58,339 nucleotides of DNA from positions 1 through 58,339 of the forward strand of contig CAXBNM010000001.1 in the NCBI GenBank assembly GCA_963976885.1, given 5' to 3'. A model generated the notes under the pieces. It made no database searches and was not told the origin of the DNA. It saw only the letters and a list, made by a program, of their open reading frames with translations. Below, piece by piece: positions 1 through 58,339 of the stretch. This stretch comes from an uncultured Burkholderiaceae bacterium (GTDB taxonomy: Bacteria; Pseudomonadota; Gammaproteobacteria; Burkholderiales; Burkholderiaceae_E). The first letter of the stretch is position 1; every line of letters starts with the position of its first letter. Made by a program: the position numbers and the translations under genes.

Positions 1-502
1 CCGACGGTTCGGTTGAGTGATTTAGGTCGTTTGCTCCGGGTGTGCTGGAAAGATCTGGTTGAGGTCCGCTGGGTAACTGCAGAACGAACACTAGGGTCTC
101 AGTTAACAGTTGACAATGACTGCAAGATGGCTTGGGTCAAACGGGCTAACCAACTAGCCCAGTTACTCTTCGGTATCACTCCGTCACGGACTGTTTCGTC
201 CATTGGGGCAACGATAGGCGCTAATTGCCACATGTAGAAATACCCAATTGCCGGTAGTGAGGGTATTCTTTGCCATATTATGAAATTTTGGTACTGGCTG
301 GATTGGTGCCCTCGGTTTTGCAAATTTACATTTGTTTGCAATTGTTGACTCCTTCCGGTGGCCGTTGCAGCGTGATTGGCGCGGATTTTCGGTAACTGGG
401 GGCTGTCATGCCGGGAACGCGGGATGGGCAGCTCTGACCCATTGGCCGACACTGCGGGGATACCAAAAACAGGCGACTGCGCCTGATAAAGAGAGAAACT
501 CC

Positions 503-3500
503 ATGCCGACTTCATTGCCCATCGATCGCTATGGCCTGCTTGGTGCCGCCGCCCTCAGTCTCGCCCTTGCCGCCTGTGGCGGCGGGGGTGGCGGCGGATC
601 CAGTGTGGCCGGCGGGGGCGGCGTGACGCCGGGCCAGGGGAGTGGTTGTACCGTTGAGGTCAAGTCCGGGTTTTCCGGGGCCGGTCCGATCGATGCCAAT
701 GGCCTGGAGGGCGAGGGTGAGGGCGGCGACGGCGGCGACGGCGGCGGCGGCGGTGATGGTGGCGACGGCGGCGGTGATGGTGGCGACGGCGGTGGTATTG
801 GTGCTGGCGGCAGTCTGGGCCAGTTTCGCGATACCGTCGTTGAGGTTCGCGACCCCACCAACGGTACGGTGCTGGGCACCGGTATTACCGACAGCGTCAA
901 GGGGATGGTGACTCTGACGCCGTGTGATCGGAATGGCGCGCTTGAAGTGGCGTTCATCGGTGGCAACGGGGCCACTTACTTTGACGAGGCCCGCAAGGCC
1001 TTCGTGCCTTTTCCCGCCGGCCGCGAACTGCGTGTGCGTGTTTCGAAGGCAACCCAGGATTTCATCGGCATCACGCCGTATACCGAAGCGGCAACCAGTC
1101 TGAGTCAGGAGGGCGAGTCGGCGGGCAGCGTGAGTCTGAAGACAATCAGTCAGGATATTGACGAATCGAATCAGAAGATTGCCAGCATTCTGGCCGACCA
1201 GTTGCCCGGCGTATATCGCTCCTCCACCGCCGACGGTCGCTTCGAAATCACCGGTCTGCCCGTGGTGCTGAATGAACAGAACGTCGATCAGCCCGGCACG
1301 CTGACCGATAACAATCGCGGCCGTTACGGGGCCGCCAATGCTGGCTTGGCGGTGCTGGCAGGTACTTTCCTGGCCGACGATCCGACCCCGGCCCTGACCG
1401 TTGCCGGCCAACTGGGGCGCGATCTGACCGATGGCAAGCTCGACATGGTCGATGCCAATGGTTGTTCGATGGTCAGTGGCTCAGCGGCCAACGGATCATG
1501 CGCGGACGATGCCGGCGATATCGCCTACACCTATGAAACCCTGTGGCGGGCCAAGACCGTTGCAACCAGCGTGGCGAGCCAGCAGGCCGGTGATCAGTCG
1601 CTGGCGGCCAAGAATGCGTTCGTGGCGGTGTATCGGATGGCGGCCAAGCGCAGCTATGAGTCTTGCGCGTTTCCGCGCGGCGCGGGCATCTGTGATCCCT
1701 TGCTGCGTGTGACAACTGCCGCGCAGACGGTCAGACTCGATTCGCGCGGGCGGCTGACCTTGTCGCGCACCATGACGGCGCCCTTTGGCGACCAGCTGCG
1801 CTTCATTACGGCCACGGTCGAAGACCTTGAGGTGGCGGGCGAATATGTCGAGGTCAAAGTGGGCTCGCGCGGCGAAGTGATTGCATTGAGCCGGGACCGC
1901 AGTGCCTTCATGTATATCGATCCGTTGCAGGTTTATCTGGTGACGGGCGAAGAGCCGATGACCGGTGATGGCCTGAATCTGGTGAACAATGTGCTGGACA
2001 CGACGATTCGCACCGTGCAGTCCCGTCGCATTGCGGTGATCGCGCCTGGCGTCACCAATGCGCGGGTTGCCAGCTTCACGCCCAGTCCGGCCGCTCGCCG
2101 TTTTCTTGATGAGCCCATCGGGCAGGGGCCGGCTTTTCTTTACCTGCTGCCCAACGGCGCGTTGCGTGGAGTGCGGCCGGGCGCCGCCAGTGGTTCGTTC
2201 GAGGCTCGTTGGGGGGCACCGCAGCAAGTTGCGCTGCCGGCACCGGCGCGGCTGACCACGGTGGTTTATGACAAATTCGCGTTGCCCGCGCATGAGGCCG
2301 CCTATGGGCCGGCTCCGTCCGCCGCTGTCGCCTTGCCCTATGGCGGGCCACGGCGGCTGTACGGGCTGAACCGGTCCGGCAAGGTCATGGCCTGGCTCGA
2401 AGGGGCCAGCGCGCAGGGCCGGGTGCTCGATATTCCGGGGCGCGTCGTACAACTCGTGGCCGAAGCTCGGGCCGGTGCGTTTGCCCTGAACAGCGAGGGC
2501 AAGGTTTACTGGGTCAACGCCGATCAGGCGTTTGCGACCGATGCCGGCCTGGACGGCCGGACCCAGACCGCGTTTGCGCGTCGCTTCGCATTGAACGCGG
2601 TGCAGACGATCTCGTTGCCCGAAAAAATCTGCTGGCTGGCGCGCACCGAAGCGGTGGCCTGCGAAACCGGCAATGTCTATCGCTGGACCGAAAGCCTGGT
2701 CGAGTTTGCGCAGACACCAACCGAGTTCAATGCCTGTGGTGTCGGGTCGGCCGGCGCGATTACCGCTGCAACCGTCGACGTTACCGAGGTTGGCACCGGC
2801 ATCTCGGCGCCGGTGAAGGTCAACCTGGCTACCGATATCGGCCCGGTATGGCGGCTCAATTCGGCCGACGAGTTCGGCTACGAGCGACGCGGGGCGTTTC
2901 GTGAGGTGTGTTCGGTCGATGGCCTTCGTTATCTGGGCGTGAACGGCAAAGAAACCGATCAGGCGGGGGCCGAAGGGCGGCGTTCGATTGCCGACACGAA
3001 AATTACGTTCAATGGTGAAGAGGTTTCGTTCATTACCGGCCGCCAACTGACCACCGCGCTGGAGTCAGCCAATCAGGCGTTTACCAGCAACGGCGGGCCG
3101 GCGACGCTGGCCTCAACCGGTCCGGTGGGCTTTGAGGCTTCGCTGGACATGCGGGCGCAGGCCGGCCAGCAGGTGATCTCGCACCGCACCGTGGTGACCG
3201 AACCCGAGCGTCTGGCGGTCGCCAATGTCATCAATGCCGAGCGCCCGGAGTTGAGCATTTTTGGTCAGTATCAGCGCGCTGACGGGTCGGCGGCACTTGA
3301 CCTGACCAGCGTGCTCGATGAAACCAACAACCGCCAGATCACGCTCACCGGCGAGTTGCGCAGCTGGTCGGATGGCGACAATATTCCTCTTAACGTCGTG
3401 GGTCTGGGCGAATGGCAGGCATCTGATCCGCAGGCCGGTTGCGGGACGGCCTGTACCGATGAGCGCGGTCAGAACCAGTTGTGGCAGGTGCTGATTCTGC

Positions 3501-3694
3501 CCACCAACGATTCGGAAGACGTCTACGGATTCCGATTGTGCTGGCGGATCCGGACCGAACAAGAGGTCACGGCCAACATCCGTTTTGCCTGCACCAAACA
3601 CGACAATGATGGTCAGTACATTGGCGTGTCCATGACCGACCGGGTATTGCGCCGTGATGGTCGGCTGGATCTGGTTGACTTCCTGCACTTCTGA
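503..3694 (+). CDS. Large hypothetical lipoprotein (about 1063 aa) with a Gly/Asp low-complexity linker
   Basis: Long ORF 332..3694. An internal ATG at 503 is preceded by gagaga. The N-terminus MPTSLPIDRYGLLGAAALSLALAAC carries a lipobox (LAAC), followed by poly-Gly and a GGDGGD tract. No catalytic motif recognised. Overlapping antisense ORFs are Arg/Pro-rich shadows. Confidence 0.7.
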   Translation: MPTSLPIDRYGLLGAAALSLALAACGGGGGGGSSVAGGGGVTPGQGSGCTVEVKSGFSGAGPIDANGLEGEGEGGDGGDGGGGGDGGDGGGDGGDGGGIGAGGSLGQFRDTVVEVRDPTNGTVLGTGITDSVKGMVTLTPCDRNGALEVAFIGGNGATYFDEARKAFVPFPAGRELRVRVSKATQDFIGITPYTEAATSLSQEGESAGSVSLKTISQDIDESNQKIASILADQLPGVYRSSTADGRFEITGLPVVLNEQNVDQPGTLTDNNRGRYGAANAGLAVLAGTFLADDPTPALTVAGQLGRDLTDGKLDMVDANGCSMVSGSAANGSCADDAGDIAYTYETLWRAKTVATSVASQQAGDQSLAAKNAFVAVYRMAAKRSYESCAFPRGAGICDPLLRVTTAAQTVRLDSRGRLTLSRTMTAPFGDQLRFITATVEDLEVAGEYVEVKVGSRGEVIALSRDRSAFMYIDPLQVYLVTGEEPMTGDGLNLVNNVLDTTIRTVQSRRIAVIAPGVTNARVASFTPSPAARRFLDEPIGQGPAFLYLLPNGALRGVRPGAASGSFEARWGAPQQVALPAPARLTTVVYDKFALPAHEAAYGPAPSAAVALPYGGPRRLYGLNRSGKVMAWLEGASAQGRVLDIPGRVVQLVAEARAGAFALNSEGKVYWVNADQAFATDAGLDGRTQTAFARRFALNAVQTISLPEKICWLARTEAVACETGNVYRWTESLVEFAQTPTEFNACGVGSAGAITAATVDVTEVGTGISAPVKVNLATDIGPVWRLNSADEFGYERRGAFREVCSVDGLRYLGVNGKETDQAGAEGRRSIADTKITFNGEEVSFITGRQLTTALESANQAFTSNGGPATLASTGPVGFEASLDMRAQAGQQVISHRTVVTEPERLAVANVINAERPELSIFGQYQRADGSAALDLTSVLDETNNRQITLTGELRSWSDGDNIPLNVVGLGEWQASDPQAGCGTACTDERGQNQLWQVLILPTNDSEDVYGFRLCWRIRTEQEVTANIRFACTKHDNDGQYIGVSMTDRVLRRDGRLDLVDFLHF
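709..797 (+). repeat. In-frame GGC/GAC/GGT simple-sequence tract encoding (G/D)n, including a near-perfect 21-nt tandem duplication (752-772 and 773-793)
   Basis: The direct read ggtgatggtggcgacggcggc occurs twice in tandem with one mismatch at the last base, embedded in ggcggcgac repeats. Confidence 0.85.
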
Positions 3695-3713
3695 GCAGGC
3701 CTGAGCCTGAGCC

Positions 3714-3756
3714 GTGCAACACGGGCACCGATCGGGTGCCCGTGTTGCACGTGTTT
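3714..3756 (+). terminator. Putative intrinsic terminator downstream of the lipoprotein gene
   Basis: Perfect 16-bp inverted repeat gtgcaacacgggcacc (3714-3729) / ggtgcccgtgttgcac (3735-3750) with a 5-nt loop, followed by gtgttt. It lies 20 nt after the stop at 3694. The T-tract is short. Confidence 0.6.
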
Positions 3757-3809
3757 GCGGCGCGGCTGATACGGGTTGTGTTTCAATGGAGTCCTTGCAG
3801 GAGGAAGCC

Positions 3810-4235
3810 ATGAAAATCAACCGTCTTAACGATCAGATCAGCGTCAGCCCCCAGATTGCCGCGGCCGATGTTGCCGAAGTCGCTCGCGCTGGTTTCAAAA
3901 CCATCATTTGCAATCGACCCGACAACGAAGCGCCCGATCAGCCGAGCATTGAGCAGATTCGTGCGGCAACCGAGCAGGCCGGACTTACGTTTGTTGAAAT
4001 TGCCTTCACCGGCGGTCGTCAGACGGCTGCCGACGTGCAAGCCTTCGCGCAGGCGCTCGAGGAGCAGGCCGCCCCGGTGCTCGCCTATTGCCGCACGGGC
4101 ACCCGGTCGGCAACCATCTGGGCCATGGCGCAGGCGGCTAAAAGCTCGCCCGATGAGATCATCGCGGCTGCGGCGGGTGCCGGCTACGACCTGGCCCCGA
4201 TGCGGCCGGTGCTGGCAGCATTGGGCAAGAGCTGA
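3810..4235 (+). CDS. TIGR01244/DUF442-family protein (PTP-loop-like, putative sulfurtransferase)
   Basis: ATG at 3810 is preceded by gcaggagga. The product MKINRLNDQISVSPQI...FKTIICNRPDNE...VLAYCRTGTRS matches my recollection of the DUF442 / Blh N-terminal domain family, with a Cys-Arg P-loop. Confidence 0.7.
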   Translation: MKINRLNDQISVSPQIAAADVAEVARAGFKTIICNRPDNEAPDQPSIEQIRAATEQAGLTFVEIAFTGGRQTAADVQAFAQALEEQAAPVLAYCRTGTRSATIWAMAQAAKSSPDEIIAAAAGAGYDLAPMRPVLAALGKS

Positions 4236-4266
4236 AACACGGCAAGAGCTGAGGCACGGCAAGAGC
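4224..4266 (+). repeat. Three direct copies of ggcaagagc at a 17-bp period, spanning the stop codon of the preceding gene
   Basis: ggcaagagctga at 4224-4235 (contains the TGA stop), ggcaagagctga at 4241-4252, and ggcaagagc at 4258-4266. Confidence 0.8.
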
Positions 4267-4286
4267 CGCCTCGGCTTGTGGTGTGG

Positions 4287-7200
4287 TCAGGTTGTGGTGA
4301 GCCGGGCGATGGCGAAGTCGGGAATCCCGATGGGGGATATCGTGACCGGTGTCTGCCGGCCTTCGGTGAGCCGGCTGACTTCCTCCGAAATGAAGAAGTC
4401 CAGGCCCTTGTAGGTAATGCGGCCGGTGCGGGTCAGATCTGCCCGCCCGCTCAGGCCTTCAATGAGTGCTTTGGTAAAGGCGCCATTTCCCCAGGCGTCA
4501 TTTTCTTCGGACAATTGCCGGCCCGAACTGGACGCAAAGACGATGACGCCGTTTTCGGCTGCCGCCAGATTGTTGGCCAGCCGGGCCAGTTCACGACTGG
4601 CGGTCTGGAAGTTGCCCAACGCGTTGCCGGCATAACAGGTATCGACAAAGAACAAGGCCTTGCCGCGCATGCTGCCCAGCGTGTTGCGGATTGACGCTTC
4701 GGGCACGCCGGTGGCGGCCAGTTGCAGATGGTTGCCCTCGTAGGGCATGAAGTAGTACTGGCCATCTGGGGCATTGATGCCGTGACCGGCCATGAACAAC
4801 ATGCCGACATCGTCGGGGCCGACGCTCTGACTGAGCCAATCGAGTGAGGCCAGTACGTTGGCGCGTGTGGCTTGTTCGTTGGTGACCGAGCGGCTCTGCA
4901 CATCGGAGTAATAGCGGCCCTTTTGCGCAATTACTGCCGCGGTGAAGTCGCGCGAGTCTTTGGCGGCCAGGCCAAGCTGGTACTCGGGTTGGCGATATTC
5001 ACTGATGCCGATGGACAGCACGAACAAGCGGGGGCCGGCAGCGGCGCTTGGCGATGGCGGCAGCGTGGGTACGGTTGGCGCCGGCGCATAGGCGCGCGCG
5101 CTGGAGGGGCTGACCGGGCCGCCTTGTGGCGCGCTGGGAGCCGGCGCACTGATGACCGGCATCGATTGCAGGGCGGCGGTGCTGACGGTGTTGGGGCGGG
5201 CGGCGAGCTGAAAGCTCAGCGGCTCGGACACGCCGTATTGATCGCGACCGATCAGTTGAATCAGCGAGCCGGGCGGGGGCGTGGCCACGCTGGCCATGGC
5301 CTGCGCGGTGCCGTCGAAGCGCTGCGGCAGTTGCACGGCCGCGCGTTCGGCCGGACGGCCATTGATGCGCACCTCGATGCTCGCTTCGCCCTCGGCGCGA
5401 ATCGTGAACGGTATCTGCAGGTTGTTGCCGGCCGCTTCCAGCGTGGTCAGGCCGACCGCATTGAGCACGGGCGGAAAGCGAATGGCTTCGATGCTGAGGG
5501 GGCGGGGCGGGCGCAGCGGCGTGACGACGGCGGCCGGTGGTGGTGGCACCGGCGGGATGCTGGCCGGTGGCTTGCTGACCGAGGGCCTGGCCACTGTGCG
5601 TTGCTTGATCTGGGTGCCGAGCAAGGTGTCGATTGCGTCAGGGTCGCTGAATTGATCGCGAAACCGGTTGAGCGAGAAGAAATCGGCCACCGGGGCATCG
5701 GCGCGGTTGACGCTCCAGCCGACATTGCGATCGGCCCCCGCGCTGGCATCGAACTGACCGGTCGGGGTCCAGATCACCCACTGGCCATTGCGCTGCGGCA
5801 TCAGCGCCATCATGGCTTTGCCGTCGCCGGCCTGCCACCAGCGAATGGTGCCATCGGACATGGCGGTGACGATGATCCGGTCGTCGGCGGTCAGGTTGAC
5901 CGCGCGGGCTTCGGCGGCCAGTGGCACGCGCCAGCGTATCGCGCCGTTGTCGGCGATGCGGTACAGCGCCTTGCTGGTGCCAAAGACGGCCTCGTCGCTG
6001 GTGTTGAATGAAGCCAGCGAGCGGCCAACCTCATCGCTGTTGATCTTGATGCTGGCGCCATTGATTTCGGGCCGTGCGGTGTTTTCCCACACGGGCTTGC
6101 TGAAAAATCCGCTCTTGATGGTGGCTGGGCGCAGCGTCTCGGGCAAAGGGCCCAGCGTGAGCAGGCGTTTTTCAAAGTCGAACCAGGCGGGGGTCTGGTC
6201 GTGGTCGAAGTTGAAGCCGATCCGGCCCGAGGTGGCGTCGATTTTCAGATTGCCGGCACCGCGCAAATCGGCCAGCTTGGCGCCGGTGGCGCGCACGCCA
6301 CCGTGGCCGGTGTCCAGCGTGCCCCAGGAGCCGTCATAGCTTGCATAGACGAGGCGGGTGCCATCGATAGGAGCCAGGTCATTGATGGTGTTGGCGGCCA
6401 GGAGTTGTTCGCGCAGCAATTGGCCGGTGCGGGCGTCGTACTCGTAGGCCTGAAACTCGCCGCTGCCTTTGTAGGCCGAGCCAGCGGCAATGATGCGCTG
6501 CCCGTCCGGCGAATAGGCCACGCTCATCAGATTGCCTTCCTTGCGCTCGGGCATCTCGAGGCGCAGTGCTGAGCGGCCGGATTGCAGGTCGAACACTTCG
6601 GGGTCATCGGTATTGCGGCGTGCATCGAAGTAGCCGACAACAAGCCGGTCGGCGGCGGGCGAGAAGGCCACGGCAATGGGCCGGGCACCGCTGGTGCGCA
6701 AGGTGGTGTCGGCGCGCAGACTGCCCAGTTCGATGCGCAAGAGATGAATCTTGCCGTCCATGGAGCTGGCCGCAACGCGACCGTTGGCCGCCACATCCAG
6801 CCCATAGGCGGGGGCCGCAAACTTTTGCTGATAGACCAACTGGCCGTGTGAATCGAAGGCGCGCAGCGCGTTGTCGCCGGCATAGGTGGCCAGCAACAGG
6901 CGGCCGTCGGGCGCGTAGGCGAGATTCTTGATGTCGCCGCCGCGGGCATCGATGGTTTGAATCAGCTGGCCGGTGACGACGGAGAACAGCAGTATTTTGT
7001 GACCGCTTGAACCCTGACCCGTGGTGCCGGCCACCGCCACCAGATTGCTGGTGGGGTGAATGGCGGCGCCATACATACGACCGATTTCGCCGGCGCCAAT
7101 GGCCGGCCGCAGAATCTGTTTCAACTCGCCGGTGGCCAGGTCCCAGATGCGCGCGGTTTTATCGTCAGAGGCGGTCAGCACGATGCCTTTGCGCACCGAT

Positions 7201-7355
7201 ACCGCAATGCGACGTACCGGGCCTGCGTGAGCGCCCAACTCGATCTGAATCTGCGGCGTGCTGGCGGCGGTTTGTGCGTAGCCCGGCGTACCAGTGCCTG
7301 CGGCGATGATGCCGAACAAGACCAGCTGGCTGAGACGACGGATGAATCGGATCAT
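4287..7355 (-). CDS. Secreted WD40/beta-propeller repeat protein with a C-terminal caspase-fold (peptidase C14) domain
   Basis: ORF 4287..7397; the preferred ATG at 7355 gives MIRFIRRLSQLVLFGIIAAGTGTPGYAQ, a signal peptide. WD-like blades are present (e.g. LTASDDKTARIWDLATGE) along with a Pro-rich linker. The C-terminus carries the caspase dyad contexts LFMAGHG (His) and FFVDTCYAG (Cys). Confidence 0.85.
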   Translation of the reverse strand: MIRFIRRLSQLVLFGIIAAGTGTPGYAQTAASTPQIQIELGAHAGPVRRIAVSVRKGIVLTASDDKTARIWDLATGELKQILRPAIGAGEIGRMYGAAIHPTSNLVAVAGTTGQGSSGHKILLFSVVTGQLIQTIDARGGDIKNLAYAPDGRLLLATYAGDNALRAFDSHGQLVYQQKFAAPAYGLDVAANGRVAASSMDGKIHLLRIELGSLRADTTLRTSGARPIAVAFSPAADRLVVGYFDARRNTDDPEVFDLQSGRSALRLEMPERKEGNLMSVAYSPDGQRIIAAGSAYKGSGEFQAYEYDARTGQLLREQLLAANTINDLAPIDGTRLVYASYDGSWGTLDTGHGGVRATGAKLADLRGAGNLKIDATSGRIGFNFDHDQTPAWFDFEKRLLTLGPLPETLRPATIKSGFFSKPVWENTARPEINGASIKINSDEVGRSLASFNTSDEAVFGTSKALYRIADNGAIRWRVPLAAEARAVNLTADDRIIVTAMSDGTIRWWQAGDGKAMMALMPQRNGQWVIWTPTGQFDASAGADRNVGWSVNRADAPVADFFSLNRFRDQFSDPDAIDTLLGTQIKQRTVARPSVSKPPASIPPVPPPPAAVVTPLRPPRPLSIEAIRFPPVLNAVGLTTLEAAGNNLQIPFTIRAEGEASIEVRINGRPAERAAVQLPQRFDGTAQAMASVATPPPGSLIQLIGRDQYGVSEPLSFQLAARPNTVSTAALQSMPVISAPAPSAPQGGPVSPSSARAYAPAPTVPTLPPSPSAAAGPRLFVLSIGISEYRQPEYQLGLAAKDSRDFTAAVIAQKGRYYSDVQSRSVTNEQATRANVLASLDWLSQSVGPDDVGMLFMAGHGINAPDGQYYFMPYEGNHLQLAATGVPEASIRNTLGSMRGKALFFVDTCYAGNALGNFQTASRELARLANNLAAAENGVIVFASSSGRQLSEENDAWGNGAFTKALIEGLSGRADLTRTGRITYKGLDFFISEEVSRLTEGRQTPVTISPIGIPDFAIARLTTT

Positions 7356-7459
7356 GAGACGAGCTTTCACCGGTAGGGCAATCAGTTGGCAGGGCATTGA
7401 AACAATACCGCAATACCGTGAACTGAGTCGGCCGGCGAGCCCGTTCGGTTCAGATTGGC

Positions 7460-9265
7460 TCAGCCTTCGCCCACCACTTTGACCTCAAGGCCAAGGTGCA
7501 GATACTGCTGGCGCAGCAGATTCAGGAAATGATCGGCCGGGATGGGCTGGCTGCACAGAAAGCCCTGGTACACGTCGCACTTGGCCGTACGCAGAAACTC
7601 CAACTGCTCCGGTTCTTCGACGCCTTCGGCCGTGACTTCAAAGCCCAGACTGCGCGACATTGCCAGCACGGCCAGGACGATTGCACAGCTGTCGGTATCT
7701 TCCGGAATACCGGAAACGAAGGACTTGTCGATCTTCAATTCGTCCAGACGCATGCGCTTGAGGCTGCTCAGCGACGAATAGCCGGTGCCGAAATCATCGA
7801 TCGAGGTCCGCACGCCGAGCGTTTTCAGTCCTTCGATGGTCTGCGTGTTTTCCTCCGTATCGTCCATCATCATCGACTCGGTCACTTCGATGGTCAGCAT
7901 GCTCGGATGCAGGCCGGTCCGGTGCACGGTTTCCTGAACATCCAGCAGGAGACGGCCATCGGCAAAGTGCGGGGCGGAGATGTTGACCGCCACCGTGCAG
8001 TCCGTAATGCCTGCTTCGCGCCAGCGAACCGCTTCACGGCAGGCTTGTTCCAGAACCCATGTGCCGATGTCGGAGATCAGGCCGAGTTCTTCGGCCAGCG
8101 GAATGAAATCGACGGGCGAGACTCGGCCGTGTACTGGATGATTCCAGCGAATCAGGGCTTCGGCACCGCAGATAAGATCGCTTTCGATGTCTACCTTGGG
8201 TTGATAGTACAACTCAAACTGGCCCGAATTGAGCGCCTTGCGAATATCGCGCTCCATCTCGAGGCGCCGCAGGGCTTGTTCGTTCAGAACCGGCGAGAAG
8301 AATCCGTACTGATGCATCCCTTGCCGACGGGCGCCAGCGAGGGCGCCATGGGCGGCCTGCAACAAACCATCGGCACTGCTGGCGTCCATAGGCGCGGCAG
8401 CGATGCCGACCGCGGAACTGAGATGAAACTCAAGTCCCTCGTGCGGGATGGACTGAGCCAGCGCCCGATTGATGCGTCGGGCAATATCGGCGCCGTGATC
8501 GGTGCTGTCTGTGCCTTGCAAAATTACCGCAAACTCGTCGCCGCCAATGCGGGACAAGGTCAGGCGGAGCGCTTCATTAGTGCGCGGGTCGCTGGCTTTC
8601 AAACAAGCCTGAATGCGTCTGGCGGCAATCTGTACGACATGGTCGCCAACTCGCCGGCCGACAGTTTCATTGATCTTCTTGATGCCATTGATCTCGATTT
8701 GCAGCAAGGTGCAAGGCGAGTCCGGGCCCTTGGCGCGGCGAATGGCGGAGTCAAGCTGATTGTTGAACATCCGTCGGTTGGGCAGATTGGTCAAGCCGTC
8801 AAAGTAGGTAAGCCGGTCCTGGTGCGCCTTGAAGGCCAGTGTGTTGCGCAGCCGGAGGATCAGTTCGCTCGGGTCAACCGGCTTGGCCAGAAAGTCGGTA
8901 GCGCCCATTTCCAGAACCTTGAGCTTGGTCTGAGCGTCGCTGGCCGAAGTCATCACGATGACAGGCAGCATCCGGGTATCGGGAGCGGCCTTGACCGTGC
9001 GCAAAATTTCAAAACCGTCAACCCCAGGCATCATCAAGTCCAGCAGCAATACGTCTGGTCGTTTGGCGTGTACGGTGGCTACTGCCTGGCGCGGATCGTT
9101 CAGCGCGATGAAGTCGAGGTAGCCCGACTCTTCCAGGAACGCCCGTACCAGTTCGGTCAGGATGGGCTCGTCATCGACCATCATTACACGGGCGCTGGTG
9201 GCCAATGAAACTTCAATGGGGTCAATGCCTGCAAACTCGGTCATGGATACATCGGGTTGATTCAT
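7460..9265 (-). CDS. Response regulator with REC-GGDEF-EAL architecture (c-di-GMP turnover)
   Basis: REC domain (MMVDDEPIL...DVLLLDLMMPGVDG). GGDEF motif intact (RIGGDEFAVIL). EAL motifs intact (EALIRW, DDFGTGYSSL, EGVE, YQGF). Its ATG overlaps the upstream stop as ATGA (9262-9265). Confidence 0.92.
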   Translation of the reverse strand: MNQPDVSMTEFAGIDPIEVSLATSARVMMVDDEPILTELVRAFLEESGYLDFIALNDPRQAVATVHAKRPDVLLLDLMMPGVDGFEILRTVKAAPDTRMLPVIVMTSASDAQTKLKVLEMGATDFLAKPVDPSELILRLRNTLAFKAHQDRLTYFDGLTNLPNRRMFNNQLDSAIRRAKGPDSPCTLLQIEINGIKKINETVGRRVGDHVVQIAARRIQACLKASDPRTNEALRLTLSRIGGDEFAVILQGTDSTDHGADIARRINRALAQSIPHEGLEFHLSSAVGIAAAPMDASSADGLLQAAHGALAGARRQGMHQYGFFSPVLNEQALRRLEMERDIRKALNSGQFELYYQPKVDIESDLICGAEALIRWNHPVHGRVSPVDFIPLAEELGLISDIGTWVLEQACREAVRWREAGITDCTVAVNISAPHFADGRLLLDVQETVHRTGLHPSMLTIEVTESMMMDDTEENTQTIEGLKTLGVRTSIDDFGTGYSSLSSLKRMRLDELKIDKSFVSGIPEDTDSCAIVLAVLAMSRSLGFEVTAEGVEEPEQLEFLRTAKCDVYQGFLCSQPIPADHFLNLLRQQYLHLGLEVKVVGEG

Positions 9266-11850
9266 CGAACTGCCTCAGCAGCATTGGCTTTGCCAGTGGG
9301 CGGGCCATCGGCTGGTGGGGGTGCCTGAATTCTGATGGCCAGCAAGACTATTTCTGCCATTGCAACCTGGGCGCCCGCCAAGTCGCCTGCCTTTGCGTAC
9401 TCTTCCAGAGTTCGGGCCGGTTCGGTGAACGAATCAAAGCCCACCGAGCCGGCTGAACCTTTGAGCCAGTGCGCTGATCCGGCCAGATCGTCCATTCGTT
9501 CTTCCAGGATCTCTTCTTGCATCTGGTCGATTCGTAACGGCAGGTTGTTGACGAAGCTGCGGATGATGTTGTGCAGTCGTGGTTGTGTATGCAATCGTGA
9601 CAGCAAGGGCTCAGGGGCAGCTTCAGGAGCGGCTACTGCGGCCGCTGTGGTCACTGCAGGCTTGGCGGCGGCCTCGATCGACGCGCTCTGGGCCGGCGGA
9701 TTGGCCGGCGCTGGCTGATGACTGGTTGCGGCTTTGGTGCCGCCGATTTCATGCGCGAGTCGCTCGAGCAGCAGATCGATGTCGATCGGTTTGGTCAGAT
9801 AGCTGTCGCAGCCAACTTCCTTGATCTCTTGCTCGAAGCCGGCCAATGCATGGGCGGTGAAAGCGATGATGGTGGTGGTAAAGCCTTCCTTGCGAAGCGT
9901 GCGTGTGGCCTCGTAGCCATCCATGACCGGCATCTGCATATCCATCAATACGACATCGAACGATTCGGCTCGTACCTTCTCGACGGCCTCCAGGCCGTTG
10001 CTGGCTTCCACGACATCAATGCCGGCGTCGGTCAGAACCACATTGACCAGTTGGCGGTTCTCGGGCGAATCGTCAACCACCAGCACACGACCGGAGTCGA
10101 ACTGCCAGGTTTCGTTCGATTGCTCGTCCGGGGCCGATGTCTGCATGGCCTCGGCCGCATCGATGAGTGTCAGCAACGCGTCGCTTTGCTCGGCCGCGGC
10201 GAGGGGCAGGGTAATCCTGAACTCGCTACCGTGCCCCATCTCGCTGGTCACGGTGATGTCACCCCCCATTGCGCGGGCAAACTTGCGACTGATGGTCAAA
10301 CCCAGACCGGTTCCGCCGAAGCGACGAGTGGTTGAGCTTTCGGCCTGGGTAAAGGGTTCAAAAATGCTCGCCAGCTTGTCCTGCCCGATCCCAATGCCTG
10401 AATCGCGCACGCAGATTTCCAGAACGCCACCGTCGCTGTTGTCCCGGTAGGCCTCGGTAATGGTGACCTGGCCCTGCTCGGTAAACTTGATCGCATTGCC
10501 GGTGAGATTGGTCAGAATCTGCCGCAGGCGGGCCGGGTCGGTTTTGATGGCGGCCGGTACCGGTGTCAACACCTCGAAGCTCAGGCCAACCGCTTTCTCA
10601 TCGGCGCGAACCCGCAGTATTTCGATCACATCGTGGATGATCTGATGAGGCGGATGGTCGATTTGCTCAACCTTGAACTCGCCGGCCTCTACTTTGGACA
10701 AATCCAGAATGTCGTTGATCAGTTCCAGCAGATGTTTGCCGTTGCGGTGAATGGTCTCAAGGTATCGGTCTGCTTCACCCGCGTTCTGTGTCTTGCCGCG
10801 CCTGATCAGTTCGGTAAAGCCCAAAACCGCATTCATCGGGGTGCGGATTTCATGGCTCATATTGGCCAGAAATTCAGTCTTGGCGCGGTTGGCCTGCTCG
10901 GCGTGTGCGGTTGCGGCCAGTAGTGCAACTTCCTTCTCTTCCAGTTCGGTAACGTCGTCGAGACTGATCATCGCGCCGTTGACGGTTTTATGGTCGCCCA
11001 TGATGGCCGCGCTATTGGCCAGGAAGGAACGAGAGATGCCGTCGGCGCGGCGAATCGATACCGGCAGATTGCGGGTGGAGATACCATCACGCATGGTCTG
11101 CGCCCAGGGCAAGGCATCGGCGGCTATTGCTTCGCCGTCACGGTTGTGCCATTCGAATCGGGCCGCCGGTGTGCCGATCATATCGTCGGCCTGTTCCCCG
11201 ACCAGTTCACAGAAGGAGCTGTTGGTCAGCACGATCTGGCCTTGTGCATCGATCAGCATCAGGCTTTCGGCCAGCGTATCCAGCGCGTTTCTGACCCGGG
11301 CCGGGACGGTCCGGGATGGGTCGAGATGGCGCAACATGCGGCCGAGATAGAGAAAGAACGCAACGAAGCAGATGGCGCACAGCGCGACCACCGACAGCAC
11401 TCGGTCGTCCAGCAGAAAGCCGATCACGCCGGGCCGGGTTACCGGCTGAAAGAGCAATTCCATTTGGCCCCAGCGGTCGCCGCCGCTGAGCAGCGGCACG
11501 ACAATCTGGGTTTCGGTGGATTCAGCGTCTGCCGGTGGCGACCAGCTCTGGGCATGATCGCCCGTCTGAACCAGCAAGGAGCTGTCGGCCTGGCGAACCG
11601 CCAGACTGGTCAGTGCCGGATCGCGCTCAACGGCAAAGTCGAGCATCTGTTGAACCGAGTTGGTGTCATCATGAATCAGTGCGGACATGGCGCCGGCAGC
11701 GACCAGTTCGGCGGTAGAGATCCGGTTCAGACGCTCGAGCTTGGCCCGATCGGGCAACATGCCGAGAAAGTAGACGATCAGCATCGCGCTCGAGACCAGC
11801 GAGACCAGTCCCAAAGTGAGCAAGACGCGTGCAGTTTGCTTGCGCTTCAT
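9262..11850 (-). CDS. Hybrid sensor histidine kinase (2 TM sensor, PAS, HisKA, HATPase, REC, Hpt)
   Basis: Two TM segments flank a region of about 130 aa. PAS-like LMLIDAQGQIVLTN. H-box FLANMSHEIRTPMN. G-boxes DSGIGI and GGTGLGL. REC VLVVDDSPENR...VLMDMQMPVMDG. Hpt HWLKGSAGSVGF. ATGA overlap with the giant gene stop (11847-11850). Confidence 0.93.
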   Translation of the reverse strand: MKRKQTARVLLTLGLVSLVSSAMLIVYFLGMLPDRAKLERLNRISTAELVAAGAMSALIHDDTNSVQQMLDFAVERDPALTSLAVRQADSSLLVQTGDHAQSWSPPADAESTETQIVVPLLSGGDRWGQMELLFQPVTRPGVIGFLLDDRVLSVVALCAICFVAFFLYLGRMLRHLDPSRTVPARVRNALDTLAESLMLIDAQGQIVLTNSSFCELVGEQADDMIGTPAARFEWHNRDGEAIAADALPWAQTMRDGISTRNLPVSIRRADGISRSFLANSAAIMGDHKTVNGAMISLDDVTELEEKEVALLAATAHAEQANRAKTEFLANMSHEIRTPMNAVLGFTELIRRGKTQNAGEADRYLETIHRNGKHLLELINDILDLSKVEAGEFKVEQIDHPPHQIIHDVIEILRVRADEKAVGLSFEVLTPVPAAIKTDPARLRQILTNLTGNAIKFTEQGQVTITEAYRDNSDGGVLEICVRDSGIGIGQDKLASIFEPFTQAESSTTRRFGGTGLGLTISRKFARAMGGDITVTSEMGHGSEFRITLPLAAAEQSDALLTLIDAAEAMQTSAPDEQSNETWQFDSGRVLVVDDSPENRQLVNVVLTDAGIDVVEASNGLEAVEKVRAESFDVVLMDMQMPVMDGYEATRTLRKEGFTTTIIAFTAHALAGFEQEIKEVGCDSYLTKPIDIDLLLERLAHEIGGTKAATSHQPAPANPPAQSASIEAAAKPAVTTAAAVAAPEAAPEPLLSRLHTQPRLHNIIRSFVNNLPLRIDQMQEEILEERMDDLAGSAHWLKGSAGSVGFDSFTEPARTLEEYAKAGDLAGAQVAMAEIVLLAIRIQAPPPADGPPTGKANAAEAVR

Positions 11851-14800
11851 AGTGTGGCCCTGGGGGAATCGGACGCAAGGTCCGGCGCATCAGCAGGCGA
11901 GTCGTCCGCCGCTTGCTGGCGTGCCTGTTCAAGCATGGATTCAATGGACTCATCGTCGCCGGTGCCGCCTTCGGCAACCGGCATATTGCTCAGAACCGGC
12001 AACGGATCAATTGATCGCCATGCGGGCATCGTCGCCAGCACGCTGCTGAGCAGGGCGCCGCTGCGAATCAGCCAGAGTACATAGCCGATGGAAAGGGTTG
12101 AGCTGAGGGCAAACGACGAGGTAACGATCTGGCGATCAAATGACGTTTGCGCTTGGATCTCATCTTTGATGGATTGAAGCTGGCGACTGAAGTATTCGCT
12201 GGAAAAATCTACCTGCTCGATGCCGTAGCTGCGTTCGGTCTGGAGCTGATCGACGGGCAGATCAAAGCGTCGTTCACTCTCCTGATTATCGGACAGACCT
12301 TGTACGGCAGGCGGTATCTCGCGCCGGCCGGCCAGCAGCGCCGATTGGGCGTTGCGCTCGATCGGGCTCTGGCCGTCCGATGCCGAGTCTTCGACGAGCG
12401 CGGCCTGCGCCCGGCCACTGGCATTGTCGCTATCGCCGCCTGGTGTGTCGGCTCGTCCGTCGTTGTTGATCTCGTCGTCGGCATCGTCATCGCCGTCGGC
12501 ATCGTCGTTGTCCGTTGCTGAGTCATCGGCTACCTCATTGTCCGGTGCTTCGGCGGGTTCATCGGGAACAATGCTCGGTTGCAGGCTTTCGATGCCTACT
12601 TTGATAACGCCGCTGCGGCCGCCCTCGCTGTCTTCGATCTGGATTTCGAAGCTGTCATTGCTGCCAGTGGCTTTATCAGCCAGGTAGCTGACCTTGCCCT
12701 CGCTCAGTTGCTGCTGCGTGAACCGGTCACCCGTGTTGAGCTTGACGCCATCAAGAAGCAGGCTTCCCTGGCTTGGTGTGTTCAACACAACGAAGTGCAA
12801 CTCACTGGCATCGTCCTCGATGTCGGTTGCCGACAGCACGGCAGTGCTGAGAACCCGTTCGGTGCCGGGCTCGGCTGACGTCCACATGGATCCTGCCGGG
12901 CTTGGGCTGTCATTGACCGCAATGATTTCGATTGTGGTGCTGATCGTTACCGAGCGGGTCGGATCGTTCGGATCGATGAAGCTGGCTTGCGCGGCCCAGT
13001 TGCCGTTAACGTCCTGGTCGGGGCGGTAGTCGAGAGTCAGCAGGGCAGCGGCAATGTCGCTGACCGACCCACTCAAGCGCATGCTTTGATCGGCGACGCC
13101 GTCACCTTGAGTGAAGGTCAAGCCAGTGGTCTGTCTCAACGATAACGACCCGGACGACACCGCCAGGTTCAGCTCCAGCACGCTGGCGTTCAACGGGTCC
13201 GCGAAGTTCAGGCTTTGACCCCATGGGCTGGTCTGATCTTCCATGATCTGCCGGTTGCCCGACCATTGCGCGGTCAGGCCGTCGGGGTTGACTGCTACCC
13301 CGACGCGCAAAGACTGGGTGTCGGCTCGGACTCCGTCCGACGCGCTGACCAGGACGTGATAGATATTGTCGCCATCAGCATCCATTGGATTGTCCGCCGT
13401 TGGCAGGAAGCGAAAACTCAGAGCGCCGGAGGTGTTGTTGATGTTGAACGCCGCGGCATCTGTGCCTCCGGCGATCGTGTAGAACAGCGTCGGAGAGTCC
13501 GGGTCGTTTGCCCGTACCGTGGTCACAGCTGTGGTGCGGTCGGGCAGCGTGATACTGGCTGAGTCACCGCCGTTGTTGCTCGTGATCGTCGGCGAATAGT
13601 CGACTGTATTGATGACATTGAAAGTCAGGAGCGCGCCTGAGGTACTGAACAGGCCGGCGCTGTCGGCTACCTGGAAGCGAAAGCTTGCATAAGGTGAACC
13701 CACGCCATGCTCAACCGGGGTGAATACCAGCTCGCCGGCTGTCAGGCTGGCCTGGGAGATCTCCTGGCCGACAGCGACGCCTGTGCCGTTCAGGGACAGT
13801 GTGCCAAGGGTTGGCAGGGTATCAATACGTACGGCGCTGAGTGTGTCGTATGCATCCTGGTCGGCAAAGGCGAAATCTGCAACAGTCAACGCGGCAGAAG
13901 TTGATTCGTCGATGGTGCGCGTGTTGCCGTTGGAGGAGGGGGCCTCATTGACGTCGCTGACAGCAATGGTGAAACTGCGCTGGATTGTCGATCCATCGGA
14001 GGAACGCGCCAGTACATTGATTTGATGGGGCAGATCCGTCTCGAAGTCAAAGACAGCCGCATCGCTCACCGTGACCACACCGGTGTTTGCATCAATCGCG
14101 AACAGCGCGTCAGGGTTCGAATTGAGCTCGTAAGTAATGATGCGGCCGTTGTCTGTGTCAGTGGTCTGCACGGTAATGCCGACCGGGGTTCCTGCAACAG
14201 CATTCTCCGCGACGGCATCGGGCGTGGCGTCGCTGTCGATGATGGGATTCAGCCCTTCATTGACATTCGTCACCGCGACGTTGAAGGTTCGAGTGATGGT
14301 TGACCCGTCATTGGAAGTGGCACGCACGGTGATCTGATGCGATTCACTTGTTTCAAAATCGATGTTCGCGCCATTGCTGACAGTTACCACGCCGGTGTTG
14401 GCATCAATGCCAAACAGCGGACTGCTGTCGGGGTCGAGCGAGTAGGTGATGGTTCTACCCTGGTCGGTGTCGGTCGCACGAGCCGTAATGCCCGTGGCGG
14501 TGCCTGCGACTGAGTTCTCGGCGATGGAGTTGGCTGCGCCGTCGAGGTCCGCGATCGCCGAGAGGCCTTCATTGACATCGATGACATCGATCGAAAAGAT
14601 TCGAGTCGCCGTGGAGCCGTCGTCCGAACTTGCCCGAACGGTAATGAAGCGTTGTGCTGATGACTCGTAGTTGATGGTGGCGCCGCTATCAACGCTGACG
14701 ACGCCGGTATTGGCGTCAATGACGAACGCACTGTCGGAGCCCGGCTCGAGCGAGTATGTGATGGTGCGACCGCTATCAGTATCGGTCGCGTGAGCAGTAA

Positions 14801-17800
14801 TGCCTACCGTGGTGCCTGCCGCTGAATTCTCAAGCACCTGATTGTTCGCGTCGTCACTGTCCGTGTCGACGATCGCTGAGAGCGGCTCGTTGACATTGGT
14901 TACGTCGATGTCAAAAGTGCGTGTAACCGTGGAGCCATCGCTGGAAGTGGCTCGAATCTGAATCTGGTGTTGAGTGCCGTTTGGTGCCTCGTAGTTGATC
15001 TCGGCTCCGGTGGCCACCGAGACGACGCCCGTTGTCCCGTCAATTGCAAACAGGCCGCTGGGGTCGGACTCCATGGTGTAAGTTATGGACTGTCCGAGAT
15101 CGGCATCGCTCGTATGTGCTGTGATGCCAACCAGTGTTCCCTGGCTGGCATTCTCATTGACTGAGTTCGTGGCGCCATCGTCATCAATGATTGCCGATAA
15201 AGGCTCGTTGACATTATTGATCTGAACAGTGAAGTCGCGTTCGGAGTAAGAGCCGTCTGAAGAATCAGCTCGTATGCGTATCGTATGTTCTGTCGCGTTT
15301 TCGTAGTTGAAGCTTGCTCCGTCATTGACGGTCACTACGCCAACCGTGTCGTCCGCAATCTTGAACAGATTGCCAGGGTTGGAACTGATCGAATAGGTTA
15401 CTGTATCGCCGGCATCGGGGTCCGTGGCCGATGCTGTAATACCGACAGGCGTATTGGCGGCGGCGTCCTCTGAAATCGCGTCGACCCCTGCATTCGCATC
15501 AATGATCGCGGATATGTCGTCGTTAACGTTGGTCACGGAGATGGTGAACGTACGCTCGGTAAACGTGCCGTCGCTGGATGTGGCACGCACGACTATCATG
15601 TAGTCATCACCAGGCGTCCACGTGAAGCTTCCGGCCTGATTGACGGTCACGGTGCCGTCTGCGGGGTCGACAATCTCGAATCGATTGCCAGGATTACTGG
15701 TCAGGCTGTAGCTGATCGTGTCGCCATCGTCAGGATCGATCGCCAACGCGGAAATGCCAACCGATGTACCTCCGGTGGCCGTTTCAGGGATCAGATTGCT
15801 CGTGCCGTCAATGTCTGCAATTGCCGAAACGCTTTCATTGACATTGGCTATGCTGATCGTGAACGTCGCGGTCGTGAAGCTGCCGTCCGTTGATGTTGCC
15901 CGTACCTGGATCTGATGTTGCTGGGCTGCTTCAAAGTCAAGAGAAGCGGCCGCGACGACACTGACGACACCGGTAGATCCGTCAATGGCAAATCGGTTGC
16001 CTGCGTTGTCGTCGAGGGTATAAGTGATGGTTTCGCCTTCAGGATCCTGCGCCATCGCCGTGATCAATGCCAACGTCCCCGCAGGCGAGTTCTCTGCCAC
16101 TGTGTTCGGCGACGCGTCAGCGTCGCTGATCGGCCCCACAGATTCGTCGATATCGGTCACGCTGATCGTAAAGATTTTCGTTGTACTGCTGCCGTCCGAT
16201 GAGCGGGCTTCGACGGTCACATCATGAGTATCGGCGTCTTCGAAATTGATGGGTGTATTGCCACTGACGGTGATGATGCCGGTATTGGCATCGATGATGA
16301 ACCGATCCCCCGCATTGTCGATGAGAGAATAGGTGACGCTGTCACCGTCCTGATCAAGCGCTGCTGCCGTCACGCCGACAGTGGTTCCTGCTGCGGCGTT
16401 CTCGGCGATCCGGTTCACCGTAGCATTGTCGGCATCGCTGATTGCCGAGACCGGATCATTGGCATCGAGCACATTGATGGTGAAGACTCGATCACTGTAG
16501 TCGCTGGGCGACCCGGAAGACTGGGCGCGCACTTCGATGTCGTGCTGTTGGGCTGCTTCGTAGTCAATAGGCGTATTGCCGCTCACCGTCACGACACCGG
16601 TGGCGACATCGATGACGAAACGCCCTCCGGCGTCATCGAGCAGCGAGTATTCGACGGTCTCGCCGGCATCTTCGTCCTCAGCGTATGCCGTAATTCCTGT
16701 CAAAGTTCCTGCGCCGGCATTCTCGGTGACACTGTTCGGTTCGGTGATATCAGTGTCCGTGATTGCTGATACCGGATCATTCGCGTCGGTGACGGCGATG
16801 GTGAAGTCTTGTTGCGTGGAATCATCCGGGGACGTGGCCGCGACTGTTATCTGATAGCTGCCCACTCCTTCAAATTGAAGAGGCGTGTTGCCGGTATAGG
16901 TGACGACGCCGGTATTGGCGTCGACTGCAAAGCGGCCTCCCGCGTCATCGGTCAGCGAATAAGACACCGTTTCTTCGTCGCCATCGATTGCGTAGGCGGT
17001 AAGGCCGACTGCAGTGCCTGCGCTGGCGTTTTCGGCTATTGCGTTGGCGTCCGCTGTGTTGGCGTCGGTAACCGGCGAAAGTGGCTCAGGGACATTGCTG
17101 ATGCTGACGACGAAAAAGGCCTCGCTGAAACTGCCATCCGTTGAACTGGCGCGTATCTTGACCTGATGGGAGTCGTCGTTCTCGAAATCGAAGCTCGCCG
17201 TGTTGCTTACGGAAACCACGCCGCTACTGGCATCGATGACGAATCGGTTTCCAGGGTTGCTTATCAGTTGGTACGTAACGGTATCGTCGGGGTCAGGGTC
17301 GGTTGCCTGGGCGGTGATGCTGGTCTGCGTGCCGGCGGTGGCATTTTCGGGCAGTTTCGCGTCAGACGCGTTGCTGTCGGTTACCGCTCCAACCGTGCTG
17401 TCGTTATCCCGATTGGTCCATGGAATAACGACATCCGGCATCGCCTGATAATTGACGTCCGTACTGCCGGCAGTTGAAAAGGTGATGTTGTAAATAATGT
17501 CGCCGTCAATGATTCCGTCTTCGACCGGCGTAACAGAGAATGTTTGCCACGCGCTCCAGTTGCCCGAAGTGACGTTAAGCGTGGCCTGGCTCAGCGTACC
17601 TTCAGTTGGATCCGAGATCGTGGCGGTGATTGTGACGTCTGCGGTCGGCTGTGAGCTCAGTGCTACCCGAAAATCGACGCTGTTGCCTCCTTCGACAGTG
17701 AACTGACCACCAGGAAAATCAAAGTTGAGCGATACCGGCTCGAAGGCGGAGTTTGCCAGAAGCACACCTTGAGTGTCCGCATCGCTCTTGCCGCTGTAGA

Positions 17801-19622
17801 ACACTGTGCTGGTGGTGCCGTGAAGCACGATTTGCGGATTACTCTGTAAACGATGGGAGCTGACATTGATGCGTTGCGGATCGCTTATCGCGACGCCGGC
17901 AGCGTTGAAGTGGCGAACATAGACGTCGCTGTCGGACGTGAATGCTGGTATGGAATCCCAGGCAACGACGATGTTGCCACTGGCATCAAGCGCAATGCTC
18001 GGACTCGACTGATACTTGTCAAAGGATTGAAAATATTCGGTGTCTGATCCGATTTGATCCAGATTGGCGTCAAGTCTCTTGAAATACATGGCGTTGTCCA
18101 GAAAACCTTCCTGCCATGCCACGACGATCGCACCATTGTCGTTCATTGCTATTGCTGGACGTGCCAGAAAACCATGGCTGTGCACGTTGAGCTTGACTGT
18201 GTCTACCAGCCCGTTGCTGCCAATCTTCGCCAGTTCAAGATCGGGTGTTCCGGTGCCGGGGTCTTTGACGAACGCAATGACCGCCGTCTGGGTAGTGTTG
18301 TTGATGGCCACCACCGGAGTTTCATACTGTCGATTGTCGTTGGTCGACGCCAGCTGATCAGAGTTCAGCTCCTGATTGCCCTGGTCGTCAAAGGTCGCAT
18401 ACAGTATCTGGTCGTCGTCGCCGCCTTCTTCCTGCACCCACGTAATGATGAATCGTCCGTTATCGAACAGTGCGACTGCCGGTGTGCGCTGATCGTCCTT
18501 TGTTTCACGGCTGATGCGGAATTCGTACGGGTTCTCGTATACGGCGCCGCTCTTGCCAGCGCTCAGCGCGAGGCTTGGGCGGGCCATTGGTGTGCCATCT
18601 GCTGCGAAGCGCTGGGCATACAGGCCGTTGTTGTCGCCGTCCTGGTCTTCGGCCTCCCACACGACGATGAACTGTCCGCTGGCGTTCATGGCGACCACCG
18701 GGTTGGAGCGTTCCGTGCTGCCGCTTCGCGCTATTTCAGTGGCATTGCCGGTCGGCTGCCCATTGGTGTCGTACAGCCGGAAGTACACCTGATTGTTCTG
18801 ATCACTCTCCCAGACGACGACTACCGATTGGCCATTGGTGGCGATCTGATTGGCGCCGGTGGCTTCGCTGACATGTTGATTTCCTGCGGTACTCTGATTG
18901 ACTTGCTCGGTACGGGGGTTGTCGCCGAAGTTCAGGGTGCCGAGCCAGTTGTCGGTGGTCGCAGTGCTCAGGCCCGTAAAAGACTCGATGAGGCCGGTGC
19001 TGTCTTCCAGTTCCCAGTCGCCGCCCAGCGACTCATGGCCGGTGGTGTCGTTACTTGCCGCAACGTCGGCGCCGGTCAACTCGCTCAGCTCGTCGATCAG
19101 TGCCAGACCGGAGCCATCGGCGGTGAGGTCGCAGCCAAAGATCAGCAGATCGGCGTCGGTGCTCAGCAGCGGACGCCAGGAGGCAAATTGTTCGGCGAGT
19201 GCAGGCAGGGTGGTGTTTGACACCGATTGATTGCCCAACTCGAAACTGCCCGCCGCGCCATGGGTATAGATCTGTACGGATTGATATTGCTGATCGCTGC
19301 CAGTCAGGGCCTCGGTGACCGCCTGCAGGCCGTCGCTGTCTGCATCAAGCACCAGGTACTCGATCTGTACGCCGGCTTCAGCCTGGGCGGTGATGTCGGC
19401 AACGAGTGAATCCAGGTCAGGCAGGCGCTCATCGAAAACGGCCAGGGTCCAGGCATTGGCTTGCTGCTGACTTGCCGTGTTGGCGCTCTCTTGCGGTTCG
19501 GTGTGGGCGACGATGCTGGCATCTGCCGGCATCACATCAACCGGGCCGAGCAGCGCGGCGGCGTCGGCCGAATACAGGATGCGCTGGGCAACCTGTTCCG
19601 CAATGGGTGGGCGACCGCTCAA
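11847..19622 (-). CDS. Giant surface/adhesin-like protein: DUF4347, propeller-like repeats, Calx-beta-like domain, 11 cadherin-like repeats, acidic tract, C-terminal TM region
   Basis: Uninterrupted ORF 11847..19703 (2618 codons from a GTG). The preferred start is TTG at 19622: GGAG lies 8 nt upstream and the start sits 4 nt after the upstream stop. Alternative starts are GTG 19703 (77-nt overlap) and ATG 19532. The DUF4347-like segment reads LAVFDERLPDLDSLV...IYTHGAAGSFELG...LLIFGCDL...GGDWELE. The roughly 102-aa repeats follow the pattern VNEPLSAI.D.D...EN..AGT.VGITA.A.D.D.G.T.TYSL...F.ID..TGVVTV. Confidence 0.93.
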   Translation of the reverse strand: MSGRPPIAEQVAQRILYSADAAALLGPVDVMPADASIVAHTEPQESANTASQQQANAWTLAVFDERLPDLDSLVADITAQAEAGVQIEYLVLDADSDGLQAVTEALTGSDQQYQSVQIYTHGAAGSFELGNQSVSNTTLPALAEQFASWRPLLSTDADLLIFGCDLTADGSGLALIDELSELTGADVAASNDTTGHESLGGDWELEDSTGLIESFTGLSTATTDNWLGTLNFGDNPRTEQVNQSTAGNQHVSEATGANQIATNGQSVVVVWESDQNNQVYFRLYDTNGQPTGNATEIARSGSTERSNPVVAMNASGQFIVVWEAEDQDGDNNGLYAQRFAADGTPMARPSLALSAGKSGAVYENPYEFRISRETKDDQRTPAVALFDNGRFIITWVQEEGGDDDQILYATFDDQGNQELNSDQLASTNDNRQYETPVVAINNTTQTAVIAFVKDPGTGTPDLELAKIGSNGLVDTVKLNVHSHGFLARPAIAMNDNGAIVVAWQEGFLDNAMYFKRLDANLDQIGSDTEYFQSFDKYQSSPSIALDASGNIVVAWDSIPAFTSDSDVYVRHFNAAGVAISDPQRINVSSHRLQSNPQIVLHGTTSTVFYSGKSDADTQGVLLANSAFEPVSLNFDFPGGQFTVEGGNSVDFRVALSSQPTADVTITATISDPTEGTLSQATLNVTSGNWSAWQTFSVTPVEDGIIDGDIIYNITFSTAGSTDVNYQAMPDVVIPWTNRDNDSTVGAVTDSNASDAKLPENATAGTQTSITAQATDPDPDDTVTYQLISNPGNRFVIDASSGVVSVSNTASFDFENDDSHQVKIRASSTDGSFSEAFFVVSISNVPEPLSPVTDANTADANAIAENASAGTAVGLTAYAIDGDEETVSYSLTDDAGGRFAVDANTGVVTYTGNTPLQFEGVGSYQITVAATSPDDSTQQDFTIAVTDANDPVSAITDTDITEPNSVTENAGAGTLTGITAYAEDEDAGETVEYSLLDDAGGRFVIDVATGVVTVSGNTPIDYEAAQQHDIEVRAQSSGSPSDYSDRVFTINVLDANDPVSAISDADNATVNRIAENAAAGTTVGVTAAALDQDGDSVTYSLIDNAGDRFIIDANTGIITVSGNTPINFEDADTHDVTVEARSSDGSSTTKIFTISVTDIDESVGPISDADASPNTVAENSPAGTLALITAMAQDPEGETITYTLDDNAGNRFAIDGSTGVVSVVAAASLDFEAAQQHQIQVRATSTDGSFTTATFTISIANVNESVSAIADIDGTSNLIPETATGGTSVGISALAIDPDDGDTISYSLTSNPGNRFEIVDPADGTVTVNQAGSFTWTPGDDYMIVVRATSSDGTFTERTFTISVTNVNDDISAIIDANAGVDAISEDAAANTPVGITASATDPDAGDTVTYSISSNPGNLFKIADDTVGVVTVNDGASFNYENATEHTIRIRADSSDGSYSERDFTVQINNVNEPLSAIIDDDGATNSVNENASQGTLVGITAHTSDADLGQSITYTMESDPSGLFAIDGTTGVVSVATGAEINYEAPNGTQHQIQIRATSSDGSTVTRTFDIDVTNVNEPLSAIVDTDSDDANNQVLENSAAGTTVGITAHATDTDSGRTITYSLEPGSDSAFVIDANTGVVSVDSGATINYESSAQRFITVRASSDDGSTATRIFSIDVIDVNEGLSAIADLDGAANSIAENSVAGTATGITARATDTDQGRTITYSLDPDSSPLFGIDANTGVVTVSNGANIDFETSESHQITVRATSNDGSTITRTFNVAVTNVNEGLNPIIDSDATPDAVAENAVAGTPVGITVQTTDTDNGRIITYELNSNPDALFAIDANTGVVTVSDAAVFDFETDLPHQINVLARSSDGSTIQRSFTIAVSDVNEAPSSNGNTRTIDESTSAALTVADFAFADQDAYDTLSAVRIDTLPTLGTLSLNGTGVAVGQEISQASLTAGELVFTPVEHGVGSPYASFRFQVADSAGLFSTSGALLTFNVINTVDYSPTITSNNGGDSASITLPDRTTAVTTVRANDPDSPTLFYTIAGGTDAAAFNINNTSGALSFRFLPTADNPMDADGDNIYHVLVSASDGVRADTQSLRVGVAVNPDGLTAQWSGNRQIMEDQTSPWGQSLNFADPLNASVLELNLAVSSGSLSLRQTTGLTFTQGDGVADQSMRLSGSVSDIAAALLTLDYRPDQDVNGNWAAQASFIDPNDPTRSVTISTTIEIIAVNDSPSPAGSMWTSAEPGTERVLSTAVLSATDIEDDASELHFVVLNTPSQGSLLLDGVKLNTGDRFTQQQLSEGKVSYLADKATGSNDSFEIQIEDSEGGRSGVIKVGIESLQPSIVPDEPAEAPDNEVADDSATDNDDADGDDDADDEINNDGRADTPGGDSDNASGRAQAALVEDSASDGQSPIERNAQSALLAGRREIPPAVQGLSDNQESERRFDLPVDQLQTERSYGIEQVDFSSEYFSRQLQSIKDEIQAQTSFDRQIVTSSFALSSTLSIGYVLWLIRSGALLSSVLATMPAWRSIDPLPVLSNMPVAEGGTGDDESIESMLEQARQQAADDSPADAPDLASDSPRATL
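13945..17395 (-). repeat. Array of 11 in-frame tandem cadherin-like repeat units (about 306 bp each) inside the giant gene
   Basis: Eleven successive protein units are counted from GAVTDSNASDAKLPENATAGT (about 17395) to AVSDVNEAP (about 13945). The units are clearly diverged at the DNA level. Confidence 0.85.
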
Positions 19623-19626
19623 GTTT

Positions 19627-20583
19627 TCAGCTCCGTGCTGCCGGCGCTGGCCCGGTATCAAAACTGACCCGGCATCGGGCGCCTGCCGGTACCGTGAGCG
19701 CACTGTTGTCGACCAGCATCTGCGCCCGGAAGGTCGAGCTTGCCGGATCGATGAAGGCGTCGACCTGATCGACGATTGCGGTCAATTCCATCGGCTCGGC
19801 GGTCTCGGTATTGACCGTGCCGATCATGCCGGCGGCGATGCGCCCGTAGTAACGCGCGGGGGCCACCACTTCGACGCGCAGCATATCAAGGCGGATCACC
19901 CGTGCAATGGTGCGGCCATCGGCACGCTCGCCGGCGCTGACCATCTGCTCGGCCACGACGCCGTCGATCGGACTGCGCACGTAACGCTGATCCAGTTGCT
20001 GGGCGGCAACCTGATGCTCGCGGTCGGCAATGCGGTGGCGTTCACGGGCCTGCTCGATGCGATAGGTGGCGACGTCGAGCTCGCCCTCGGCCAGTTCCAG
20101 TTCGAGTTGAGCGCCGTAACTCAGTTCATTGAGTGACTTCATGCGCGCGACCTTGCGTTGGGCCATCTGATGGGTAGCCCGGGCCGCGGCGATTTCGGCA
20201 CGGGCGGCTGCGCGTGCCTCGGCTGCGAGCAGCAAGGCCTGTTCAACCGAGTTGTCGAGCACGGCCAGGATCTGACCGCGTCTGACCCGATCGCCACGCT
20301 TGACGCGCACCTCGGCAAGAATGCCGGGGGCACCGGCGCCGATATCGGCAGCGGTATGGGGCGTAATCAGACAGCCGAACCCATCCTCGGAATAGTTGCC
20401 CGATTTGCCGTGGGCCGGATTGCCGAGCTGTTTGCGGCTGGAGGCATTGGCCGGACGATTCGGCATTTCCATCGCACGCGGTGTGTCCGGGCGTGTCTGC
20501 GCGCTCGATAATCCTGTGCTCACAGCAAGCAGGCCGGAGGTGAGGGCGACGGCGATCAGGCCCGTGTGTCTGATACGGTTCAT
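19627..20583 (-). CDS. Periplasmic membrane-fusion / adaptor protein (HlyD/RND-MFP family)
   Basis: Signal peptide MNRIRHTGLIAVALTSGLLAVSTGLSSAQ. Lipoyl-like hairpin GILAEVRVKRGDRVRRGQILAVLD, a coiled-coil stretch, then VRSPIDGVVAE. It starts 13 nt after the SecA-like stop. Confidence 0.88.
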   Translation of the reverse strand: MNRIRHTGLIAVALTSGLLAVSTGLSSAQTRPDTPRAMEMPNRPANASSRKQLGNPAHGKSGNYSEDGFGCLITPHTAADIGAGAPGILAEVRVKRGDRVRRGQILAVLDNSVEQALLLAAEARAAARAEIAAARATHQMAQRKVARMKSLNELSYGAQLELELAEGELDVATYRIEQARERHRIADREHQVAAQQLDQRYVRSPIDGVVAEQMVSAGERADGRTIARVIRLDMLRVEVVAPARYYGRIAAGMIGTVNTETAEPMELTAIVDQVDAFIDPASSTFRAQMLVDNSALTVPAGARCRVSFDTGPAPAARS

Positions 20584-20596
20584 TTCTCGACTTCCA

Positions 20597-22543
20597 TTAT
20601 TGACGGCTCAGTGTAGAAAAGTGCAATTCACGCGAGTTATTGAGATCTGCCCGGAGGCGTTTGACTCTTTGTGAGCGGTCATGCCACTGCCAGAGTTGTT
20701 GTCTGAGATGCACAATGACAGCCGCCAGCGGTCGGTAACGAATGACCGGATGGAGCATCCGTAGCAGTCGACTGCTTGTGTCAGCGCGGTAATTTGCTTG
20801 TTCGTGTTGATTCAGAACACACCAGTGCTCTGCGCTGCCTGGTTCACCCTGGCGGGCCGCACGGCCCGTCATTTGCCGGTCGATTCGAGCACTGCGATTC
20901 GATTGCAGGTTCAGCACGTGCAGCCCACCGGCCTGGAGGGCCACCGAATCGGGTTTGATGTCGGTACCGCGACCGGCGATCTGGGTTGAAATGGTGATAC
21001 GGCCCGCTTTGCCGGCCTGACTTATCTGTTCGGCTTCGGTGTCGGCATTGGCGGCGTCGAGCAGATTCGCCTCAATGCCGGCGGAATTGAAGGCCAGTGC
21101 CAATGCACGGGCTTGAGCAACGTTATCGGTGCCAATCAGTACCGGCCGGCCGTGGGCGGCAAGCGTTCGGGCGCGTTGGAGAACGGCGACGCAGAGTTGT
21201 TGCTGGTTTGAAAACAGGCGATGACCGAAGTGACGCCGTTGCGAGGGCTGGTGTGGTGCTACTCGACTGACGCGCAGGCCATAGGATTTTCGGATTTCGC
21301 CGCGAACCTCATGCAAGGTCCCCGAAAGACCACACAAGTGGTGGTAGCGGGCAAAAAAGCGTGGATAACTCAGACCGCTGCGAGCGCTGGATTCGCCGGG
21401 AGGCGGCAGGGATTCCTTGGCGCAGATCAGGGCTTGCAACAGGCCGGGCAAAACCCGGCCTTCGGCAACGCGGCCGGTAGCGGCGTCGATCAAGGCGATC
21501 GATTCATCACGCACCAGGTAATCAACATCGCGGCGCAAGACGTACAAGGCGACCAGCGCATGGCTGATGACCTCGGTACGGTAGTCGGCATGAAACCAGA
21601 GCTGATCGAAACCCGGGTGCAGGGCGGCCAGGCGTTTCATTGCCTGCGGCCTGATGGTGGCACTGCGCCGTTCGGGGTGACAGTCAAAGTCCTGGCGCGG
21701 CGTCAGTTGCCCGGCCAGGGCCAGCGCCAGGGCAGGGTCGACATCAACCAGGGCCTTGGCGACCGGTTCGGCAAGGACCAGCGGAATCGACGCTTCGTCG
21801 ATCAGCAGACAATCGGCTTCATCGACAATGGCAACGCACAAACCGCGCAGCAAATGCGACGGCGTGCCAGGCGGATCGGCGGCTTCCTTGCTGTCCTGAT
21901 CGCGCAGGTAATCAAAGGCGCAGGTTTTGGCGGTCGCATAACACACGGCCTGCTGCCAGGCCTGGCGTCGTTGCGGCGGCGTCATGGTGGCGGTGGCGGC
22001 GGCGCAGTTCAGCCCCAGTGCTGCAAAAAAGTCCTGATGGTCGGCGGCATCACGGCTGGCCAGATAGTCATTGGCGGTGAGTACATGGACCGGTGCTCCG
22101 GTCATGGCCAGCACCGCCGCGGCCAGCGCCGCGGCCAGGGTCTTGCCCTCACCGGTAGCCAACTCGACCAATTGCTGGTTCAGGAGCAGGGCTGCGGTGG
22201 TGAACTGATTCGGATGAGGGCTGAGTCCGCGGGTGCGCGCATAGTGCTGGGCAACACAGGCCAGCGCAAGCGCACAGCTTGCTTCGTTCAAACCGAGACG
22301 GGCCAGCGCCCAGCGCACACGGCTGCTATTGATCGGGGCGCCGCCGGCCAGTTGCAAAGCCCGCCGGGCGACCCGGTGCGGGTTGCGCAGCGGTTGGCGG
22401 CGAGCGCGTACCGGATAGTCGGTTTCGCGGGCTTGCGGGTAGACACCCCACACGGGGCCGGGCACGGCCGGGCGGCAGGGGCGTTGGCGACGCGATGACG
22501 CTTGGGCCGGCGGGCGGAGCCGGGGGGCGGTCAGTGTGCTCAT
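20597..22543 (-). CDS. SecA-like DEAD-motor ATPase lacking the SecA C-terminal scaffold/wing/CTL domains
   Basis: LVELATGEGKTLAAALAAAVLAMTGAPVHVLTANDYLASRDA matches the SecA NBD1 Walker A region. VAIVDEADCLLIDEASIPLV is the Walker B / DEAD motif. DYLVRDESIALIDAATGRV is PPXD-like. LSGTLHE...PVLIGTDNV...GRGTDIKP...GGLHVLN...RIDRQMTGRAARQGEPG is NBD2. The protein ends about 50 aa after NBD2. ATGA overlap with the upstream gene (22540-22543). Confidence 0.88.
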   Translation of the reverse strand: MSTLTAPRLRPPAQASSRRQRPCRPAVPGPVWGVYPQARETDYPVRARRQPLRNPHRVARRALQLAGGAPINSSRVRWALARLGLNEASCALALACVAQHYARTRGLSPHPNQFTTAALLLNQQLVELATGEGKTLAAALAAAVLAMTGAPVHVLTANDYLASRDAADHQDFFAALGLNCAAATATMTPPQRRQAWQQAVCYATAKTCAFDYLRDQDSKEAADPPGTPSHLLRGLCVAIVDEADCLLIDEASIPLVLAEPVAKALVDVDPALALALAGQLTPRQDFDCHPERRSATIRPQAMKRLAALHPGFDQLWFHADYRTEVISHALVALYVLRRDVDYLVRDESIALIDAATGRVAEGRVLPGLLQALICAKESLPPPGESSARSGLSYPRFFARYHHLCGLSGTLHEVRGEIRKSYGLRVSRVAPHQPSQRRHFGHRLFSNQQQLCVAVLQRARTLAAHGRPVLIGTDNVAQARALALAFNSAGIEANLLDAANADTEAEQISQAGKAGRITISTQIAGRGTDIKPDSVALQAGGLHVLNLQSNRSARIDRQMTGRAARQGEPGSAEHWCVLNQHEQANYRADTSSRLLRMLHPVIRYRPLAAVIVHLRQQLWQWHDRSQRVKRLRADLNNSRELHFSTLSRQ

Positions 22544-24735
22544 GACCAGCCCGGCGCCAGGCGCGTGTTGAATGTATGGCCGAGACTGCGCGCCGCTTGC
22601 AGCAGCGCACTGGTATAGCCGAAATCCAGCCGGACCCAGACTCGCTGACCCGGTACCAGTGAATTACCTGCTTGCGCGGGCAGCTTGAGATCGAGCTGAA
22701 AGGTGGGCGCCGCCGGGCGCAAGGCTGCGTCGGTGGTGCGGTCCAGTTCCACCGAGCCGCCAGCGCTGGCGGCAAACGCCTCGGCGGGCAGGGTGCTCAG
22801 TGCGGCGGGGGTAAAGCCACTGACCTCGGCCCGAACCGGCTTGGTGTTGTCGCGCGTGGCAAGCCGCGCCCAGATCGCGGGCTGGCCAGTCTGCCACTGC
22901 GGTAACAAGCGTGCCGCCTGGCTTGCATCGAGCATCGCCCGCAACTGCACCTGGCCTGGCGGCGGCGCTATGCCCAGAAGTTCACCGGCGGCCACGAAGC
23001 GGCCCGGCAAGTCGCTCGCGGGCGCAATGAGTCGGAACCGATCTGCGGTAGCCGGCTCGCGCACGCGGACCGTGAGTTGCTCGCGGCGCTCGCGCAGTTG
23101 GGTCAGGGTACGTTCGGCCTGGCGCAGCGATTCCGGATTGCTCCGCTGCGCGGCCGGCTCGGCCATGTTGCTGATCCATTGGCTGCGCGCTGCGTTAACG
23201 ACACCGCTCTGAACGCCGATGCGCGCATCAAGGAGCGGGTCGTGCATTTGCACGAGTGCTTGATTGTCGGTCTGAGCAGAGGCCGCGTCGCCGTGTACCG
23301 CGACAATATAGCCGGGTTGGCGGGCGCGTATGCGGGCGTCATCGGGCAGCCAGACGACCGCTTGTGCCAGGGAACGATCGGGCAGTGGCAGCAGCGCTGC
23401 GCCGAGCAGGGCACCGGCCAGCAATCCGGCGCGCAGGCCGAGTGTGGCGTTGCGGCCCGGCGAGCCGGTCAGTTGCAGTGCGCCGCGCAGCAGGCGCACC
23501 ACAGGCATGACGAACAGCATCAATATCGCCATCGCCATCAGTGCCAGCCCGGCAGCCCGAAAGTGGCTGCCGATCCAAAGCGCGAAGGTCGTGAGAATCG
23601 CCACGCGATAACACCAGGCAAGTGGCGCGTAGGCCAGCTGCCAGTATCGTTCAGTGGCATCGCAGGCCGGCATTGGCTGCGACACGCCGGTCAGCAGACG
23701 TAACCATCCCTGATGCCAGCGTTGATTGCTGCGTTCGCTCAGATTGGCCAGGCCGGTCAGATCGGTGAGGACATAGTAGCCATCGAAGCGAATGAGCGGA
23801 TTGCCGTTGAGAAAAACCGTCATTACGCTGCCGATCAGTGCTACCGCCAGCATCAGTTCGCGCCAGAGGCCGTCGGCCAGCAAGGTCCAGGCAATCAACG
23901 CCAGACTGGCCAGCAGCAGTTCGACGACGATGCCGGCGGCACTGACCGCGGCACGTTGTCGACCCGAAGTCAGCAGGTTGGCGTCACTGGCATCGACATA
24001 GGGGGCGGGCATCAGCATCAGCAGCGCGACGCCAAGTTCGCGGGTAGTGCCACCGAAATGGCGCAAAGTGATGCCGTGCGCCAATTCATGAATGATCTTG
24101 ACGAAGGGGTAGGCACACCAGAGCAGCAACCAGAATGACGGCCGGGCTGTCGCTTCGGAGATGGCCGGCGCCAGGGTGTCGAATTGCTGCAGCGCGCAGA
24201 GCAATGCCAGAGCGACGATCAGCGCTGCGCTGGCCAGTGCCCACGGACCCATCAGGTGACCGCCAAGGGCGTGCAAGCGTTCGATCAGTGCCGAGGGGTC
24301 GGCCAGGCGCCAGCGCGGTGCCAGCAGGTTGTGTTGCTGGCGCCGCGCCGCGGCGGTGTCTTCATCCCATTGTTGCTGGCGTTGGTCGAGATCGGGCCAG
24401 CTTTCGCAGTGCAGATAGCCTTGTCTTACCAGGCGGGCCAGAATCGGCATCAGTGCTTGCTGAGCCGGTAATTCGTCGGGCTGATGGCTGGCAACCCATT
24501 GCCAGATTTCATTGAGCGTGCGTTGCCCATCGCAACGCGCCACGATCGCCCAGGCCGCCTGATTCAAACGCAGCTGACCGCGTTGCTCGGGCCGGCTGAG
24601 CATGATCCAATGGGCGCCGCGCATGCGCTGCGCGGTAATCCGCACCTGGCGGACCAGGGCAGGTTTCAGGCTGCTCAGCCGGTACCATTGCGGGCTGTAC
24701 AGGCTGGTGGGGGCATCGGAGCGGGTCATCACCAT
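22540..24735 (-). CDS. Fusion protein: PqqD/RRE-like N-domain, polytopic M50-type zinc metalloprotease core, HlyD-like C-terminal region
   Basis: N-terminal segment LRLNQAAWAIVARCDGQRTLNEIWQWV...ILARLVRQGYL follows the PqqD pattern. Multiple TM helices carry HELAHG (HExxH) and NGNPLIRFDGYY (the M50 NxxPxxxLDG-type motif). The C-terminal third resembles an MFP barrel. Candidate starts are ATG 24735, ATG 24729 and GTG 24753; all overlap the upstream stop at 24729-24731. Confidence 0.85.
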   Translation of the reverse strand: MVMTRSDAPTSLYSPQWYRLSSLKPALVRQVRITAQRMRGAHWIMLSRPEQRGQLRLNQAAWAIVARCDGQRTLNEIWQWVASHQPDELPAQQALMPILARLVRQGYLHCESWPDLDQRQQQWDEDTAAARRQQHNLLAPRWRLADPSALIERLHALGGHLMGPWALASAALIVALALLCALQQFDTLAPAISEATARPSFWLLLWCAYPFVKIIHELAHGITLRHFGGTTRELGVALLMLMPAPYVDASDANLLTSGRQRAAVSAAGIVVELLLASLALIAWTLLADGLWRELMLAVALIGSVMTVFLNGNPLIRFDGYYVLTDLTGLANLSERSNQRWHQGWLRLLTGVSQPMPACDATERYWQLAYAPLAWCYRVAILTTFALWIGSHFRAAGLALMAMAILMLFVMPVVRLLRGALQLTGSPGRNATLGLRAGLLAGALLGAALLPLPDRSLAQAVVWLPDDARIRARQPGYIVAVHGDAASAQTDNQALVQMHDPLLDARIGVQSGVVNAARSQWISNMAEPAAQRSNPESLRQAERTLTQLRERREQLTVRVREPATADRFRLIAPASDLPGRFVAAGELLGIAPPPGQVQLRAMLDASQAARLLPQWQTGQPAIWARLATRDNTKPVRAEVSGFTPAALSTLPAEAFAASAGGSVELDRTTDAALRPAAPTFQLDLKLPAQAGNSLVPGQRVWVRLDFGYTSALLQAARSLGHTFNTRLAPGWS

Positions 24736-26105
24736 GGTTGCCAGCGCCACCACTGACGCGCCAGCGCATCGAGCAGATCACCGGCCCAGCGGGTAAGCAG
24801 ATTCTGGCGTGGACCGGGCAGGTGAACCGTACCGCGCTGGCCGGACTTGAGCGCATGCGTCGAACCGATCAGACGCGCATGAACCGGGACGACGTTGCGG
24901 CCATCAATGACACTGGCCACAGGCGCTACCCGGTTGACCTCGATATCGATCCGGTCCCAGGGCAGGGCGCTGGGCGCAAGTTGGCCACGCTGCCCGATGT
25001 GTACCTGCGCAATGTCGTTCTCATCGACTTCGATAAGTACCCGCAAGGAATCGTCCGGGGCCAGCGTGAACAATGCCTCGCCGCGCGTGACCGGCATGTT
25101 CAGGCGTTCGATCAGATCACCGTGCAGGACGGGGGCCGCCATCGGGGCCCGAATATCGGCCTGAGCGATCTGCATGTCCAGCAAGGCAATACGGGCGTTG
25201 GCCTGGTCGATCTGAGCACGCGCAGTGGCCATGGTCGATCGGTCGTTGCTCACCATGGCGGCGTTCACCGCAACCTGATGCTGAGCCAGGTCGGCCTGCA
25301 ACTGATTGCGCTCGAGTTCAAGTTCATCGGTACGCAAAGTCGCCAGCAGCTGGCCGGCTTGCACGATATCGCCGGGTCGGACCTGAACTGATTCGAGAAA
25401 GCCGTCGACCGGTGCGGTGATTTCACGTTCGATGGCGCCTTCCAGATGCGCCTGACTGCTGATGGGTTGCTCGAACGGAATCAGCAAACCCACGGCGACG
25501 CCAATCGCACCGGCCAGCAACCAGCGACGGCGTCGGCGCGCTGCCGGTCGGGTGTTGCGAGCCTGGCGCAGCAGGCGAGCCCATAGCAGGCGATGAACAG
25601 GCTCATCGGTTTGTTCGTTCAGGCGCAGCAGTCGCGAACACGGTGCCAGCAAGTGCTCGAGAAAGCTGATCAGCAAACCCAGACGTTGCCGGCTCTGAGC
25701 GCTGGCGGGCGGTAAAGTCGCGGCGGGCATTTCCACACAGAGCGCGCCGACCGCCTGGTTATCGAGCGCCATCGGCACGCTGAGTACGCTGCCGCCACTC
25801 TGGTGGGCCAGGGCGCGTTGCGCGGCGGTGATGGCGCCACTTGGATGCTGACCGAGGCTGTGCACACTGCATTGCGCGAACATGGCTTCATCGGCGGCGG
25901 CCAGCAGGCTGTTGCGCAGCTCGGTGTTCAGTGCGGCAACTGGCGCGTTCGAGACGGCAACCAGTTCAACTTGCTGGCTTTGCGCGTGCTGCCACGCCAG
26001 ACTCACCCGACTGGCGCCAACCGCCTGTGCCACGCCGGCACACAGCGCCGCGGCGGCGGCGGTAAAACCATCGCCTTCGCTGACCTGCTGATGAATCTGC
26101 AGCAT
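24729..26105 (-). CDS. GAF-domain-containing membrane-fusion protein (HlyD family)
   Basis: Cytoplasmic GAF-like N-terminus (GASRVSLAW...VELVAVSN...LSVPMALDNQAVGALCVEM). Polybasic RRRRRW followed by TM helix LLAGAIGVAVGLLIPF. HlyD hairpin LESVQVRPGDIVQAGQLLATL, coiled coil, then IRAPMAAPV. The ATG at 26105 is preferred. The ORF extends to a TTG at 26231, but that extension is Arg/Pro/Ala-rich. Confidence 0.82.
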   Translation of the reverse strand: MLQIHQQVSEGDGFTAAAAALCAGVAQAVGASRVSLAWQHAQSQQVELVAVSNAPVAALNTELRNSLLAAADEAMFAQCSVHSLGQHPSGAITAAQRALAHQSGGSVLSVPMALDNQAVGALCVEMPAATLPPASAQSRQRLGLLISFLEHLLAPCSRLLRLNEQTDEPVHRLLWARLLRQARNTRPAARRRRRWLLAGAIGVAVGLLIPFEQPISSQAHLEGAIEREITAPVDGFLESVQVRPGDIVQAGQLLATLRTDELELERNQLQADLAQHQVAVNAAMVSNDRSTMATARAQIDQANARIALLDMQIAQADIRAPMAAPVLHGDLIERLNMPVTRGEALFTLAPDDSLRVLIEVDENDIAQVHIGQRGQLAPSALPWDRIDIEVNRVAPVASVIDGRNVVPVHARLIGSTHALKSGQRGTVHLPGPRQNLLTRWAGDLLDALARQWWRWQPW

Positions 26106-26455
26106 CCGGGCCGCGGTCAGGCCCGATGTTTCGTCCGGGTTACTGGTCGTGCCGCCGTTGCGCACAGGCGCGGCTCCGCCGGCGCGGGGCGCAGGCGATC
26201 GCAGCGGTCGGGAACGCAGAGCAACAGACAAGATTTTGGCTCAAATGACACTTGGAATGCCTAGTTTGGGCGGTGCGGCGCGGCTGCGGCGAGACTGGCC
26301 GGTGAGTGTCCGATAGGTGGTCACCGGACAGGTACCAGCGGCTCAGAATGCGATGTGAATGCAACCGGTATCCTTCGGGGATTCCGATTTTGCTCGGGCC
26401 GGCACAGGCCGCGGGCTTTCTACCCCTTTGATTGCACGTTAGCAAGGAGACAGCA

Positions 26456-27223
26456 ATGAAATTATTTGACATGACTGGCCAGACCGCCGTGGTGACGGGT
26501 TCCAGTCGCGGGATAGGCCTGGCCATTGCGCATGCGTTGGCCGCTGCCGGCGCCAATGTGGTGGTGTCCAGCCGCAAGGTCGACGCCTGCGAAGCGGCGG
26601 TCAAGGAAATCACCGCCGCCGGCGGCAAGGCCATCGCGGTGCCGGCCAATATTTCGCGTCGTGAAGACCTCGAAAATCTGGTCGCTGAGACCAAAAAGCA
26701 GTTCGGGCCAGTCAATGCGCTTATCTGCAACGCCGCCTCAAACCCTTACTTCGGCCCCAGTTCGGGCATGAGCGATGAGGTTTTCAGCAAGGTGATGCAG
26801 AACAATGTACTGAGCAATCACTGGTTGTCGCAACTGGTGTACCCCGACATGAAAGCCGCCGGCGGTGGCGCGATTGTTATCGTGTCTTCGATTGGCGGTC
26901 TCAAAGGCTCGTCCGAGATCGGCTTGTACTGCATCTCCAAGGCGGCCGATATGCAGCTGGCCCGCAACCTGGCGGTGGAGTGGGGCCCGGACAACGTTCG
27001 CGTCAACTGCATTGCTCCTGGCCTGATCAAGACCGACTTCGCCAAGGCCTTGTATGAAGACCCGAAGCGCAAGGCCGCGGCCGAAGCCCGTTATCCGTTG
27101 CGTCGTCTGGGTGAGCCCGACGATATTGCCGGCGTTGCCGTCATGCTGGCCAGCCGTGCCGGTTCGTTCCTGACCGGTCAGACGCTGGTTGTGGATGGTG
27201 GCGTGACCATTTCTGGCACCTGA
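26456..27223 (+). CDS. SDR-family oxidoreductase
   Basis: aaggaga RBS precedes the ATG at 26456. TGSSRGIG cofactor motif and YCISKAA (YxxxK) catalytic motif. Confidence 0.9.
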   Translation: MKLFDMTGQTAVVTGSSRGIGLAIAHALAAAGANVVVSSRKVDACEAAVKEITAAGGKAIAVPANISRREDLENLVAETKKQFGPVNALICNAASNPYFGPSSGMSDEVFSKVMQNNVLSNHWLSQLVYPDMKAAGGGAIVIVSSIGGLKGSSEIGLYCISKAADMQLARNLAVEWGPDNVRVNCIAPGLIKTDFAKALYEDPKRKAAAEARYPLRRLGEPDDIAGVAVMLASRAGSFLTGQTLVVDGGVTISGT

Positions 27224-27240
27224 GCAAGTGCGCTGACGGG

Positions 27241-27262
27241 CCGGCGCTAGCGGTAGCGCCGG
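27241..27262. terminator. GC-rich hairpin between convergent genes (possible bidirectional terminator, no T-tract)
   Basis: ccggcgcta (27241-27249) / tagcgccgg (27254-27262) with a 4-nt loop. It overlaps the stop of the minus-strand small ORF. Confidence 0.35.
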
Positions 27263-27594
27263 ATGCCGCGCGCACTGATGCGTTTGTGCGGGGCTTGTTC
27301 CCCGTACAGACAGCCATTGATACCGAGCAACCAGGATAAGGTAATCAGGGCGCAACCAATATCAATGATCAAACCGAAGTGATAGAACTGTTCGACATCG
27401 AACAGCGCATGGCTGAGCCGGACCGTCAGATAGCCGACCACAATTGTCGTCAGGACGTGAACAGTCCCCGACAAAGCGGTGCTTTCGAAAAAGTCGCGTA
27501 GTTCCTCGGCGATCAGGGTGGAGACGAAAAACAAACCGCACGGCACCGCGAACATGACGAGGAACAGGCCTAGCTGTAGCAAGCCGTTGGTCAA
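27247..27594 (-). CDS. Small hypothetical integral membrane protein
   Basis: The translation has 3-4 hydrophobic helices (LLQLGLFLVMFAVPCGLFFVSTLI, VHVLTTIVVGYLTV, GLIIDIGCALITLSWLLG). TTG start at 27594, or ATG at 27555. No recognised family. Confidence 0.45.
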   Translation of the reverse strand: MTNGLLQLGLFLVMFAVPCGLFFVSTLIAEELRDFFESTALSGTVHVLTTIVVGYLTVRLSHALFDVEQFYHFGLIIDIGCALITLSWLLGINGCLYGEQAPHKRISARGIRRYR

Positions 27595-27832
27595 CCTGAT
27601 GCCCCAAAGATGAAACGAGTCAAGGGGAGTGTGACCATTTTCCCACGCTGTTTATAGCAAGCGCGGGGCTAACGGCTGATGTTCGCTGATCGGTGGTGAG
27701 TGCTGCGAGAGTGCGTTGGTGCCAGCAGAATTCGGCCGGCGGCGGGCGGACCGTTCATCGGGCGCGCCCGTCCGCGCAGGGCCAAAGACGGGCCTCGCGC
27801 AGGTGTGGCAATCGGGTTAGAAGCTCAGTGTC

Positions 27833-28705
27833 TCAGGACTTGGCTTCGCCGATGGTGCCGGCTTTGACGGGCAAGTCGACAAATTTTGGCGCCCGCTTCT
27901 CGCGCTGGGCAAGCATGGCTTCGCCGATTTCTTCCAGATTCAGAAAACTGGCGTTCCAGATGCTGATGTAGTCGAGGGTGGCGGCCGTTGGATTGTCGCG
28001 AGCATGCGTGATGATTTTCTTGCAACCATAGACTGCCATCGGCGCCTTGCTGGCAATTTCGGTGGCGGTGGCCATTACCGCCTCCAGCATCGCATTCTGA
28101 TCGGGGTAAACCGCATTGACCAGACCCACCGATTTGGCTTCGTCGGCACTCATCCGGCGGCCGGTATAGGCCAGTTCCCGGGCAACACCTTCGGGAATGA
28201 GCTTGACGATGCGCGGAAAGGTGCCGACGTCAGCGGTCATGCCGATGTTGGTTTCAAAAATCGTGAAGAACGCATCGGCGGTGGCATAACGCATGCAACA
28301 AGCCGTGGTCAGATCGACGCCGGCGCCAATGCAGCCCCCCTGAATGGCGGCCAGTACGGGAATTCGGCATTGCTCGAGCGCGGTGAAGCTTTCCTGCATC
28401 ACCCTGACCCGATTGTAGAAATCGGCGCCGTGCTGAATGCGACGCTGGCGCTTGCCTTCGGGCGTGTCGTCAGCCGCGTTCTTGCCGTGCTGGCCGAACA
28501 TGTTGACATCGATGCCGCTGGAGAAATGCGGTCCCGTTGAGGAAATCACGATGACCCGGGCCAGCGACTGGCTGTCAATGTGTTCAATCACGCGCGGCAG
28601 TTCGTCCCAGAACTCACGCACCATGGCATTGCGCTTGTCGGGTCGGTTCAGCACGATATGCGCAATCTGATTTTCAATCGTCAGGTCAAAACAAGTCGCT
28701 TGCAT
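27833..28705 (-). CDS. Crotonase-family enzyme (enoyl-CoA hydratase / dienoyl-CoA isomerase-like)
   Basis: IAHIVLNRPDKRNAM...VISSTGPHFSSGIDV...LAAIQGGCIGAGVDL are typical crotonase-fold motifs. Confidence 0.88.
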   Translation of the reverse strand: MQATCFDLTIENQIAHIVLNRPDKRNAMVREFWDELPRVIEHIDSQSLARVIVISSTGPHFSSGIDVNMFGQHGKNAADDTPEGKRQRRIQHGADFYNRVRVMQESFTALEQCRIPVLAAIQGGCIGAGVDLTTACCMRYATADAFFTIFETNIGMTADVGTFPRIVKLIPEGVARELAYTGRRMSADEAKSVGLVNAVYPDQNAMLEAVMATATEIASKAPMAVYGCKKIITHARDNPTAATLDYISIWNASFLNLEEIGEAMLAQREKRAPKFVDLPVKAGTIGEAKS

Positions 28706-28797
28706 GAGACTTCCTTGTGGCTAAAGGTGAGAATGGATCGGGCAATCCGGATGGGCCGCTTGCTATTGGCGGCCTGGCGGGCATGGCCGGTGCGACT

Positions 28798-29481
28798 TCA
28801 GCGCTGCACGTTGCTGCGTGCGCCCTCGGAAAACGCCTTGGTCGCGTCTTTGTCGTTCACGATATTGGGCGTGGCCGCCGGCTGGGCGATGCCACGCTGC
28901 GCGGCGGGGCGTTCGCGGATCGCGTCGCGCCAGCGCTTCAGATGGGGCAGGCCGTCGGCACTGACCCCCGACCACTTGTAGGTGCGCACCCAGCACCAGT
29001 TGGCGATGTCGGCAATCGAATACTCGTCGGCCAGCCACTCGCTTTCGGCCAGCCGGGTATCGAGTACCTCGAACAAGCGACGCGATTCGTTCTGAAAGCG
29101 GTCAATGGCTGCCGGCACCTGCTCGGGGAAGTAGCGGTAGAACACATTGGCATTGCCCATCATCGGGCCGATGCCGCTCATCTGAAACATCAGCCATTGC
29201 ATCACTTTGGCTTTGCCGGCCGGGTCTGCGGGCATGAGCCGGCCGGTTTTCTCCGCGAGATAAACCATGATGGCGCCCGACTCGAAGATCACCAGATCGT
29301 TCGCATCACGGTCGACGATGACCGGAATCCGCCCGTTCGGATTCATGCGCAGGAACTCGGGGGTTTTCTGCTCCTGCTTGCGCAAGTCGATGGCGTGCAC
29401 GGTGTAGGGCAGGCCGAGTTCTTCGAGCGTGACCGAGGCTTTGTAGCCGTTCGGCGTTGAGGAGGTGTACAGGTCGATCAT
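28798..29481 (-). CDS. Glutathione S-transferase (Nu-class, YfcG/YghU-like)
   Basis: [26 protein letters not shown]...[16 protein letters not shown] resembles the YfcG N-terminus. The ATG at 29481 is chosen by homology over the ORF start at 29502. Confidence 0.85.
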
Positions 29482-29502
29482 CGGTTTACTCGCGGGACGC
29501 AA

Positions 29503-30288
29503 TCAGCTCTTGCGCTCTTCAAAGAAGCGGGCAATCGACGCATCGTGCTCGCTGGTGTGGTGGGCCAGCGCCTGCAGACTTGCCGACAGCGTGAGCGTGT
29601 CATCAAGACGGCCGGTCTGGGCCTGGCGCATCAGGCGCTTGGCCATGCGCAGGGCCGGGCCGGAGTTGGCGGCCATGCGTGCGGCCAGACCCTGGGCGGT
29701 GGGCAGCAACTGGTCGGGGGCAACGACTTGCGACACCAGCCCCCAGGCCAGCGCCGTCTGCGCGTCGATCATGTCGCCGGTGAAGCTCATTTCAGCGGCC
29801 CGCTGATAGCCGATGGCACGCTGCAACAACCAGGCGCCGCCGTCGCCGGGAATGATGCCCAGCTTGACGAAGCTTTCGGCGAAGCGGGCTTTCTCGGAAG
29901 CAATGCGGATGTCGCACATGCAGGCCAGATCGCAACCGGCGCCAACGGCAGCACCGTTGACTGCGGCAATCGTCGGCACTTCGAGGTTGTGCAAGGCCAG
30001 CGGAATGCGCTGAATGCCGCGCAGATAGCCCTCGGAAATTTCAAACGGCGTGCCGGCCGCGATGCCTTTCTTGTCGCGCATGTCCTTGACATTGCCACCG
30101 GCCGAGAAGGCGCTGCCGGCACCGGTCAGCACGACGGCGCGTATGCTCGAATCGGCACCGATACGTTCGCAACACGCGACGATTTCATCCCATTGCGCTT
30201 GCGTACTCAGCGCGTTGCGCTCGTCGGGGCGGTTCAGGGTCAGGGTGGCGACGCCTTCGTGCGCCTCGAATTGAACGAAATCACTCAT
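29503..30288 (-). CDS. Enoyl-CoA hydratase/isomerase family protein
   Basis: ggaga RBS precedes the ATG at 30288. VATLTLNRPDERNAL...VLTGAGSAFSAGGNV...IAAVNGAAVGAGCDLA. Confidence 0.9.
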   Translation of the reverse strand: MSDFVQFEAHEGVATLTLNRPDERNALSTQAQWDEIVACCERIGADSSIRAVVLTGAGSAFSAGGNVKDMRDKKGIAAGTPFEISEGYLRGIQRIPLALHNLEVPTIAAVNGAAVGAGCDLACMCDIRIASEKARFAESFVKLGIIPGDGGAWLLQRAIGYQRAAEMSFTGDMIDAQTALAWGLVSQVVAPDQLLPTAQGLAARMAANSGPALRMAKRLMRQAQTGRLDDTLTLSASLQALAHHTSEHDASIARFFEERKS

Positions 30289-30377
30289 GAATGAGTCTCC
30301 GGTAGATCGCCCGCTCAGACAAATGAGCGGGTCATTGTGGTTTGAGAAAAGCAAGGCCGGCTCAGTGCCGGCCAGAC

Positions 30378-31256
30378 TCAGGCTGGTTTGTTCAGACTGG
30401 TCGTGTCGGTGATGAAGGCCCACAGCGTGTCGGCGGCCAGAACTTTTTCGCCAAGCGCTTCGGCGCAGGCCAGTGAGCTTTGTTGCAAGTGGCCGAGTTC
30501 ATCGCGCCAGCGCAGCAGATTCAGGCTGTGCCGGTGCAGGAAATACTCCTGCGTGAAACCGATGGCGCCATGCACCTGATGACTGACCCGGTGGACGTTG
30601 GCAATCGCATTGGCAACCACCAGAGTGGCCGCCTGCAACAAGGGTTCAACGCGGTCGGCCATCAGACCGGACTGGCCGACCGCAGCCAGCACGAGATCGG
30701 TAGCCGTCGTGGCGGCGGCCGCTTCTGCGGCGGCCACGGCCAGCTCGTGCTGAATGGCCTGAAAGCGCGCCAGCGGCCGACCGAACTGCACCCGGTCTTG
30801 CGCATAGCTAATGGACAGATCGAGCGCAGCCTGCATCGCGCCGGTGGCTTGCGCGCAGCGGGCCAGGGTCAGGCCGCGCCGGGCGGTCGCGTCGAGGGCG
30901 TCAACCCATTCGGCCGGGCCGGCACGGTAGGGCTCGGGGGCGGCCATGATGGCCAGTTGCTGATTGTTCATGATCAGCAGCACCGCCATATCGACCGGCG
31001 TGGCGTGGCGGGCCTGTTCGCGCAGGATGGTGGCGGCGTCCGGCCAGGCTTCATGGTCGGCGGCCGGATCGTTCAAGACCGCATCAAAACCCAGTTCGGT
31101 CAGTTGCTTGAGCAGCTTGGCGCGCTGCGCCAGTGTGCTTTCACCGGCGGGCAGGCTGGCGGTCAGATCATGAAAGGTGCGCCGGGCGGCTTCGGTCAGA
31201 ATCGGATCGGGCTGCGCCAGCGGCGTGAGTTCCGGTGTGTTGTCGGTGGCAGTCAT
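30378..31256 (-). CDS. Acyl-CoA dehydrogenase-like protein, short form (C-terminal helical domain, probable non-catalytic partner subunit)
   Basis: The 292-aa product aligns by eye to the ACAD C-terminal domain (AQDRVQFGRPLARFQAIQHELA) but lacks the N-terminal half. Its start overlaps the upstream ACAD stop by 1 nt (TGATG at 31254-31258). Confidence 0.75.
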   Translation of the reverse strand: MTATDNTPELTPLAQPDPILTEAARRTFHDLTASLPAGESTLAQRAKLLKQLTELGFDAVLNDPAADHEAWPDAATILREQARHATPVDMAVLLIMNNQQLAIMAAPEPYRAGPAEWVDALDATARRGLTLARCAQATGAMQAALDLSISYAQDRVQFGRPLARFQAIQHELAVAAAEAAAATTATDLVLAAVGQSGLMADRVEPLLQAATLVVANAIANVHRVSHQVHGAIGFTQEYFLHRHSLNLLRWRDELGHLQQSSLACAEALGEKVLAADTLWAFITDTTSLNKPA

Positions 31257-32395
31257 CAGCGTAGTCCCAGGCCGCGCGCGACGACGCCGCGCAGAATTTC
31301 TCGGGTCCCGCCGCGCAGCGACCAGGACGGTGAGTACAACGTGGCCTCGGTGAGCGCGTCGTACAACTCGGCGCTCGGTTGAGCCACCTCGGCTACCAGC
31401 TCGCGCAGGATGTCGATTTGCTGTTGCTCAAAGCTGTTGCCCAGGTCTTTGATGAACGAAGCTTCGAGATTCGGCGTGGCGCCTTGTTGCAGACTCGCGG
31501 CTACCGACACCGACATCGTGCGCAGCGCAATCAGTTTGGCGGCCAGGCGTCCGATGGCTGCCTTGATGCGCGGACTCGGTTGCTGGCGGGCGGCGTCAAT
31601 GATGGCCTCGGCCAGGCGGATGCAGGTCAGGTAGCGCTCGGGGCCGCTGCGCTCGTAGGCCAGTTCGCTGGTCACCTGCTGCCAGCCGTTGCCGGGTTCG
31701 CCAACCATGTTCTCGGCAGGAACGAAGGTGTCATCGAAGACGACCTCGTTGAATTCGCGATGGCCGGCCATGTTGATGATCGGATTGATCTGTACCTTCG
31801 GGTCGTGCAGATCGACGATCAGTTGTGACAGACCTTCGTGGCGTGATTCGCCGGCATCGCCGGTTCTGACCAGCACGATAGCGTAATGGTTCACATGGGC
31901 GAAGGTCGTCCAGACCTTGCGGCCGGTCACTTTCCAGCCACCCTCGACCGGTACGGCCCGGGTGCGCACCGAGGCCAGATCCGAGCCCGAATCGGGTTCG
32001 CTCATGCCAATGGCAAAAAAGCACTCGCCGCGGGCGATTTTCGGCAGGTAGGTCTGGCGCTGCTCTTCGCTGCCAAAGCGCAGCAATAACGGGCCGCTCT
32101 GCCGGTCGCCGATCCAGTGGGCCGCCATGGGCGCGTTGGCCGCAATCAGCTCTTCGGTGACGACCAGTCGTTCGAGGGTGGAGGCGTCCTGACCACCATA
32201 GGCCTTGGGCCAGGTCATGCCAATCCAGCCGCGAGCGCCCAGACGGGCCGAAAAACCGGCGTCGTGGGCCGTACTGAAATCACCGCGGCGCTGCCAGTGG
32301 CCGGCAGCCTTTTCATCGGCAATGAATTGTCGCACCTGGGCGCGCAGCGCATCGGCGGCGGGGGGCAGGGCGTAAATGGGAAAGTTAACGTTCAT
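31256..32395 (-). CDS. Acyl-CoA dehydrogenase
   Basis: ATG at 32395 (MNVNFPIY...). GWIGMTWPKAYGG, FAIGMSEPDSGSD, and a full-length ACAD layout. Confidence 0.88.
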   Translation of the reverse strand: MNVNFPIYALPPAADALRAQVRQFIADEKAAGHWQRRGDFSTAHDAGFSARLGARGWIGMTWPKAYGGQDASTLERLVVTEELIAANAPMAAHWIGDRQSGPLLLRFGSEEQRQTYLPKIARGECFFAIGMSEPDSGSDLASVRTRAVPVEGGWKVTGRKVWTTFAHVNHYAIVLVRTGDAGESRHEGLSQLIVDLHDPKVQINPIINMAGHREFNEVVFDDTFVPAENMVGEPGNGWQQVTSELAYERSGPERYLTCIRLAEAIIDAARQQPSPRIKAAIGRLAAKLIALRTMSVSVAASLQQGATPNLEASFIKDLGNSFEQQQIDILRELVAEVAQPSAELYDALTEATLYSPSWSLRGGTREILRGVVARGLGLR

Positions 32396-32532
32396 AACCC
32401 GATTCTGCCCGATTCCCGGTGAAGGGTTCGCGGACGCGCAGCCAGCCGCTGAAACGTCAGGCCAGACCTGCACTGGCAACTTTGCGACAAAGCGGGCTCG
32501 ACGCGTGCAGCGGGCATGAAATAATCGCGCTC

Positions 32533-34023
32533 ATGACCATGCCCCGACTTCTTTACTCCGCAGCATTGAAACTGCGCTGCCTGCCGTTGCTGTTGCTGAC
32601 CGTTTGTGTCCTGGCTGGCGGGCCGGTACTGGCGGCTGCACCGGGGAGCGACGCCCAGCAACAACTCGTCGGCCAATGGTTGCAAGACGTTGGCGCCGGC
32701 GGTGATCAGGTCAGCGTGCAGGTACGGGCGCTGGATAACGGCGAGTCATTGCTGGCCGTCAATGAAGCAGCGACCCTGAACCCGGCCTCAAGTATCAAAC
32801 TGCTGACCACTTACGCCGGCTTGTTGCAACTGGGGGCCGATTACCGCTGGCAGACCCGTTTCTATCTGGACGGCAAACTTGTCAATGGCGTCTTGCAGGG
32901 CGATCTGGTGCTGGTTGGCGGCGGTGACCCCAAGCTCGTGATCGAAGATCTGCTGGCCGCGCTCGGGCAGATGCGCAGTGCCGGCCTGCGGCACATTACC
33001 GGCGATCTGCGGCTGGACAATGCCTTGTACGCGACGCCGGCCGCGGCTCGTGTGGTGTTCGACGGCCAGGCGTCCGAGCCCTATAACGTCTGGCCCGATG
33101 CGGCGATGCTCAACTTCAAGTCGACCAAATTCGTGGTCACGCCGCGGCGCGGCAAGGCTGAGCTGACACTTGATCCGCCATTGGCGGGAATTACCGTACA
33201 TAACCGTATCCAGCTTACCCGTGGGGGTTGTCGTTTCCGGGCCAGCGGTCTGAGCATCCGCGAGCAGATGCCGGCCGGCCAAACGGCCGGCGCGCCGCTG
33301 CTTGAGGTTGGCGGGCGCTACTCGCAGGGTTGCGGACAAGGGCATTCCTTTCATGCCGTGCTCGATCATGTGAGCTTCAGTGGCGCGTTGTTTCGGGCCG
33401 CCTGGGAGCAACTGGGCGGGCGCTGGGATGGCGTGGCCAGGCGCGAGCCGCGCCGCCAACAGCCGCGCAGCGAGGCACCCTGGTACACCTGGCAGTCGCC
33501 GCGGACACTGGCCGACATCGTCACCGACATCAACAAGTTCAGCAATAACGTGATGACGCGCCAGCTGATGCTGCAACTGGCCGCCGAACGTGGCGAGCCG
33601 GTTGTCGATGAGGCCTCGGCCCGCCGTCAGGTGACCGCGACCCTACGTTTGCAAGGCCTGGCCTTGCCGGGTCTGGTGCTCGATAACGGTGCCGGTCTGT
33701 CGCGTCATGCCCGGGTGTCGGCGGCCGGTCTGACAGAACTGCTCGCCCATGCGGCCGCCGGCCCGTTTGCCGATGTGTTGCGTTTGTCGTTGCCGGTAGT
33801 GGGCGTGGATGGCACGATGCGCGCGCGCCTGCGCAAGCATCCGGTGGCCGGCAATGGCTGGATCAAGACCGGCAGCCTGGCCGATGTGCGTTCGATGGCC
33901 GGTTATGTCGATGCGCAATCGGGGCGGCGCTATGCGCTGGCGTTGATCGTCAATGGCGCGGGCGCGCGAGCCAGTCTGCCCATGCAGGACCGGCTGCTGC
34001 GCTGGGTGTACGAAAACGGCTGA
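32533..34023 (+). CDS. dacB: D-alanyl-D-alanine carboxypeptidase/endopeptidase (PBP4, peptidase S13)
   Basis: Signal peptide after the ATG at 32533. SxxK (ASSIKLL), SxN (FSNNVM) and KTG (IKTGSL) motifs. Confidence 0.88.
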   Translation: MTMPRLLYSAALKLRCLPLLLLTVCVLAGGPVLAAAPGSDAQQQLVGQWLQDVGAGGDQVSVQVRALDNGESLLAVNEAATLNPASSIKLLTTYAGLLQLGADYRWQTRFYLDGKLVNGVLQGDLVLVGGGDPKLVIEDLLAALGQMRSAGLRHITGDLRLDNALYATPAAARVVFDGQASEPYNVWPDAAMLNFKSTKFVVTPRRGKAELTLDPPLAGITVHNRIQLTRGGCRFRASGLSIREQMPAGQTAGAPLLEVGGRYSQGCGQGHSFHAVLDHVSFSGALFRAAWEQLGGRWDGVARREPRRQQPRSEAPWYTWQSPRTLADIVTDINKFSNNVMTRQLMLQLAAERGEPVVDEASARRQVTATLRLQGLALPGLVLDNGAGLSRHARVSAAGLTELLAHAAAGPFADVLRLSLPVVGVDGTMRARLRKHPVAGNGWIKTGSLADVRSMAGYVDAQSGRRYALALIVNGAGARASLPMQDRLLRWVYENG

Positions 34024-34035
34024 GGCCGGCCGAGC

Positions 34036-35598
34036 CTATAAGTCCATTTGCTGCATCAGCGCATCGACCTTGTCGCGCACCGTTGCGGTCATCGCAATGG
34101 GCTCTCCCCATTCGCGATTGGTTTCGCCCGGCCACTTGTTGGTGGCGTCGATGCCCATTTTTGAACCCAGCCCCGACACCGGTGAGGCGAAGTCGAGATA
34201 GTCGATCGGGGTGTTTTCGACCATCGTCGTGTCACGCATCGGATCGACGCGCGTCGTCATCGCCCAGATCACTTCCTGCCAGTCGCGAATATTCACATCG
34301 TCATCGGTGACGATGATGAATTTCGTGTACATGAACTGACGCAGGAAACTCCAGATGCCGAACATCACGCGTTTGGCATGACCGGGGTATTGTTTTTTCA
34401 TCGACACCACTGCCATCCGGTACGAGCAACCCTCGGGCGGCAGATAGAAGTCGGTGATCTCCGGAAACTGCTTTTGCAGAATCGGCACGAAGACTTCATT
34501 CAAGGCTACGCCGAGCATGGCCGGTTCGTCAGGCGGTTTGCCGGTGTAGGTGGAGTGGTAGATCGGCGCATCGCGATGGGTGATCCGATCGATGGTGAAC
34601 ACCGGAAACCAGTCCTGCTCGTTGTAGTAGCCGGTGTGGTCTCCAAACGGGCCTTCCAGCGCCATTTCCCATCCAGTAAGTGCATTGGCGGGCAGGTCGA
34701 ACTTGACGCCCTGGCGTTCGGCGTTGGCGCGCGTCAGGCTGCCATCCGGGTCGGGGCGAATACTGCCTTCAAGCACGATTTCGGCGGTGGCGGGCACTTT
34801 CAGTGCGTTGCCCAGACACGTGGCCAGTTCGGTTTTGTTTCCGCGCAGCAGGCCGGCAAACTGATACTCCGACAAGGAGTCGGGCACGGGGGTGACGGCG
34901 CCGAGAATCGTGGCCGGGTCGGCGCCAATGACGACCGATACCGGAAAGGGCTGCGGGTTATCGGTGGGCAGTTTGGTGTGTTCAAGAAAATCGAGCGCGC
35001 CGCCGCGATGGGCGAGCCAGCGCATGATGGTCTTGTTCGGCGCAATGCATTGCTGCCGATAAATGCCCAGGTTCTGGCGGGGCCGGTGCGGCCCACGGGT
35101 GACCACCAAACCCCAGGTGATGAGCGGGCCGGCATCGCCGGGCCAGCAGGTCTGAACGGGCAGGTGATTCAGATCGACCGCATCGCCTTCAATGACATGG
35201 CGCTGACACAGCGGGCTGGACACCTCTTTGGGCGCCATGCTCAAGACCTGGCGCAACACCGGCAGCTTGTCCCAGGCATCGCGCAGCCCGCGTGGCGGGT
35301 CGGGTTCTTTCAGAAAGGCGAGCAGCTTGCCGATCTCGCGCAGCGCTTCGGTTTCATTCTCGCCCATGCCCATCACCACGCGACGCGGCGTGCCAAACAG
35401 ATTGACCAGCACCGGCATTGACGCCGGCTGGCCATCACGCGTGGCATTTTCGAACAGCAGGGCCGGCCCCTGGGCGCGCAGCACCCGGTCGCCGATTTCG
35501 GTCATTTCGAGCGTGGTATCGACGGCGGCTGCGATGCGGCGGCATTCGCCTGCGGCCTCAAGCTTCTGGATGAACTCGCGTAAGTCTTTGTATTTCAA
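34036..35598 (-). CDS. ubiD: 4-hydroxy-3-polyprenylbenzoate decarboxylase
   Basis: [14 protein letters not shown]...GPALLFEN...[13 protein letters not shown]...[12 protein letters not shown]... shows near-collinear similarity to my recollection of E. coli UbiD. Confidence 0.93.
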
Positions 35599-35835
35599 TG
35601 TTCTTTTGCCGGTTCAGGGAGGGTGTAAAAGGGCGTGTTACCGATTGTCGCACCATTTGGTTTGACGGTGAGTGGGCGCAAACATAAAATGCCAATGACC
35701 GAGGCGTTTCGATAGGGCGGTTCGATCAAAAAGAATCCGGGCACTAGATGTTGTGGTCGCCTGGGCATACTGCGGCGAATGTAGTGTCCGTCGCGGGATG
35801 ATTGATTTCTCTGGAGAAACGCCGGTGTTGGCAGG

Positions 35836-36906
35836 ATGATTAAAATCTTCCGTTATCTGCCCCATCTTCCGTTGGGTGTCGTGATTGCTGCAGGTGGCCT
35901 TGTTCTCGGCCTTTCAGAAGAACCCTCAGCCCGGTCGGTAGACGGGATTGCGATGGGGGTGATACGCGCCCCCGACCCCGATGTCGTTCTGAACCCTGAC
36001 GAACTTTCCAGCGCCGTTGATGCCGCCCTGATGCGAGCTCGCGCTGACATCACCCCCGATACGGCCACCGCCTGGCAACATGCCCATATCCCCGATCTGA
36101 CCGGCCTCAGCGAGGCCCAACCGGTGCCCACACTGGCCTTGCTGGATCGCTCGATTGTTGCCTCCCCGGATGCCTCGATGGCCGATGTTGGCGTTGGCAG
36201 CATGCCTGTGAATGCTGACACCGGACGCTTCCAGAAGGTTGATTTCTCGCCTGAGCAACCGGCGTTTGCCGAGGGCAGCAAAGACGCGGCCGATGAGCCG
36301 ATTGCCGCGCCCAAACCGGCTGTCCGTGCGGCGGCCAAGCCGCAGCAACCCGATCGCAACACCCGAATCCGCAACATCGCCAAATGGCTGGCCCGTTATT
36401 ACCGCGCCGACCCCGAGGCAGTGGCCAATTACGTTCGCTATGCGCATGAGGCTGGCGCGCGGCACGGCCTCGACCCGATGCTGATCATCGCGGTCATGTC
36501 GATCGAATCAAGCCTGAATCCGCGGGCCCGCAGTCACAAGGATGCCCGTGGCCTGATGCAGGTTCTGGTCAAGGCCCATCCGGAAAAATTCGAGCGCTTC
36601 GGCGGTGTCGACAAGGCGTTCAACCCGCGGGTCAGCGTTGAAGTTGGCGCCACCATTCTGAAGGGCATGATCGAGCGCACCGGTTCGGTGGAAAAAGCCC
36701 TCAAGCATTATGTCGGCGCCGCCAACCTGAGTTCGGATCGTGGTTACGGCGCCAAGGTGATTCGCCAGCGCGACCGGATCTGGGCCGCTTCGCTGGGCCG
36801 CACGGTGCCGCAGAAGCCGCCGTTGCAGGCAGCCATCGAACGGGCCAATCAGGCCCAGCAGGCGATGGCGGCGCAGGTATCGGTGGTCGCCAGCAGCGGC
36901 CAGTAA
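35836..36906 (+). CDS. Lytic transglycosylase (SLT domain) protein
   Basis: N-terminal TM/signal anchor. C-terminal SLT motif LIIAVMSIESSLNPRARSHKDARGLMQV with the catalytic Glu-Ser. Confidence 0.85.
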   Translation: MIKIFRYLPHLPLGVVIAAGGLVLGLSEEPSARSVDGIAMGVIRAPDPDVVLNPDELSSAVDAALMRARADITPDTATAWQHAHIPDLTGLSEAQPVPTLALLDRSIVASPDASMADVGVGSMPVNADTGRFQKVDFSPEQPAFAEGSKDAADEPIAAPKPAVRAAAKPQQPDRNTRIRNIAKWLARYYRADPEAVANYVRYAHEAGARHGLDPMLIIAVMSIESSLNPRARSHKDARGLMQVLVKAHPEKFERFGGVDKAFNPRVSVEVGATILKGMIERTGSVEKALKHYVGAANLSSDRGYGAKVIRQRDRIWAASLGRTVPQKPPLQAAIERANQAQQAMAAQVSVVASSGQ

Positions 36907-36997
36907 CGCGATTTCAATGCATTCAGCATCGCGCTGAGCTTTCTGCCTTCGACCGGGCGTGCGCTGCACTGATACCGCGTGTGCCGGGAAAGTGCGC

Positions 36998-38824
36998 TTA
37001 ATCGAGCGGCGGCGGATTGCCTCGAAATTCCTCAAGCGACAAGGGTTGGACCGGTCCCTGGTAATCAACGCGAGCATTGCTGATTGTCGCAAAGTTGAAT
37101 GATTGCCACTGCGCAGTGATTTTTTTGGATCGACTCAGGCCAGCGCCAGGAGGCACTGCGTCATATACCGGCACGCCAACCCCTGGGTAAAAGTCGGCGC
37201 CACTTTGCCACAGCCACAGCGCACGATCACGATCATCCGGCTGCGCTGCATCGTTGACGACCAGGCGGGCCTCGACTGTTGTGTATAGCGCGCCAATGTC
37301 GTGGGCAACACCGGCGATATCGATTACACCCTGCGGCCACACGCCGTGATAGGAGTGCGGTGCGCCGCGGGTAACCAGCAAGCTGGTGGCACCGTCCGGG
37401 CTGACTGCAGCATCCACACCGCCCGGTGTGTACACAAGATCGGATTTCGTGGCCAGGAACCAGCTGGTCGTTGCGTCCTGACCCAACAGCTTCCATTGCC
37501 CGGTGCTTTTGCTCAGGTACCAGGTCCGGGGGTTTCGGGATTCCACCCGTACATTGTTTGCCGCATTACCCTGTCCTTCAAAAATAACGAACCACTGCAC
37601 GAAGGCCGTCCAGTATTCGCAGTCCTTGTAGGCGGCCCGCACGGAGGCAAGGTTTTGCCACCATTGCGGTGCATGACAACCCCGGCTGTCCGCGCCCATG
37701 GCGATCTGGGCGGGCAACTTGTTGGTCGCCCAGAAGAAGTCGGGAATGCCGTCCAGCACGCCGTCATTGGGCAAGCCCATATCGCCGATGATGGTTGCAA
37801 CGGAGTTGAGGGTTTCTGCGACGCCAGGAATGTCGCTCTGTTCCGGTGTCGTCGTCGGTGCCGGCGCTGACGGCGTGGCTGGTGCACTGGCGATGATGGC
37901 TTCGACAGGTATGGTCGTTTGTCCGGTGTCGTTGTTCGAGGTCAGGATGAAATTGCGTTTCGACTCCGTGCCCGCCCAGCCGTTGGTATCGATCGTTACC
38001 CGATAGTTCCCGTGGATGCCGGCGTAGGCAACCGTCGCCCAGGACTGATTGGTCCAGGCCTGATAGCCGCCGTCTGATCGCACCGGACCGCTGATACTGA
38101 ATTCAGAAACATTGTTGGCCGTGGCACGCCTGACCTCGATACGAGTCTGAGCGGTCAGGGTCGGTCTGCCATTCACGCCGGCAATGGTTGCCGCTGATGC
38201 CGGGTCGGATGAAGTCGGCATAACCGGCGTTGGCTCGGTAACTGGTGTCGCTGCCGGCGTGGGTTCGACCGATGGGGGCGGCGTTGCAGTCAGCGGTGTC
38301 GAGATGATGGCCGACACCAGCTGTGTGGTTTGACCGGCGTCGTTGTTGGCTACCAGCTGAAAGTTTCGCGAGCTTTCGCCGTCAGGCCAACCCGATGTAT
38401 CGATGGTGACGCGGTACTGACCCAGCTGGCCGCGATAGCTGACTTGCGCCCAGCCAACATTCGTCCAACCCTGATGACCGCCGCTTGCGCGTTGGGGGCC
38501 GGTAATCGAAAAATCGAAAGTGTTATTTTCGAATGATCCGAGGACGGAGATCTGGCTGGCGGCGACGATTGTTGGTCGGCCATCGACGCCGGCAACCGTT
38601 GCCGGGGTCAGCGCGACGCTGTCGGATGCGACGATCTGCTTGTCGTTCAAGCCGCGATTGACATCCTCCCCAGCCGTTTCGTTCCGGGCATCGCCACAGG
38701 CCGACAGCGCAGATATCAGGATCAAGCATGAACTGAAGTATCGCCAGCAAAGCTTAAATCGGTTCGTCGCGCAATGACGTGTCGAGTGCTCTGTTGCTAC
38801 TGAATTTGGAAACACTGTGGACAC
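36998..38824 (-). CDS. Hypothetical lipoprotein with two tandem domains of about 115 aa and an uncharacterised C-terminal domain
   Basis: Lipobox LISALSAC. There is an internal duplication: TVAGVDGRPTIVAASQISV...YRVTIDTSGWPDGESSRNFQLVANNDAGQTT versus TIAGVNGRPTLTAQTRIEV...YRVTIDTNGWAGTESKRNFILTSNNDTGQTT. Confidence 0.7.
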   Translation of the reverse strand: MSTVFPNSVATEHSTRHCATNRFKLCWRYFSSCLILISALSACGDARNETAGEDVNRGLNDKQIVASDSVALTPATVAGVDGRPTIVAASQISVLGSFENNTFDFSITGPQRASGGHQGWTNVGWAQVSYRGQLGQYRVTIDTSGWPDGESSRNFQLVANNDAGQTTQLVSAIISTPLTATPPPSVEPTPAATPVTEPTPVMPTSSDPASAATIAGVNGRPTLTAQTRIEVRRATANNVSEFSISGPVRSDGGYQAWTNQSWATVAYAGIHGNYRVTIDTNGWAGTESKRNFILTSNNDTGQTTIPVEAIIASAPATPSAPAPTTTPEQSDIPGVAETLNSVATIIGDMGLPNDGVLDGIPDFFWATNKLPAQIAMGADSRGCHAPQWWQNLASVRAAYKDCEYWTAFVQWFVIFEGQGNAANNVRVESRNPRTWYLSKSTGQWKLLGQDATTSWFLATKSDLVYTPGGVDAAVSPDGATSLLVTRGAPHSYHGVWPQGVIDIAGVAHDIGALYTTVEARLVVNDAAQPDDRDRALWLWQSGADFYPGVGVPVYDAVPPGAGLSRSKKITAQWQSFNFATISNARVDYQGPVQPLSLEEFRGNPPPLD

Positions 38825-38996
38825 CGGTTGCTTGGTTCAATGACCCGCAAGCTATTCGGTAGCCCTTGCGAAAACGATGCAAATGCGCTGAACGGCCTGC
38901 ATCGAATGATCGCAGGCCGGCGACTGTGGTTTGATTTTGGCCCAGAGCCAAAGTATTGGAATTTATGGTGCTTTCGGCACTCTATAAGTGCGTAGG

Positions 38997-40169
38997 CTAA
39001 TTCAGCGCACGGAGGTAGTCACCGATGCGCCGGACCGCTTCGCGCAGATTCTCCATCGAGTTGGCGTAGCTCATGCGCACATACCGATTGGGATCATGGC
39101 GACCGAAGTCCTTGCCGGGGACCAGCGCGACGCCGGTTTTTTCGAGCAAGTCATAGGCAAACGCCGTACTGTCGTCGCTGAAGCGGCTGATGTCGGCATA
39201 AATGTAGAACGCACCATCCGGCGTGACCGGGATATCGAGGCCGACTTCACGCAGCGCCGGTACGAGGTAATCGCGGCGCGCGCGGAAGGCTTCGCGTCGC
39301 TCTTCGAAAATTCGCTGGCTTTCCGGATCAAAACAAGCGAGCGCTGCATGCTGCGACAGCGTCGAGGCGCAGATGAGCAGGTTTTGCGTGAGCTTTTCAA
39401 ATGCCGGTTGCCACTCCTGGGGCACGACCAGCCAGCCCAGCCGCCAGCCGGTCATGTTGAAGTACTTGCTGAAGCTGTTGGTGATGATCATGTCGTCGCC
39501 GTGCTTCAGGGCGCTCTGCACGCCATCCTGGTAGGTCAGGCCGAGATAGATTTCATCGACGATTGAAAAACCGCCACGGCCCCGCACGATATCGAGAATG
39601 GCGGCCATGGTCGAGGTGTCTATCGAGGTGCCGGTCGGGTTGGACGGTGAAGACAGCAAAACGCCGCGCGTGTTGTCGCGCCAGTACTGCTCGATCAGCT
39701 CGGGGGTGACTTGAAAGCCCGTCTCGGGGCCGGTGGGAATCAGTTGCGCCTCACCATCGAAGGCGGCGACAAAGTGTCGGTTACACGGGTAACCCGGATC
39801 ACCCAGCAAGACGCCATCACCCGGATTGACCAGGGCGGCGCAGGCGAGGGTAAGCGCCGCCGAGGCACCGGCGGTGATGATGATCCGATCCGGGTCGACA
39901 TTGACATCCCAGCGCGTGCGGTAGTCGTTGGCGATGGCTTCGCGCAGTGGGCGAATGCCGACCGCTTCGGTGTACTGGGTGCGCCCGGCCGTGGTGGCCC
40001 GGTGCAGCGCCGCCAGAACCGGGGGTGGTGCGGTGAAATCGGGTTCGCCGATCGTCATGTGGATGACCGACTGGCCAGCCGCCTCAAGTGCAAGAGCATG
40101 CTTGGCAAGCTCCATGACGTGAAACGGGTCGATATGCTTGTTGCGATTGGCCAGTACGGGCAGCGACAT
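38997..40169 (-). CDS. PLP-dependent aminotransferase, class I/II
   Basis: IHMTIGEPDFTAPPPV..., NPGDGVLLGDPGYP, SPSNPTG and SFSKYFNMTGWRLGW (PLP-binding Lys). Confidence 0.9.
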   Translation of the reverse strand: MSLPVLANRNKHIDPFHVMELAKHALALEAAGQSVIHMTIGEPDFTAPPPVLAALHRATTAGRTQYTEAVGIRPLREAIANDYRTRWDVNVDPDRIIITAGASAALTLACAALVNPGDGVLLGDPGYPCNRHFVAAFDGEAQLIPTGPETGFQVTPELIEQYWRDNTRGVLLSSPSNPTGTSIDTSTMAAILDIVRGRGGFSIVDEIYLGLTYQDGVQSALKHGDDMIITNSFSKYFNMTGWRLGWLVVPQEWQPAFEKLTQNLLICASTLSQHAALACFDPESQRIFEERREAFRARRDYLVPALREVGLDIPVTPDGAFYIYADISRFSDDSTAFAYDLLEKTGVALVPGKDFGRHDPNRYVRMSYANSMENLREAVRRIGDYLRALN

Positions 40170-40185
40170 GCGGTTTTAATTCCTT

Positions 40186-41385
40186 TCAGGTGGCGGTATC
40201 GGCGAGGTAAGTCATGGCGGTCTGGACGCCGCCGCGATGATGCGGAACGTCGGCCAGGCCAAGGCCCATTTCGACCCCGGCGAGGGTGCCGAGTAAAGTC
40301 AGATCATTGAAGTCGCCGAGATGACCAATGCGAAAGACCTTGCCGGCCACTTTGCCAAGTCCGGTCCCGAGCGACATATTGAAGCGTTGCAGGATGATTC
40401 TACGCAATGCGTCGGCGTTATGCCCTTCAGGCATAAGGACACCGGTCAGCACCGGGCTGTAGCAGGCTTTGTCGTTACATAGAATTTCCAGTCCCCAGGT
40501 TTCAATCGCCATGCGGGTCGCCAGAGCGTGGCGCTGATGGCGGGCAAATACTTGCTCAAGCCCTTCGGTTTGCAGCATATCGAGCGCTTCGGCCAGCCCG
40601 TAGAGCAGATTGGTGGCCGGGGTCGAGGGCCAGTAACCATTGGCGTTGGCGGCAATGATTTCGTCCCAGGCCCAGTAGGCGCGGGGCAGACTGGCTTGCT
40701 GGCTGGCGGCCAGTGCTTTTTCGCTGACGGCGTTGAACGACAGGCCGGGCGGCAGCATCAAGCCTTTCTGTGAGCCCGAAATCGATACATCGACCCCCCA
40801 GGCGTCGTGCTGGTAGTCGGCGCAGGCCAGACCCGAGATGGTGTCGACCATCAGCAGGGCGGGGTGGCCGGCGGCGTCAATGGCGCGGCGCACCGCGGCA
40901 ATATCGCTGGTGACGCCGGTTGAGGTTTCGTTGTGAACGACGCAGACCGCCTTGAAACGGTGCCCGGTATCGGCGCGCAAGGCCTGCTCGATGCGCTCGG
41001 CATCGGCGCCGCCGCGCCAATCGGATTCGATGACGGTGGGCTTGAGGCCCAGCCGGGCGGCAAGCCGGTGCCACAGCGCGGCGAAATGGCCGGTTTCGAA
41101 CATCAGCAGTTCATCGCCGGCGCTCATCGTGTTGACCAGCGCGGCTTCCCAGGCGCCAGTGCCCGAGCCCGGATAAATGATGACCGGCTGCTTGGTCTGG
41201 AAGATTTTCTTGATGCCGTCGATGACTTGCAGGCCCAGGCGCGCAAAGGCCGGGCCACGATGGTCGATGGTGGCATTGTCGATGGCGCGCAGAATGCGGT
41301 CGGGAACCGGGCTGGGGCCGGGGATTTGCAGAAAATGGCGACCGCTATGGTGGTCGTTGAGATCGATTCCGCTAGGCAGTTTCAT
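40186..41385 (-). CDS. Class-V aminotransferase (serine-glyoxylate / alanine-glyoxylate aminotransferase family)
   Basis: The ATG at 41385 has GGAG 8 nt upstream. FLQIPGPSPVPDRILRA... and SGSQKGL (PLP-binding Lys). The upstream 225 codons of ORF 40186..42060 are antisense to the GntR gene and were rejected. Confidence 0.88.
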   Translation of the reverse strand: MKLPSGIDLNDHHSGRHFLQIPGPSPVPDRILRAIDNATIDHRGPAFARLGLQVIDGIKKIFQTKQPVIIYPGSGTGAWEAALVNTMSAGDELLMFETGHFAALWHRLAARLGLKPTVIESDWRGGADAERIEQALRADTGHRFKAVCVVHNETSTGVTSDIAAVRRAIDAAGHPALLMVDTISGLACADYQHDAWGVDVSISGSQKGLMLPPGLSFNAVSEKALAASQQASLPRAYWAWDEIIAANANGYWPSTPATNLLYGLAEALDMLQTEGLEQVFARHQRHALATRMAIETWGLEILCNDKACYSPVLTGVLMPEGHNADALRRIILQRFNMSLGTGLGKVAGKVFRIGHLGDFNDLTLLGTLAGVEMGLGLADVPHHRGGVQTAMTYLADTAT

Positions 41386-41420
41386 GGGAGAGCTCCGGGT
41401 GTCCTGACAAGATGATAGAT

Positions 41421-41430
41421 TTGTATACAA
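41421..41430. promoter_or_regulatory. Candidate GntR/FadR-type operator palindrome TTGTATACAA
   Basis: A perfect 10-bp palindrome in the AT-rich divergent intergenic region between the class-V aminotransferase and GntR genes. It fits the GT-N-AC core typical of GntR-family operators. Confidence 0.5.
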
Positions 41431-41472
41431 AATATAGCCGTTTCCGTTAGGATAATCCATAGCATTTCCAAA

Positions 41473-41482
41473 TCGTATACAA
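41473..41482. promoter_or_regulatory. Second operator-like site TCGTATACAA
   Basis: A near copy (9/10) of the 41421 palindrome, 52 bp downstream in the same intergenic region. Confidence 0.45.
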
Positions 41483-41544
41483 AAACCTTTGGCCATCTTG
41501 AATCTCTTTGTCGTATTGAAGCCTTGTCTCAAACAGGAAACCCG

Positions 41545-42270
41545 ATGACTGTTGCTCAATCGCCGGCGGCCACCCCGCCCGTCGGATCTGCCCGCGGGCT
41601 GATGCATGCCGATGTCGCCACACGACTGCGTGAAATGATCCTCACCGGTGAACTGGCGCCTGGCGTGCGGCTGAACGAACGGGTGTTGTGCGACCACCTG
41701 CAGGTTTCGCGCACGCCGCTGCGCGAGGCTTACCGGGTGCTGGCGGCCGAAAAGCTGGTGGTATTGCATCCGAACCGGGGCGCCAGCGTGGTGGCCTTGT
41801 CCGCGACCGATATCGGGCACCTGTTCGAGGTCATGGTCAGTCTGGAGGGCTTGTCCGGGGCGCTGGCCGCGCGACGCGCCACCGACGCGCAGATTGCCGA
41901 GATCCGGGCGCTGCATTTCGAGATGCTCGCTGCCCATGCCCGCGATGATCTGCCGGCCTACTATCGGCTCAACCGACAGATTCACGAGGCCTTGAACCGG
42001 GCCGCCGACAACCCGGCGCTTACCGAAACCTATGATTCGATCAATATCCGGATTCAGCATCTGCGTTTCCGGTCAAACTTCAACCGTGACAAATGGGATG
42101 CCGCCGTGCGCCAGCATGGCGTCATGATTGATGCGTTGAGCCGCCGCGATGGCGCTGCCCTGCAGGCCTTGCTGGAACAACACCTCATCGACAAGCGCGA
42201 TGCGGTGCTGGCCGCGATGGCGGAGTCGTCGCAACCCGAGACAGAATCGCTTACTGAGACTTCATCATGA
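41545..42270 (+). CDS. GntR-family transcriptional regulator (FCD C-terminal domain)
   Basis: The ATG at 41545 follows aggaa. The wHTH reads LNERVLCDHLQVSRTPLREAYRVLAAEKLVVLHPNRGASV. An FCD-like helical C-terminus follows. ATGA overlap with the downstream gene. Confidence 0.9.
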   Translation: MTVAQSPAATPPVGSARGLMHADVATRLREMILTGELAPGVRLNERVLCDHLQVSRTPLREAYRVLAAEKLVVLHPNRGASVVALSATDIGHLFEVMVSLEGLSGALAARRATDAQIAEIRALHFEMLAAHARDDLPAYYRLNRQIHEALNRAADNPALTETYDSINIRIQHLRFRSNFNRDKWDAAVRQHGVMIDALSRRDGAALQALLEQHLIDKRDAVLAAMAESSQPETESLTETSS

Positions 42271-45200
42271 ATGCCCCCACTTCCGCGCAGGTATTGCGCA
42301 CGCCCTCTCTGGAACGCAGCCGGTTGGCGCAACGATTGCGACGCGTGTTGCGTGGTGATGTGATGTTCGATGCGGCGTCGCGCGGTCGTTATGCGACCGA
42401 TGCGTCGATTTACCAGGTCGATCCGATCGGCGTAGTCGTGCCCCGTGACGACACCGATGTGCAAGCCGTTTTCGACATCGCCCATGAAATGAAGGTGCCG
42501 ATTCTGCCCCGTGGTGCCGGGACGAGTCAGTGCGGGCAAACCGTGGGCGAGGCGCTGGTCATCGATAACAGTCGTCACCTGCGTGCGGTCACCGATCTTG
42601 ATGTCGAGGCGCGTACGGTCTGCGTGCAGCCCGGTGTCGTGCTCGACCATCTCAATGCGCAACTCAAGCCGCACGGCCTGTGGTTTCCGGTGGATGTATC
42701 CACCAGCGCCCAGGCTACGCTGGGGGGCATGGCTGGCAACAATTCATGCGGGTCACGCTCCATTGCCTACGGCAACATGGTGCATAACGTGACCGGCATC
42801 GATGCGATGCTGGCCGATGGCACGCGGCAGTTTTTCGGGCCCTTCGGCACCGATGGCAGCGCCGCACTGAGCAGCACCCGCACCAGCAAACTGGTGTCGG
42901 CCTTGTTTGATCTTGCCGAGCGCGAGCGCGACGAGATCACCCGGCAGTGGCCGCAGGTATTGCGCCGGGTGGCTGGCTACAACCTCGATGTTTTCAATCC
43001 GCGCTCACCGCGCCCCTATACCGACGATGGTTCGGTCAATCTGGCGCACCTGCTGGTTGGCTCCGAAGGCACGCTGGCGTACTTCAACAAGCTGCATCTG
43101 AAGCTGGCGCCATTGCCCACGCACAAGGCGTTGGGCGTGGTCAACTTTGCGCGCTTTCGCGACGCGATGGCGGCCGCGCAGCATATTGTGACGCTGGCAC
43201 CGTGCGCCGTCGAACTGGTTGATCGCACGATGATTGATCTGGCGCGCCGCAACCCGGCGTTTGCGGCCGTCATGGAGACCGCGCTGGTTGACCCGTCGGC
43301 ACCCACGCCCGAGGCCATTTTGCTGGTGGAATTTGCCGGCGACGATGCGACCGAACAAGCCGCGCAAGTGGTGCGGCTGGCCGAGCTGATGGCCGACGCC
43401 GGCCATCCCGGCAGTGTCGTGGCGATGCCTGAACCGGCCCGCCAGAAGGCGTTGTGGGATGTGCGCAAGGCGGGTCTGAACATCATGATGTCGCTGCACG
43501 GCGACGGCAAGCCGGTCAGCTTCATCGAAGACTGTGCGGTGCCGCTCGAACACCTCGCCGACTACACCGACCAGCTTACCGAAGTGTTTGCGCGTCACGG
43601 TACCCGCGGCACCTGGTATGCGCATGCGTCAGTGGGCACCTTGCATGTGCGGCCGATTCTCGACATGCGCCGCGATGGCGCGGCCAAAATGCGCGCCATT
43701 GCACAAGAGGCCTCCGAATTGGTACGCAAGTACAAAGGCGCATTTTCCGGCGAGCACGGTGATGGCCTGGTGCGCAGCGAGTGGGTGAAGTGGCAGTTTG
43801 GTGACCGGCTCAATCGCGCTTTCGAGGAAGTGAAGGATTTGTTCGATCCCGACGGCTTGATGAATCCGGGCAAGATCGTGCGCTCCTCACGCATGGATGA
43901 CACCAGCCTGTTCCGCTTTCCGCCCAGCTACAAGGTGACGCCGGTCAGCACGGTTCTCGACTGGTCGGCATGGGACGTGCAAGCCGATCCGCAGACCGAG
44001 GTGCAGACGGCGCCGGGCACCGGTGGTGATCCGGCCGGCGGCTTTGCCAAGGCGGTCGAGATGTGCAACAACAACGGCCATTGCCGCAAGTTCGATGCCG
44101 GCACGATGTGTCCGAGCTACCGTATAACGCAGAACGAGCAACACCTGACCCGGGGCCGGGCCAACACCTTGCGACTCGCCTTGTCGGGAGCCATTCCGGG
44201 CGGCGTAGCCAGCGAGGCGGTACAGGAAGCGCTGGCGCTTTGCGTGGGCTGCAAGGGGTGCAAGCGTGAGTGTCCGACCGGTGTGGACATGGCGCGCATG
44301 AAAATCGAAGTGGCCGGCCAGCGGCGGCGCAAGTATCCGCTCAAATTGCGCGAACGCCTGGTTGCCTATCTGCCGCACTATGCGGCCAAAGCGGCGCCGT
44401 TTGCCGCACTGCTCAATTTGCGCGACAAGTTGCCCGGCATGGCGGCGCTGAGCCAGGCGGTGTTGGGAATTGCCAGTGCCCGTTCAATGCCGCGCTGGCG
44501 TTCCGACACCTTCTGGCGTCGGCAACGCCGCAGTGCCGCGCCGATCGTGCCGATGGCCGACGCCGATCTGGTGCTCTGGGTTGATACCTTCAATAACGCG
44601 TTCGATCCGCAGATTCTCGAGGCTGCGCTGACGGTCTTGCAGGCGGCCGGCAAGCGGGTTGCGCTGGCGCAGCCACCGGCTGGCGAGCGACCGCTTTGTT
44701 GTGGCCGTACCTTCATGGCCAGTGGGCTGATCGATCAGGCTCGCGAGGAAACGCGCCGGGTGCTGGACGCGCTTGCGCCGGCCATCGCCAAAGGTTTGCC
44801 CGTGGTCGGGCTGGAGCCTTCGTGCCTGTTGACCTTGCGCGATGAGACGCTGACCCTGGGCCTCGGTGAGCCGGCCGAAAAGCTGGCCGAGCTGGCCCGG
44901 ACCTTTGAGGAATATCTGGCCGCCGAGCATCAGGCCGGCACCTTGCCACTTGCCTTGCAGCCGCTGGCCGCCGGCAAGGTGTGGTTGCATGGCCATTGTC
45001 ACCAGAAGGCGCATGATGCGGTCCGGCCGATTCAAACGGTGCTAGGGTTGATCCCGGACCTGGAGCTTGCGCTGATCGAGTCCAGTTGTTGCGGGATGGC
45101 TGGTGCGTTCGGCTTTGAAGCCGAGCACTACGACGCCTCGATGGCGATGGGCGAATTGTCGCTGTTGCCGGCGGTGCGCAAGGCCGAGCCCAATGCGCTG

Positions 45201-45314
45201 GTGGTCGCCGACGGCACAAGTTGCCGCCATCAGATTCATGACGGCGCCCAGCGCGAGGCCTTGCACGTGGCGCAGATATTGCAAATGGCGCTTGCCGATA
45301 AGATGCCGGGCTGA
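42267..45314 (+). CDS. ydiJ: FAD-binding and Fe-S-binding oxidoreductase, YdiJ-like (GlcD-GlcF type fusion; D-2-hydroxyacid dehydrogenase family)
   Basis: The 1015-aa product has an FAD-PCMH N-domain (PRGAGTSQCGQ), GSEGTLA, a Cys cluster CNNNGHCRKFDAGTMCPSYRITQNE... and CVGCKGCKRECP, and C-terminal CCG-type Cys motifs (CCGMAG). The layout is collinear with my recollection of E. coli YdiJ. Confidence 0.85.
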   Translation: MNAPTSAQVLRTPSLERSRLAQRLRRVLRGDVMFDAASRGRYATDASIYQVDPIGVVVPRDDTDVQAVFDIAHEMKVPILPRGAGTSQCGQTVGEALVIDNSRHLRAVTDLDVEARTVCVQPGVVLDHLNAQLKPHGLWFPVDVSTSAQATLGGMAGNNSCGSRSIAYGNMVHNVTGIDAMLADGTRQFFGPFGTDGSAALSSTRTSKLVSALFDLAERERDEITRQWPQVLRRVAGYNLDVFNPRSPRPYTDDGSVNLAHLLVGSEGTLAYFNKLHLKLAPLPTHKALGVVNFARFRDAMAAAQHIVTLAPCAVELVDRTMIDLARRNPAFAAVMETALVDPSAPTPEAILLVEFAGDDATEQAAQVVRLAELMADAGHPGSVVAMPEPARQKALWDVRKAGLNIMMSLHGDGKPVSFIEDCAVPLEHLADYTDQLTEVFARHGTRGTWYAHASVGTLHVRPILDMRRDGAAKMRAIAQEASELVRKYKGAFSGEHGDGLVRSEWVKWQFGDRLNRAFEEVKDLFDPDGLMNPGKIVRSSRMDDTSLFRFPPSYKVTPVSTVLDWSAWDVQADPQTEVQTAPGTGGDPAGGFAKAVEMCNNNGHCRKFDAGTMCPSYRITQNEQHLTRGRANTLRLALSGAIPGGVASEAVQEALALCVGCKGCKRECPTGVDMARMKIEVAGQRRRKYPLKLRERLVAYLPHYAAKAAPFAALLNLRDKLPGMAALSQAVLGIASARSMPRWRSDTFWRRQRRSAAPIVPMADADLVLWVDTFNNAFDPQILEAALTVLQAAGKRVALAQPPAGERPLCCGRTFMASGLIDQAREETRRVLDALAPAIAKGLPVVGLEPSCLLTLRDETLTLGLGEPAEKLAELARTFEEYLAAEHQAGTLPLALQPLAAGKVWLHGHCHQKAHDAVRPIQTVLGLIPDLELALIESSCCGMAGAFGFEAEHYDASMAMGELSLLPAVRKAEPNALVVADGTSCRHQIHDGAQREALHVAQILQMALADKMPG

Positions 45315-45570
45315 AGCCGCCGCGCCGGTTGCCGCTCTGCTGAGTGGATCGACCCGTTGGCGCGGGTCGACGCCCGGTGCGTTTCGCGTGGCAGAAAATG
45401 GCGGGTGAGGCATTGCGCCAAATTCCGCGAAACCGCATTTTCGACACGCCGTGCCGCGCGATCGCGGCGAAGTCGGCTTCAGCGCTTGTCTCTGCCGGCC
45501 GATCAAAATAAAGTGGTGCTGCAACACCGTGCAAAACGGTGATCGACAGAACCAACGGAGAGCGCATTCC

Positions 45571-46404
45571 ATGCCGGAACAACGCGAGGCAAATCTCAAC
45601 AGGCTACGCAATGAGGCCTTGAAAATCAGGCGCAATATCTGGCGCGCCCTGCATGCTTCAGGCTCGGGCCATATGGGCGGCTCCTTGTCGGCAGCCGATC
45701 TGCTGGCAGCTCTGTACTTTCATCACATGCGTTTACGCCCGGCCGAGCCTGACTGGCCCGGCCGCGACCGCTTTGTGTTGTCCAAAGGGCATGCCAATGC
45801 GGCGCTCGGCGCGGTACTGGCGCAGGCCGGCATCATCGACGACGCCATCATCGACAAGTTCTATGCCTATGAGTCCTTGTTCGGCATGCATCCGGACATC
45901 AAGCTGGCCGGCGTGGAAATGAGTACCGGCGGCCTGGGCCACGGTCTGTCGATCGGTCTGGGCATGGCCCTGGGCGCACGATTGCAAGCGCGCGACTTTC
46001 GCGTGCTGGTGATGATCGGTGATGGCGAGTTGCAGGAGGGCTCCAACTGGGAAGCCGCGATGGCCGCTGCGCACCAGCGCGTAGCAAATCTGACCGCCAT
46101 TCTCGATTACAACAAGGTGCAACAAAGCGGCAGCGTCGAAACCATGATGTCGCTCGAACCCGTTGCCGACAAATGGCGGGCCTTTGGCTGGGAGGTACGC
46201 GAAATCGACGGTCACGACATGGCACAGATTGTGGCCACGCTCGATGCGCTGCCGCTGGCTGCCGACAAGCCGTCGATCATCATCGCCCATACCGTGAAAG
46301 GCAAGGGGGCGAGCTTTGCCGAAAACAATTATCTGTGGCACAGCAATATGGTTACCGACGACGTTTACCGCGATGCGTTGGCCGAACTGGGAGAGCCAAC
46401 ATGA
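45571..46404 (+). CDS. Transketolase, N-terminal (TPP-binding) subunit
   Basis: acggagag RBS. GSGHMGGSLSAADL, SKGHANAAL and GDGELQEGSNWEA. Confidence 0.92.
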   Translation: MPEQREANLNRLRNEALKIRRNIWRALHASGSGHMGGSLSAADLLAALYFHHMRLRPAEPDWPGRDRFVLSKGHANAALGAVLAQAGIIDDAIIDKFYAYESLFGMHPDIKLAGVEMSTGGLGHGLSIGLGMALGARLQARDFRVLVMIGDGELQEGSNWEAAMAAAHQRVANLTAILDYNKVQQSGSVETMMSLEPVADKWRAFGWEVREIDGHDMAQIVATLDALPLAADKPSIIIAHTVKGKGASFAENNYLWHSNMVTDDVYRDALAELGEPT

Positions 46405-47369
46405 GCGCGACGAGCACCACCGACGATTGGGTCGCAAAGGTTCAGAATCAGTCGCGCCTGTCTTTCGGTCTTGCCGTTACCGACATGGCCGAGCGGGACG
46501 AACGGGTCGTGGCCATCTCTGCCGATACGCTTGATCTGCTCGGGTTGCGGGCCATGCAGGCGTCCAGTCCGTCGCGGGTCATCGAGGCCGGCATTGCCGA
46601 ACAGAACGCCATGGGGATGGCCAGTGGTCTGGCAACTACCGGCATGCGGCCTTATCTCTGCGGCTATGCGCCGTTCATTACCGCGCGCTCGATGGAGCAA
46701 TTGCGCAACGACGTGGCCTATGCTCGTCAGCGCGTTGTTATCGGTGCGGCCTGTTCAGGGATTACGCTGGCCGTTTCCGGCGGTACCCATCACGCGGTTG
46801 AAGACATTGCGATCATGCGAAGTTTGCCCGGGATGACCGTGGTGGTGCCCGCCGATGCCATTCAGGCCTGGCATCTGACTCGGGCAACCGAGTCACTTGA
46901 TGGCCCGTGTTATGTGCGGCTGGGCGGACGCTACGAAGAAAAACCGATTACTGCGGTGGCGGCGACACCCACAATCGGCAAGGCCGATACGCTGCGCGAG
47001 GGCAATGATGTGACGGTGATTGCCTGCGGCGCGTTGGTGCCCGAGGCGGTTGCGGCGGCCGACGAATTGGCGAAAGAGGGGATCGCTGTGCGCGTCATCA
47101 ACATGCACACCATCAAGCCGCTCGACCGGGATGCGGTGCTTGCGGCCGCGGCCGAAACGCGGGGCATCGTCACCGCCGAAGAGCATCACCTGACGGGGGG
47201 CCTGGGCGGCGCTGTTGCCGAGTTGCTGGCCGTTGAGCACCCGGCCAGAATGCGCTTTGTCGGGCTGCGCGATGAATTTGCAATTGTCGGGCCAACGCCG
47301 GTGGTGCGCGAGCACTACGGCATGTGTGCGAGCAACATCGTTGCCCAATGTCGTGAGTTGCTGGGCTAG
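46401..47369 (+). CDS. Transketolase, C-terminal (pyrimidine-binding) subunit
   Basis: ATGA overlap with the N-subunit stop. EAGIAEQNAMGMASGLA, and a C-terminal domain with VRVINMHTIKPLD. Confidence 0.92.
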   Translation: MSATSTTDDWVAKVQNQSRLSFGLAVTDMAERDERVVAISADTLDLLGLRAMQASSPSRVIEAGIAEQNAMGMASGLATTGMRPYLCGYAPFITARSMEQLRNDVAYARQRVVIGAACSGITLAVSGGTHHAVEDIAIMRSLPGMTVVVPADAIQAWHLTRATESLDGPCYVRLGGRYEEKPITAVAATPTIGKADTLREGNDVTVIACGALVPEAVAAADELAKEGIAVRVINMHTIKPLDRDAVLAAAAETRGIVTAEEHHLTGGLGGAVAELLAVEHPARMRFVGLRDEFAIVGPTPVVREHYGMCASNIVAQCRELLG

Positions 47370-47410
47370 CGGCCATGGGCAGCAGGCGGCGTTCCGGCCT
47401 GACAAAGCAT

Positions 47411-48262
47411 TCAGGCCTGGCGTTGCCCCATCCCGCGTAAATCCTGAACGACCTCGCGCATGACCTCTTGTTGAATCGAGATCATTTCCTCCCCCAGCGA
47501 TCGTACGAACTGTCTTTGCATGCTGGTCACGGCCGGATTCTCCTGCAGCGCTACATACGCTTGCAGATCGGCCAGTGACAAGTGGCGATAAAGATATAAA
47601 TAAGTGAGTTGCACCTGGCGGGCATGCTCTGGTCTGGCGCGCTCGGCGTATTGCTTCATCCGGACCAGGGTTGCCTCGGTGGTTGCCAGCGGGGCGTGAC
47701 CGGCCAACTCTTGTTTGGCGATATGCGCACCATACACATTGGTGGCGGCAATGGTTACCGCCATATCCGTGACACCAATGGCTTTGTCAAGGCGCTTGAT
47801 GGCCTGCAATCGAACCCGGCCCTCGTTCGTCTTGCGCAAGCGTGCCGCGTGTTCGATCAGTACCTCGGACGGCACTGCCTGAAAAGCAAGTTCATGGCGG
47901 AGTGCTTTGCGGGCGACGGGCGATTCAGACAGCGCCAGCAAGGCCTGCAGTTGTGGCGTGCTGGCCTGCTCGAGCGTCTGGCGCAGTGCGTTGGCGAAAC
48001 GTTCAGCGCGGGTGTAGTGCCGGTAATGGGCGAGCAGGCGTTCACGACGTTCGGGGCTCAACGCAAGCATCTGCGGATGCTGCTCCATCCCGGCAATCAG
48101 ATTGTCCACCATCGATTCGCTCAGGGCCGCCAGGCGTGTGCTCTGCCAGACCTGCTGCACCAGTTCGGGATTGCTCTCATGGGCGGCACCGGGCACGGGC
48201 AGCCAGAGCATGGTCAGCACCAGAACGGTCAGTCGAATCAGCTTGGAGAGGCGCTTGAGCAA
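47411..48262 (-). CDS. Hypothetical secreted protein
   Basis: A TTG start gives MLKRLSKLIRLTVLVLTMLWLPVPGAAHE, which is signal-peptide-like. The product is helical and repeat-like. No family recognised and no clear SD. Confidence 0.5.
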   Translation of the reverse strand: MLKRLSKLIRLTVLVLTMLWLPVPGAAHESNPELVQQVWQSTRLAALSESMVDNLIAGMEQHPQMLALSPERRERLLAHYRHYTRAERFANALRQTLEQASTPQLQALLALSESPVARKALRHELAFQAVPSEVLIEHAARLRKTNEGRVRLQAIKRLDKAIGVTDMAVTIAATNVYGAHIAKQELAGHAPLATTEATLVRMKQYAERARPEHARQVQLTYLYLYRHLSLADLQAYVALQENPAVTSMQRQFVRSLGEEMISIQQEVMREVVQDLRGMGQRQA

Positions 48263-48410
48263 GAGGAAGTGTGTCTGTGAACGGAGTGCTGCAAGCGTAC
48301 GTTGCGCAGACGCGACCGGGCAATATGTGGCGCGACCGTCCAGCCCGGTGATTTTGCCGTCGGCCGGTCAGTCCAACGGCGTGCTCTGAAAAGGGGGCAT
48401 TTCTGCCCGT

Positions 48411-50492
48411 TCAAACAGCCGGCGCACGGACCCAGACGGCGGTGTCGTGGAAGACCGCACCGCCGCTCGGATAGCCCGGCTCGGCAGACGTGAGCGTGTT
48501 GACACCAGCACCGCCGGCAAACGCCTGGTTGGGCCAGATGCCCTCGAGAACGACAACCCCGGTTTGCTGGCCGGGCGAGGCACTGGCATGCGCCAGCACT
48601 TGCCCTTGTTCATTGCCGAGTTCGACGAGCTCGTCTTCGGCGACGCCCAGCGCCGTCAAATCATCGGGATGCAGGCGGGCGGTGGGGCGTTGTTCGCGCT
48701 TGCGTGAACTTTCCGTTTCGGTGAACGTGGTGTTCAGAAAGGTGCGGGCCGGGGCAGCCACCAGGCGGAAGGGCTTGCTGGCGGTGGCCTTGTCGATGAC
48801 ATCGCAATGATCGGGCAGCACCGGCATTTGTTGCCAGCGCCCGCCCAGCGCCTGCCAGTCGGGTTTGAAGCGAAAGCGCTTGTCGGGCCAGCCAAAGCCG
48901 TCCAGAAAATGGGCGGTTTCAAAAGGCAGAGAGAAATCCTGGCCGCCCTGGGCGATATTGGTGGCCACATCCCACATGCCCGAACTGGCGAGAGAGGCTT
49001 CCATCATTTCAAGGGCGGTCATCGCAAAGCCGGGATGGGTGCCGCCGAGTCGGCGGCCCAGTTCGTTGTTGACGAAATGGTTCTCGCGGCATTCGCCCGG
49101 CGCGTCGACCACCTTGCGAGTGACCTGAAAGGTTGGGTGGCCCGACGCGGTATAGAAATCGTCATGCTCGAGAAACATCGTCGCCGGCAGTACGACATCG
49201 GCCATCTGCGCGGTTTCGGTCATGAATTGTTCGTGCACACAGACGAACAGATCGTCACGCGCAAAACCGGCGTGTACCTTGCGCTGTTCGGGGCAGACGA
49301 CCGCGGGGTTGGTGTTCTGAATCAGCATCGCGGTCACGGGCGGGCCGTTATGCAAAGCGTCTGCGTCGCCGGTAAGAATCGGCCCCAGGCGCGACTGATC
49401 GAGCGCCCGGATCGATTTATCTTCAACATCGAGCCCTTCGATCAGCGTCTTGTCGATCGGGTAGACGGCGTTGTGCGCATAAAGCGCGCCGCCACCGCGG
49501 TGCTGCCAGGCGCCGGTGACGGCCGGCAGACAAGTGACCGCATGCATGTTGGCGGCACCGTTGCGCGAGCGGGAAAAGCCATGGTGGCAACGGATGTAGC
49601 TGGCTTTGTGTTGCCCGTACAGACGCGCGAATTCGATGATGCTTTGTTCGCTCAGCCCCGTAATGGCCGCCGCCCAGGCTGGCGTGCGGGTTAGCAGGTG
49701 GGCGGCCAGTTCGTCGGGGGCGTCGGTGTGGTTGCGCAGATAGTCCAGGTCGGCCATGCCCTCGGCAAACATCACATGCATCATTGCGCAGGCCAGCGCG
49801 CCATCGGTGCCGGGTTTGAGGGCGATGTGCAAGTCGGCGCGGGCCGCGGTGCCGGTGCGGTACGGGTCGACCACCACCAGTTTGGCGCCGCGCTTTTTGG
49901 CGCGCATCACATGGGTCATCACATTGACCTGGGTGTTTACCGGATTGCCGCCCCAGATGATGATCAGTTCGGCGTGGTCGGCGGCTTCGCGCAGATCGAC
50001 GCCGCGTTTGGCACCGGTGCCGGCGATCCAGCCGTTGTCGGCCAGTGTCACGCAGATGGTCGAGTAATAGCGCGAAAAGCCCAGCGCATGGCGCAACCGG
50101 TTGATGCCATCGCGTTGAATGAGCCCCATCGTGCCGGCGTAGTAGTACGGCCAGACGGTGGTAGCGCCATGGCGAGCCGCTTTGAGGGCGAACTGTTCGG
50201 CGACCAGATCGAGTGCATCGGTCCAGCCGATGGGCTCGAACGTGGCCGGACCTTTGCCGGGCCGGCGCCGCAGCGGCTTGAGCAAGCGATCGGGGTGGTG
50301 GATACGCTCGGCGTAGCGGGCCACCTTTTCGCAGATGACGCCGTCGGTATAACTGTTGCGGCGTGAGCCCTTGATCCGGCCAATCGTGTTGGCGTCGATT
50401 TTCTCGACTTCGAGGGCACAGGTGCTGGTGCAGTCGTGCGGGCAAACCGACGGAGCGGTCTGCATGGGCTTGGGCGCGCGTGTCGTTGTCAT
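48411..50492 (-). CDS. Molybdopterin-dependent oxidoreductase (bis-MGD family, cytoplasmic)
   Basis: N-terminal 4Fe-4S motif CPHDCTSTC. Full-length collinear MopB-type product of 693 aa. No Tat signal. Confidence 0.88.
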   Translation of the reverse strand: MTTTRAPKPMQTAPSVCPHDCTSTCALEVEKIDANTIGRIKGSRRNSYTDGVICEKVARYAERIHHPDRLLKPLRRRPGKGPATFEPIGWTDALDLVAEQFALKAARHGATTVWPYYYAGTMGLIQRDGINRLRHALGFSRYYSTICVTLADNGWIAGTGAKRGVDLREAADHAELIIIWGGNPVNTQVNVMTHVMRAKKRGAKLVVVDPYRTGTAARADLHIALKPGTDGALACAMMHVMFAEGMADLDYLRNHTDAPDELAAHLLTRTPAWAAAITGLSEQSIIEFARLYGQHKASYIRCHHGFSRSRNGAANMHAVTCLPAVTGAWQHRGGGALYAHNAVYPIDKTLIEGLDVEDKSIRALDQSRLGPILTGDADALHNGPPVTAMLIQNTNPAVVCPEQRKVHAGFARDDLFVCVHEQFMTETAQMADVVLPATMFLEHDDFYTASGHPTFQVTRKVVDAPGECRENHFVNNELGRRLGGTHPGFAMTALEMMEASLASSGMWDVATNIAQGGQDFSLPFETAHFLDGFGWPDKRFRFKPDWQALGGRWQQMPVLPDHCDVIDKATASKPFRLVAAPARTFLNTTFTETESSRKREQRPTARLHPDDLTALGVAEDELVELGNEQGQVLAHASASPGQQTGVVVLEGIWPNQAFAGGAGVNTLTSAEPGYPSGGAVFHDTAVWVRAPAV

Positions 50493-50510
50493 GCGTCGAT
50501 TATGGCGGCA

Positions 50511-50555
50511 AAAACAAAAAAGCGCCCGCCCGGTACTTGTAAAACCGGACGGGCG
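50511..50555 (-). terminator. Intrinsic terminator downstream of leuA
   Basis: On the minus strand: stem cgcccgtccggt, 9-nt loop, stem accgggcgggcg (12 bp, one mismatch), followed by cttttttgtttttg. It begins 40 nt after the leuA stop. Confidence 0.75.
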
Positions 50556-50594
50556 TTTGTCTGGCGCGGGCGGGCGCCTGTTACTGCAATGGCC

Positions 50595-52283
50595 TCAGGC
50601 GGCCTTGCGTACACCGCCGCGCGTGGCGCGTCGGGCGCCGGACAGAATGGCTGCCAGCGAGGCGGTAATAATGTTGGCATCGATGCCAACCCCAAATACC
50701 GCCTCACCACCGTCAACGCGCATTTCAACATAAGCGACGGCCTGGGCGTCGGAGCCGGCGCCGGTGGCATGCTCGTGATAGGTCAGCACTTCAACCTTGT
50801 GGCCGCTGGCCTGATTGAAGCCTTGCACGAAGGCGTCTATCGGACCGGAACCGCTGCCCTTGATCGTAATGTCCTTGTCGTTGAAGCGTGCGGTGGCAGA
50901 GATGGTCAGTTCGCTCTTGCTGTCGGCGCGCCGCGACTCGTTCATTTCATACGCAGGGGCAATAGCCGGGTCCACCGAGTACTCGGTGCTGAACAGATCC
51001 CACAACTGCTGCGCGGTCAGTTCCTTGCCCTCGGTGTCCATCACCTGTTGCACGGCGCCGCTGAATTCGATCTGCAGACGACGCGGCAATTCGAGGCCGA
51101 ATTCGGCCTGCAACAGATAAGCGATGCCGCCTTTGCCCGACTGGCTGTTGACGCGGATGACGGCCTCGTAGCTGCGACCGACGTCTTTCGGATCGATAGG
51201 CAGATACGGAATGCCCCAGGTATCGCCTTCCTTGAACGCATCGAAGGCCTTCTTGATGGCATCCTGGTGCGAGCCGGAGAACGAGGTGTAGACCAGGTCG
51301 CCGACATACGGATGGCGCGGATGGACCGGAATCTGGTTGCAATGCTCGACGGTGCGACGGATGTCGTCGATGTCGGAGAAATCGAGCCCCGGATTGACGC
51401 CTTGCGTGTACATGTTGAGCGCCATGTTGACGACGTCGACGTTGCCGGTACGTTCACCGTTGCCGAACAAACAGCCTTCAATCCGGTCGGCGCCGGCCAT
51501 GATTGCAAATTCGCCGGCGGCGGTGCCGGTGCCGCGGTCGTTGTGCGGGTGGATCGACAAGATGATGGAATCGCGCCGCTCAAGGTTGCGGTGGGTCCAC
51601 TCGATCATGTCGGCAAAGATGTTCGGCGTTGAGTATTCGACGGTGGAGGGCAGGTTGATGATGCAGGGATGCTCGGGAGTGGGCTGCCAGATGGCGGTGA
51701 CGGCATCGATGACCCGTTTGCCGAATTCCACTTCGGTGCCCGACCAGTGTTCGGGCGAGTACTCGAAGGTCCATTTCGTGTCGGGTTGCTCGGCGGCCAG
51801 CGATTGCAGCAAGCGGGCGTTATCTTCGGCCAGCCCGACGATTTCGTCCTTGTTCATGCCGAGCACGACTTCGCGCATCACCGGCGAGGTTGCGTTGTAC
51901 AAATGGACAATCGCCGCCCGGGCCCCACGCAGCGACTCAAAGGTGCGCCGGACAAGATGCTCGCGTGCCTGAGTCAGGACTTGCACCGTGACGTCGTCAG
52001 GAATCAGATTTTCTTCAATGAGGGCGCGCAGAAAGTCGAACTCGGTTTGCGACGCACTCGGGAAACCCACTTCGATGTGTTTGAACCCGATCTTGACCAG
52101 TTGCGCAAACATGCGCTTCTTGCGGTCGATGTCCATCGGCTCGATCAGCGCCTGGTTGCCATCACGCAGATCGACGCTGCACCACAACGGCGGCTTGGTG
52201 ATCACCGTATCCGGCCAGGTGCGGTCGGACAATTTCATCGGCTCGAAGGAGCGATATTTTTGAGAGGGGTCGTTGAGCATCAT
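50595..52283 (-). CDS. leuA: 2-isopropylmalate synthase (long form)
   Basis: The start [13 protein letters not shown] is at 52283. [22 protein letters not shown], and a C-terminal LeuA dimerisation/regulatory domain. Confidence 0.95.
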
Positions 52284-52332
52284 CTGGGGTCTCGCTGGCG
52301 TGTCGGTTAAGTTGTGTGCCCCGGTTCTCAAG

Positions 52333-52375
52333 CACCAAAACCAAAACGGCCCGATGCTGGAGAGCTATCGGGCCG
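52333..52375 (-). terminator. Terminator-like hairpin in the leuA leader (candidate attenuator)
   Basis: On the minus strand: cggcccgat, 11-nt loop, atcgggccg, followed by ttttggttttggtg. It lies 50-90 nt upstream of the leuA start. Confidence 0.55.
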
Positions 52376-52395
52376 TGGGTAGAAGAAGTTGAGCG

Positions 52396-52515
52396 CTACC
52401 GTACCTGCCCGTGATGGCAAATCAGCAGTAGCGCCAGGTCGCTGAAGGCGACGTGCTCGCTGCGTTGGTTGTAGCAGGCGCTATGGCCTGTTTCGCGGAA
52501 ATCAAACTTGTTCAT
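52396..52515 (-). CDS. Candidate Leu-rich leader peptide (39 aa) of the leuA attenuator
   Basis: Hand translation gives MNKFDFRETGHSACYNQRSEHVAFSDLALLLICHHGQVR. The run CTG-GCG-CTA-CTG-CTG-ATT ends about 45 nt before the terminator stem. There is no convincing SD. Confidence 0.4.
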   Translation of the reverse strand: MNKFDFRETGHSACYNQRSEHVAFSDLALLLICHHGQVR

Positions 52516-52551
52516 GGCCCAAAGTTAGCACAGGCTCCCGAATCGGGCAAC

Positions 52552-53490
52552 ATGCAGGCACGACACCTGGCTGAGGCGCTGATGAAGCAGCAACAAAATT
52601 CCGTCACCGGACTGCCCGCGAGCACCGATTCGGCCGGCGCTGACCAGTCTCGGTCGGCTCCGGTGCGGCCGTTCTGGCAAGCGCTCGTGACCCATGTGGC
52701 CGAGCAGGCTCGCACGCTGCCGGTGCCCGCTATCAGACATCTCGAACTGCCGCCGGCCAGTCCAACCGGTACGGGGCGCAATAATTTTGCGGCGCTGGTG
52801 CTTGCCGATGGCACCGTCGGCCTGACTTATGTGGCGCTCGACGATGCGCTGGCCGGGCTGCGGGCACAGGCTCCAGCCGGCGGACCGGCGCTGACCGGGC
52901 AAAGCCCGCTGGCCTTGCTGGCTCATTATGAAGCGTCGACGGGTTGGCAGCGCTCGCTTGGCATGGCGGCAATCAATGCGATCAGTCAGTACGTTCTGGC
53001 CGCCGGTGCTCCGCTTGAGCCGATGCCCGATACGCTGGCGATGCTCGCGGTCAAGCCCGGCGAGCACATCGGCATGGTGGGTTTTTTCGGCCGTCTGGTC
53101 CGGCCGATTCTGGCCGCTGGTGCCCGTCTGACGGTCATCGAACTGGATCCGTCACTGACCCGCGAGGAACCCGGCCTGAGCGTGACGCTGGATCATCGGC
53201 AGTTGCGCACTTGTACGAGCGTCATCGTGACCGGCACGACGTTGCTCAATGCCAGTCTCGATACCGTGCTCGGTCATTGCGCGCCCGGTGCTCAGGTCAA
53301 TCTGCTGGGGCCGTCGGCCAGTTGCCTGGCCGAGCCGCTGTTTGCGCGCGGCGTGACTCGGGTGGGTGGTTTTCAGGTGCGCGATACCGAGGCCTTTCTG
53401 GCGCTTTGGCGCGGCGGTCAGCGCTGGCGGGACGCCGGCCTGCGCTATCAGCTTATTGCCCCTGCGGGCGTCGCGGCCGGCGCGGCCTAG
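52552..53490 (+). CDS. DUF364/DUF4213-like Rossmann-fold protein (putative metal-chelation family)
   Basis: ATG at 52552. LGMAAINAISQY...GMVGFFGRLV...VIELD...VIVTGTTLLN fits my recollection of the DUF364 family. The assignment is tentative. Confidence 0.55.
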   Translation: MQARHLAEALMKQQQNSVTGLPASTDSAGADQSRSAPVRPFWQALVTHVAEQARTLPVPAIRHLELPPASPTGTGRNNFAALVLADGTVGLTYVALDDALAGLRAQAPAGGPALTGQSPLALLAHYEASTGWQRSLGMAAINAISQYVLAAGAPLEPMPDTLAMLAVKPGEHIGMVGFFGRLVRPILAAGARLTVIELDPSLTREEPGLSVTLDHRQLRTCTSVIVTGTTLLNASLDTVLGHCAPGAQVNLLGPSASCLAEPLFARGVTRVGGFQVRDTEAFLALWRGGQRWRDAGLRYQLIAPAGVAAGAA

Positions 53491-54127
53491 CTGGCTTGCG
53501 CCGAACCCGGACCGAGCTGCGAGGCCGCGCGCGCCAGTTCGGTAATTTGAGCCCAGTCGCCGCGGGCGATCGCATCGGCCGGCACCAGCCAGGAGCCGCC
53601 AACGCAACGGACATTGGCCAGCGCCAGATAGTCGTTGGCATTTGACTGACCGATACCACCGGTAGGGCAGAAGGTGACATCGGGAAATGGGCTCGCCAGA
53701 GCCGACAGCAGCGGAATGCCGCCAGCGGCCTGCGCGGGGAAAAATTTCAGAAAATGAAAGCCTTCTTCCGTGGCCTGCATGACCTCGGCGGCGGTTGCGG
53801 CGCCGGGCAGCAACGGCAACGATTCGTTGCGGCAGGCCTGACCCACCAGTGGCGTGAAACCGGGGCTGACCGCAAACGATGCGCCGGCGGCCTTGGCGCG
53901 AGCCGCGTCGTCGGCGGTGCGTATCGTGCCGGCACCGACGATGGCGCGTGGTACGGCCTGGGCTACAGCCTTGATGGCATCAAGCGCCACCGTCGTGCGC
54001 AAGGTGATTTCAAGCACCCGGATACCGCCGGCAATCAGGGCGTGGGCAAGATCGACCGCGCGTTCGGCGTCGTCGATCACGATTACCGGAATGACCGGCC
54101 CCTGATCGGCCAGTTCGGTTGTATTGG

Positions 54128-54140
<13 letters not shown>
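53487..54140 (-). CDS. eda: KDPG / 4-hydroxy-2-oxoglutarate aldolase
   Basis: PVIPVIVIDD...GGIRVLEITLRT...VGAGTI...LKFFPA (Schiff-base Lys context). It overlaps the edd stop. Confidence 0.92.
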
Positions 54141-55897
<1,757 letters not shown>

Positions 55898-56095
55898 GGC
55901 AGAAGAGTGGATTCGGTGCGGAGAATTGGAAACGCCGGCCCGGCTCAACAGCGGCCCGGCCTTGCGCGGAAGTTTCACCCCAGCAAAGCGGCTGAGGCTT
56001 CACAATACTACGTTCAGGTTACGTGCTGTGCACCGCGGTTGTATAAGATCGGCCTGTCGTCTCTTTCCCACTGACCCCTACGAGTCGCCATCATC

Positions 56096-57004
56096 ATGCA
56101 GCCGATTGCGCAGACCTGCGGAGCCCTGACCGAATCGCCGTTCTGGCACCCCGACGAGCAGGCACTTTACTGGTGCGATATTGACGGCCGGCAGATTGGC
56201 CGTCGCACCGAATCGGCGGCCGGCGCTGTGGTGCAACATTGGCCAATGCCTGCCGAACCGGGGTGTATTGCGCCACTGCGTGATGGCGGGCTGATTGTGG
56301 CGATGCGCGACGGCATCTACCGGTTTGACCCCGATGAACCCGGCGCCGTGCCTGAGCGGCTGCTTGCCGCGCCTTACGACACAACGCGCTTCCGGTTCAA
56401 CGACGGGCGTTGCGACGGCGCGGGGCGTTTGCTGGTCGGCACGCTCAATGAGGCCAAGTCGGCCAGCGACGCGCAGCTTTATCAGGTCTGGCGTGAGGGT
56501 CAGGCATGGCATTGCGACGCGGTTGCCGGCGGCGTCATGACCGCCAACGGCCTGGCCCTCAGCCCGGACGGGCAATGCCTGTACTGGGCCGATACGCGCG
56601 CCCATCGCGTCGATTGCTTCGACTACTCGCCGGCGACCGGCAGTCTGGGGCGGCGGCGCGAGTTTGTCGCCTTCAGCCCGCCGGCCGCCAATGCCGCGCC
56701 CGGTGCCTATGGCGGCCGTCCGGACGGCGCGGCGGTCGATGCCGAAGGCTTTTACTGGGTGGCGATGTGGGAGGGGGCGCAATTGCTGCGCATCAGTCCG
56801 GCCGGCGAGATTGTTCAGCGGCTGCCGGTGCCGGTGCAATGCCCGACCATGCCGTGCTTTGGCGGGGCTGACTTGCGCACGCTGTATGTAACCAGCGCCA
56901 GCAAGGGGCGGCCGGCCGCCGAACTGGCCGTCCAGCCCGGTGCCGGGGGGCTGTTCAGTACCCAGGTGGCGGTGCCCGGATTACCGGTCGCGTTCTGCGG
57001 CTGA
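56096..57004 (+). CDS. SMP-30/gluconolactonase/LRE-family lactonase
   Basis: ESPFWHPDEQALYWCDI, FNDGRCD, NGLALSPDG, YGGRPDGAAVDAEG, and PTMPCFGG near the C-terminus. Confidence 0.85.
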   Translation: MQPIAQTCGALTESPFWHPDEQALYWCDIDGRQIGRRTESAAGAVVQHWPMPAEPGCIAPLRDGGLIVAMRDGIYRFDPDEPGAVPERLLAAPYDTTRFRFNDGRCDGAGRLLVGTLNEAKSASDAQLYQVWREGQAWHCDAVAGGVMTANGLALSPDGQCLYWADTRAHRVDCFDYSPATGSLGRRREFVAFSPPAANAAPGAYGGRPDGAAVDAEGFYWVAMWEGAQLLRISPAGEIVQRLPVPVQCPTMPCFGGADLRTLYVTSASKGRPAAELAVQPGAGGLFSTQVAVPGLPVAFCG

Positions 57005-57021
57005 GACGCAGCCCGGCAGGC

Positions 57022-58339
57022 TCAGACTTCTTCGGGCCAGCTCACGCCGGCGCGTGCCGCCAGCGCACTGGAGGCGGCCGGCCCCCAGGTGCCGGCCCGA
57101 TAAGGACGCGGTCCGGCAGTGTCCTTGTCCCAGGCCTCCAGAATCGGCATCACCCATTCCCAGGCCGCGAGCTGCTCGTCCAGGCGTACGAACAAGTCGA
57201 GCCGCCCCGCGATCAGTTTGCGCAGCAGTCGTTCGTAGGCCTCGATGGTTTCGGTGCCGAAGGTTTCGCGAAAATCGAGATCGAGGCGCACCGGCGCGAG
57301 CCGGCCTTGTTCGGCCTTGGCCCGGTTCGAGGCCTTGGCCAGCAGATGCATCTCGATGGAATCTTCGGGCTGCAGTTTGATGACGAGCCGGTTTTGCGGC
57401 GAGGACTCGGCGCCATCAAAAATGGAATGCGGCACCTGGCGAAAATTGATGACGATCTGCGCACCGCGGTCGGCCAGGCGTTTGCCGGTGCGCAGAAAGA
57501 ACGGCACACCGGCCCAGCGCCAGTTGTCGATTTCGGCGCGCAGTGCGATGAAGGTTTCGGTGTGGCTGTCGGCCGGCACACCGTCTTCCTGCTGATAGCC
57601 CTTGACGCTGGTGCCGGCGATGGTGCCGGCCTGGTACTGGCCGCGCACCACGTAGCGGCTCACGTCGCCCGGCCCGTAGGGGCGCAGGCTGCGCAAGACC
57701 TTGAGTTTTTCATTGCGTACATCGTCGGGGTCGCTGGAAATGGGCGGCTCCATCGCGACCATGCACACCAGTTGCAACAAGTGGTTCTGCAGCATGTCGC
57801 GCAACGCACCGCTGCGGTCGTAGTAGCTGCCGCGCTTTTCGACGCCAAGATCTTCGGCCAGCGTGATGTGGACGCTTTCGATGGATTCGCGCCGCCACAA
57901 GGGCTCGAAAAAGCTGTTTCCGAAACGCAGCGCCATCAGATTCTGCACGCTTTGCTTGCCCAGATAGTGGTCAATGCGGAAGATCTGCTGCTCGTCGAAG
58001 TCTTCCAGCACCGAGGCGTTGATTTCGCGGGCCGAATCCAGATCGCGTCCGAGTGGTTTTTCGAGCACCAGCCGGACTCGCGGTTGGTTCAGTCCTGCCT
58101 TGGCGACGCCCTTGGCGATCTGTTTGAACAGACCCGGGGCCGTGGCGAGGTAGATCACCACCGCCTCGGCCTGCGCCTGGCCGATCCAGTCGGCCAGTGA
58201 CTGATAGCCATCGTCTTCGTTCAGATCGGCCGCCCGGTACTCGATCATGCGCGCGAAGTCATTGAACTCGTCATCGCTGAACGGCTCATCCCAGCCCAGT
58301 TGCCGAAAATGTTTGAGCAGCCATTGCCTGTAGTGCTCA
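57022..58339 (-). CDS. zwf: Glucose-6-phosphate dehydrogenase (5' end runs off the window)
   Basis: RIDHYLGKQSVQN, EPLWRR, and EKRGSYYD. The reading frame stays open from 58248 to the window edge (..EHYRQWLLKHFRQLGWDEPFSDDEFNDFARMIEY), so the gene is 5'-truncated. Confidence 0.93.
   Translation of the reverse strand, partial: EHYRQWLLKHFRQLGWDEPFSDDEFNDFARMIEYRAADLNEDDGYQSLADWIGQAQAEAVVIYLATAPGLFKQIAKGVAKAGLNQPRVRLVLEKPLGRDLDSAREINASVLEDFDEQQIFRIDHYLGKQSVQNLMALRFGNSFFEPLWRRESIESVHITLAEDLGVEKRGSYYDRSGALRDMLQNHLLQLVCMVAMEPPISSDPDDVRNEKLKVLRSLRPYGPGDVSRYVVRGQYQAGTIAGTSVKGYQQEDGVPADSHTETFIALRAEIDNWRWAGVPFFLRTGKRLADRGAQIVINFRQVPHSIFDGAESSPQNRLVIKLQPEDSIEMHLLAKASNRAKAEQGRLAPVRLDLDFRETFGTETIEAYERLLRKLIAGRLDLFVRLDEQLAAWEWVMPILEAWDKDTAGPRPYRAGTWGPAASSALAARAGVSWPEEV

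Follow-up and report, generated by a model that had tools for sequence, protein, structure and literature searches.

A giant surface protein, a sensor kinase and a c-di-GMP enzyme as probable members of a widespread seven-gene cassette beside an orthocaspase gene

Gene content of the locus

The window analysed here is a stretch of 58,339 nucleotides from an uncultured Burkholderiaceae bacterium (contig CAXBNM010000001.1). It carries seven tightly packed genes (the cassette, 7460..26231, minus strand), next to which lie a caspase gene and its neighbours. The features are as follows:

24729..26231, minus strand: long periplasmic adaptor (HlyD/MFP family), first gene of the cassette; longest ORF 500 aa, start codon uncertain
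22540..24753, minus strand: triple fusion (M50) of PqqD-like, site-2-protease-like and MexA/AcrA-type adaptor parts, 737 aa
20597..22543, minus strand: SecA-like ATPase, 648 aa; its start overlaps the M50 stop by 4 nt
19627..20583, minus strand: short periplasmic adaptor (HlyD/MFP), 318 aa; signal or anchor segment at the N-terminus; directly upstream of the cargo gene
11847..19703, minus strand: giant surface protein (cargo), longest ORF 2618 aa
19563..19604, minus strand: cargo N-terminal motif IAEQVAQRILYSAD, a variant of [LIV]E.LEPR[ILV]L[FY]SAD preceded by basic residues
11850..12224, minus strand: cargo C-terminal membrane domain, placed by alignment
9262..11850, minus strand: hybrid sensor histidine kinase, 862 aa; TM1, periplasmic segment of ~120 aa, TM2, then PAS-HisKA-HATPase-REC-Hpt
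7460..9265, minus strand: REC-GGDEF-EAL response regulator, 601 aa; last gene of the conserved cassette
7356..7459, minus strand: spacer between cassette and caspase gene, 104 nt
4287..7355, minus strand: WD40-caspase (orthocaspase), 1022 aa, outside the cassette; Sec signal peptide, WD40 beta-propeller(s), Pro-rich linkers and C14 domain
332..3694, plus strand: large lipoprotein, the conserved partner of the caspase gene and convergent with it, outside the cassette; probable start Met58, lipobox LALAAC
3714..4235, plus strand: BLH-phosphatase-like gene after the lipoprotein gene (BLH_phosphatase, E = 1e-31)

The giant gene and the kinase, REC-GGDEF-EAL and protease genes thus all lie on the minus strand. 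The stop of the giant gene overlaps the start of the kinase gene by four nucleotides (ATGA, 11847-11850, CTATGAAG) and the kinase stop overlaps the start of the REC-GGDEF-EAL gene in the same way (ATGA, 9262-9265, CGATGAAT), both as described in an earlier, sequence-only reading of this stretch. Its assignment of the kinase as a HisKA-HATPase-REC-Hpt hybrid was confirmed by Pfam domains, with a PAS domain in addition, and the signal-peptide WD40 and caspase gene does lie 104 nt further on with no strong terminator in the gap (7356-7459).

Upstream of the cargo gene, the long adaptor consists of a poorly conserved cytoplasmic N-terminal region, one TM segment and the adaptor, with matches to Pfam HlyD_3 and HlyD_D23. 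Its N-terminal part gave a weak GAF match (E = 0.007, below cut-off). The M50 fusion is built, in order, from a cytoplasmic PqqD-like domain of the RiPP-recognition type, an intramembrane zinc metalloprotease and a periplasmic adaptor, with at least five TM segments; in NCBIfam it matches daptide_HExxH (E = 1e-44, below cut-off) and PqqD. We found 778 homologues, and the HExxH and NPLxRxDGYY motifs are conserved in 19 homologues. In an AlphaFold2 model (pLDDT 89.4) the C-terminal ~280 aa resemble MexA/AcrA/MacA (Foldseek, E = 4e-11). The SecA-like ATPase, which is shorter than SecA, has the motor domains and the preprotein cross-linking domain (Pfam SecA_DEAD, SecA_PP_bind and P-loop_SecA) together with the GEGKT, DEAD and GRGTD motifs, and its best NCBIfam match is SecA2 at 358 bits against a cut-off of 725. 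The short adaptor matches Pfam and, above cut-off, NCBIfam RND_mfp (110.8 bits against 94.9). No outer-membrane factor was found among the scanned ORFs of at least 200 aa, and the cassette encodes no recognised inner-membrane translocase. Nor could a c-di-GMP receptor be identified in it, the GAF signal being weak and the N-terminal region poorly conserved; to our knowledge, GAF domains are not established c-di-GMP binders.

The giant protein contains DUF4347 and at least 10 cadherin repeats by Pfam. Its probable start is the TTG at 19622, which has GGAG 8 nt before it, lies 4 nt after the upstream stop and gives a protein of 2591 aa. From this end it comprises a LEPR-XLL-like motif, DUF4347, a beta-propeller-like region, the cadherin repeats, an acidic linker and the C-terminal membrane domain; neither a Sec signal peptide nor RTX repeats were found in it. 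The LEPR-XLL-like motif lies 50-100 aa ahead of DUF4347 in essentially all cargo orthologues, and in locus L090 stands at the extreme N-terminus. At the other end, the consensus of 79 sequences reads ...SIGYV(I/L)WL(L/I)R(G/S)G.LLSSVL..LPAWR.IDPLPVLS...(D/E)DDESLES..., and the cargo of the relative L005 shares 38% identity over the C-terminal 505 aa, with near-identity within the membrane-domain motif.

No Pfam family scored above cut-off for the N-terminal 180-aa sensor of the kinase. This domain is carried by 1249 cluster representatives, and 59 of 60 matches start within the first 40 residues. Twenty mid-length members were sampled, of which 11 are sensor-PAS-GGDEF proteins and 9 are kinases. 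The GGDEF, EAL, DDFGTG and EGVE motifs of the REC-GGDEF-EAL protein are all intact.

Distribution and conservation of the cassette

No published description of this seven-gene cassette was found. It ranges over Burkholderiales, Methylococcales, Oceanospirillales-type marine gammaproteobacteria, Granulosicoccus, Marinobacter and Nitrospirales, and its apparatus-plus-cargo core is also present in one Desulfobacteraceae MAG. The SecA-like gene occurs in betaproteobacterial and Desulfobacteraceae cassettes and is absent from gammaproteobacterial ones.

A search for the cargo C-terminal domain motif in a one-genome-per-species collection returned 264 confirmed matches. An orthologue of the sensor kinase starts less than 700 nt after this domain in 41 of 71 genome loci, and the N-terminal sensors of these downstream kinases share 31-57% identity with that of the window. 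The pairing spans beta- and gammaproteobacteria and beyond, often with the 4-nt overlap kept, and all seven metagenome loci containing the domain have the sensor family after it. Of 36 resolved cargo-kinase junctions, 17 are 4-nt overlaps and all others measure at most 66 nt; of 39 resolved kinase-phosphodiesterase (PDE) junctions, 10 are 4-nt overlaps and the others are usually shorter than 150 nt. Both the kinase and an EAL protein are present in 37 of 57 loci. All-against-all clustering of ORFs recovered the same set of recurrent genes (cargo in 60 loci, kinase in 48, PDE in 42, short adaptor, HlyD_s, in 20, M50 in 15, and SecA-like and long adaptor, HlyD_l, in 10 each), with no gene recurring beyond the PDE end.

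The upstream genes follow the same pattern. HlyD_s lies upstream in 13 of 24 kinase-positive loci and the M50 gene in 11 of 24, against none of the 13 kinase-negative loci in either case. Of the 71 loci bearing the cargo C-terminal domain, 28 have no kinase and are read as orphan cargo paralogues, although most of the genomes are fragmentary MAGs. In an independent sample of 80 metagenome loci, retrieved via DUF4347, an apparatus gene (short adaptor, SecA-like or M50) lies directly upstream of the DUF4347 gene in 40 of 55. The long adaptor is found upstream of M50 in orthologous loci, and three loci with homologues at 32-36% identity (L090, L091 and L092) keep the order long adaptor, PqqD-M50, SecA-like, adaptor and large downstream gene. 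That last gene encodes a DUF4347 protein in L090 and L092 and is without a Pfam match on record in L091; likewise, weak or faint GAF matches beside the adaptor domains are on record for the long-adaptor homologues of L090 and L092 only. The four upstream genes are co-conserved with DUF4347 giant proteins, and probably form an export or anchoring machine.

Cargo, kinase and c-di-GMP enzyme genes stand side by side in this order, with little space between them, in dozens of genomes that are only distantly related. Because it is conserved in this way, the arrangement of these three genes is far beyond chance, which does not hold for the protease gene. We put at roughly 0.7 the probability of the whole reading, in which the giant surface-protein, sensor kinase and c-di-GMP enzyme genes are members of a widespread seven-gene cassette with its own export machinery, the cassette works as a cargo-linked c-di-GMP relay and the caspase gene is an unrelated neighbour.

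One could argue instead that the kinase/PDE pair is a general biofilm regulator hitch-hiking with adhesin genes, as happens in islands acquired by horizontal transfer, and neither senses nor acts on the cargo. Two-component and c-di-GMP genes are indeed abundant and often near adhesin loci, and the cassette appears mobile, given its insertion here (see below) and the G+C content of the cargo region, which at 0.56-0.60 is lower than that of the flanks (~0.62-0.66). However, the family-specific sensor tracks the cargo C-terminal domain across classes with conserved 4-nt overlaps, and the pair accompanies the apparatus-linked cargo gene rather than orphan paralogues. Moreover, where the kinase is replaced (loci L111, with a 4-nt overlap with the cargo gene, and L152), a sensor-PAS-GGDEF fusion bearing the same sensor takes the same position. 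We consider hitch-hiking very unlikely.

The caspase gene and its neighbourhood

The longest form of the protease ORF is 4287..7397, and the signal-peptide start is Met15 (MIRFIRRLSQLVLFGIIAAGTGTPGYA/Q) at coordinate 7355, so that the gap to the cassette is 104 nt from Met15 or 62 nt from the upstream ATG. WD40/beta-propeller regions cover residues ~50-340 and 459-523 and Peptidase_C14 covers 793-1018, with the His/Cys dyad present (AGHG and DTCYAG). Given its Sec signal peptide, the protein probably resides in the periplasm or is secreted. The spacer 7356-7459 showed neither a terminator-like nor a promoter-like site; its folding energy is ordinary (z = -0.9), and it shares a ~25-nt block, CGACTCAGTTCACGGTATTG, with a relative of 74% identity.

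From this adjacency the sequence-only reading had proposed that the caspase stands in for LapG, with the phosphorelay acting through c-di-GMP on caspase cleavage or maturation of the adhesin. The protease gene does share the strand of the cassette and follows it at 104 nt, no terminator having been found between them, and its signal peptide and intact dyad would put an active enzyme in the right compartment; its adjacency is also kept in the closest relatives, L005/L009, and the caspase module lies near the cassette in L012 and L058. Nevertheless, of 32 cassette loci only 3, all from close Burkholderiaceae relatives of one subclade, have a caspase/WD40 homologue in the 10 kb downstream, and the co-conservation with the adhesin locus that the proposal would entail was thus not found. 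The junction takes three different structures: a gap of ~100 nt in the window and in L005/L009, one of about 600 nt in L012, and a 2.9-kb opposite-strand gene between the two in L058.

Moreover, caspase orthologues at 44-56% identity occur without an adhesin, kinase or EAL gene, most of them with a convergent large protein gene downstream. The cassette is absent from 5 of 6 distinct caspase contexts, and a convergent large protein gene lies just downstream of the caspase in 4 of the 5 cassette-free contexts and in the cassette-linked L005; the exception, L006, has a same-strand RCC1-type gene instead. Homologues of the window lipoprotein adjoin the caspase orthologues of L005/L009 (63-65% identity) and L058 (35%, full length). 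Beside the caspase of L007/L008 there is a partial match to a Pfam RCC1-type protein, and in L006 only a short match of 100 aa inside the caspase ORF; the convergent protein of L087 is also RCC1-type by Pfam, with no sequence match to the window lipoprotein ORF. The caspases are a large, Burkholderiaceae-centred, multi-copy family of ~1000-aa proteins (1639 homologues, with two copies in L089), and their neighbourhoods contain DUF4384 genes. Two publications (PMC7475262, PMC8283722) treat WD40 and DUF4384 alongside orthocaspases. Like bacterial orthocaspases, the window protease has a p20-type His/Cys dyad and WD40 repeats; it differs in its Sec signal peptide and its convergent large lipoprotein partner gene.

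Synteny points to how the two came together. In L007/L008 and L087 the backbone runs aminotransferase (AT), SLT, UbiD, S13 peptidase, EamA and caspase, and the window has AT, SLT, UbiD and S13 in the same order and orientation (identities of 73% for UbiD, 60% for AT and 47% for S13). This shows window positions 7460..~32400 to be an insertion next to a resident caspase gene, and the cassette therefore lies within the insert. The caspase gene came to adjoin the cassette when this segment of ~25 kb was inserted. There is also no c-di-GMP-sensing element joining the protease to the relay, and we regard the caspase as a most improbable LapG substitute. The caspase gene probably belongs to a different conserved module, paired with the large lipoprotein gene, and is an unrelated neighbour of the cassette. 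As it follows at ~100 nt without a terminator in the window and the closest relatives, co-transcription and some acquired functional link are possible, and there may be read-through into it in the window organism.

In the Lap system of Pseudomonas fluorescens/putida, the adhesin LapA is exported by type I secretion (LapBCE) and regulated through the c-di-GMP receptor LapD and the periplasmic cysteine protease LapG. The window is similar in having a giant repeat adhesin beside membrane-fusion-type export genes and GGDEF-EAL signalling, with a protease nearby, and the general idea of c-di-GMP wired to a giant adhesin holds. However, none of the Lap features tested was found, and membership of that system was rejected: there is no LapG-type (C93) protease, no LapD-type TM-HAMP degenerate GGDEF-EAL receptor (best LapD model score 124 bits against a cut-off of 1020) and no ABC transporter, and the cargo has a C-terminal membrane domain in place of RTX repeats and a C-terminal type I signal. 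The EAL domain of the window enzyme is instead catalytically intact by motifs and REC-controlled, and signalling would probably run outside-in, from an envelope sensor to c-di-GMP, whereas in Lap c-di-GMP acts on the periplasmic protease. Of the analogous circuit once suggested for this locus, the functional link between adhesin, phosphorelay and c-di-GMP enzyme is strongly supported, through deep co-conservation and the fusion of the sensor to GGDEF elsewhere; the protease arm is not supported.

Proposed working and relation to other systems

The cassette most likely ties how its own surface protein is made or exported, or what state it is in, to the c-di-GMP level of the cell, and is most likely a cargo-linked c-di-GMP relay rather than a Lap-type c-di-GMP-gated protease switch. 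Three modules can be envisaged. The first would be an envelope-spanning export or anchoring machine made from three membrane-fusion-type adaptors, one with a cytoplasmic GAF-like domain and one fused to a PqqD-type site-2-protease-like metalloprotease, with the SecA-like ATPase in addition in betaproteobacteria. The second would be the giant cadherin-repeat cargo, with its LEPR-XLL-like motif and DUF4347 at the start and its conserved, membrane-embedded C-terminal domain. The third would be the signalling pair, translationally coupled to the cargo gene, in which the kinase would sense a stimulus via its two-TM periplasmic sensor and its Hpt domain would pass phosphate to the REC domain of the downstream enzyme, leading to c-di-GMP hydrolysis by EAL.

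A different use of the same parts, Lap-like in its logic, would have the cassette's own M50 protease cut the cargo C-terminal membrane domain or remove the LEPR-XLL leader, releasing or maturing the adhesin. The kinase/PDE pair would gate this step from the cytoplasm through the nucleotide state that it sets, perhaps via the GAF-like domain of the long adaptor. The strictly conserved catalytic motifs are consistent with this, as is the joining of the protease to a PqqD-type peptide-recognition domain and an adaptor; moreover, the cargo N-terminal motif and the Gly/Ser-rich C-terminal membrane segment are both short and highly conserved, as would suit elements read by proteases or recognition domains. 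A cytoplasmic sensory-type domain on an adaptor also recalls PilZ-Alg44. Against this, the cargo has no defined cleavage site, GAF is only weakly assigned, and some cassettes, such as that of L090, lack the kinase/PDE pair, so the M50 protease does not depend on the relay. We therefore hold such gated cleavage to be rather unlikely.

The relay itself has close parallels in Pseudomonas aeruginosa, where the two-component systems RocS1/RocR (Roc/Sad) and PvrS/PvrR, the latter beside the cupD fimbrial cluster, control adhesins through REC-EAL phosphodiesterase outputs. Common to these and the window are a hybrid or unorthodox kinase and a REC-domain phosphodiesterase that lie beside or control an adhesin locus. 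The window enzyme matches PvrR in NCBIfam (E = 7e-67), but at 226 bits it is far below the cut-off of 580 and is therefore not a PvrR orthologue. It also has an extra GGDEF domain, mostly degenerate in the family; the sensor belongs to a distinct family, the pair is translationally coupled to the cargo gene itself, and the adhesin is a giant DUF4347/cadherin protein rather than chaperone-usher fimbriae.

The putative machine shares with tripartite efflux and type I secretion its three MexA/AcrA/HlyD-type adaptors, with alpha-hairpins as for TolC-like docking, and a substrate gene directly downstream of them. It differs in that the cassette has no ABC, RND or MFS transporter; the inner-membrane part is the metalloprotease-adaptor fusion, and the sole candidate motor is the SecA-like ATPase, which gammaproteobacterial cassettes lack. 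In domain content only, a second SecA-type ATPase encoded beside a very large surface protein resembles the accessory SecA2 pathways by which Gram-positive bacteria export large adhesins, and the PqqD-like domain fused to a HExxH membrane protease resembles RiPP leader-peptide proteases such as daptide HExxH. Here, however, the daptide score is 153 bits against a cut-off of 300, the SecA2 score likewise falls short, the host is Gram-negative with no SecY2 or glycosylation genes, and the presumed substrate is 2600 aa long rather than a short peptide.

Lastly, we considered the output of the relay. All 43 PDE orthologues keep the EAL, N, E-TE, DDFGTG, K, EGVE and Q residues, whilst only 9 of them have a canonical GGDEF motif; the REC phospho-acceptor region is also conserved. 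This argues for c-di-GMP hydrolysis (phosphodiesterase), not synthesis, as the conserved output of the cassette. As the GGDEF motif of the window copy is intact, synthesis of c-di-GMP by that copy is also possible. All outputs of the sensor family are c-di-GMP enzymes, reached either through the kinase and a REC-(GGDEF)-EAL protein or by direct GGDEF fusion, and in sister cassettes the same sensor is joined directly to a diguanylate cyclase (DGC). Since PDE-type and DGC-type outputs both exist, members of the family need not all respond with the same sign.

Gene order and the caspase neighbour

The giant, kinase, REC-GGDEF-EAL and protease genes all lie on the minus strand. The first three close a cassette of seven genes, running from window 26231 to 7460, in which neighbours overlap or are separated by no more than 13 nt. 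The features are as follows, in the direction of transcription of the cassette, with the cluster that precedes it and the genes that follow it:

26432..32479, acyl-CoA metabolism cluster: SDR, two enoyl-CoA hydratases, GST, acyl-CoA dehydrogenase
24729..26231 (-), long HlyD-type adaptor, its N-terminal region cytoplasmic; the GAF match here is below threshold
22540..24753 (-), 737-aa PqqD-like and site-2-protease (M50) protein with an HExxH/NPxxxxDG core
20597..22543 (-), SecA-like ATPase, motor motifs intact
19627..20583 (-), short HlyD-type adaptor; RND_mfp above cut-off
11847..19703 (-), giant ORF (the cargo): DUF4347, at least 10 cadherin repeats (Pfam)
9262..11850 (-), hybrid kinase: two TM helices flanking a periplasmic segment of ~120 aa, then PAS-HisKA-HATPase-REC-Hpt
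7460..9265 (-), REC-GGDEF-EAL protein (the PDE), its start overlapping the kinase stop as ATGA
4287..7355 (-), WD40-caspase protease
3714..4235 (+), BLH-phosphatase-like gene, lying between the caspase and lipoprotein genes
332..3694 (+), large ORF with a lipoprotein signal

The giant gene stop and the kinase start have an ATGA in common at 11847-11850, and the same four nucleotides join kinase and PDE. The protease follows after 104 nt if it starts with the Met at coordinate 7355, which opens a typical Sec signal peptide. It carries WD40/beta-propeller repeats, a Peptidase_C14 domain and the motifs AGHG and DTCYAG. No terminator- or promoter-like site was seen in the gap, whose predicted folding is unremarkable, and these scans gave nothing for or against co-transcription. 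From strand, overlaps, gap and domains, the gene layout described in the sequence-only reading (two stop-start overlaps, then a signal-peptide WD40-caspase gene 104 nt further on with no strong terminator between) is therefore accurate. When the gap was aligned with the closest relative, a block of ~25 nt, CGACTCAGTT[C/A]ACGGTATTG, was the sole common stretch in an otherwise diverged spacer (window 7356..7459, minus strand; positions 9900..10000 of the related locus L005); it could be a candidate promoter or operator of the caspase gene. Elsewhere in the window, ORFs of 206-608 aa without a Pfam match at E<=1e-5 lie at 36998..38824, 42054..42674, 47411..48262 and 56078..56839 (all minus).

The protease is an ordinary-looking orthocaspase (Peptidase_C14 E=2e-12; 47.5 bits, cut-off 21.4) with the His/Cys dyad in place, and its family of ~1000-aa 'caspase family proteins' (1639 matches) is found mostly in Burkholderiaceae. 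Among the window ORFs of at least 200 aa scanned, it is the only cysteine protease. It had been proposed to stand in for LapG. This is not supported, and the protease is not co-conserved with the adhesin locus: a caspase was found near only 3 of 32 cassettes, and five of six caspase neighbourhoods are cassette-free.

Neighbourhoods of caspase relatives in other genomes (locus handle; identity to the window caspase; content)
L005; 74%; giant gene, kinase, REC-GGDEF-EAL, caspase
L006; 56%; without adhesin, kinase or EAL gene
L007/L008; 50%; without adhesin, kinase or EAL gene
L087; 51%; without adhesin, kinase or EAL gene
L088; 46%; without adhesin, kinase or EAL gene
L089; 47%; without adhesin, kinase or EAL gene; two caspase copies

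The order in L087 and L007/L008 is aminotransferase (+), SLT (-), UbiD (+), S13 peptidase (-), EamA (-), caspase (+) and RCC1-like (-). When the window is flipped, its aminotransferase, SLT, UbiD and S13 genes have the same order and orientation, with identities of 73% (UbiD), 60% (aminotransferase) and 47% (S13). The distance from S13 to caspase is here about 25 kb (7460..~32400), filled by the cassette and the small acyl-CoA metabolism cluster, and G+C reaches its minimum (0.56-0.57) inside the cargo gene. This backbone synteny shows that the adhesin locus is an insertion next to a resident caspase gene. The large gene that follows the caspase is convergent in L007/L008 and L087 (RCC1-type by Pfam) and in L088 and L089 (no RCC1 matches); in L006 it is RCC1-type and on the same strand. 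A DUF4384/DUF2807/OmpA cluster is then present in L005, L007/L008 and L087. Full-length matches to the 332..3694 (+) ORF were confined to L005/L009 and L058; L007/L008 gave a partial match, and in L006 a short stretch within the caspase ORF matched. Two papers (PMC7475262, PMC8283722) treat WD40 and DUF4384 in connection with orthocaspases. The periplasmic WD40-orthocaspase and its large downstream gene look like a separate conserved envelope module. The caspase calls for caution about adjacency: the same strand, a 104-nt gap and the lack of a terminator suggested an operon partner, and comparative context makes it a neighbour only through insertion. We regard a Lap-like circuit with the caspase as its protease as highly improbable.

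A conserved unit of seven tightly coupled genes

With the 125-aa cargo C-terminus as query, a word-indexed protein search gave no more than 3 short fragments, and related loci were retrieved by pattern instead. The cargo of the 74% relative has 38% identity to that of the window over the C-terminal 505 aa and near-identity in one C-terminal hydrophobic motif, SIGYV(L/I)WL(I/L)R(S/G)G.LLSS...PAWR.(I/V)DPLP(V/I)LS, which is followed by an acidic DDDSLES tail. In a collection with one genome per species, 264 sites with this motif were confirmed. The 78 of these loci that were listed are from Burkholderiaceae, Rhodoferax, Sulfurirhabdus, Methylococcales, Neptunomonas, Neptuniibacter, Amphritea, Marinobacter, Halioglobus, Granulosicoccus, Psychromonas, Nitrospirales and an alphaproteobacterium.

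A kinase orthologue starts no more than 700 nt downstream of the motif in 41 of 71 loci, its N-terminal sensor included at 31-57% identity, and 59 of 60 matches align from within the first 40 residues. Kinase and EAL gene were both found in 37 of 57 loci. Upstream of the cargo, kinase-positive loci contain the short adaptor (13/24) and the M50 protein (11/24); in the remainder the length of the cargo gene puts them beyond the flank. In kinase-negative loci neither was seen (0/13). Since several genomes hold both kinds of locus, these 13 look like orphan cargo paralogues; the extra 'orphan' genes in such genomes have the C-terminal domain and are without apparatus or kinase. Unsupervised clustering of all ORFs yielded seven recurrent families, namely cargo, kinase, PDE, short adaptor, M50 protein, SecA-like ATPase and long adaptor. 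Nothing recurrent was obtained beyond the PDE, and a further conserved gene there was rejected.

The junctions are equally tight. Cargo and kinase genes overlap by 4 nt in 17 of 36 resolved loci and are never more than 66 nt apart, and kinase and PDE overlap by 4 nt in 10 loci. Locus counts, ORF clustering and junction spacing together reject a chance adjacency of kinase and PDE, and the idea that the pair is a hitch-hiking general regulator is very unlikely. Moreover, the arrangement recurs in metagenomes. A scan with a single DUF4347 sequence gave no matches; with a DUF4347-alignment seed, 585 sites were confirmed. An apparatus gene lies directly upstream on the same strand in 40 of the 55 loci having at least 2.5 kb of upstream sequence, and the sensor follows the cargo C-terminal motif in all seven loci in which the motif is visible and sequence extends beyond it.

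The sensor kinase and its c-di-GMP output

The kinase has every domain of a phosphorelay (Pfam HisKA 9e-23, HATPase_c 6e-30, Response_reg 1e-28, Hpt 1e-11), with SHEIRTP, VLMDMQMP and HWLKGSAG visible in its sequence. From gene overlap and co-conservation only, we infer that its Hpt passes phosphate to the REC domain of the PDE. The EAL phosphodiesterase set (the E of EAL, N, E..TE, DDFGTG, K, EGVE and Q) is complete in the window protein and in 43/43 orthologues, and the REC phospho-acceptor region is likewise present in the window protein and conserved among the 43. A canonical GGDEF occurs in only nine of them, the others having SGDEF, GGNEF, DGDRF and similar. Mean identity to the window PDE is 57% for REC, 47% for EAL and 32% for GGDEF. 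This pattern points to REC-controlled c-di-GMP hydrolysis as the conserved output. The window copy keeps GGDEF and is without an RxxD I-site, and might additionally be a c-di-GMP synthesiser. A LapD-type receptor was rejected for this protein, which has no TM helix, begins with REC, has intact EAL motifs and scores 124 bits against the cut-off of 1020 for the NCBIfam LapD model. No PilZ domain was found as a c-di-GMP receptor in the cassette; the N-terminal region of the long adaptor, with its sub-threshold GAF match, is a hypothetical one.

In sister cassettes the gene in the kinase position encodes the same sensor and a PAS domain fused to a GGDEF cyclase (loci L111, 15007..17872, and L152, 8327..9835; proteins P0268, P0285, P0287 and others). 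In L111 this gene overlaps the cargo stop by 4 nt and is followed by a cNMP-binding-EAL gene. With the kinase so replaced, the c-di-GMP response seems to take a different sign from one cassette type to another. In a full HMMER search, the 181-aa sensor recovered 1249 cluster representatives, in which the domain is almost always N-terminal; twenty sampled proteins of middle length comprised 11 sensor-PAS-GGDEF proteins and nine kinases. In the loci and proteins examined, c-di-GMP enzymes are the only partners of the sensor, linked to it through a phosphorelay or fused to it directly.

Apparatus, cargo and relation to known systems

Both HlyD genes have the adaptor fold (HlyD_3 and HlyD_D23). 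The N-terminal region of the long adaptor aligns poorly among orthologues, and weak GAF matches occur in its distant homologues. The 737-aa protein has HELAH at residue 222 and NPLIRFDGYY at residue 318; among its homologues, many of which have Pfam Peptidase_M50 on record, HExxH is kept in 19/19 and DG in 18/19. Its AlphaFold2 model (pLDDT 89.4, pTM 0.78) shows the C-terminal ~280 residues as a predicted adaptor of the MexA/AcrA/MacA type (Foldseek E=4e-11), a third adaptor fold in the apparatus. The SecA-like protein (648 aa) has motor and PPXD domains; identity as a full SecA or SecA2 was rejected (NCBIfam 330 bits against 800 for SecA, 358 against 725 for SecA2), and its gene is absent from gammaproteobacterial cassettes. 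The gene order long adaptor, PqqD-M50, SecA-like, adaptor and large downstream gene is preserved around M50 homologues of 32-36% identity in one complete betaproteobacterial genome, one metagenome scaffold and one Desulfobacteraceae MAG; the last gene encodes a DUF4347 protein in two of the three. No ABC, RND or MFS transporter and no outer-membrane channel was found among the window ORFs of at least 200 aa scanned. The four genes are a candidate export or anchoring machine without a recognisable transporter, resembling tripartite pumps and type I systems in their adaptors only. The four-gene block (19627..26231, minus) is co-conserved with DUF4347 giant proteins far beyond the lineage of the window.

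The cargo is conserved at both ends. Cargo proteins have no Sec signal peptide; ahead of DUF4347 they have a basic stretch and an [LIV]E.LEPR.L.SAD-type motif. The longest ORF starts at GTG 19703, so that 77 nt of it lie within the upstream adaptor gene. A start at TTG 19622, with GGAG 8 nt upstream (window 19560..19622, minus), gives the N-terminus MSGRPPIAEQVAQRILYSAD, which matches orthologue starts; because cargo proteins have the basic stretch and LEPR motif in common before DUF4347, TTG 19622 is suggested as the start of the giant gene. The C-terminal membrane domain (11850..12224, minus) matched no Pfam or NCBIfam model.

Both giant adhesins and c-di-GMP have a central part in biofilm formation, and Lap is, to our knowledge, the one well-understood link between them. 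The locus does not belong to the Lap type: no LapG-type Peptidase C93/DUF920 match (Pfam) was found among plausible window ORFs of at least 200 aa, a LapD-type receptor is lacking, the cassette has no ABC transporter gene for type I secretion, and the giant protein has no HemolysinCabind (RTX) match and ends in the conserved membrane domain. Roc and Pvr of P. aeruginosa are pairs of a kinase and a REC-EAL protein that govern adhesins, and the window relay, though not orthologous, would be closer to these in logic than to Lap. As a regulatory arrangement it varies a familiar theme, the adhesin locus that has c-di-GMP signalling of its own, in a form for which the literature searches found no earlier description.

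We propose that the giant protein owes its export and anchoring to the adaptors, the protease fusion and the SecA-like ATPase, and that the sensor kinase, produced in step with its cargo, would monitor the cargo, its anchor or the envelope and, by Hpt-to-REC transfer, switch on c-di-GMP hydrolysis. The kinase, EAL, M50 and SecA-like proteins all have their catalytic motifs intact. To the overall picture we give a probability of about 0.7; we are less confident of what exactly is sensed. The intact M50 core would also suit processing of the cargo in a Lap-like release step, an alternative that we consider unlikely. A bolder version is speculative and probably goes too far: an undescribed envelope machine, made of the PqqD-protease-adaptor fusion, two further adaptors and, in betaproteobacteria, the SecA-like ATPase, and free of any ABC, RND or MFS transporter, exports and anchors LEPR-XLL/DUF4347 giant proteins, and the conserved C-terminal membrane domain of the cargo is read, perhaps mechanically, by a dedicated membrane sensor with c-di-GMP enzymes as its only known outputs. 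If true, the giant surface protein would double as adhesin and extracellular arm of a device that signals surface contact to c-di-GMP.

With its surface protein wired outside-in to a second messenger, the cassette makes a case that is concrete and open to experimental test. Its link, unlike that of Lap, has a giant gene translationally coupled to a private sensor with c-di-GMP enzymes downstream, and recurs in hundreds of genomes. Full-text searches of the literature on DUF4347, on LEPR-XLL and on the apparatus domains in combination yielded no account of the seven-gene cassette and no paper explaining export of LEPR-XLL/DUF4347 giant proteins. The apparatus, with three adaptors, an intramembrane protease in the transporter's place and a SecA-like ATPase, may be something new and may explain that export. 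Lastly, in the distant cassette L090, which is without the kinase/PDE pair, there is a divergent gene for a 963-aa GGDEF-EAL protein (4940..7831, minus) immediately upstream of the long adaptor gene; this single case hints that the c-di-GMP link may extend to other cassette types.

Follow-up and report, generated by a model that had tools for sequence, protein, structure and literature searches.

Four consecutive minus-strand genes (g1 to g4) of the window, i.e. the whole 58,339-nt stretch of DNA analysed, represent the ‘secondary SecA_DEAD / type I-like’ module that Kamneva et al. described in 2015, and they read into g5, the gene of a 2,591-aa DUF4347/cadherin protein. We put at roughly 0.55 the probability that the locus is a dedicated envelope-spanning apparatus for this downstream giant, probably for its export and the processing of its leader. 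The observed basis of the proposed mechanism is the domain content, the intact catalytic motifs, the gene order, the adjacency of giants bearing an N-terminal LEPR-XLL motif and an occasional TolC-family neighbour. The first-pass annotation of this DNA, which had suggested such a role, is partly supported: its domain calls, its view of the four genes as one unit and its link to the giant gene hold, but its claim that the combination was undescribed fails, the module having been reported, with the same idea for the ATPase, by Kamneva, Poudel & Ward in 2015 (PMC4452313).

Organization of the operon

The ORFs and junctions of the first-pass annotation were recovered at the same coordinates in the ORF map of the window. 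The g2 ATG overlaps the g1 stop within ATGGTGA (the longest g2 ORF begins at GTG 24753), g2 and g3 overlap by an ATGA (22540-22543), 13 nt separate g3 from g4 (20584-20596) and 4 nt separate g4 from the TTG at 19622 that opens g5. That start is supported by the GGAG Shine-Dalgarno sequence preceding it and by a colinear 44-aa remnant in locus L093. Two ATGA overlaps lying outside the range first annotated join g5 to g6 (11847-11850) and g6 to g7 (9262-9265); the operon is a set of seven genes, g1 to g7, translationally coupled throughout. Pfam identifies g6 (9262..11850, minus strand) as a membrane PAS hybrid histidine kinase (HisKA-HATPase-REC-Hpt) and g7 (7460..9265, minus strand) as a REC-GGDEF-EAL protein of c-di-GMP turnover, with intact GGDEF, EALIR and DDFGTG motifs. 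The intergenic region (26232..26431) between g1 and a divergent SDR gene (26432-27223, plus strand, Pfam match) is the presumed promoter region; a sigma-70 scan of it gave no site, with site counts equal to the shuffled expectation, so that the operon promoter is placed there from position alone.

Conservation of the module and its link to giant genes

Eighty-three loci were fetched via the SecA-like protein, and the 68 of them carrying the module are the related loci counted here. In 68 of the 83 fetched loci g1, g2 and g3 adjoin in this order, which indicates that the arrangement is not due to chance, and the unit is kept across phyla (Beta-, Gamma- and Alphaproteobacteria, Desulfobacterota, Myxococcota, Planctomycetota, Verrucomicrobiota and Magnetaquicoccus). 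Orthologues of g1 and g4 are present in 65 and 48 of the 68 loci; g6 and g7 are syntenic in 11 and 10, respectively, and in L093 as well.

A gene-neighbourhood survey found the association with giant genes to be real and recurrent. An ORF with the LEPR-XLL motif (NCBIfam NF012209) is adjacent to the module in 37 of the 68 loci, and in nine others an ORF of at least 1,000 aa leaves the locus at its upstream end. Among the 31 loci with at least 4 kb of flank on each side, 21 have an adjacent LEPR-XLL ORF or large run-off ORF; the 10 without an adjacent giant gene count against the cargo reading. With the motif HMM, 38 ORFs (37 in the loci plus g5) scored at least 12 bits and all adjoin a module; the top score among the remaining ~10,700 ORFs was 8.5 bits. 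Where DUF4347 is lacking, the motif still occurs (Verrucomicrobia L065, Planctomycetaceae L079, and L012, L078 and L080), and on three annotated plasmids giants of 8,148, 10,518 and 12,737 aa, each LEPR-XLL-bearing, lie immediately upstream of the module. In a reciprocal set of 64 metagenomic loci fetched through DUF4347 alone, 33 LEPR-positive loci had the module and 7 did not, versus 5 and 19 for the LEPR-negative ones: LEPR-XLL predicts module adjacency (Fisher odds ratio 17.9, p=1.4e-6). The cross-phylum comparison points to the LEPR-XLL N-terminal motif as a cargo tag of the giants.

Were functional coupling absent, the module would be an efflux or other envelope system with a non-protein substrate, brought next to giants by shared genomic islands. 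The loci lacking a giant neighbour, the RND pump adjoining the module in L114 and the best score of g4, as an RND_mfp-type adaptor, go in that direction. Such a reading is very improbable in view of the retention of a polypeptide clamp (PPXD) and an RRE-like domain, of the translational coupling in the window, and of the fact that the module is tied to the LEPR motif specifically, beyond mere large genes.

The absence from the window of an ABC transporter and of TolC, on which the first-pass annotation had relied, is confirmed as such: 0 of 494 window ORFs has an LSGGQ-type ABC signature, and neither Pfam scans of 34 ORFs nor an OEP profile search over all ORFs found an OEP/TolC gene. The lack of TolC is not diagnostic, since a Pfam-confirmed OEP (TolC-family) gene adjoins the module in 9 of the 68 loci and tolC is often unlinked in classical type I secretion systems (T1SS). 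That the SecA-like protein is an obligatory energizer is unproven: of the 16 DUF4347 clusters whose upstream sequence is long, 6 read g1-g2-g4-giant and have neither a SecA-like gene nor any other ATPase close by.

Proteins of the module

The domain calls first made by eye all held in the profile HMM check, with NF041824 backing those of g2 and hhalign that of the g1 GAF domain. According to Pfam and hhalign, g1 (24729..26231, minus strand) is built of a divergent GAF domain in the cytoplasm (aa ~40-200), a single transmembrane helix at aa 237-253 (25473-25523) and, on the periplasmic side, a membrane-fusion/adaptor domain (HlyD_3 2.5e-15, HlyD_D23 2.7e-12). GAF gave no Pfam match in the window's g1; the call comes solely from the hhalign alignment (probability 99.95%) of residues 40-238 with residues 163-362 of the L050 protein, a region within which distant g1 orthologues of this type have a Pfam-positive GAF domain (residues 180-315). 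The g4 product (19627..20583, minus strand) is a periplasmic adaptor that starts with a cleavable signal peptide of the Sec type (MNRIRH...LSSA/Q), its hydrophobic segment spanning aa 7-25. It exceeds the TIGR01730 RND_mfp cutoff (110.8 versus 94.9 bits) and matches HlyD_3 at 3.9e-12, the HlyD_3/HlyD_D23 values for g1 and g4 ranging from 1e-11 to 1e-15.

The g2 product (22540..24735 from its ATG, minus strand) is assigned, from NCBIfam, Pfam, AF2 and Foldseek, an RRE/PqqD-like leader-peptide recognition element (aa ~31-103), an S2P/M50-like helical membrane core and an alpha-hairpin-bearing periplasmic adaptor (aa ~449-725). The Pfam matches (PqqD 1e-3, Peptidase_M50 3e-3) are both under the gathering scores; NF041824, the RRE-M50 daptide protease, matches residues 33-427 at 1.1e-44, at half of the equivalog cutoff. 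HELAH (24076-24090) and NGNPLIRFDG (23779-23808) correspond to the HExxH and NxNPLxxxDG motifs, which are invariant across 25 g2 homologues with identity as low as 20% (H215/E216/H219 and N309/N311/P312/D317). The AF2 model (pLDDT 86.6) shows a beta3-alpha3 N-domain, and the C-terminal third has a fold like that of MexA/AcrA/MacA (Foldseek, 1e-9). The family is large, with 7,513 50%-identity clusters at E<=1e-30. N-terminal processing is plausible: g2 pairs an RRE-like domain with an intact M50 core, and a conserved leader opens the candidate cargo.

The resemblance of g2 to the daptide protease MpaP and to the YydH/LiaK epipeptide protease could also mean that a small unannotated peptide is what the RRE-M50-HlyD genes process and export, the giant gene next to them being unrelated. 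HlyD-type proteins do occur in bacteriocin export (TIGR03794, weak matches), and in the closest relative, L093/L094 (two independent samples), where the module is intact and the two-component genes are kept, the giant gene is down to a leader remnant, L093 retaining only a 44-aa leader-bearing ORF. This peptide is colinear with the giant's N-terminus, however, and so looks like a deletion remnant. Modifying enzymes such as radical SAM or YcaO proteins are absent from the window and from the related loci, the upstream region has no conserved small ORF, and the leader-like motif is borne by proteins of 1,000-12,737 aa in many phyla. A RiPP-like system is hardly to be expected here.

The g3 product (20597..22543, minus strand) is a 648-aa SecA-like ATPase with the arrangement NBD1-PPXD-NBD2 followed by a single 44-aa C-terminal helix (Pfam, PDB alignments, AF2). 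Pfam recognizes SecA_DEAD (6.7e-60), the preprotein cross-linking domain PPXD (4e-13) and P-loop_SecA (1.7e-30); GEGKT (22139-22153), DEAD (21812-21823) and GRGTD (20960-20974) are in place, and Walker A, Walker B and the arginine finger are invariant in this type of motor. PDB alignments cover residues 71-594 only and, like the AF2 model (pLDDT 81.8), indicate that the SecA C-domain is missing (helical wing domain, two-helix finger and C-terminal tail). At least 120 homologues, among the matches listed, are 533-725 aa long, mostly 630-700 aa. The closest sequence match is mycobacterial SecA2 (TIGR04221 1e-106; 4uaq 4.7e-75), but g3 is under every NCBIfam SecA/SecA2 cutoff (358 versus 725 bits).

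This closest match raises the possibility of a two-step route in which g3, as a SecA2-type motor, hands the leader-bearing giant to the housekeeping SecYEG; the M50 protein would be the leader peptidase, and the adaptors, with or without TolC, would come into play only later, when the giant crosses the periplasm and the outer membrane or is tethered. Gram-positive SecA2 systems export large adhesins, the module encodes no inner-membrane channel, and the g3 model fits a SecY-engaged conformation, its best superposition being with substrate-engaged SecA (6itc_A, TM 0.83), a fit that also supports the export reading. We consider this route unlikely: besides the wing and the two-helix finger, g3 lacks the remainder of the SecY-contacting helical scaffold, the leader has no hydrophobic core, and g3 is tightly coupled across phyla to adaptor fusions embedded in the membrane, not to any SecY paralogue.

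The candidate cargo

The g5 product (11847..19622, minus strand) comprises, in order, a leader, DUF4347, an unassigned beta-rich region, ~12 cadherin repeats, an acidic tract and a C-terminal hydrophobic motif. The leader, MSGRPPIAEQVAQRILYSAD (19563..19622, minus strand), contains a degenerate LEPR-XLL motif (..VAQRILYSAD), called from its position and from a score of 12 bits with the custom motif HMM, the next-best match (noise) among 10,735 ORFs being at most 8.5 bits. NF012209 itself does not match the window's g5; the N-termini that occupy the equivalent position in giants of related loci exceed its cutoff. LEPR-XLL leaders are short and devoid of a hydrophobic core. The DUF4347 domain (18933..19448, minus strand; PF14252 1.8e-41) is a putative CPD-like (clan CD) cysteine protease, with its His at 19260-19262 and its Cys at 19131-19133. 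This H67/C110 pair is invariant in the family alignment and aligns with His186/Cys240 of P. aeruginosa Tce1 (PDB 9qpe_G, E 3e-4), which are reported to superpose on the TcdB CPD catalytic dyad (PMC13323088). The presence in g5 of its own putative protease domain makes the substrate of the M50 core ambiguous. The Cadherin / Rib-like / Big_9 stalk (12846..17390, approximate limits, minus strand) matches Cadherin over 12 stretches (6.2e-93) as well as RibLong, Cadherin_3/4 and Big_9, with a VN(E/D)xxSAI linker every ~105 aa; no tandem repeat was found in g5 at the DNA level.

The C-terminal hydrophobic motif, SSFALSSTLSIGYVLWLIRSGALLSSVLATMPAWRSIDPLPVL (11991..12119, minus strand), after which comes an acidic tail, is a candidate inner-membrane anchor or stop-transfer segment. 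Its consensus, ..GYVxWLxRGGxLLSSLLSSLPAWxxxDPLPVL, is kept in the DUF4347-type giants of L001-L004, L012, L015, L017, L018 and L025 and, in a looser version, in those of L033 and L052; it is missing from alphaproteobacterial and RTX-type giants. M50/S2P enzymes cut transmembrane segments with helix breakers, and the motif has a central R-G-G. One could thus imagine a retention/release or quality-control device, in which M50 cleaves this segment by regulated intramembrane proteolysis or clears stalled copies, the SecA-like ATPase is an unfoldase or extractor, the whole device is under c-di-GMP control, and the giant is exported by another route. The co-transcribed GAF, histidine kinase and GGDEF-EAL genes, and the resemblance to the LapD/LapG logic for LapA, would suit it. 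Against it, the C-terminal motif occurs in one cargo class only and the N-terminal LEPR-XLL is universal, N-terminal leaders are what RRE domains read, three adaptor domains and adjacent TolC-family genes favour a conduit, and the cargo shows no further export signal. Such a device is quite unlikely.

Proposed mechanism

In the export apparatus that we favour, the unfolded giant would bear a short non-hydrophobic N-terminal leader, LEPR-XLL (degenerate in the window), to be bound by the cytoplasmic RRE domain of g2 as RiPP leader peptides are. g3, which retains both ATPase lobes and the polypeptide clamp but lacks the SecY-directed C-domain, would feed the chain, beginning with its N-terminus, into an assembly in the inner membrane made up of the g2 M50-like core and the single-pass g1. 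The adaptor domains of g1, g2 and g4 would form a periplasmic duct to a TolC-family channel, whose gene would lie elsewhere in this genome and adjoins the module in others. The leader might be cut off by the g2 M50 site, by the g5 DUF4347 cysteine-protease-like domain, or by both. In the DUF4347/Burkholderiales class the C-terminal hydrophobic motif would halt transfer and leave the cadherin stalk tethered to the cell, and the g1 GAF domain may, jointly with the PAS histidine kinase and the GGDEF-EAL protein encoded in the same transcript, provide c-di-GMP-type control of surface or biofilm functions.

No channel protein was identified among the products of the module, which counts against the export reading, and no S2P/M50 core is known to conduct protein. 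Also weighing against it are the clusters without the SecA-like gene, the loss of the giant gene in L093/L094, the lack of TolC in the window, the failure of the g5 leader to match NF012209, the ambiguous M50 substrate and the PqqD and M50 Pfam scores of g2.

Comparison with known systems

The 2015 study described computationally the same four-gene locus in several phyla, and, independently of the present analysis, proposed a type I-like system in which SecA_DEAD takes over the ATPase role of the ABC transporter and the M50 protein possibly forms the pore; in exponential-phase M. extorquens AM1 the GAF gene alone of the module was expressed (PMC4452313). Experiments on any module member after that date were not found in the literature. 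The window shares with that locus the genes and their order (GAF-HlyD, Peptidase_M50-HlyD, short SecA_DEAD, HlyD/Biotin_lipoyl protein), the phyla, the OEP gene adjacent at times and the proposed ATPase and M50 roles. It goes beyond it in that a giant gene and c-di-GMP two-component genes come after the module within one translationally coupled operon; the paper and those of its supplements that were searched mention no cargo, giant, cadherin/adhesin genes, PqqD/RRE, LEPR-XLL or DUF4347 (PMC4452313). A LEPR-XLL/giant cargo link for the module was not found in the literature searched.

Like the T1SS of giant adhesins (LapA-LapBCE, SiiE-SiiCDF, HlyBD-TolC), the module has alpha-hairpin adaptors in the periplasm, in some loci a partner of the TolC family, and a giant repeat adhesin gene as neighbour, and it shares with the LapA system a c-di-GMP-linked regulation. 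It differs by having, in the window, no ABC transporter and three adaptor-type proteins instead of one, by a candidate signal that is N-terminal rather than C-terminal and uncleaved, by a cargo (g5) without RTX repeats, and by a transport probably proceeding N-to-C with a C-terminal anchor instead of an N-terminal retention plug. The accessory Sec systems of Gram-positives and mycobacteria (SecA2, SecA2-SecY2-Asp) also have a second specialized SecA paralogue that is devoted to particular large surface proteins or encoded next to them, and g3 keeps their motor domains and PPXD, with TIGR04221 as top NCBIfam match. Here, however, there are no SecY2 or Asp genes, the hosts are diderm, the partners are adaptor fusions, and g3 differs from SecA2 in lacking the wing, finger and C-tail and in scoring far under the equivalog cutoffs. 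As in the RiPP RRE-M50 leader peptidases (daptide MpaP, NF041824; YydH/LiaK, NF058609), an N-terminal PqqD-like element precedes an HExxH intramembrane metalloprotease core in g2; unlike them, g2 is fused to a periplasmic adaptor, tailoring enzymes are absent, and the substrate that we presume for it has 2.6-12.7 thousand residues.

Among the cysteine protease domains of the MARTX, TcdA and TcdB toxins and of the T6SS effector Tce1 (DUF4347; PMC13323088), those of Tce1 and TcdB have catalytic residues with which the His/Cys pair of the g5 DUF4347 domain aligns; the putative g5 protease differs by its N-terminal location, right after the leader of an adhesin-like protein. Motors without scaffold and wing domains are also associated with giants in Omnitrophota and Actinobacteriota, as SecA_DEAD + PPXD modules suggested by West-Roberts et al. 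to serve the giants' own export; there the motor is an internal domain, whereas g3 is a separate gene in an adaptor/M50 module (bioRxiv 10.1101/2023.11.21.568195). Finally, in support of the export reading, in Chlorobium chlorochromatii LEPRxLL-bearing giants that ‘lack known signals’ have a horizontally acquired secA, Cag_1676, within their co-expression cluster (bioRxiv 10.64898/2026.03.19.712371).

The seven-gene unit

The four-gene module leading into a giant gene is real: when ORFs and junctions were checked, the coordinates and overlaps assigned to this run in the first-pass annotation were correct. All the genes are on the minus strand. The ORF map places g1, the GAF-adaptor gene, at 24729-26231; g2, the RRE-M50-adaptor fusion gene (22540-24735), has its ATG overlapping the g1 stop in ATGGTGA; g3, the short SecA-like ATPase gene (20597-22543), shares an ATGA overlap with g2; and g4, which encodes an adaptor with a signal peptide (19627-20583), is preceded by a 13-nt gap. 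The giant DUF4347/cadherin gene, g5, begins with a TTG at 19622, 4 bases past the g4 stop, with GGAG upstream of the start. Translational coupling goes beyond the range first described: the PAS hybrid histidine kinase gene g6 (9262-11850) overlaps the giant gene by ATGA, and the REC-GGDEF-EAL gene g7 (7460-9265), where the GGDEF and EAL motifs are both intact, overlaps g6 in the same manner. The unit therefore comprises seven genes and is bounded upstream by a divergent SDR gene at 26432. In scans of 7000-26900 for sigma-70 promoters and intrinsic terminators, the counts matched those expected from shuffled sequence and were uninformative as to the operon limits.

The boldest form of the export reading that we propose, with a probability of about 0.4, is that the LEPR-XLL motif (NCBIfam NF012209) is the N-terminal leader of an unrecognised ABC-free pathway dedicated to proteins that are among the largest in bacteria, 2.6 to 12.7 thousand residues in the loci compared. 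The RRE-M50-adaptor fusion would read the leader, a SecA paralogue lacking the C-domain would usually thread the chain, and a duct of three adaptors would lead to a TolC-family channel. The absence of an ABC transporter, already remarked at first reading, was upheld in the window (ABC_tran in 0 of 34 ORFs with Pfam, LSGG[QEMK] signature in 0 of 494 ORFs), and none was seen in the related loci inspected. The same is true of TolC: Pfam scans and a search with the OEP profile found no OEP/TolC gene in the window.

Three other window genes were recorded. Directly downstream of g7, at 4287-7397 on the minus strand, lies a gene for a 1,036-aa WD40 beta-propeller and caspase (Peptidase_C14) protein, the position of which is kept in L093, one of two loci (with L094) closest to that of the window. 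A 1,120-aa ORF (332-3694, plus strand) gave no Pfam or PADLOC match, and its counterpart position in L093 holds a 1,054-aa gene. A defence system at these two neighbours was considered and rejected, PADLOC giving only a weak caspase match (2.4e-8). The third, a 608-aa ORF (36998-38824, minus strand), has an internal duplication and a lipoprotein-like N-terminus.

Domain content of the module proteins

Profile HMMs bore out the SecA-like assignment of g3 (648 aa), with Pfam matches to SecA_DEAD (6.7e-60), PPXD (4e-13) and P-loop_SecA (1.7e-30). Its best NCBIfam SecA/SecA2 score was 357.9 bits, so that all the equivalog cutoffs (725-1493) were missed. Alignments to solved SecA structures end near residue 589, and the AlphaFold model (pLDDT 81.8) consists of NBD1-PPXD-NBD2 followed by a single 44-residue helix; its best superposition was with a substrate-engaged SecA (6itc_A, TM 0.83). 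By the model, the PDB alignments and Pfam, the helical scaffold, wing domain, two-helix finger and C-terminal tail are absent and no C-domain was detected. The NBD1-PPXD-NBD2 motor carries Walker A, Walker B and the arginine finger, and GEGKT, DEAD and GRGTD are invariant across 15 members of the short SecA-like family. Among the matches listed (n = 120), homologues were 533-725 aa long, mostly 630-700 aa. At the N-terminus the family is also longer than canonical SecA, by about 90 residues (1-90 in g3); the motif PGxVWGxYPxR in this extension is conserved, with P28 and P36 invariant and W32 nearly so. This extension may be a docking site for g1 or g2.

An accessory-Sec-like route of the giant through SecYEG is an unlikely alternative. 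It would supply a channel, and no protein-conducting channel component was identified in the module; on the other side, neither SecY nor the Asp family had a match among 34 ORFs of the window or the neighbouring genes in annotated records.

For g2, the M50 and PqqD/RRE calls of the first-pass annotation stood in part. Residues 33-427 match NF041824, the RRE-M50 daptide protease model, at 1.1e-44 (153.2 bits versus a cutoff of 300), and the motifs HELAH and NGNPLIRFDG lie in predicted helices of the AF2 model. Across 25 homologues with identities as low as 20%, HExxH and NxNPLxxxD do not vary in their H, E, H, N, P and D residues; the Peptidase_M50 profile PF02163 nevertheless stayed below its gathering score (17.6 versus 27.2 bits). 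The PqqD profiles were also below cutoff (PF05402, 19.9 versus 23.4 bits; TIGR03859, 28.5 versus 46); many g2 homologues have a PF05402 domain and the annotation 'PqqD family peptide modification chaperone'. The AlphaFold model (pLDDT 86.6) has a beta3-alpha3 N-domain, with three strands then three helices over residues 31-103, then a helical core in the membrane, and at the C-terminus an alpha-hairpin adaptor that Foldseek matches to MexA/AcrA/MacA. Adaptors were the only Foldseek matches of the whole g2 model, so that it is sequence, motifs and secondary structure that support the RRE and M50 folds. The putative RRE domain is put forward as a candidate receptor of the leader peptide. That it serves a RiPP-like small-peptide system is highly improbable: upstream of g1, over 26000-29000, ORFs of at least 25 aa show no leader-like motif, and there are no tailoring enzymes nearby.

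The three HlyD/MFP-like modules announced at first reading correspond to three adaptor domains, in g1, g2 and g4, confirmed by Pfam, NCBIfam and Foldseek. The HlyD domains of g1 are clear in Pfam. Its GAF domain, as called initially, is not detected by Pfam in the window protein and comes from profile-profile homology: hhalign aligns the N-terminal part of g1 (99.95%) with that part of Pfam-positive distant orthologues in which GAF lies. The product of g4 is an adaptor of the HlyD/Biotin_lipoyl class with a Sec-type signal peptide.

The module across genomes and its link to the giant gene

We compared 83 loci, 80 obtained with the short SecA-like family profile and 3 by exact-protein look-ups. 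The synteny of short SecA, M50-HlyD and giant genes, for which a neighbourhood survey had been proposed, is recurrent: g2 adjoins g3 in 68 of the 83, and in these the order g1-g2-g3 recurs, g1 being present in 65 and g4 in 48. The 15 loci without g2, several of them canonical-length SecA of Bacillota/Actinomycetota or short contigs, were left out of the counts. The 68 module loci belong to Burkholderiales, Methylophilaceae, Alphaproteobacteria, Desulfobacterota, Myxococcota, Planctomycetota, Verrucomicrobiota, Magnetaquicoccus and several Gammaproteobacteria (Frateuria, Kistimonas, Amphritea, Methylobacter and Granulosicoccus). The module is widespread: the g2 family counts 7,513 clusters at 50% identity (E ≤ 1e-30), of which the best 150 are almost all full-length, about 715 aa, and the module is also found on plasmids of rhizobia and roseobacters. 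Its carriers include Methylorubrum extorquens AM1 (META1p2399-2402), a plasmid of Mesorhizobium ciceri R30, Pseudosulfitobacter sp. DSM 107133, Frateuria sp. Soil773 and Uliginosibacterium flavum KACC 17644. Some genomes have two copies (L001 and L036 in GCA_041396585.1; L057 and L084 in Roseisalinus antarcticus), one by a giant gene and the other by a different giant or none.

The arrangement of the window, with a DUF4347 giant gene after g4, is that of most Burkholderiales loci; elsewhere the pattern is a giant gene before g1, with RTX, Big_9/cadherin or laminin-G repeats. An ORF with the LEPR motif was found at 37 of the 68 module loci, and in 9 more an ORF of at least 1,000 aa extends past the upstream end of the locus. 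When loci with at least 4 kb on both sides are considered, 21 of 31 have one or the other and 10 are without a giant neighbour. The reciprocal test started from the DUF4347 profile alone, which fetched 80 metagenomic loci, 64 of them kept for having at least 1.5 kb upstream. Module genes were upstream in 38 of the 64. Among the LEPR-positive giants 33 were with and 7 without the module, against 5 with and 19 without for the LEPR-negative DUF4347 proteins (Fisher odds ratio 17.9, p = 1.4e-6). It is the LEPR motif, and not DUF4347 or gene size, that tracks the module. That module and giant have no functional coupling at all, a reading to which the 10 loci without a giant would be congenial, is hardly credible beside this association.

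A Pfam-confirmed OEP gene lies directly beside the module in 9 of the 68 loci, which supports the envelope-spanning duct of the export reading; the window system would need an unlinked TolC-family gene. Of 16 long DUF4347 clusters, 6 are g1-g2-g4-giant without a SecA-like gene or other ATPase nearby, and either these systems can do without the motor or its gene must lie elsewhere. These metagenome loci (L104, L114, L134, L136, L140 and L160) all have a LEPR/DUF4347 giant, and their upstream genes are unrelated (SHMT, AcrB with OEP, MATCAP, BrkB, DUF6603, HK/RR). In L093 and L094, from two independent samples, the flanks are identical and g1-g4, the kinase and the GGDEF-EAL genes are intact, with the giant gene reduced to a 44-aa ORF (MNGQPPVTKMLGDRMLYSAD...). 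This looks like a deletion of the 7.8-kb giant gene body sparing the leader. The ORF (MNGQPPVTKMLGDRMLYSADQQ...) is colinear with the first 20 residues of the window giant and overlaps the kinase start; the stretch in question, L093:12938-13276 (also in L094), corresponds to 11847-19626 of the window.

Two possible partners of the giants were also seen. In alphaproteobacterial loci a DUF3467 protein of about 100-110 aa is encoded between a giant gene of 10-13 thousand aa and the module (L084:7784-8113, L085:7119-7448, L088:16775-17080, L091:17735-18076); its SxYCNVCN motif is invariant. A role as chaperone or adaptor is possible; as a SecB-like chaperone it had no PDB sequence or profile match. 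A SapC-family gene adjoins the LEPR-XLL giant on an Alisedimentitalea plasmid (L089:1258-2055), and the SapC-family Cag_662 lies beside the Chlorochromatium giants (bioRxiv 10.64898/2026.03.19.712371); SapC may be a further recurrent partner of LEPR-XLL giants.

The giant proteins

Alignment of the sequences preceding DUF4347 revealed that the giants begin, at their very N-terminus, with a conserved motif, [LIVMF]E[ED][LIVM]E[PQED]R[ILV]L[YFHL]SAD, the canonical LEPR-XLL leader peptide being LEELEPRILYSAD. NF012209, the 'LEPR-XLL domain' model, was above its cutoff of 17 bits in 5 of 7 related giants tested (18-25 bits; L003, L014, L033, L040 and L042). Our own small motif HMM (noise from 8.5 bits) matched 38 of 10,735 ORFs, every one adjacent to a module; giants of Verrucomicrobia, Planctomycetaceae, Comamonadaceae and Magnetaquicoccus that have no DUF4347 are among them. 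In the window giant the leader, MSGRPPIAEQVAQRILYSAD, is a degenerate LEPR-XLL: it scored 12 bits with our HMM, NF012209 did not match the window giant at its 17-bit cutoff, and its motif VAQRILYSAD is positionally equivalent to the LEPR-XLL of related giants.

For giants encoded upstream of the module, the N-termini fell outside the fetched loci and were read from three annotated plasmids. The motif is present in the 10,518-aa giant of Mesorhizobium ciceri R30 (..HFEALEPRLLLSADF) and the 12,737-aa giant of Pseudosulfitobacter sp. DSM 107133 (..LETFEPRVLLSADL); for the 8,148-aa giant of Alisedimentitalea scapharcae, VEQLEPRLLLAADF is in frame just upstream of the annotated start. There (L089:926-1000, NZ_CP123586.1) the start of the 'calcium-binding protein' appears to be mis-called, the motif directly preceding the annotated Met. 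A protein search for the N-termini of two roseobacter giants (12,228 and 12,848 aa) gave shorter homologues, without the LEPR motif.

The DUF4347 match of the window giant is strong (PF14252, 1.8e-41). All of 20 aligned sequences keep a His and a Cys, which correspond in alignment to His186 and Cys240 of Pseudomonas aeruginosa Tce1 (PDB 9qpe); Tce1 is a DUF4347 protein, and a superposition of its dyad on the cysteine protease domain of TcdB has been reported (PMC13323088). Because of this match, the giant cargo may process itself through a putative DUF4347 cysteine protease. HemolysinCabind (RTX) had no Pfam match in g5. No tandem repeats were found in the giant gene at the DNA level; the cadherin repeats have diverged.

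The DUF4347-type giants share a hydrophobic C-terminal motif, ..GYVxWLxRGGxLLSSLLSSLPAWxxxDPLPVL, followed by an acidic tail; this motif was not found in the other cargo classes. In Amphritea, Desulfobulbus and Kistimonas, where the giants upstream of the modules are of RTX type (L034:1-5091, L037:1-5043, L050:2-5692), these have a different shared feature, a short hydrophobic stretch then basic residues about 40-50 residues from the end (..AALAGWKLASGER.., ..LVAGCSGWGLASGRRK.., ..AASLAWGTAALARRK..). That the module is a protease system for retention/release or quality control, under c-di-GMP control and directed at a C-terminal anchor, is quite unlikely; the hydrophobic motif and the GGDEF-EAL gene could suit it, and the motif belongs to one cargo class.

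Proposed pathway

In the export reading, the RRE domain of g2 would recognise the LEPR-XLL leader, the SecA-like motor would thread the giant chain N-terminus first into the g1/g2 membrane assembly, and the three adaptor domains would conduct it to a TolC-family channel. The M50 site and/or DUF4347 would remove the leader, the C-terminal motif would tether the protein in the class that has it, and the GAF domain and c-di-GMP two-component genes would regulate the process. This is the best-supported reading; we infer its every step from the observed domain content, intact motifs, synteny and statistical association. Arguing against it are the 6 clusters without ATPase, the 10 loci without a giant, the loss of the giant in L093/L094 and the lack of a recognisable protein-conducting channel component.

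Many giant surface proteins have no Sec signal and no C-terminal signal of type I, and we know of no export route for them. The link of LEPR-XLL to the RRE-M50-adaptor fusion as a cargo signal appears to be new, and the system is therefore directly testable: its cargo and its signal of 12 residues would be defined, and there would be candidates for the receptor (the RRE domain), the motor and the peptidase. If true, diderm (two-membrane) bacteria would have a further, new secretion route, a SecA paralogue would for the first time be shown to act independently of SecYEG, and RiPP-type leader recognition would have a new use, on proteins thousands of residues long.

Comparison with known systems

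Type I secretion shares with the window the MFP/periplasmic adaptors (three domains), but the ABC energiser is lacking, the cargo has no RTX repeats and ends in a hydrophobic motif then an acidic tail, and the TolC factor is absent from the window, an OEP gene being adjacent in some related loci. Compared with SecA/SecA2, g3 keeps the NBD1-PPXD-NBD2 motor without scaffold, wing and two-helix finger and is below the family cutoff; unlike accessory Sec (SecA2-SecY2-Asp), the module has no SecY2 or Asp genes. Omnitrophota and actinobacterial giants embed SecA_DEAD and PPXD, also without scaffold and wing, and self-export has been suggested for them (bioRxiv 10.1101/2023.11.21.568195). As in site-2 proteases, g2 has HExxH and NxxPxxxxDG in predicted membrane helices, below the PF02163 and NF041824 cutoffs. 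With the DUF4347/CPD-like cysteine proteases the window giant shares the Pfam match and the putative His/Cys dyad. It falls below the model for LEPR-XLL proteins (NF012209), which 5 equivalent giants in related loci pass.

The LEPRxLL motif is also carried by the 36,806- and 20,647-aa symbiosis proteins of Chlorobium chlorochromatii, from the Chlorochromatium symbiosis; these are stated to 'lack known signals', and SapC and TolC are encoded next to them. The horizontally acquired secA Cag_1676 sits in their co-expression cluster (bioRxiv 10.64898/2026.03.19.712371). The authors proposed a sap-like type I route and did not cite the module of Kamneva, Poudel and Ward (2015; PMC4452313). The latter study lists one Chlorobi species with a secondary SecA_DEAD, which could be the same gene as Cag_1676.

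Contrary to the first-pass annotation, the gene combination had been described: PMC4452313 reported the same locus, a secondary SecA_DEAD encoded beside GAF-HlyD, Peptidase_M50-HlyD and HlyD/Biotin_lipoyl proteins, sometimes with OEP adjacent. Its authors drew the same inference, that SecA_DEAD may give the ATPase of a type I-like system without ABC transporter, and proposed that the M50 protein may form a pore. The idea that a SecA-like ATPase replaces the ABC energiser for the giant was reasonable, and had been published in 2015, in one in-silico study. We found no experimental follow-up in the literature, and the article and its supplements make no mention of cargo, adhesins, cadherin, PqqD or DUF4347. 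With its short SecA_DEAD distinct from canonical SecA, its M50-HlyD, GAF-HlyD and HlyD/Biotin_lipoyl genes, the window locus is a further member of this group, with cargo and regulators attached.

Follow-up and report, generated by a model that had tools for sequence, protein, structure and literature searches.

To our knowledge, SecA is thought to work only with SecY-type channels, and SecA-N68, a laboratory truncation of the E. coli protein, is a deregulated ATPase that cannot translocate through SecY. SecA2 systems, comprising mycobacterial SecA2 and the Gram-positive SecA2-SecY2 pair, use a second, specialized SecA paralog for particular cargo, often large adhesins; SecA2 keeps the scaffold and the two-helix finger and works with SecY or SecY2. 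Giant, repeat-rich proteins without a signal peptide are the cargo of type I systems such as LapA-LapBCE-LapDG, in which the motor is an ABC transporter working with one adaptor module. RTX and Lap substrates carry a C-terminal signal and c-di-GMP genes lie beside the Lap adhesin operon, while in PCATs a protease is built into the inner-membrane component and the substrate has an N-terminal leader. In RiPP machinery, a PqqD-type RRE domain and HExxH intramembrane proteases (YydH/LiaK and the daptide proteases) are paired with a small precursor and modifying enzymes. Finally, giant proteins of Omnitrophota and Actinobacteria contain fused SecA-like domains that are predicted to aid their own export (bioRxiv 10.1101/2023.11.21.568195; eLife PMC8195603).

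The locus described here encodes a short, stand-alone SecA-like protein that, as judged from genomic association and structure prediction, probably powers, as its ATPase, a dedicated exporter that spans the cell envelope and serves giant LEPR-XLL proteins; it is not a defective SecA. It lies in a stretch of 58,339 nucleotides (the window) from an uncultured Burkholderiaceae bacterium, and its features are collected in Table 1. As a correction to the first-pass annotation, the short SecA gene lies on the minus strand. The ORF is real, and its ATG overlaps the stop codon of the M50-like gene (ATGA).

Table 1. Positions of the short SecA-like gene, its partners and their conserved elements in the window
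Feature	Position	Strand	Basis
Response regulator with GGDEF and EAL (c-di-GMP turnover), 601 aa	7460..9265	-	Pfam; overlaps kinase gene by 4 nt
Hybrid histidine kinase (PAS, HisKA, HATPase, receiver, Hpt), 862 aa	9262..11850	-	Pfam; overlaps giant stop by 4 nt
Giant protein, probable cargo; longest ORF 2,618 aa	11847..19703	-	Pfam
Acidic tail after hydrophobic module, with DDESIESMLE	11928-11957	-	
Conserved C-terminal hydrophobic module of giant (SSFALSSTLSIGYVLWLIRSGALLSSVLATMPAWRSIDPLPVL)	11991..12119	-	comparison of giants
DUF4347 domain, putative C80/CPD-like cysteine protease	18933..19442	-	Pfam DUF4347 (PF14252)
DUF4347 invariant Gly-Cys	19125-19148	-	alignment
DUF4347 invariant His-Gly	19248-19271	-	alignment
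LEPR-XLL-type N-terminal motif (IAEQVAQRILYSADAAA)	19554..19604	-	NCBIfam NF012209; alignment
Small periplasmic adaptor (MFP/PAP), 318 aa, N-terminal signal or anchor helix (aa 7-25)	19627..20583	-	NCBIfam, Pfam, hydropathy
Short SecA-like ATPase, 648 aa (NBD1, PPXD, NBD2, first part of scaffold helix)	20597..22543	-	Pfam, PDB, AlphaFold, MAFFT
C-terminal long helix, aa 604-640, remnant of first scaffold-helix part	20624..20734	-	AlphaFold secondary structure
RIDRQxxGRxxRQG motif of short SecA	20837-20887	-	family alignment
GRGTD motif of short SecA	20957-20977	-	family alignment
PPXD, aa 253-393	21365..21787	-	Pfam SecA_PP_bind; pairs with E. coli SecA 221-377
DEAD box of short SecA	21812-21826	-	family alignment
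Walker A (ATGEGKTL, aa 129-136)	22136..22159	-	family alignment
Family-specific N-terminal motif PGPVWGVYPQAR, aa 28-39	22427..22462	-	family alignment; no canonical SecA counterpart
Three-part membrane protein, 737 aa	22540..24753	-	Pfam, NCBIfam, AlphaFold, Foldseek
Periplasmic adaptor domain fused to M50-like protein, aa 456-732	22558-23388	-	Foldseek
Site-2-protease/M50-like helical core, aa 154-454	23392-24294	-	model; motifs
NxxPxxxxDG of M50-like protein	23773-23808	-	sequence motif
HExxH of M50-like protein	24076-24090	-	sequence motif
PqqD-like RRE domain of 737-aa protein, aa 38-110	24424-24642	-	model; weak Pfam match
Large periplasmic adaptor (MFP/PAP), 500 aa: cytoplasmic GAF-like N-domain, one TM helix, periplasmic HlyD-type domains	24729..26231	-	Pfam
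TM helix of large adaptor, aa 237-253	25473-25523	-	

In the short SecA-like protein, the SecA motor and the polypeptide clamp are intact (NBD1, PPXD, NBD2 and all ATPase motifs), and none of the parts through which SecA is coupled to SecYEG, SecB and lipid is present. Pfam recognized SecA_DEAD (6.7e-60, aa 88-417), SecA_PP_bind in the PPXD (4e-13, aa 275-371) and P-loop_SecA (1.7e-30), and a sequence search of the PDB returned M. tuberculosis SecA2 (4uaq, 4.7e-75) and B. subtilis SecA (5e-70). The AlphaFold model was confident (pLDDT 88.9, pTM 0.90), its best 36 Foldseek matches in the PDB were all SecA or SecA2, and it lay nearest to closed-clamp, SecY-engaged SecA (6itc_A, the top match, TM 0.82 and rmsd 3.2 A; 5eul_A, TM 0.79). 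As in canonical SecA, the PPXD is inserted in NBD1 and the DEAD-type NBD1 and NBD2 contain the Walker A/B and arginine-finger motifs. Across 62 homologues the ATPase motifs (GEGKT, DEAD, GRGTD and RxDRQxxGRxxRQG) were invariant, including, in the family alignment, G131, G133, K134, D241, E242, D244 and G524-D528 as well as R553, D555, R556, Q557, G560, R561 and R564; the five motifs quoted in the first-pass annotation were all present in the translation. SecA2 was the best single match in both the PDB and NCBIfam, and the protein scored under the NCBIfam cutoffs for secA (TIGR00963 and NF009538, 329.6 bits against 800 and 318.4 bits against 814) and for SecA2 (TIGR04221, the best, 357.9 bits against 725).

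In a MAFFT alignment, residues 13 to ~657 of E. coli SecA paired with residues 54-641 of the short protein, whose C-terminus falls partway along the long scaffold helix. Nothing remains of the scaffold beyond that point, two-helix finger/IRA1 included, and the helical wing domain and C-terminal zinc-binding tail are missing as well, and with them the complete scaffold with two-helix finger and wing by which a canonical SecA is recognized; SecA2, in contrast, has a scaffold that is not cut short in this way. The extent of the protein is close to that of SecA-N68 (5k9t was among the Foldseek matches). Pfam, PDB, Foldseek and MAFFT thus agree with the earlier description of a 648-aa stand-alone SecA paralog without C-terminal domains, but three of its details needed adjustment. 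The protein had been said to consist of motor domains only and to end soon after NBD2: it is truncated, but ~37 scaffold-helix residues are kept (604-640), which align with E. coli SecA 621 to ~657, and the chain stops 8 residues beyond; within this region R626 is invariant and D633, L640 and F642 are nearly so. The PPXD-like insert, described as shortened, is indeed shorter, but by ~16 aa only (141 against 157 aa in E. coli). The N-terminal stretch without a SecA counterpart exists, but measures ~50 rather than ~100 aa, and it carries a conserved PGPVWGxYPxR motif in which P28 is invariant and G29, W32, G33, P36 and R38 occur in at least 90% of the 62 family members. This motif was modelled at pLDDT ~90 and replaces the lipid-binding N-terminus of canonical SecA; the alignment with E. 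coli SecA begins only at residue 54.

Short SecA proteins form a large family of their own. There are hundreds of homologues of the same length, and every one of the best-scoring 150 clusters at 50% identity was 523-785 aa long. We define this so far unnamed family by a length of ~620-740 aa, an end within the scaffold helix with a conserved R...D...L.F and a gene placed directly after an RRE-M50-adaptor gene, and the window protein has these traits; the two-helix finger and most of the scaffold domain are missing in every member. A neighbour-joining tree separated the short forms from full-length SecA and SecA2 in 300 of 300 bootstraps (100%), with an outgroup of four full-length sequences only. 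We found no description of a short SecA/M50/adaptor system in the literature or in NCBIfam. Decay of a normal secA to a pseudogene, or an assembly error or spurious frameshift in one, had short length as its only support and can be ruled out: besides the many homologues of equal length, conservation extends through the C-terminal residues as far as the stop codon, and intact annotated copies lie on complete plasmids of cultured strains. Furthermore, tblastn with E. coli SecA 656-901 and with a Variovorax SecA C-domain gave no match in any frame of the window (best E 1.5-9.6); the first-pass annotation had likewise seen no frameshifted scaffold or wing continuation. No second secA was present within the window.

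The membrane partner encoded directly upstream is a fusion of three parts. Its N-terminal winged-helix domain, a putative peptide binder, was modelled with strands at residues 38-63 and helices at 65-110 and resembles PqqD (Pfam PqqD, 19.9 bits against 23.4; NCBIfam PQQ_PqqD, 28.5 against 46). The middle part carries HExxH and NxxPxxxxDG in transmembrane helices, the motif arrangement of M50/site-2 proteases; H222, E223, H226, N316, N318, P319 and D324 were invariant among 40 homologues and lie within the modelled helical core (pLDDT of the whole model 87). By Pfam, it is a distant relative of Peptidase_M50 only (17.6 bits against a gathering score of 27.2), and the matches to daptide_HExxH (1.1e-44, 153 bits against 300) and YydH/LiaK (4e-10, 40 against 225) also fell below the NCBIfam cutoffs. 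The C-terminal ~280 aa match the adaptors MexA, AcrA and MacA (Foldseek, E 2e-10, TMt up to 0.63). The combination of an RRE-like domain with an HExxH intramembrane protease recalls RiPP machinery, but here the protein scores far under the family cutoffs, is fused to a periplasmic adaptor and has as partners a SecA-like motor and a giant protein instead of a small precursor and modifying enzymes. As in PCATs, a protease is built into the inner-membrane component, although this membrane component, unlike that of type I systems, is an M50/site-2-protease fold fused to an RRE domain and an adaptor. This fold is the sole polytopic membrane protein of the cassette, and we know of no case in which it conducts proteins.

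Unlike canonical secA, which is encoded alone, the short SecA gene came directly after the M50-like gene in all 15 intact loci examined, often with overlaps of 4-8 nt, and the adjacency also held for loci reached independently through the M50-like protein. This comparative evidence, together with the absence throughout the family of the parts that link SecA to SecY and SecB, supports the earlier suggestion of a motor recruited by its M50/MFP neighbours. The 15 loci come from Alpha- and Betaproteobacteria and one Desulfobacteraceae MAG, and one or two further adaptors stand beside the RRE-M50-adaptor protein. The large adaptor (Pfam HlyD_3 2.5e-15, HlyD_D23 2.7e-12) is encoded by the first gene of the cassette in 11 of 12 beta/delta loci and is also present in locus L004; its N-domain (aa 33-167) can be aligned to that of the L008 orthologue, which bears a GAF domain (E 3e-5), and orthologues give Pfam GAF matches (Mesorhizobium, 1e-7). 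The small adaptor (NCBIfam RND_mfp, 110.8 bits, above the cutoff of 94.9; also Pfam HlyD_3 and HlyD_D23) is the MFP gene noted before as following immediately, its start lying 13 nt downstream of the short SecA gene, and it was found in 10 of the 11 beta/delta loci that reach its position and in Mesorhizobium and Methylosinus. The window and loci L002, L003 and L005-L010 have one gene order in common: GAF-adaptor, RRE-M50-adaptor, short SecA, small adaptor, giant. In L001 the giant precedes the small adaptor, and L004 keeps the apparatus genes without the small adaptor and without an adjacent giant. Overlaps of 4 nt between genes suggest translational coupling. The same gene set occurs in cultured Alphaproteobacteria, namely Mesorhizobium ciceri R30, Pseudosulfitobacter sp. 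DSM 107133, Alisedimentitalea scapharcae and Methylosinus sp. C49; the Mesorhizobium, Pseudosulfitobacter and Methylosinus strains carry it on plasmids.

Periplasmic adaptors, here from two genes and the M50-fused domain, are a feature shared with type I, PCAT and Lap systems, as is the TolC gene inside the Methylosinus cassette. In contrast to type I systems, there are three distinct adaptor modules instead of one, the ATPase is SecA-like, and no ABC transporter gene was present in the window operon or in any of 15 other cassettes. The window also contained no TolC-family gene and no secY2 or asp genes. Since only one of 16 loci has a TolC gene, an unlinked outer-membrane channel must be assumed elsewhere; type I systems often use an unlinked TolC.

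A giant protein of 1,100 to 12,700 aa adjoins 14 of the 15 intact loci, those of the cultured Alphaproteobacteria measuring 8,100-12,700 aa. Translation of the window giant likely begins at a TTG at 19622, preceded by GGAG, which would give ~2,591 aa. It consists, in order, of a LEPR-XLL-like leader, DUF4347, at least 10 cadherin repeats (Pfam Cadherin 6.2e-93, 10 stretches), an acidic linker and a C-terminal membrane module. Its N-terminus has no hydrophobic Sec-type signal, and the other cassette giants likewise lack a Sec-type signal peptide. The LEPR-XLL motif was found at the N-terminus of 13 giants and, by position, in 11 of 11 beta/delta and 3 of 4 alpha giants, the Alisedimentitalea giant having none at its annotated start; it is the one feature common to both groups, whose domains otherwise differ. 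In the window giant it scored below the NF012209 cutoff (13.1 bits against 17), while giants of other cassettes reached 17.7-33.9 bits (L001 17.7, L005 33.8 and 31.2, Mesorhizobium 33.9). DUF4347 (1.8e-41, 142.1 bits against a gathering score of 24.6) has H64/G65 and G106/C107 invariant in 11 sequences, a weak Peptidase_C80 match in register (E 0.11) and a profile match to PDB 9QPE chain G (E 0.008). The latter is the DUF4347 protein Tce1, a putative cysteine protease resembling the protease domains of TcdA and TcdB (PMC13323088). Near-identical C-terminal modules, with a helix-breaking RGG/RSG mid-way, end every complete beta-lineage giant (L001, L003, L005a, L006 and L009) and are absent from the alpha giants. 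The giants of Omnitrophota and Actinobacteria likewise associate giant size with SecA DEAD and preprotein-binding domains that lack scaffold and wing, but their motor is inside the giant polypeptide, near its own transmembrane or MFS segments, whereas in the present system a conserved M50/adaptor operon of Proteobacteria encodes it as a protein of its own, ~650 aa long. The first-pass annotation had missed the probable giant LEPR-XLL cargo, the three-part M50 fusion, the TolC gene in one cassette and the large family with its members in cultured bacteria.

Going by genomic association only, the best reading of the exporter's class is a type-I-like, SecA-driven system with giant LEPR-XLL cargo. 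The RRE domain would capture the N-terminal LEPR-XLL leader of the unfolded giant in the cytoplasm, and the SecA-like motor, docked on the M50/adaptor complex, would drive ATP-dependent threading across the inner membrane, with N-to-C as our guess at the direction. Three adaptor modules could bridge to a TolC-type channel and allow one-step exit as in type I secretion. The M50 active site might cut off the leader, like the peptidase domain of bacteriocin ABC exporters, the cleavage site being a guess; in the beta/delta lineage its target may be, in place of the leader or in addition to it, the conserved C-terminal membrane module by which the adhesin would be tethered. The window cargo would be the ~2,600-aa cadherin-repeat protein with its CPD-like DUF4347 domain, and the putative signal would be N-terminal, like the leader of PCAT substrates and in contrast to the C-terminal signal of RTX and Lap substrates. 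The evidence is evenly balanced on a broader proposal, that these parts constitute an unrecognized secretion-system class in which a SecA-derived ATPase without SecYEG, a leader-binding intramembrane protease-adaptor, further adaptors and TolC thread giant LEPR-XLL adhesins, some as long as ~12,700 aa, through both membranes with the N-terminus leading, and with LEPR-XLL as the targeting signal. The exporter cassette looks undescribed.

Several observations speak against an exporter: the cassette has no obvious inner-membrane conduit, TolC is encoded so rarely, L004 has no adjacent giant, the LEPR motif of the window giant is below cutoff and the Alisedimentitalea giant has no such motif at its annotated start. 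Moreover, PPXD and NBD surfaces of SecA also contact SecY, so that some use of SecYEG is possible. We consider it unlikely, however, that the protein is an accessory SecA in the manner of SecA2, with the giant going to the housekeeping SecYEG for the inner membrane and the M50 protein, adaptors and TolC then processing it and carrying it across the outer membrane. Mycobacterial SecA2 does use the housekeeping SecYEG and itself has no wing domain, the best sequence matches of the short protein are SecA2 and SecA, its best superposition is on SecY-bound SecA and the cassette offers no obvious protein-conducting channel; yet the two-helix finger and most of the scaffold, which sit at the SecY mouth and are both kept by SecA2, are gone throughout the family, and the giants have no Sec signal peptide. 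We also know of no precedent for a chain of 2,600-12,700 aa that is first a periplasmic intermediate and only afterwards passes into an adaptor/TolC duct, and the predicted cytoplasmic leader-binding domain of the M50 partner argues that cargo is captured at the M50 complex.

It is quite improbable that the motor acts as an unfoldase or extractor for the M50 protease, feeding or pulling a cytoplasmic or membrane end of the giant, for example the C-terminal module, for regulated release or degradation while export takes another route. The alpha giants lack the C-terminal module and keep the same apparatus, the neighbouring genes include no ABC transporter or other alternative exporter, and a transport duct is indicated by the three adaptor modules and a TolC gene, even though the conserved module, its RGG/RSG break and its acidic, cytoplasmic-type tail resemble a site-2-protease substrate, the protease motifs are invariant and c-di-GMP genes are linked to the cassette. 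There is very little chance that the cassette matures and exports a RiPP or bacteriocin with the giant as an unrelated neighbour: the nearest curated relatives of the M50 partner are RiPP leader proteases, daptide_HExxH and YydH/LiaK, both below cutoff, and it carries a PqqD-type RRE domain, but the cassettes have neither a small precursor gene nor a modifying enzyme in common, the giant LEPR-XLL protein is the one conserved non-apparatus partner, and a short peptide needs no processive SecA-type motor.

If a SecA-driven exporter of giants is the right reading, a SecA motor has been re-used in a different machine, and a widespread family without the SecY-coupling parts is wired to a protease/adaptor/TolC assembly. 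This would explain how Proteobacteria export giants that have neither a signal peptide nor, in the loci examined, an ABC exporter beside them, and it would give a function to the long-unexplained LEPR-XLL motif and a context for DUF4347 in this lineage. It would also open a new approach to the biology of biofilms and adhesion and to its control by c-di-GMP, and the cultured plasmid-bearing strains make the exporter idea directly testable.

As in Lap systems, c-di-GMP genes lie beside the adhesin operon. The co-transcribed hybrid kinase and GGDEF-EAL regulator (Pfam EAL 1.6e-72, GGDEF 5.4e-32) suggest, by analogy with LapA/LapD/LapG, that c-di-GMP may control display or release of the giant. 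Orthologues of the hybrid kinase adjoin the cassette in loci L001, L004, L006, L009 and L011, L004 also has an orthologue of the GGDEF-EAL regulator, and in L008 and L010 the cassette is neighboured by GGDEF-EAL genes.

We analyzed the 648-aa product of window 20597-22543 (hereafter short SecA), which the first-pass annotation had read as a stand-alone SecA paralog reduced to its motor domains. All motifs quoted in that reading were found in the translation, and Pfam recognized SecA_DEAD (6.7e-60), SecA_PP_bind (4e-13) and P-loop_SecA (1.7e-30). The NCBIfam SecA and SecA2 models also matched (1e-83 to 1e-107), but only over model positions about 40-545 and with scores of 279-358 bits, far under their cutoffs of 725-930. 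Among solved structures the best matches were SecA2 of M. tuberculosis (4.7e-75) and then SecA of B. subtilis (5e-70). An AlphaFold model with 62 homologues as input was confident (pLDDT 88.9, pTM 0.90), and its 36 best PDB matches were all SecA or SecA2; the top TM-scores belonged to SecY-engaged, closed-clamp SecA (6itc_A 0.82, 5eul_A 0.79, 3dl8_A 0.79), and RecQ and DEAD helicases followed at about 1e-9. MAFFT aligned residues 54-641 with E. coli SecA 13 to about 657. The PPXD is shortened, as had been noted (aa 253-393, 141 aa vs 157 aa in E. coli), and the protein ends within the long scaffold helix (model helix 604-640), leaving no wing, remaining scaffold with two-helix finger, or zinc-binding tail, in agreement with the domain losses proposed earlier. 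There is also an N-terminal stretch without SecA counterpart, but it spans ~50 residues rather than the about 100 aa first suggested; the core residues of an N-terminal PGPVWGxYPxR motif, modelled at pLDDT about 90, are invariant or nearly so in the family. The motor and clamp of SecA are intact in short SecA, which lacks the parts that couple to SecY and SecB; in extent it is like the laboratory N68 fragment, and it is a SecA homologue without the scaffold, wing and above-cutoff scores that define SecA and SecA2.

A frameshifted or split secA was rejected, because tblastn of the whole 58-kb window, all frames included, with the SecA C-domains of E. coli and Variovorax detected no remnant; the downstream continuation that the earlier note had wanted excluded is thus absent, and no second secA lies within the window. 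The gene is compactly placed: its ATG and the stop of the preceding gene overlap as ATGA, and 13 nt separate its own stop from the next start. For all its brevity, an artefact is extremely improbable. At 90% identity the top 120 clusters were 533-725 aa long. When 1.84 billion cluster representatives were searched exhaustively, the 150 top-ranked clusters at 50% identity (315 bits or more) all fell within 523-785 aa, most of them within 630-700 aa. The family shows no variation in Walker A, DEAD, GRGTD or the arginine-finger region, and residues R626, D633, L640 and F642, directly before the stop, are also conserved. A neighbor-joining tree separated 14 short proteins from full-length SecA/SecA2 in 300/300 bootstraps, as expected of the distinct clade envisaged earlier; since only four full-length proteins served as outgroups, a thin sampling, monophyly is provisionally supported. 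Short SecA is thus a member of a family, not an accident. NCBIfam has no model dedicated to these proteins, and their public labels range from 'hypothetical', 'DEAD/DEAH box helicase', 'translocase' and 'SecA' even to 'prepilin peptidase'.

The gene directly upstream encodes a 737-aa membrane protein (RRE-M50-adaptor) with weak matches to PqqD and Peptidase_M50. The curated families closest to it are those of RiPP leader proteases, daptide_HExxH (1.1e-44) and YydH/LiaK (4e-10), both scoring under cutoff. Its HExxH and NxxPxxxxDG motifs showed no variation across 40 homologues. The AlphaFold model (pLDDT 87) has three parts, and Foldseek found the C-terminal one to resemble MexA, AcrA and MacA (E 2e-10). 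Together with the GAF-adaptor and the small adaptor, this brings the adaptor modules of the cassette to three.

The first-pass annotation had tied the motor to its M50 and adaptor neighbours, and this association recurs across loci. We examined 16 loci including the window, reached via the SecA-like protein, via the M50-like protein or via tblastn of plasmids; 15 are intact in this region and one (L011) is cut at a contig end. The short SecA gene lies directly 3' of the RRE-M50-adaptor gene in all 15 intact loci, so that its genomic pairing with the RRE-protease-adaptor fusion and further adaptors is obligatory. The full order GAF-adaptor, M50, short SecA, small adaptor, giant occurs in nine beta/delta loci including the window; at L001 the giant precedes the small adaptor, and L004 has neither. 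Beta/delta carriers comprise MAGs of Burkholderiales, Herminiimonas and Sphaerotilus, a complete 4.24-Mb betaproteobacterial MAG and a Desulfobacteraceae MAG. A scan of genome contigs with the single SecA-like protein returned just one locus, in a Sphaerotilus MAG, since the peptide patterns selected for it are poorly conserved. The same cassette set is borne by plasmids of cultured Alphaproteobacteria: Mesorhizobium ciceri R30 (plasmid NZ_CP088148.1; giant about 10,500 aa, extra gene DUF3467), Pseudosulfitobacter sp. DSM 107133 (about 12,700 aa, DUF3467), Alisedimentitalea scapharcae (about 8,100 aa, no extra genes seen) and Methylosinus sp. C49 (about 8,800 aa, DUF3467 and a TolC-family outer-membrane protein). 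None of the cassettes examined contains an ABC transporter, and the window has no TolC gene. The DUF3467 protein, for which a single-sequence PDB search gave no solved relative, may be a dedicated chaperone.

Features of the window, of the 737-aa membrane protein and of compared loci (L numbers)
Feature	Location	Strand	Description
Operon gene 1	window	-	500-aa periplasmic adaptor, cytoplasmic GAF-like domain, one TM helix
Operon gene 2	window 22540-24753	-	737-aa membrane protein
part 1	aa 38-110		RRE-type winged-helix domain (AlphaFold model)
part 2	aa 154-454		helical membrane core (AlphaFold model)
part 3	C-terminal		beta-sandwich, alpha-hairpin, beta-barrel region (AlphaFold model)
Operon gene 3	window 20597-22543	-	short SecA, 648-aa ORF
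Operon gene 4	window	-	318-aa adaptor
Operon gene 5	window 11847-19703	-	giant protein, roughly 2,600 aa
DUF4347	window 18933-19442	-	after leader; also in L001-L010 giants
C-terminal hydrophobic module	window 11991-12119	-	same module in L001, L003, L005, L006, L009
Operon gene 6	window 7460-11850 (with gene 7)	-	hybrid histidine kinase: PAS, HisKA, HATPase, receiver, Hpt
Operon gene 7	window 7460-11850 (with gene 6)	-	response regulator: receiver, GGDEF, EAL
WD40/Peptidase_C14 gene	window 4287-7397	-	1,036 aa
SDR-type gene	window 26432-27223	+	upstream of cassette; 78% aa identity to L001
Conserved ORF	window 27247-27594	-	115 aa, upstream of cassette
Candidate ORF	window 332-3694	+	1,120 aa
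DUF3467 gene	L012 6431-6736; L013 7337-7678; L021 4322-4642		~100 aa, between giant and adaptor genes
Methylosinus cassette genes	L021 8800-12998 (pMSC49a)		short SecA annotated 'prepilin peptidase', then small adaptor and TolC-family genes
Full-length secA	L016 2285-4849		854 aa
secG-secE-secA-secY cluster	L017 809-5493		Lactobacillus crispatus plasmid p1

Most giants encoded in these cassettes share an N-terminal motif. All 11 beta/delta giants carry (I/V)ExLE(P/A/S/Q)R(I/L/V)L(F/Y/H)S(A/G)D 10-60 residues into the protein, and none has a hydrophobic signal sequence. This motif is the LEPR-XLL of NCBIfam (NF012209, cutoff 17 bits), a model that gave matches with short N-terminal peptides only: L005 scored 33.8 and 31.2 bits, L001 17.7, Mesorhizobium 33.9 and the window 13.1 (under cutoff), and the whole window giant gave no NCBIfam match. 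For the window giant, the DNA suggests TTG 19622, with GGAG ahead of it, as the probable start. LEPR-XLL is also present in the giants of Mesorhizobium, Pseudosulfitobacter and Methylosinus (FEALEPRLLLSADF, LETFEPRVLLSADL, FDTLEPRVLLNADV), which have neither DUF4347 nor the C-terminal module of the beta giants. As beta/delta and alpha giants otherwise differ in domains, the leader motif is the common denominator of the cargo, and its sharing would fit recognition by the RRE domain. The sole cassette giant examined without it is the ~8,100-aa 'calcium-binding protein' of Alisedimentitalea, where the motif is absent at the annotated start; that start codon may be misplaced.

DUF4347, which among these giants is specific to the beta/delta lineage, has a His-Gly...Gly-Cys pair invariant in 11 sequences. 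Its profile matches PDB 9QPE chain G (E 0.008), and a single-sequence PDB search gave nothing useful; a weak Peptidase_C80 match lies in register with it. 9QPE chain G is P. aeruginosa Tce1/PA0256, a type VI secretion cargo that has been described as a putative cysteine protease similar to the protease domains of TcdA/TcdB (PMC13323088). On this evidence DUF4347 resembles a cysteine protease of the C80/CPD type. All complete beta-lineage giants share an almost identical hydrophobic module (..LSIGYVxWLxRGGxLLxSxLASMPAWRSIDPLPVL) at the C-terminus, with an acidic tail after it. The module is missing from the alpha-proteobacterial giants, no curated family matched it, and a protein search with it returned three short fragments only.

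The genes of the window operon overlap or nearly abut, and the kinase and receiver-GGDEF-EAL genes each overlap the gene before by 4 nt. Kinase/GGDEF-EAL genes were found in the window, L001, L004, L006, L008, L009, L010 and L011, and because these orthologues accompany the cassette in several loci we link it to c-di-GMP signalling. Pfam GAF did not match the N-domain of the window's large adaptor, which is called GAF-like from its orthologues.

Taking comparative and modelling evidence together, we lean towards short SecA being the motor of a type-I-like cassette that exports giant LEPR-XLL proteins; the neighbouring giants bear this leader and no signal peptide, and one cassette includes TolC. 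The RRE domain would bind the leader, the motor, docked at the M50/adaptor complex, would thread the unfolded giant N-terminus first, and the adaptors would join a TolC-type duct for one-step export. The M50 site would then remove the leader, a task that falls to the peptidase domain in bacteriocin ABC exporters, or in beta/delta lineages may instead cut the C-terminal module that would otherwise tether the adhesin. Nucleotide second messengers may control the system, to judge from its GAF-like domain and the kinase and GGDEF-EAL genes linked to it; the arrangement is like that of LapA/LapD/LapG.

The weakest point of the export reading is the inner-membrane conduit, the sole polytopic cassette protein having a protease fold. 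A SecA2-like motor still using SecYEG, to which the resemblance to SecA2 and to SecY-engaged structures could point, is unlikely, the SecY-coupling parts being missing. Short SecA could also act as an unfoldase or extractor feeding the M50 protease, which we regard as slightly less likely still. The kinship of the M50 partner with RiPP leader proteases would agree with an exporter of a small peptide, which we set aside as highly unlikely because the cassettes contain neither a conserved precursor nor tailoring genes.

The favored giant-protein exporter would share adaptors, TolC, a leader and a built-in protease with type I secretion and PCAT exporters, but the cassette is without their defining ABC transporter. 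Omnitrophota and Actinobacteria have giants with built-in SecA-like domains that lack scaffold and wing, and these domains were proposed to aid the giants' export (bioRxiv 10.1101/2023.11.21.568195; PMC8195603), whereas here the motor stands alone with an M50/adaptor cassette. We found no description of that combination in the literature on SecA-like or truncated SecA, DUF4347, LEPR-XLL and DUF3467. If confirmed, this machinery, predicted from comparison and modelled structure, would be a new secretion-system type by numbering conventions.

Several further genes were observed. The next gene downstream, in the orientation of the operon, encodes a protein that combines WD40 beta-propeller repeats with a caspase-like Peptidase_C14 domain at its C-terminus; it has no homologue among the other cassette loci. 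The SDR-type gene and the 115-aa ORF are common to the window and L001 only, and are thus flanking synteny outside the cassette. Three ORFs of 235-516 aa on the minus strand overlap the 1,120-aa candidate ORF, for which Pfam gave no match. Among the plasmids, a secG-secE-secA-secY cluster was seen in Lactobacillus crispatus, and plasmid 2 of Variovorax sp. SRS16, a secondary replicon, carries a full-length secA amid hypothetical genes.
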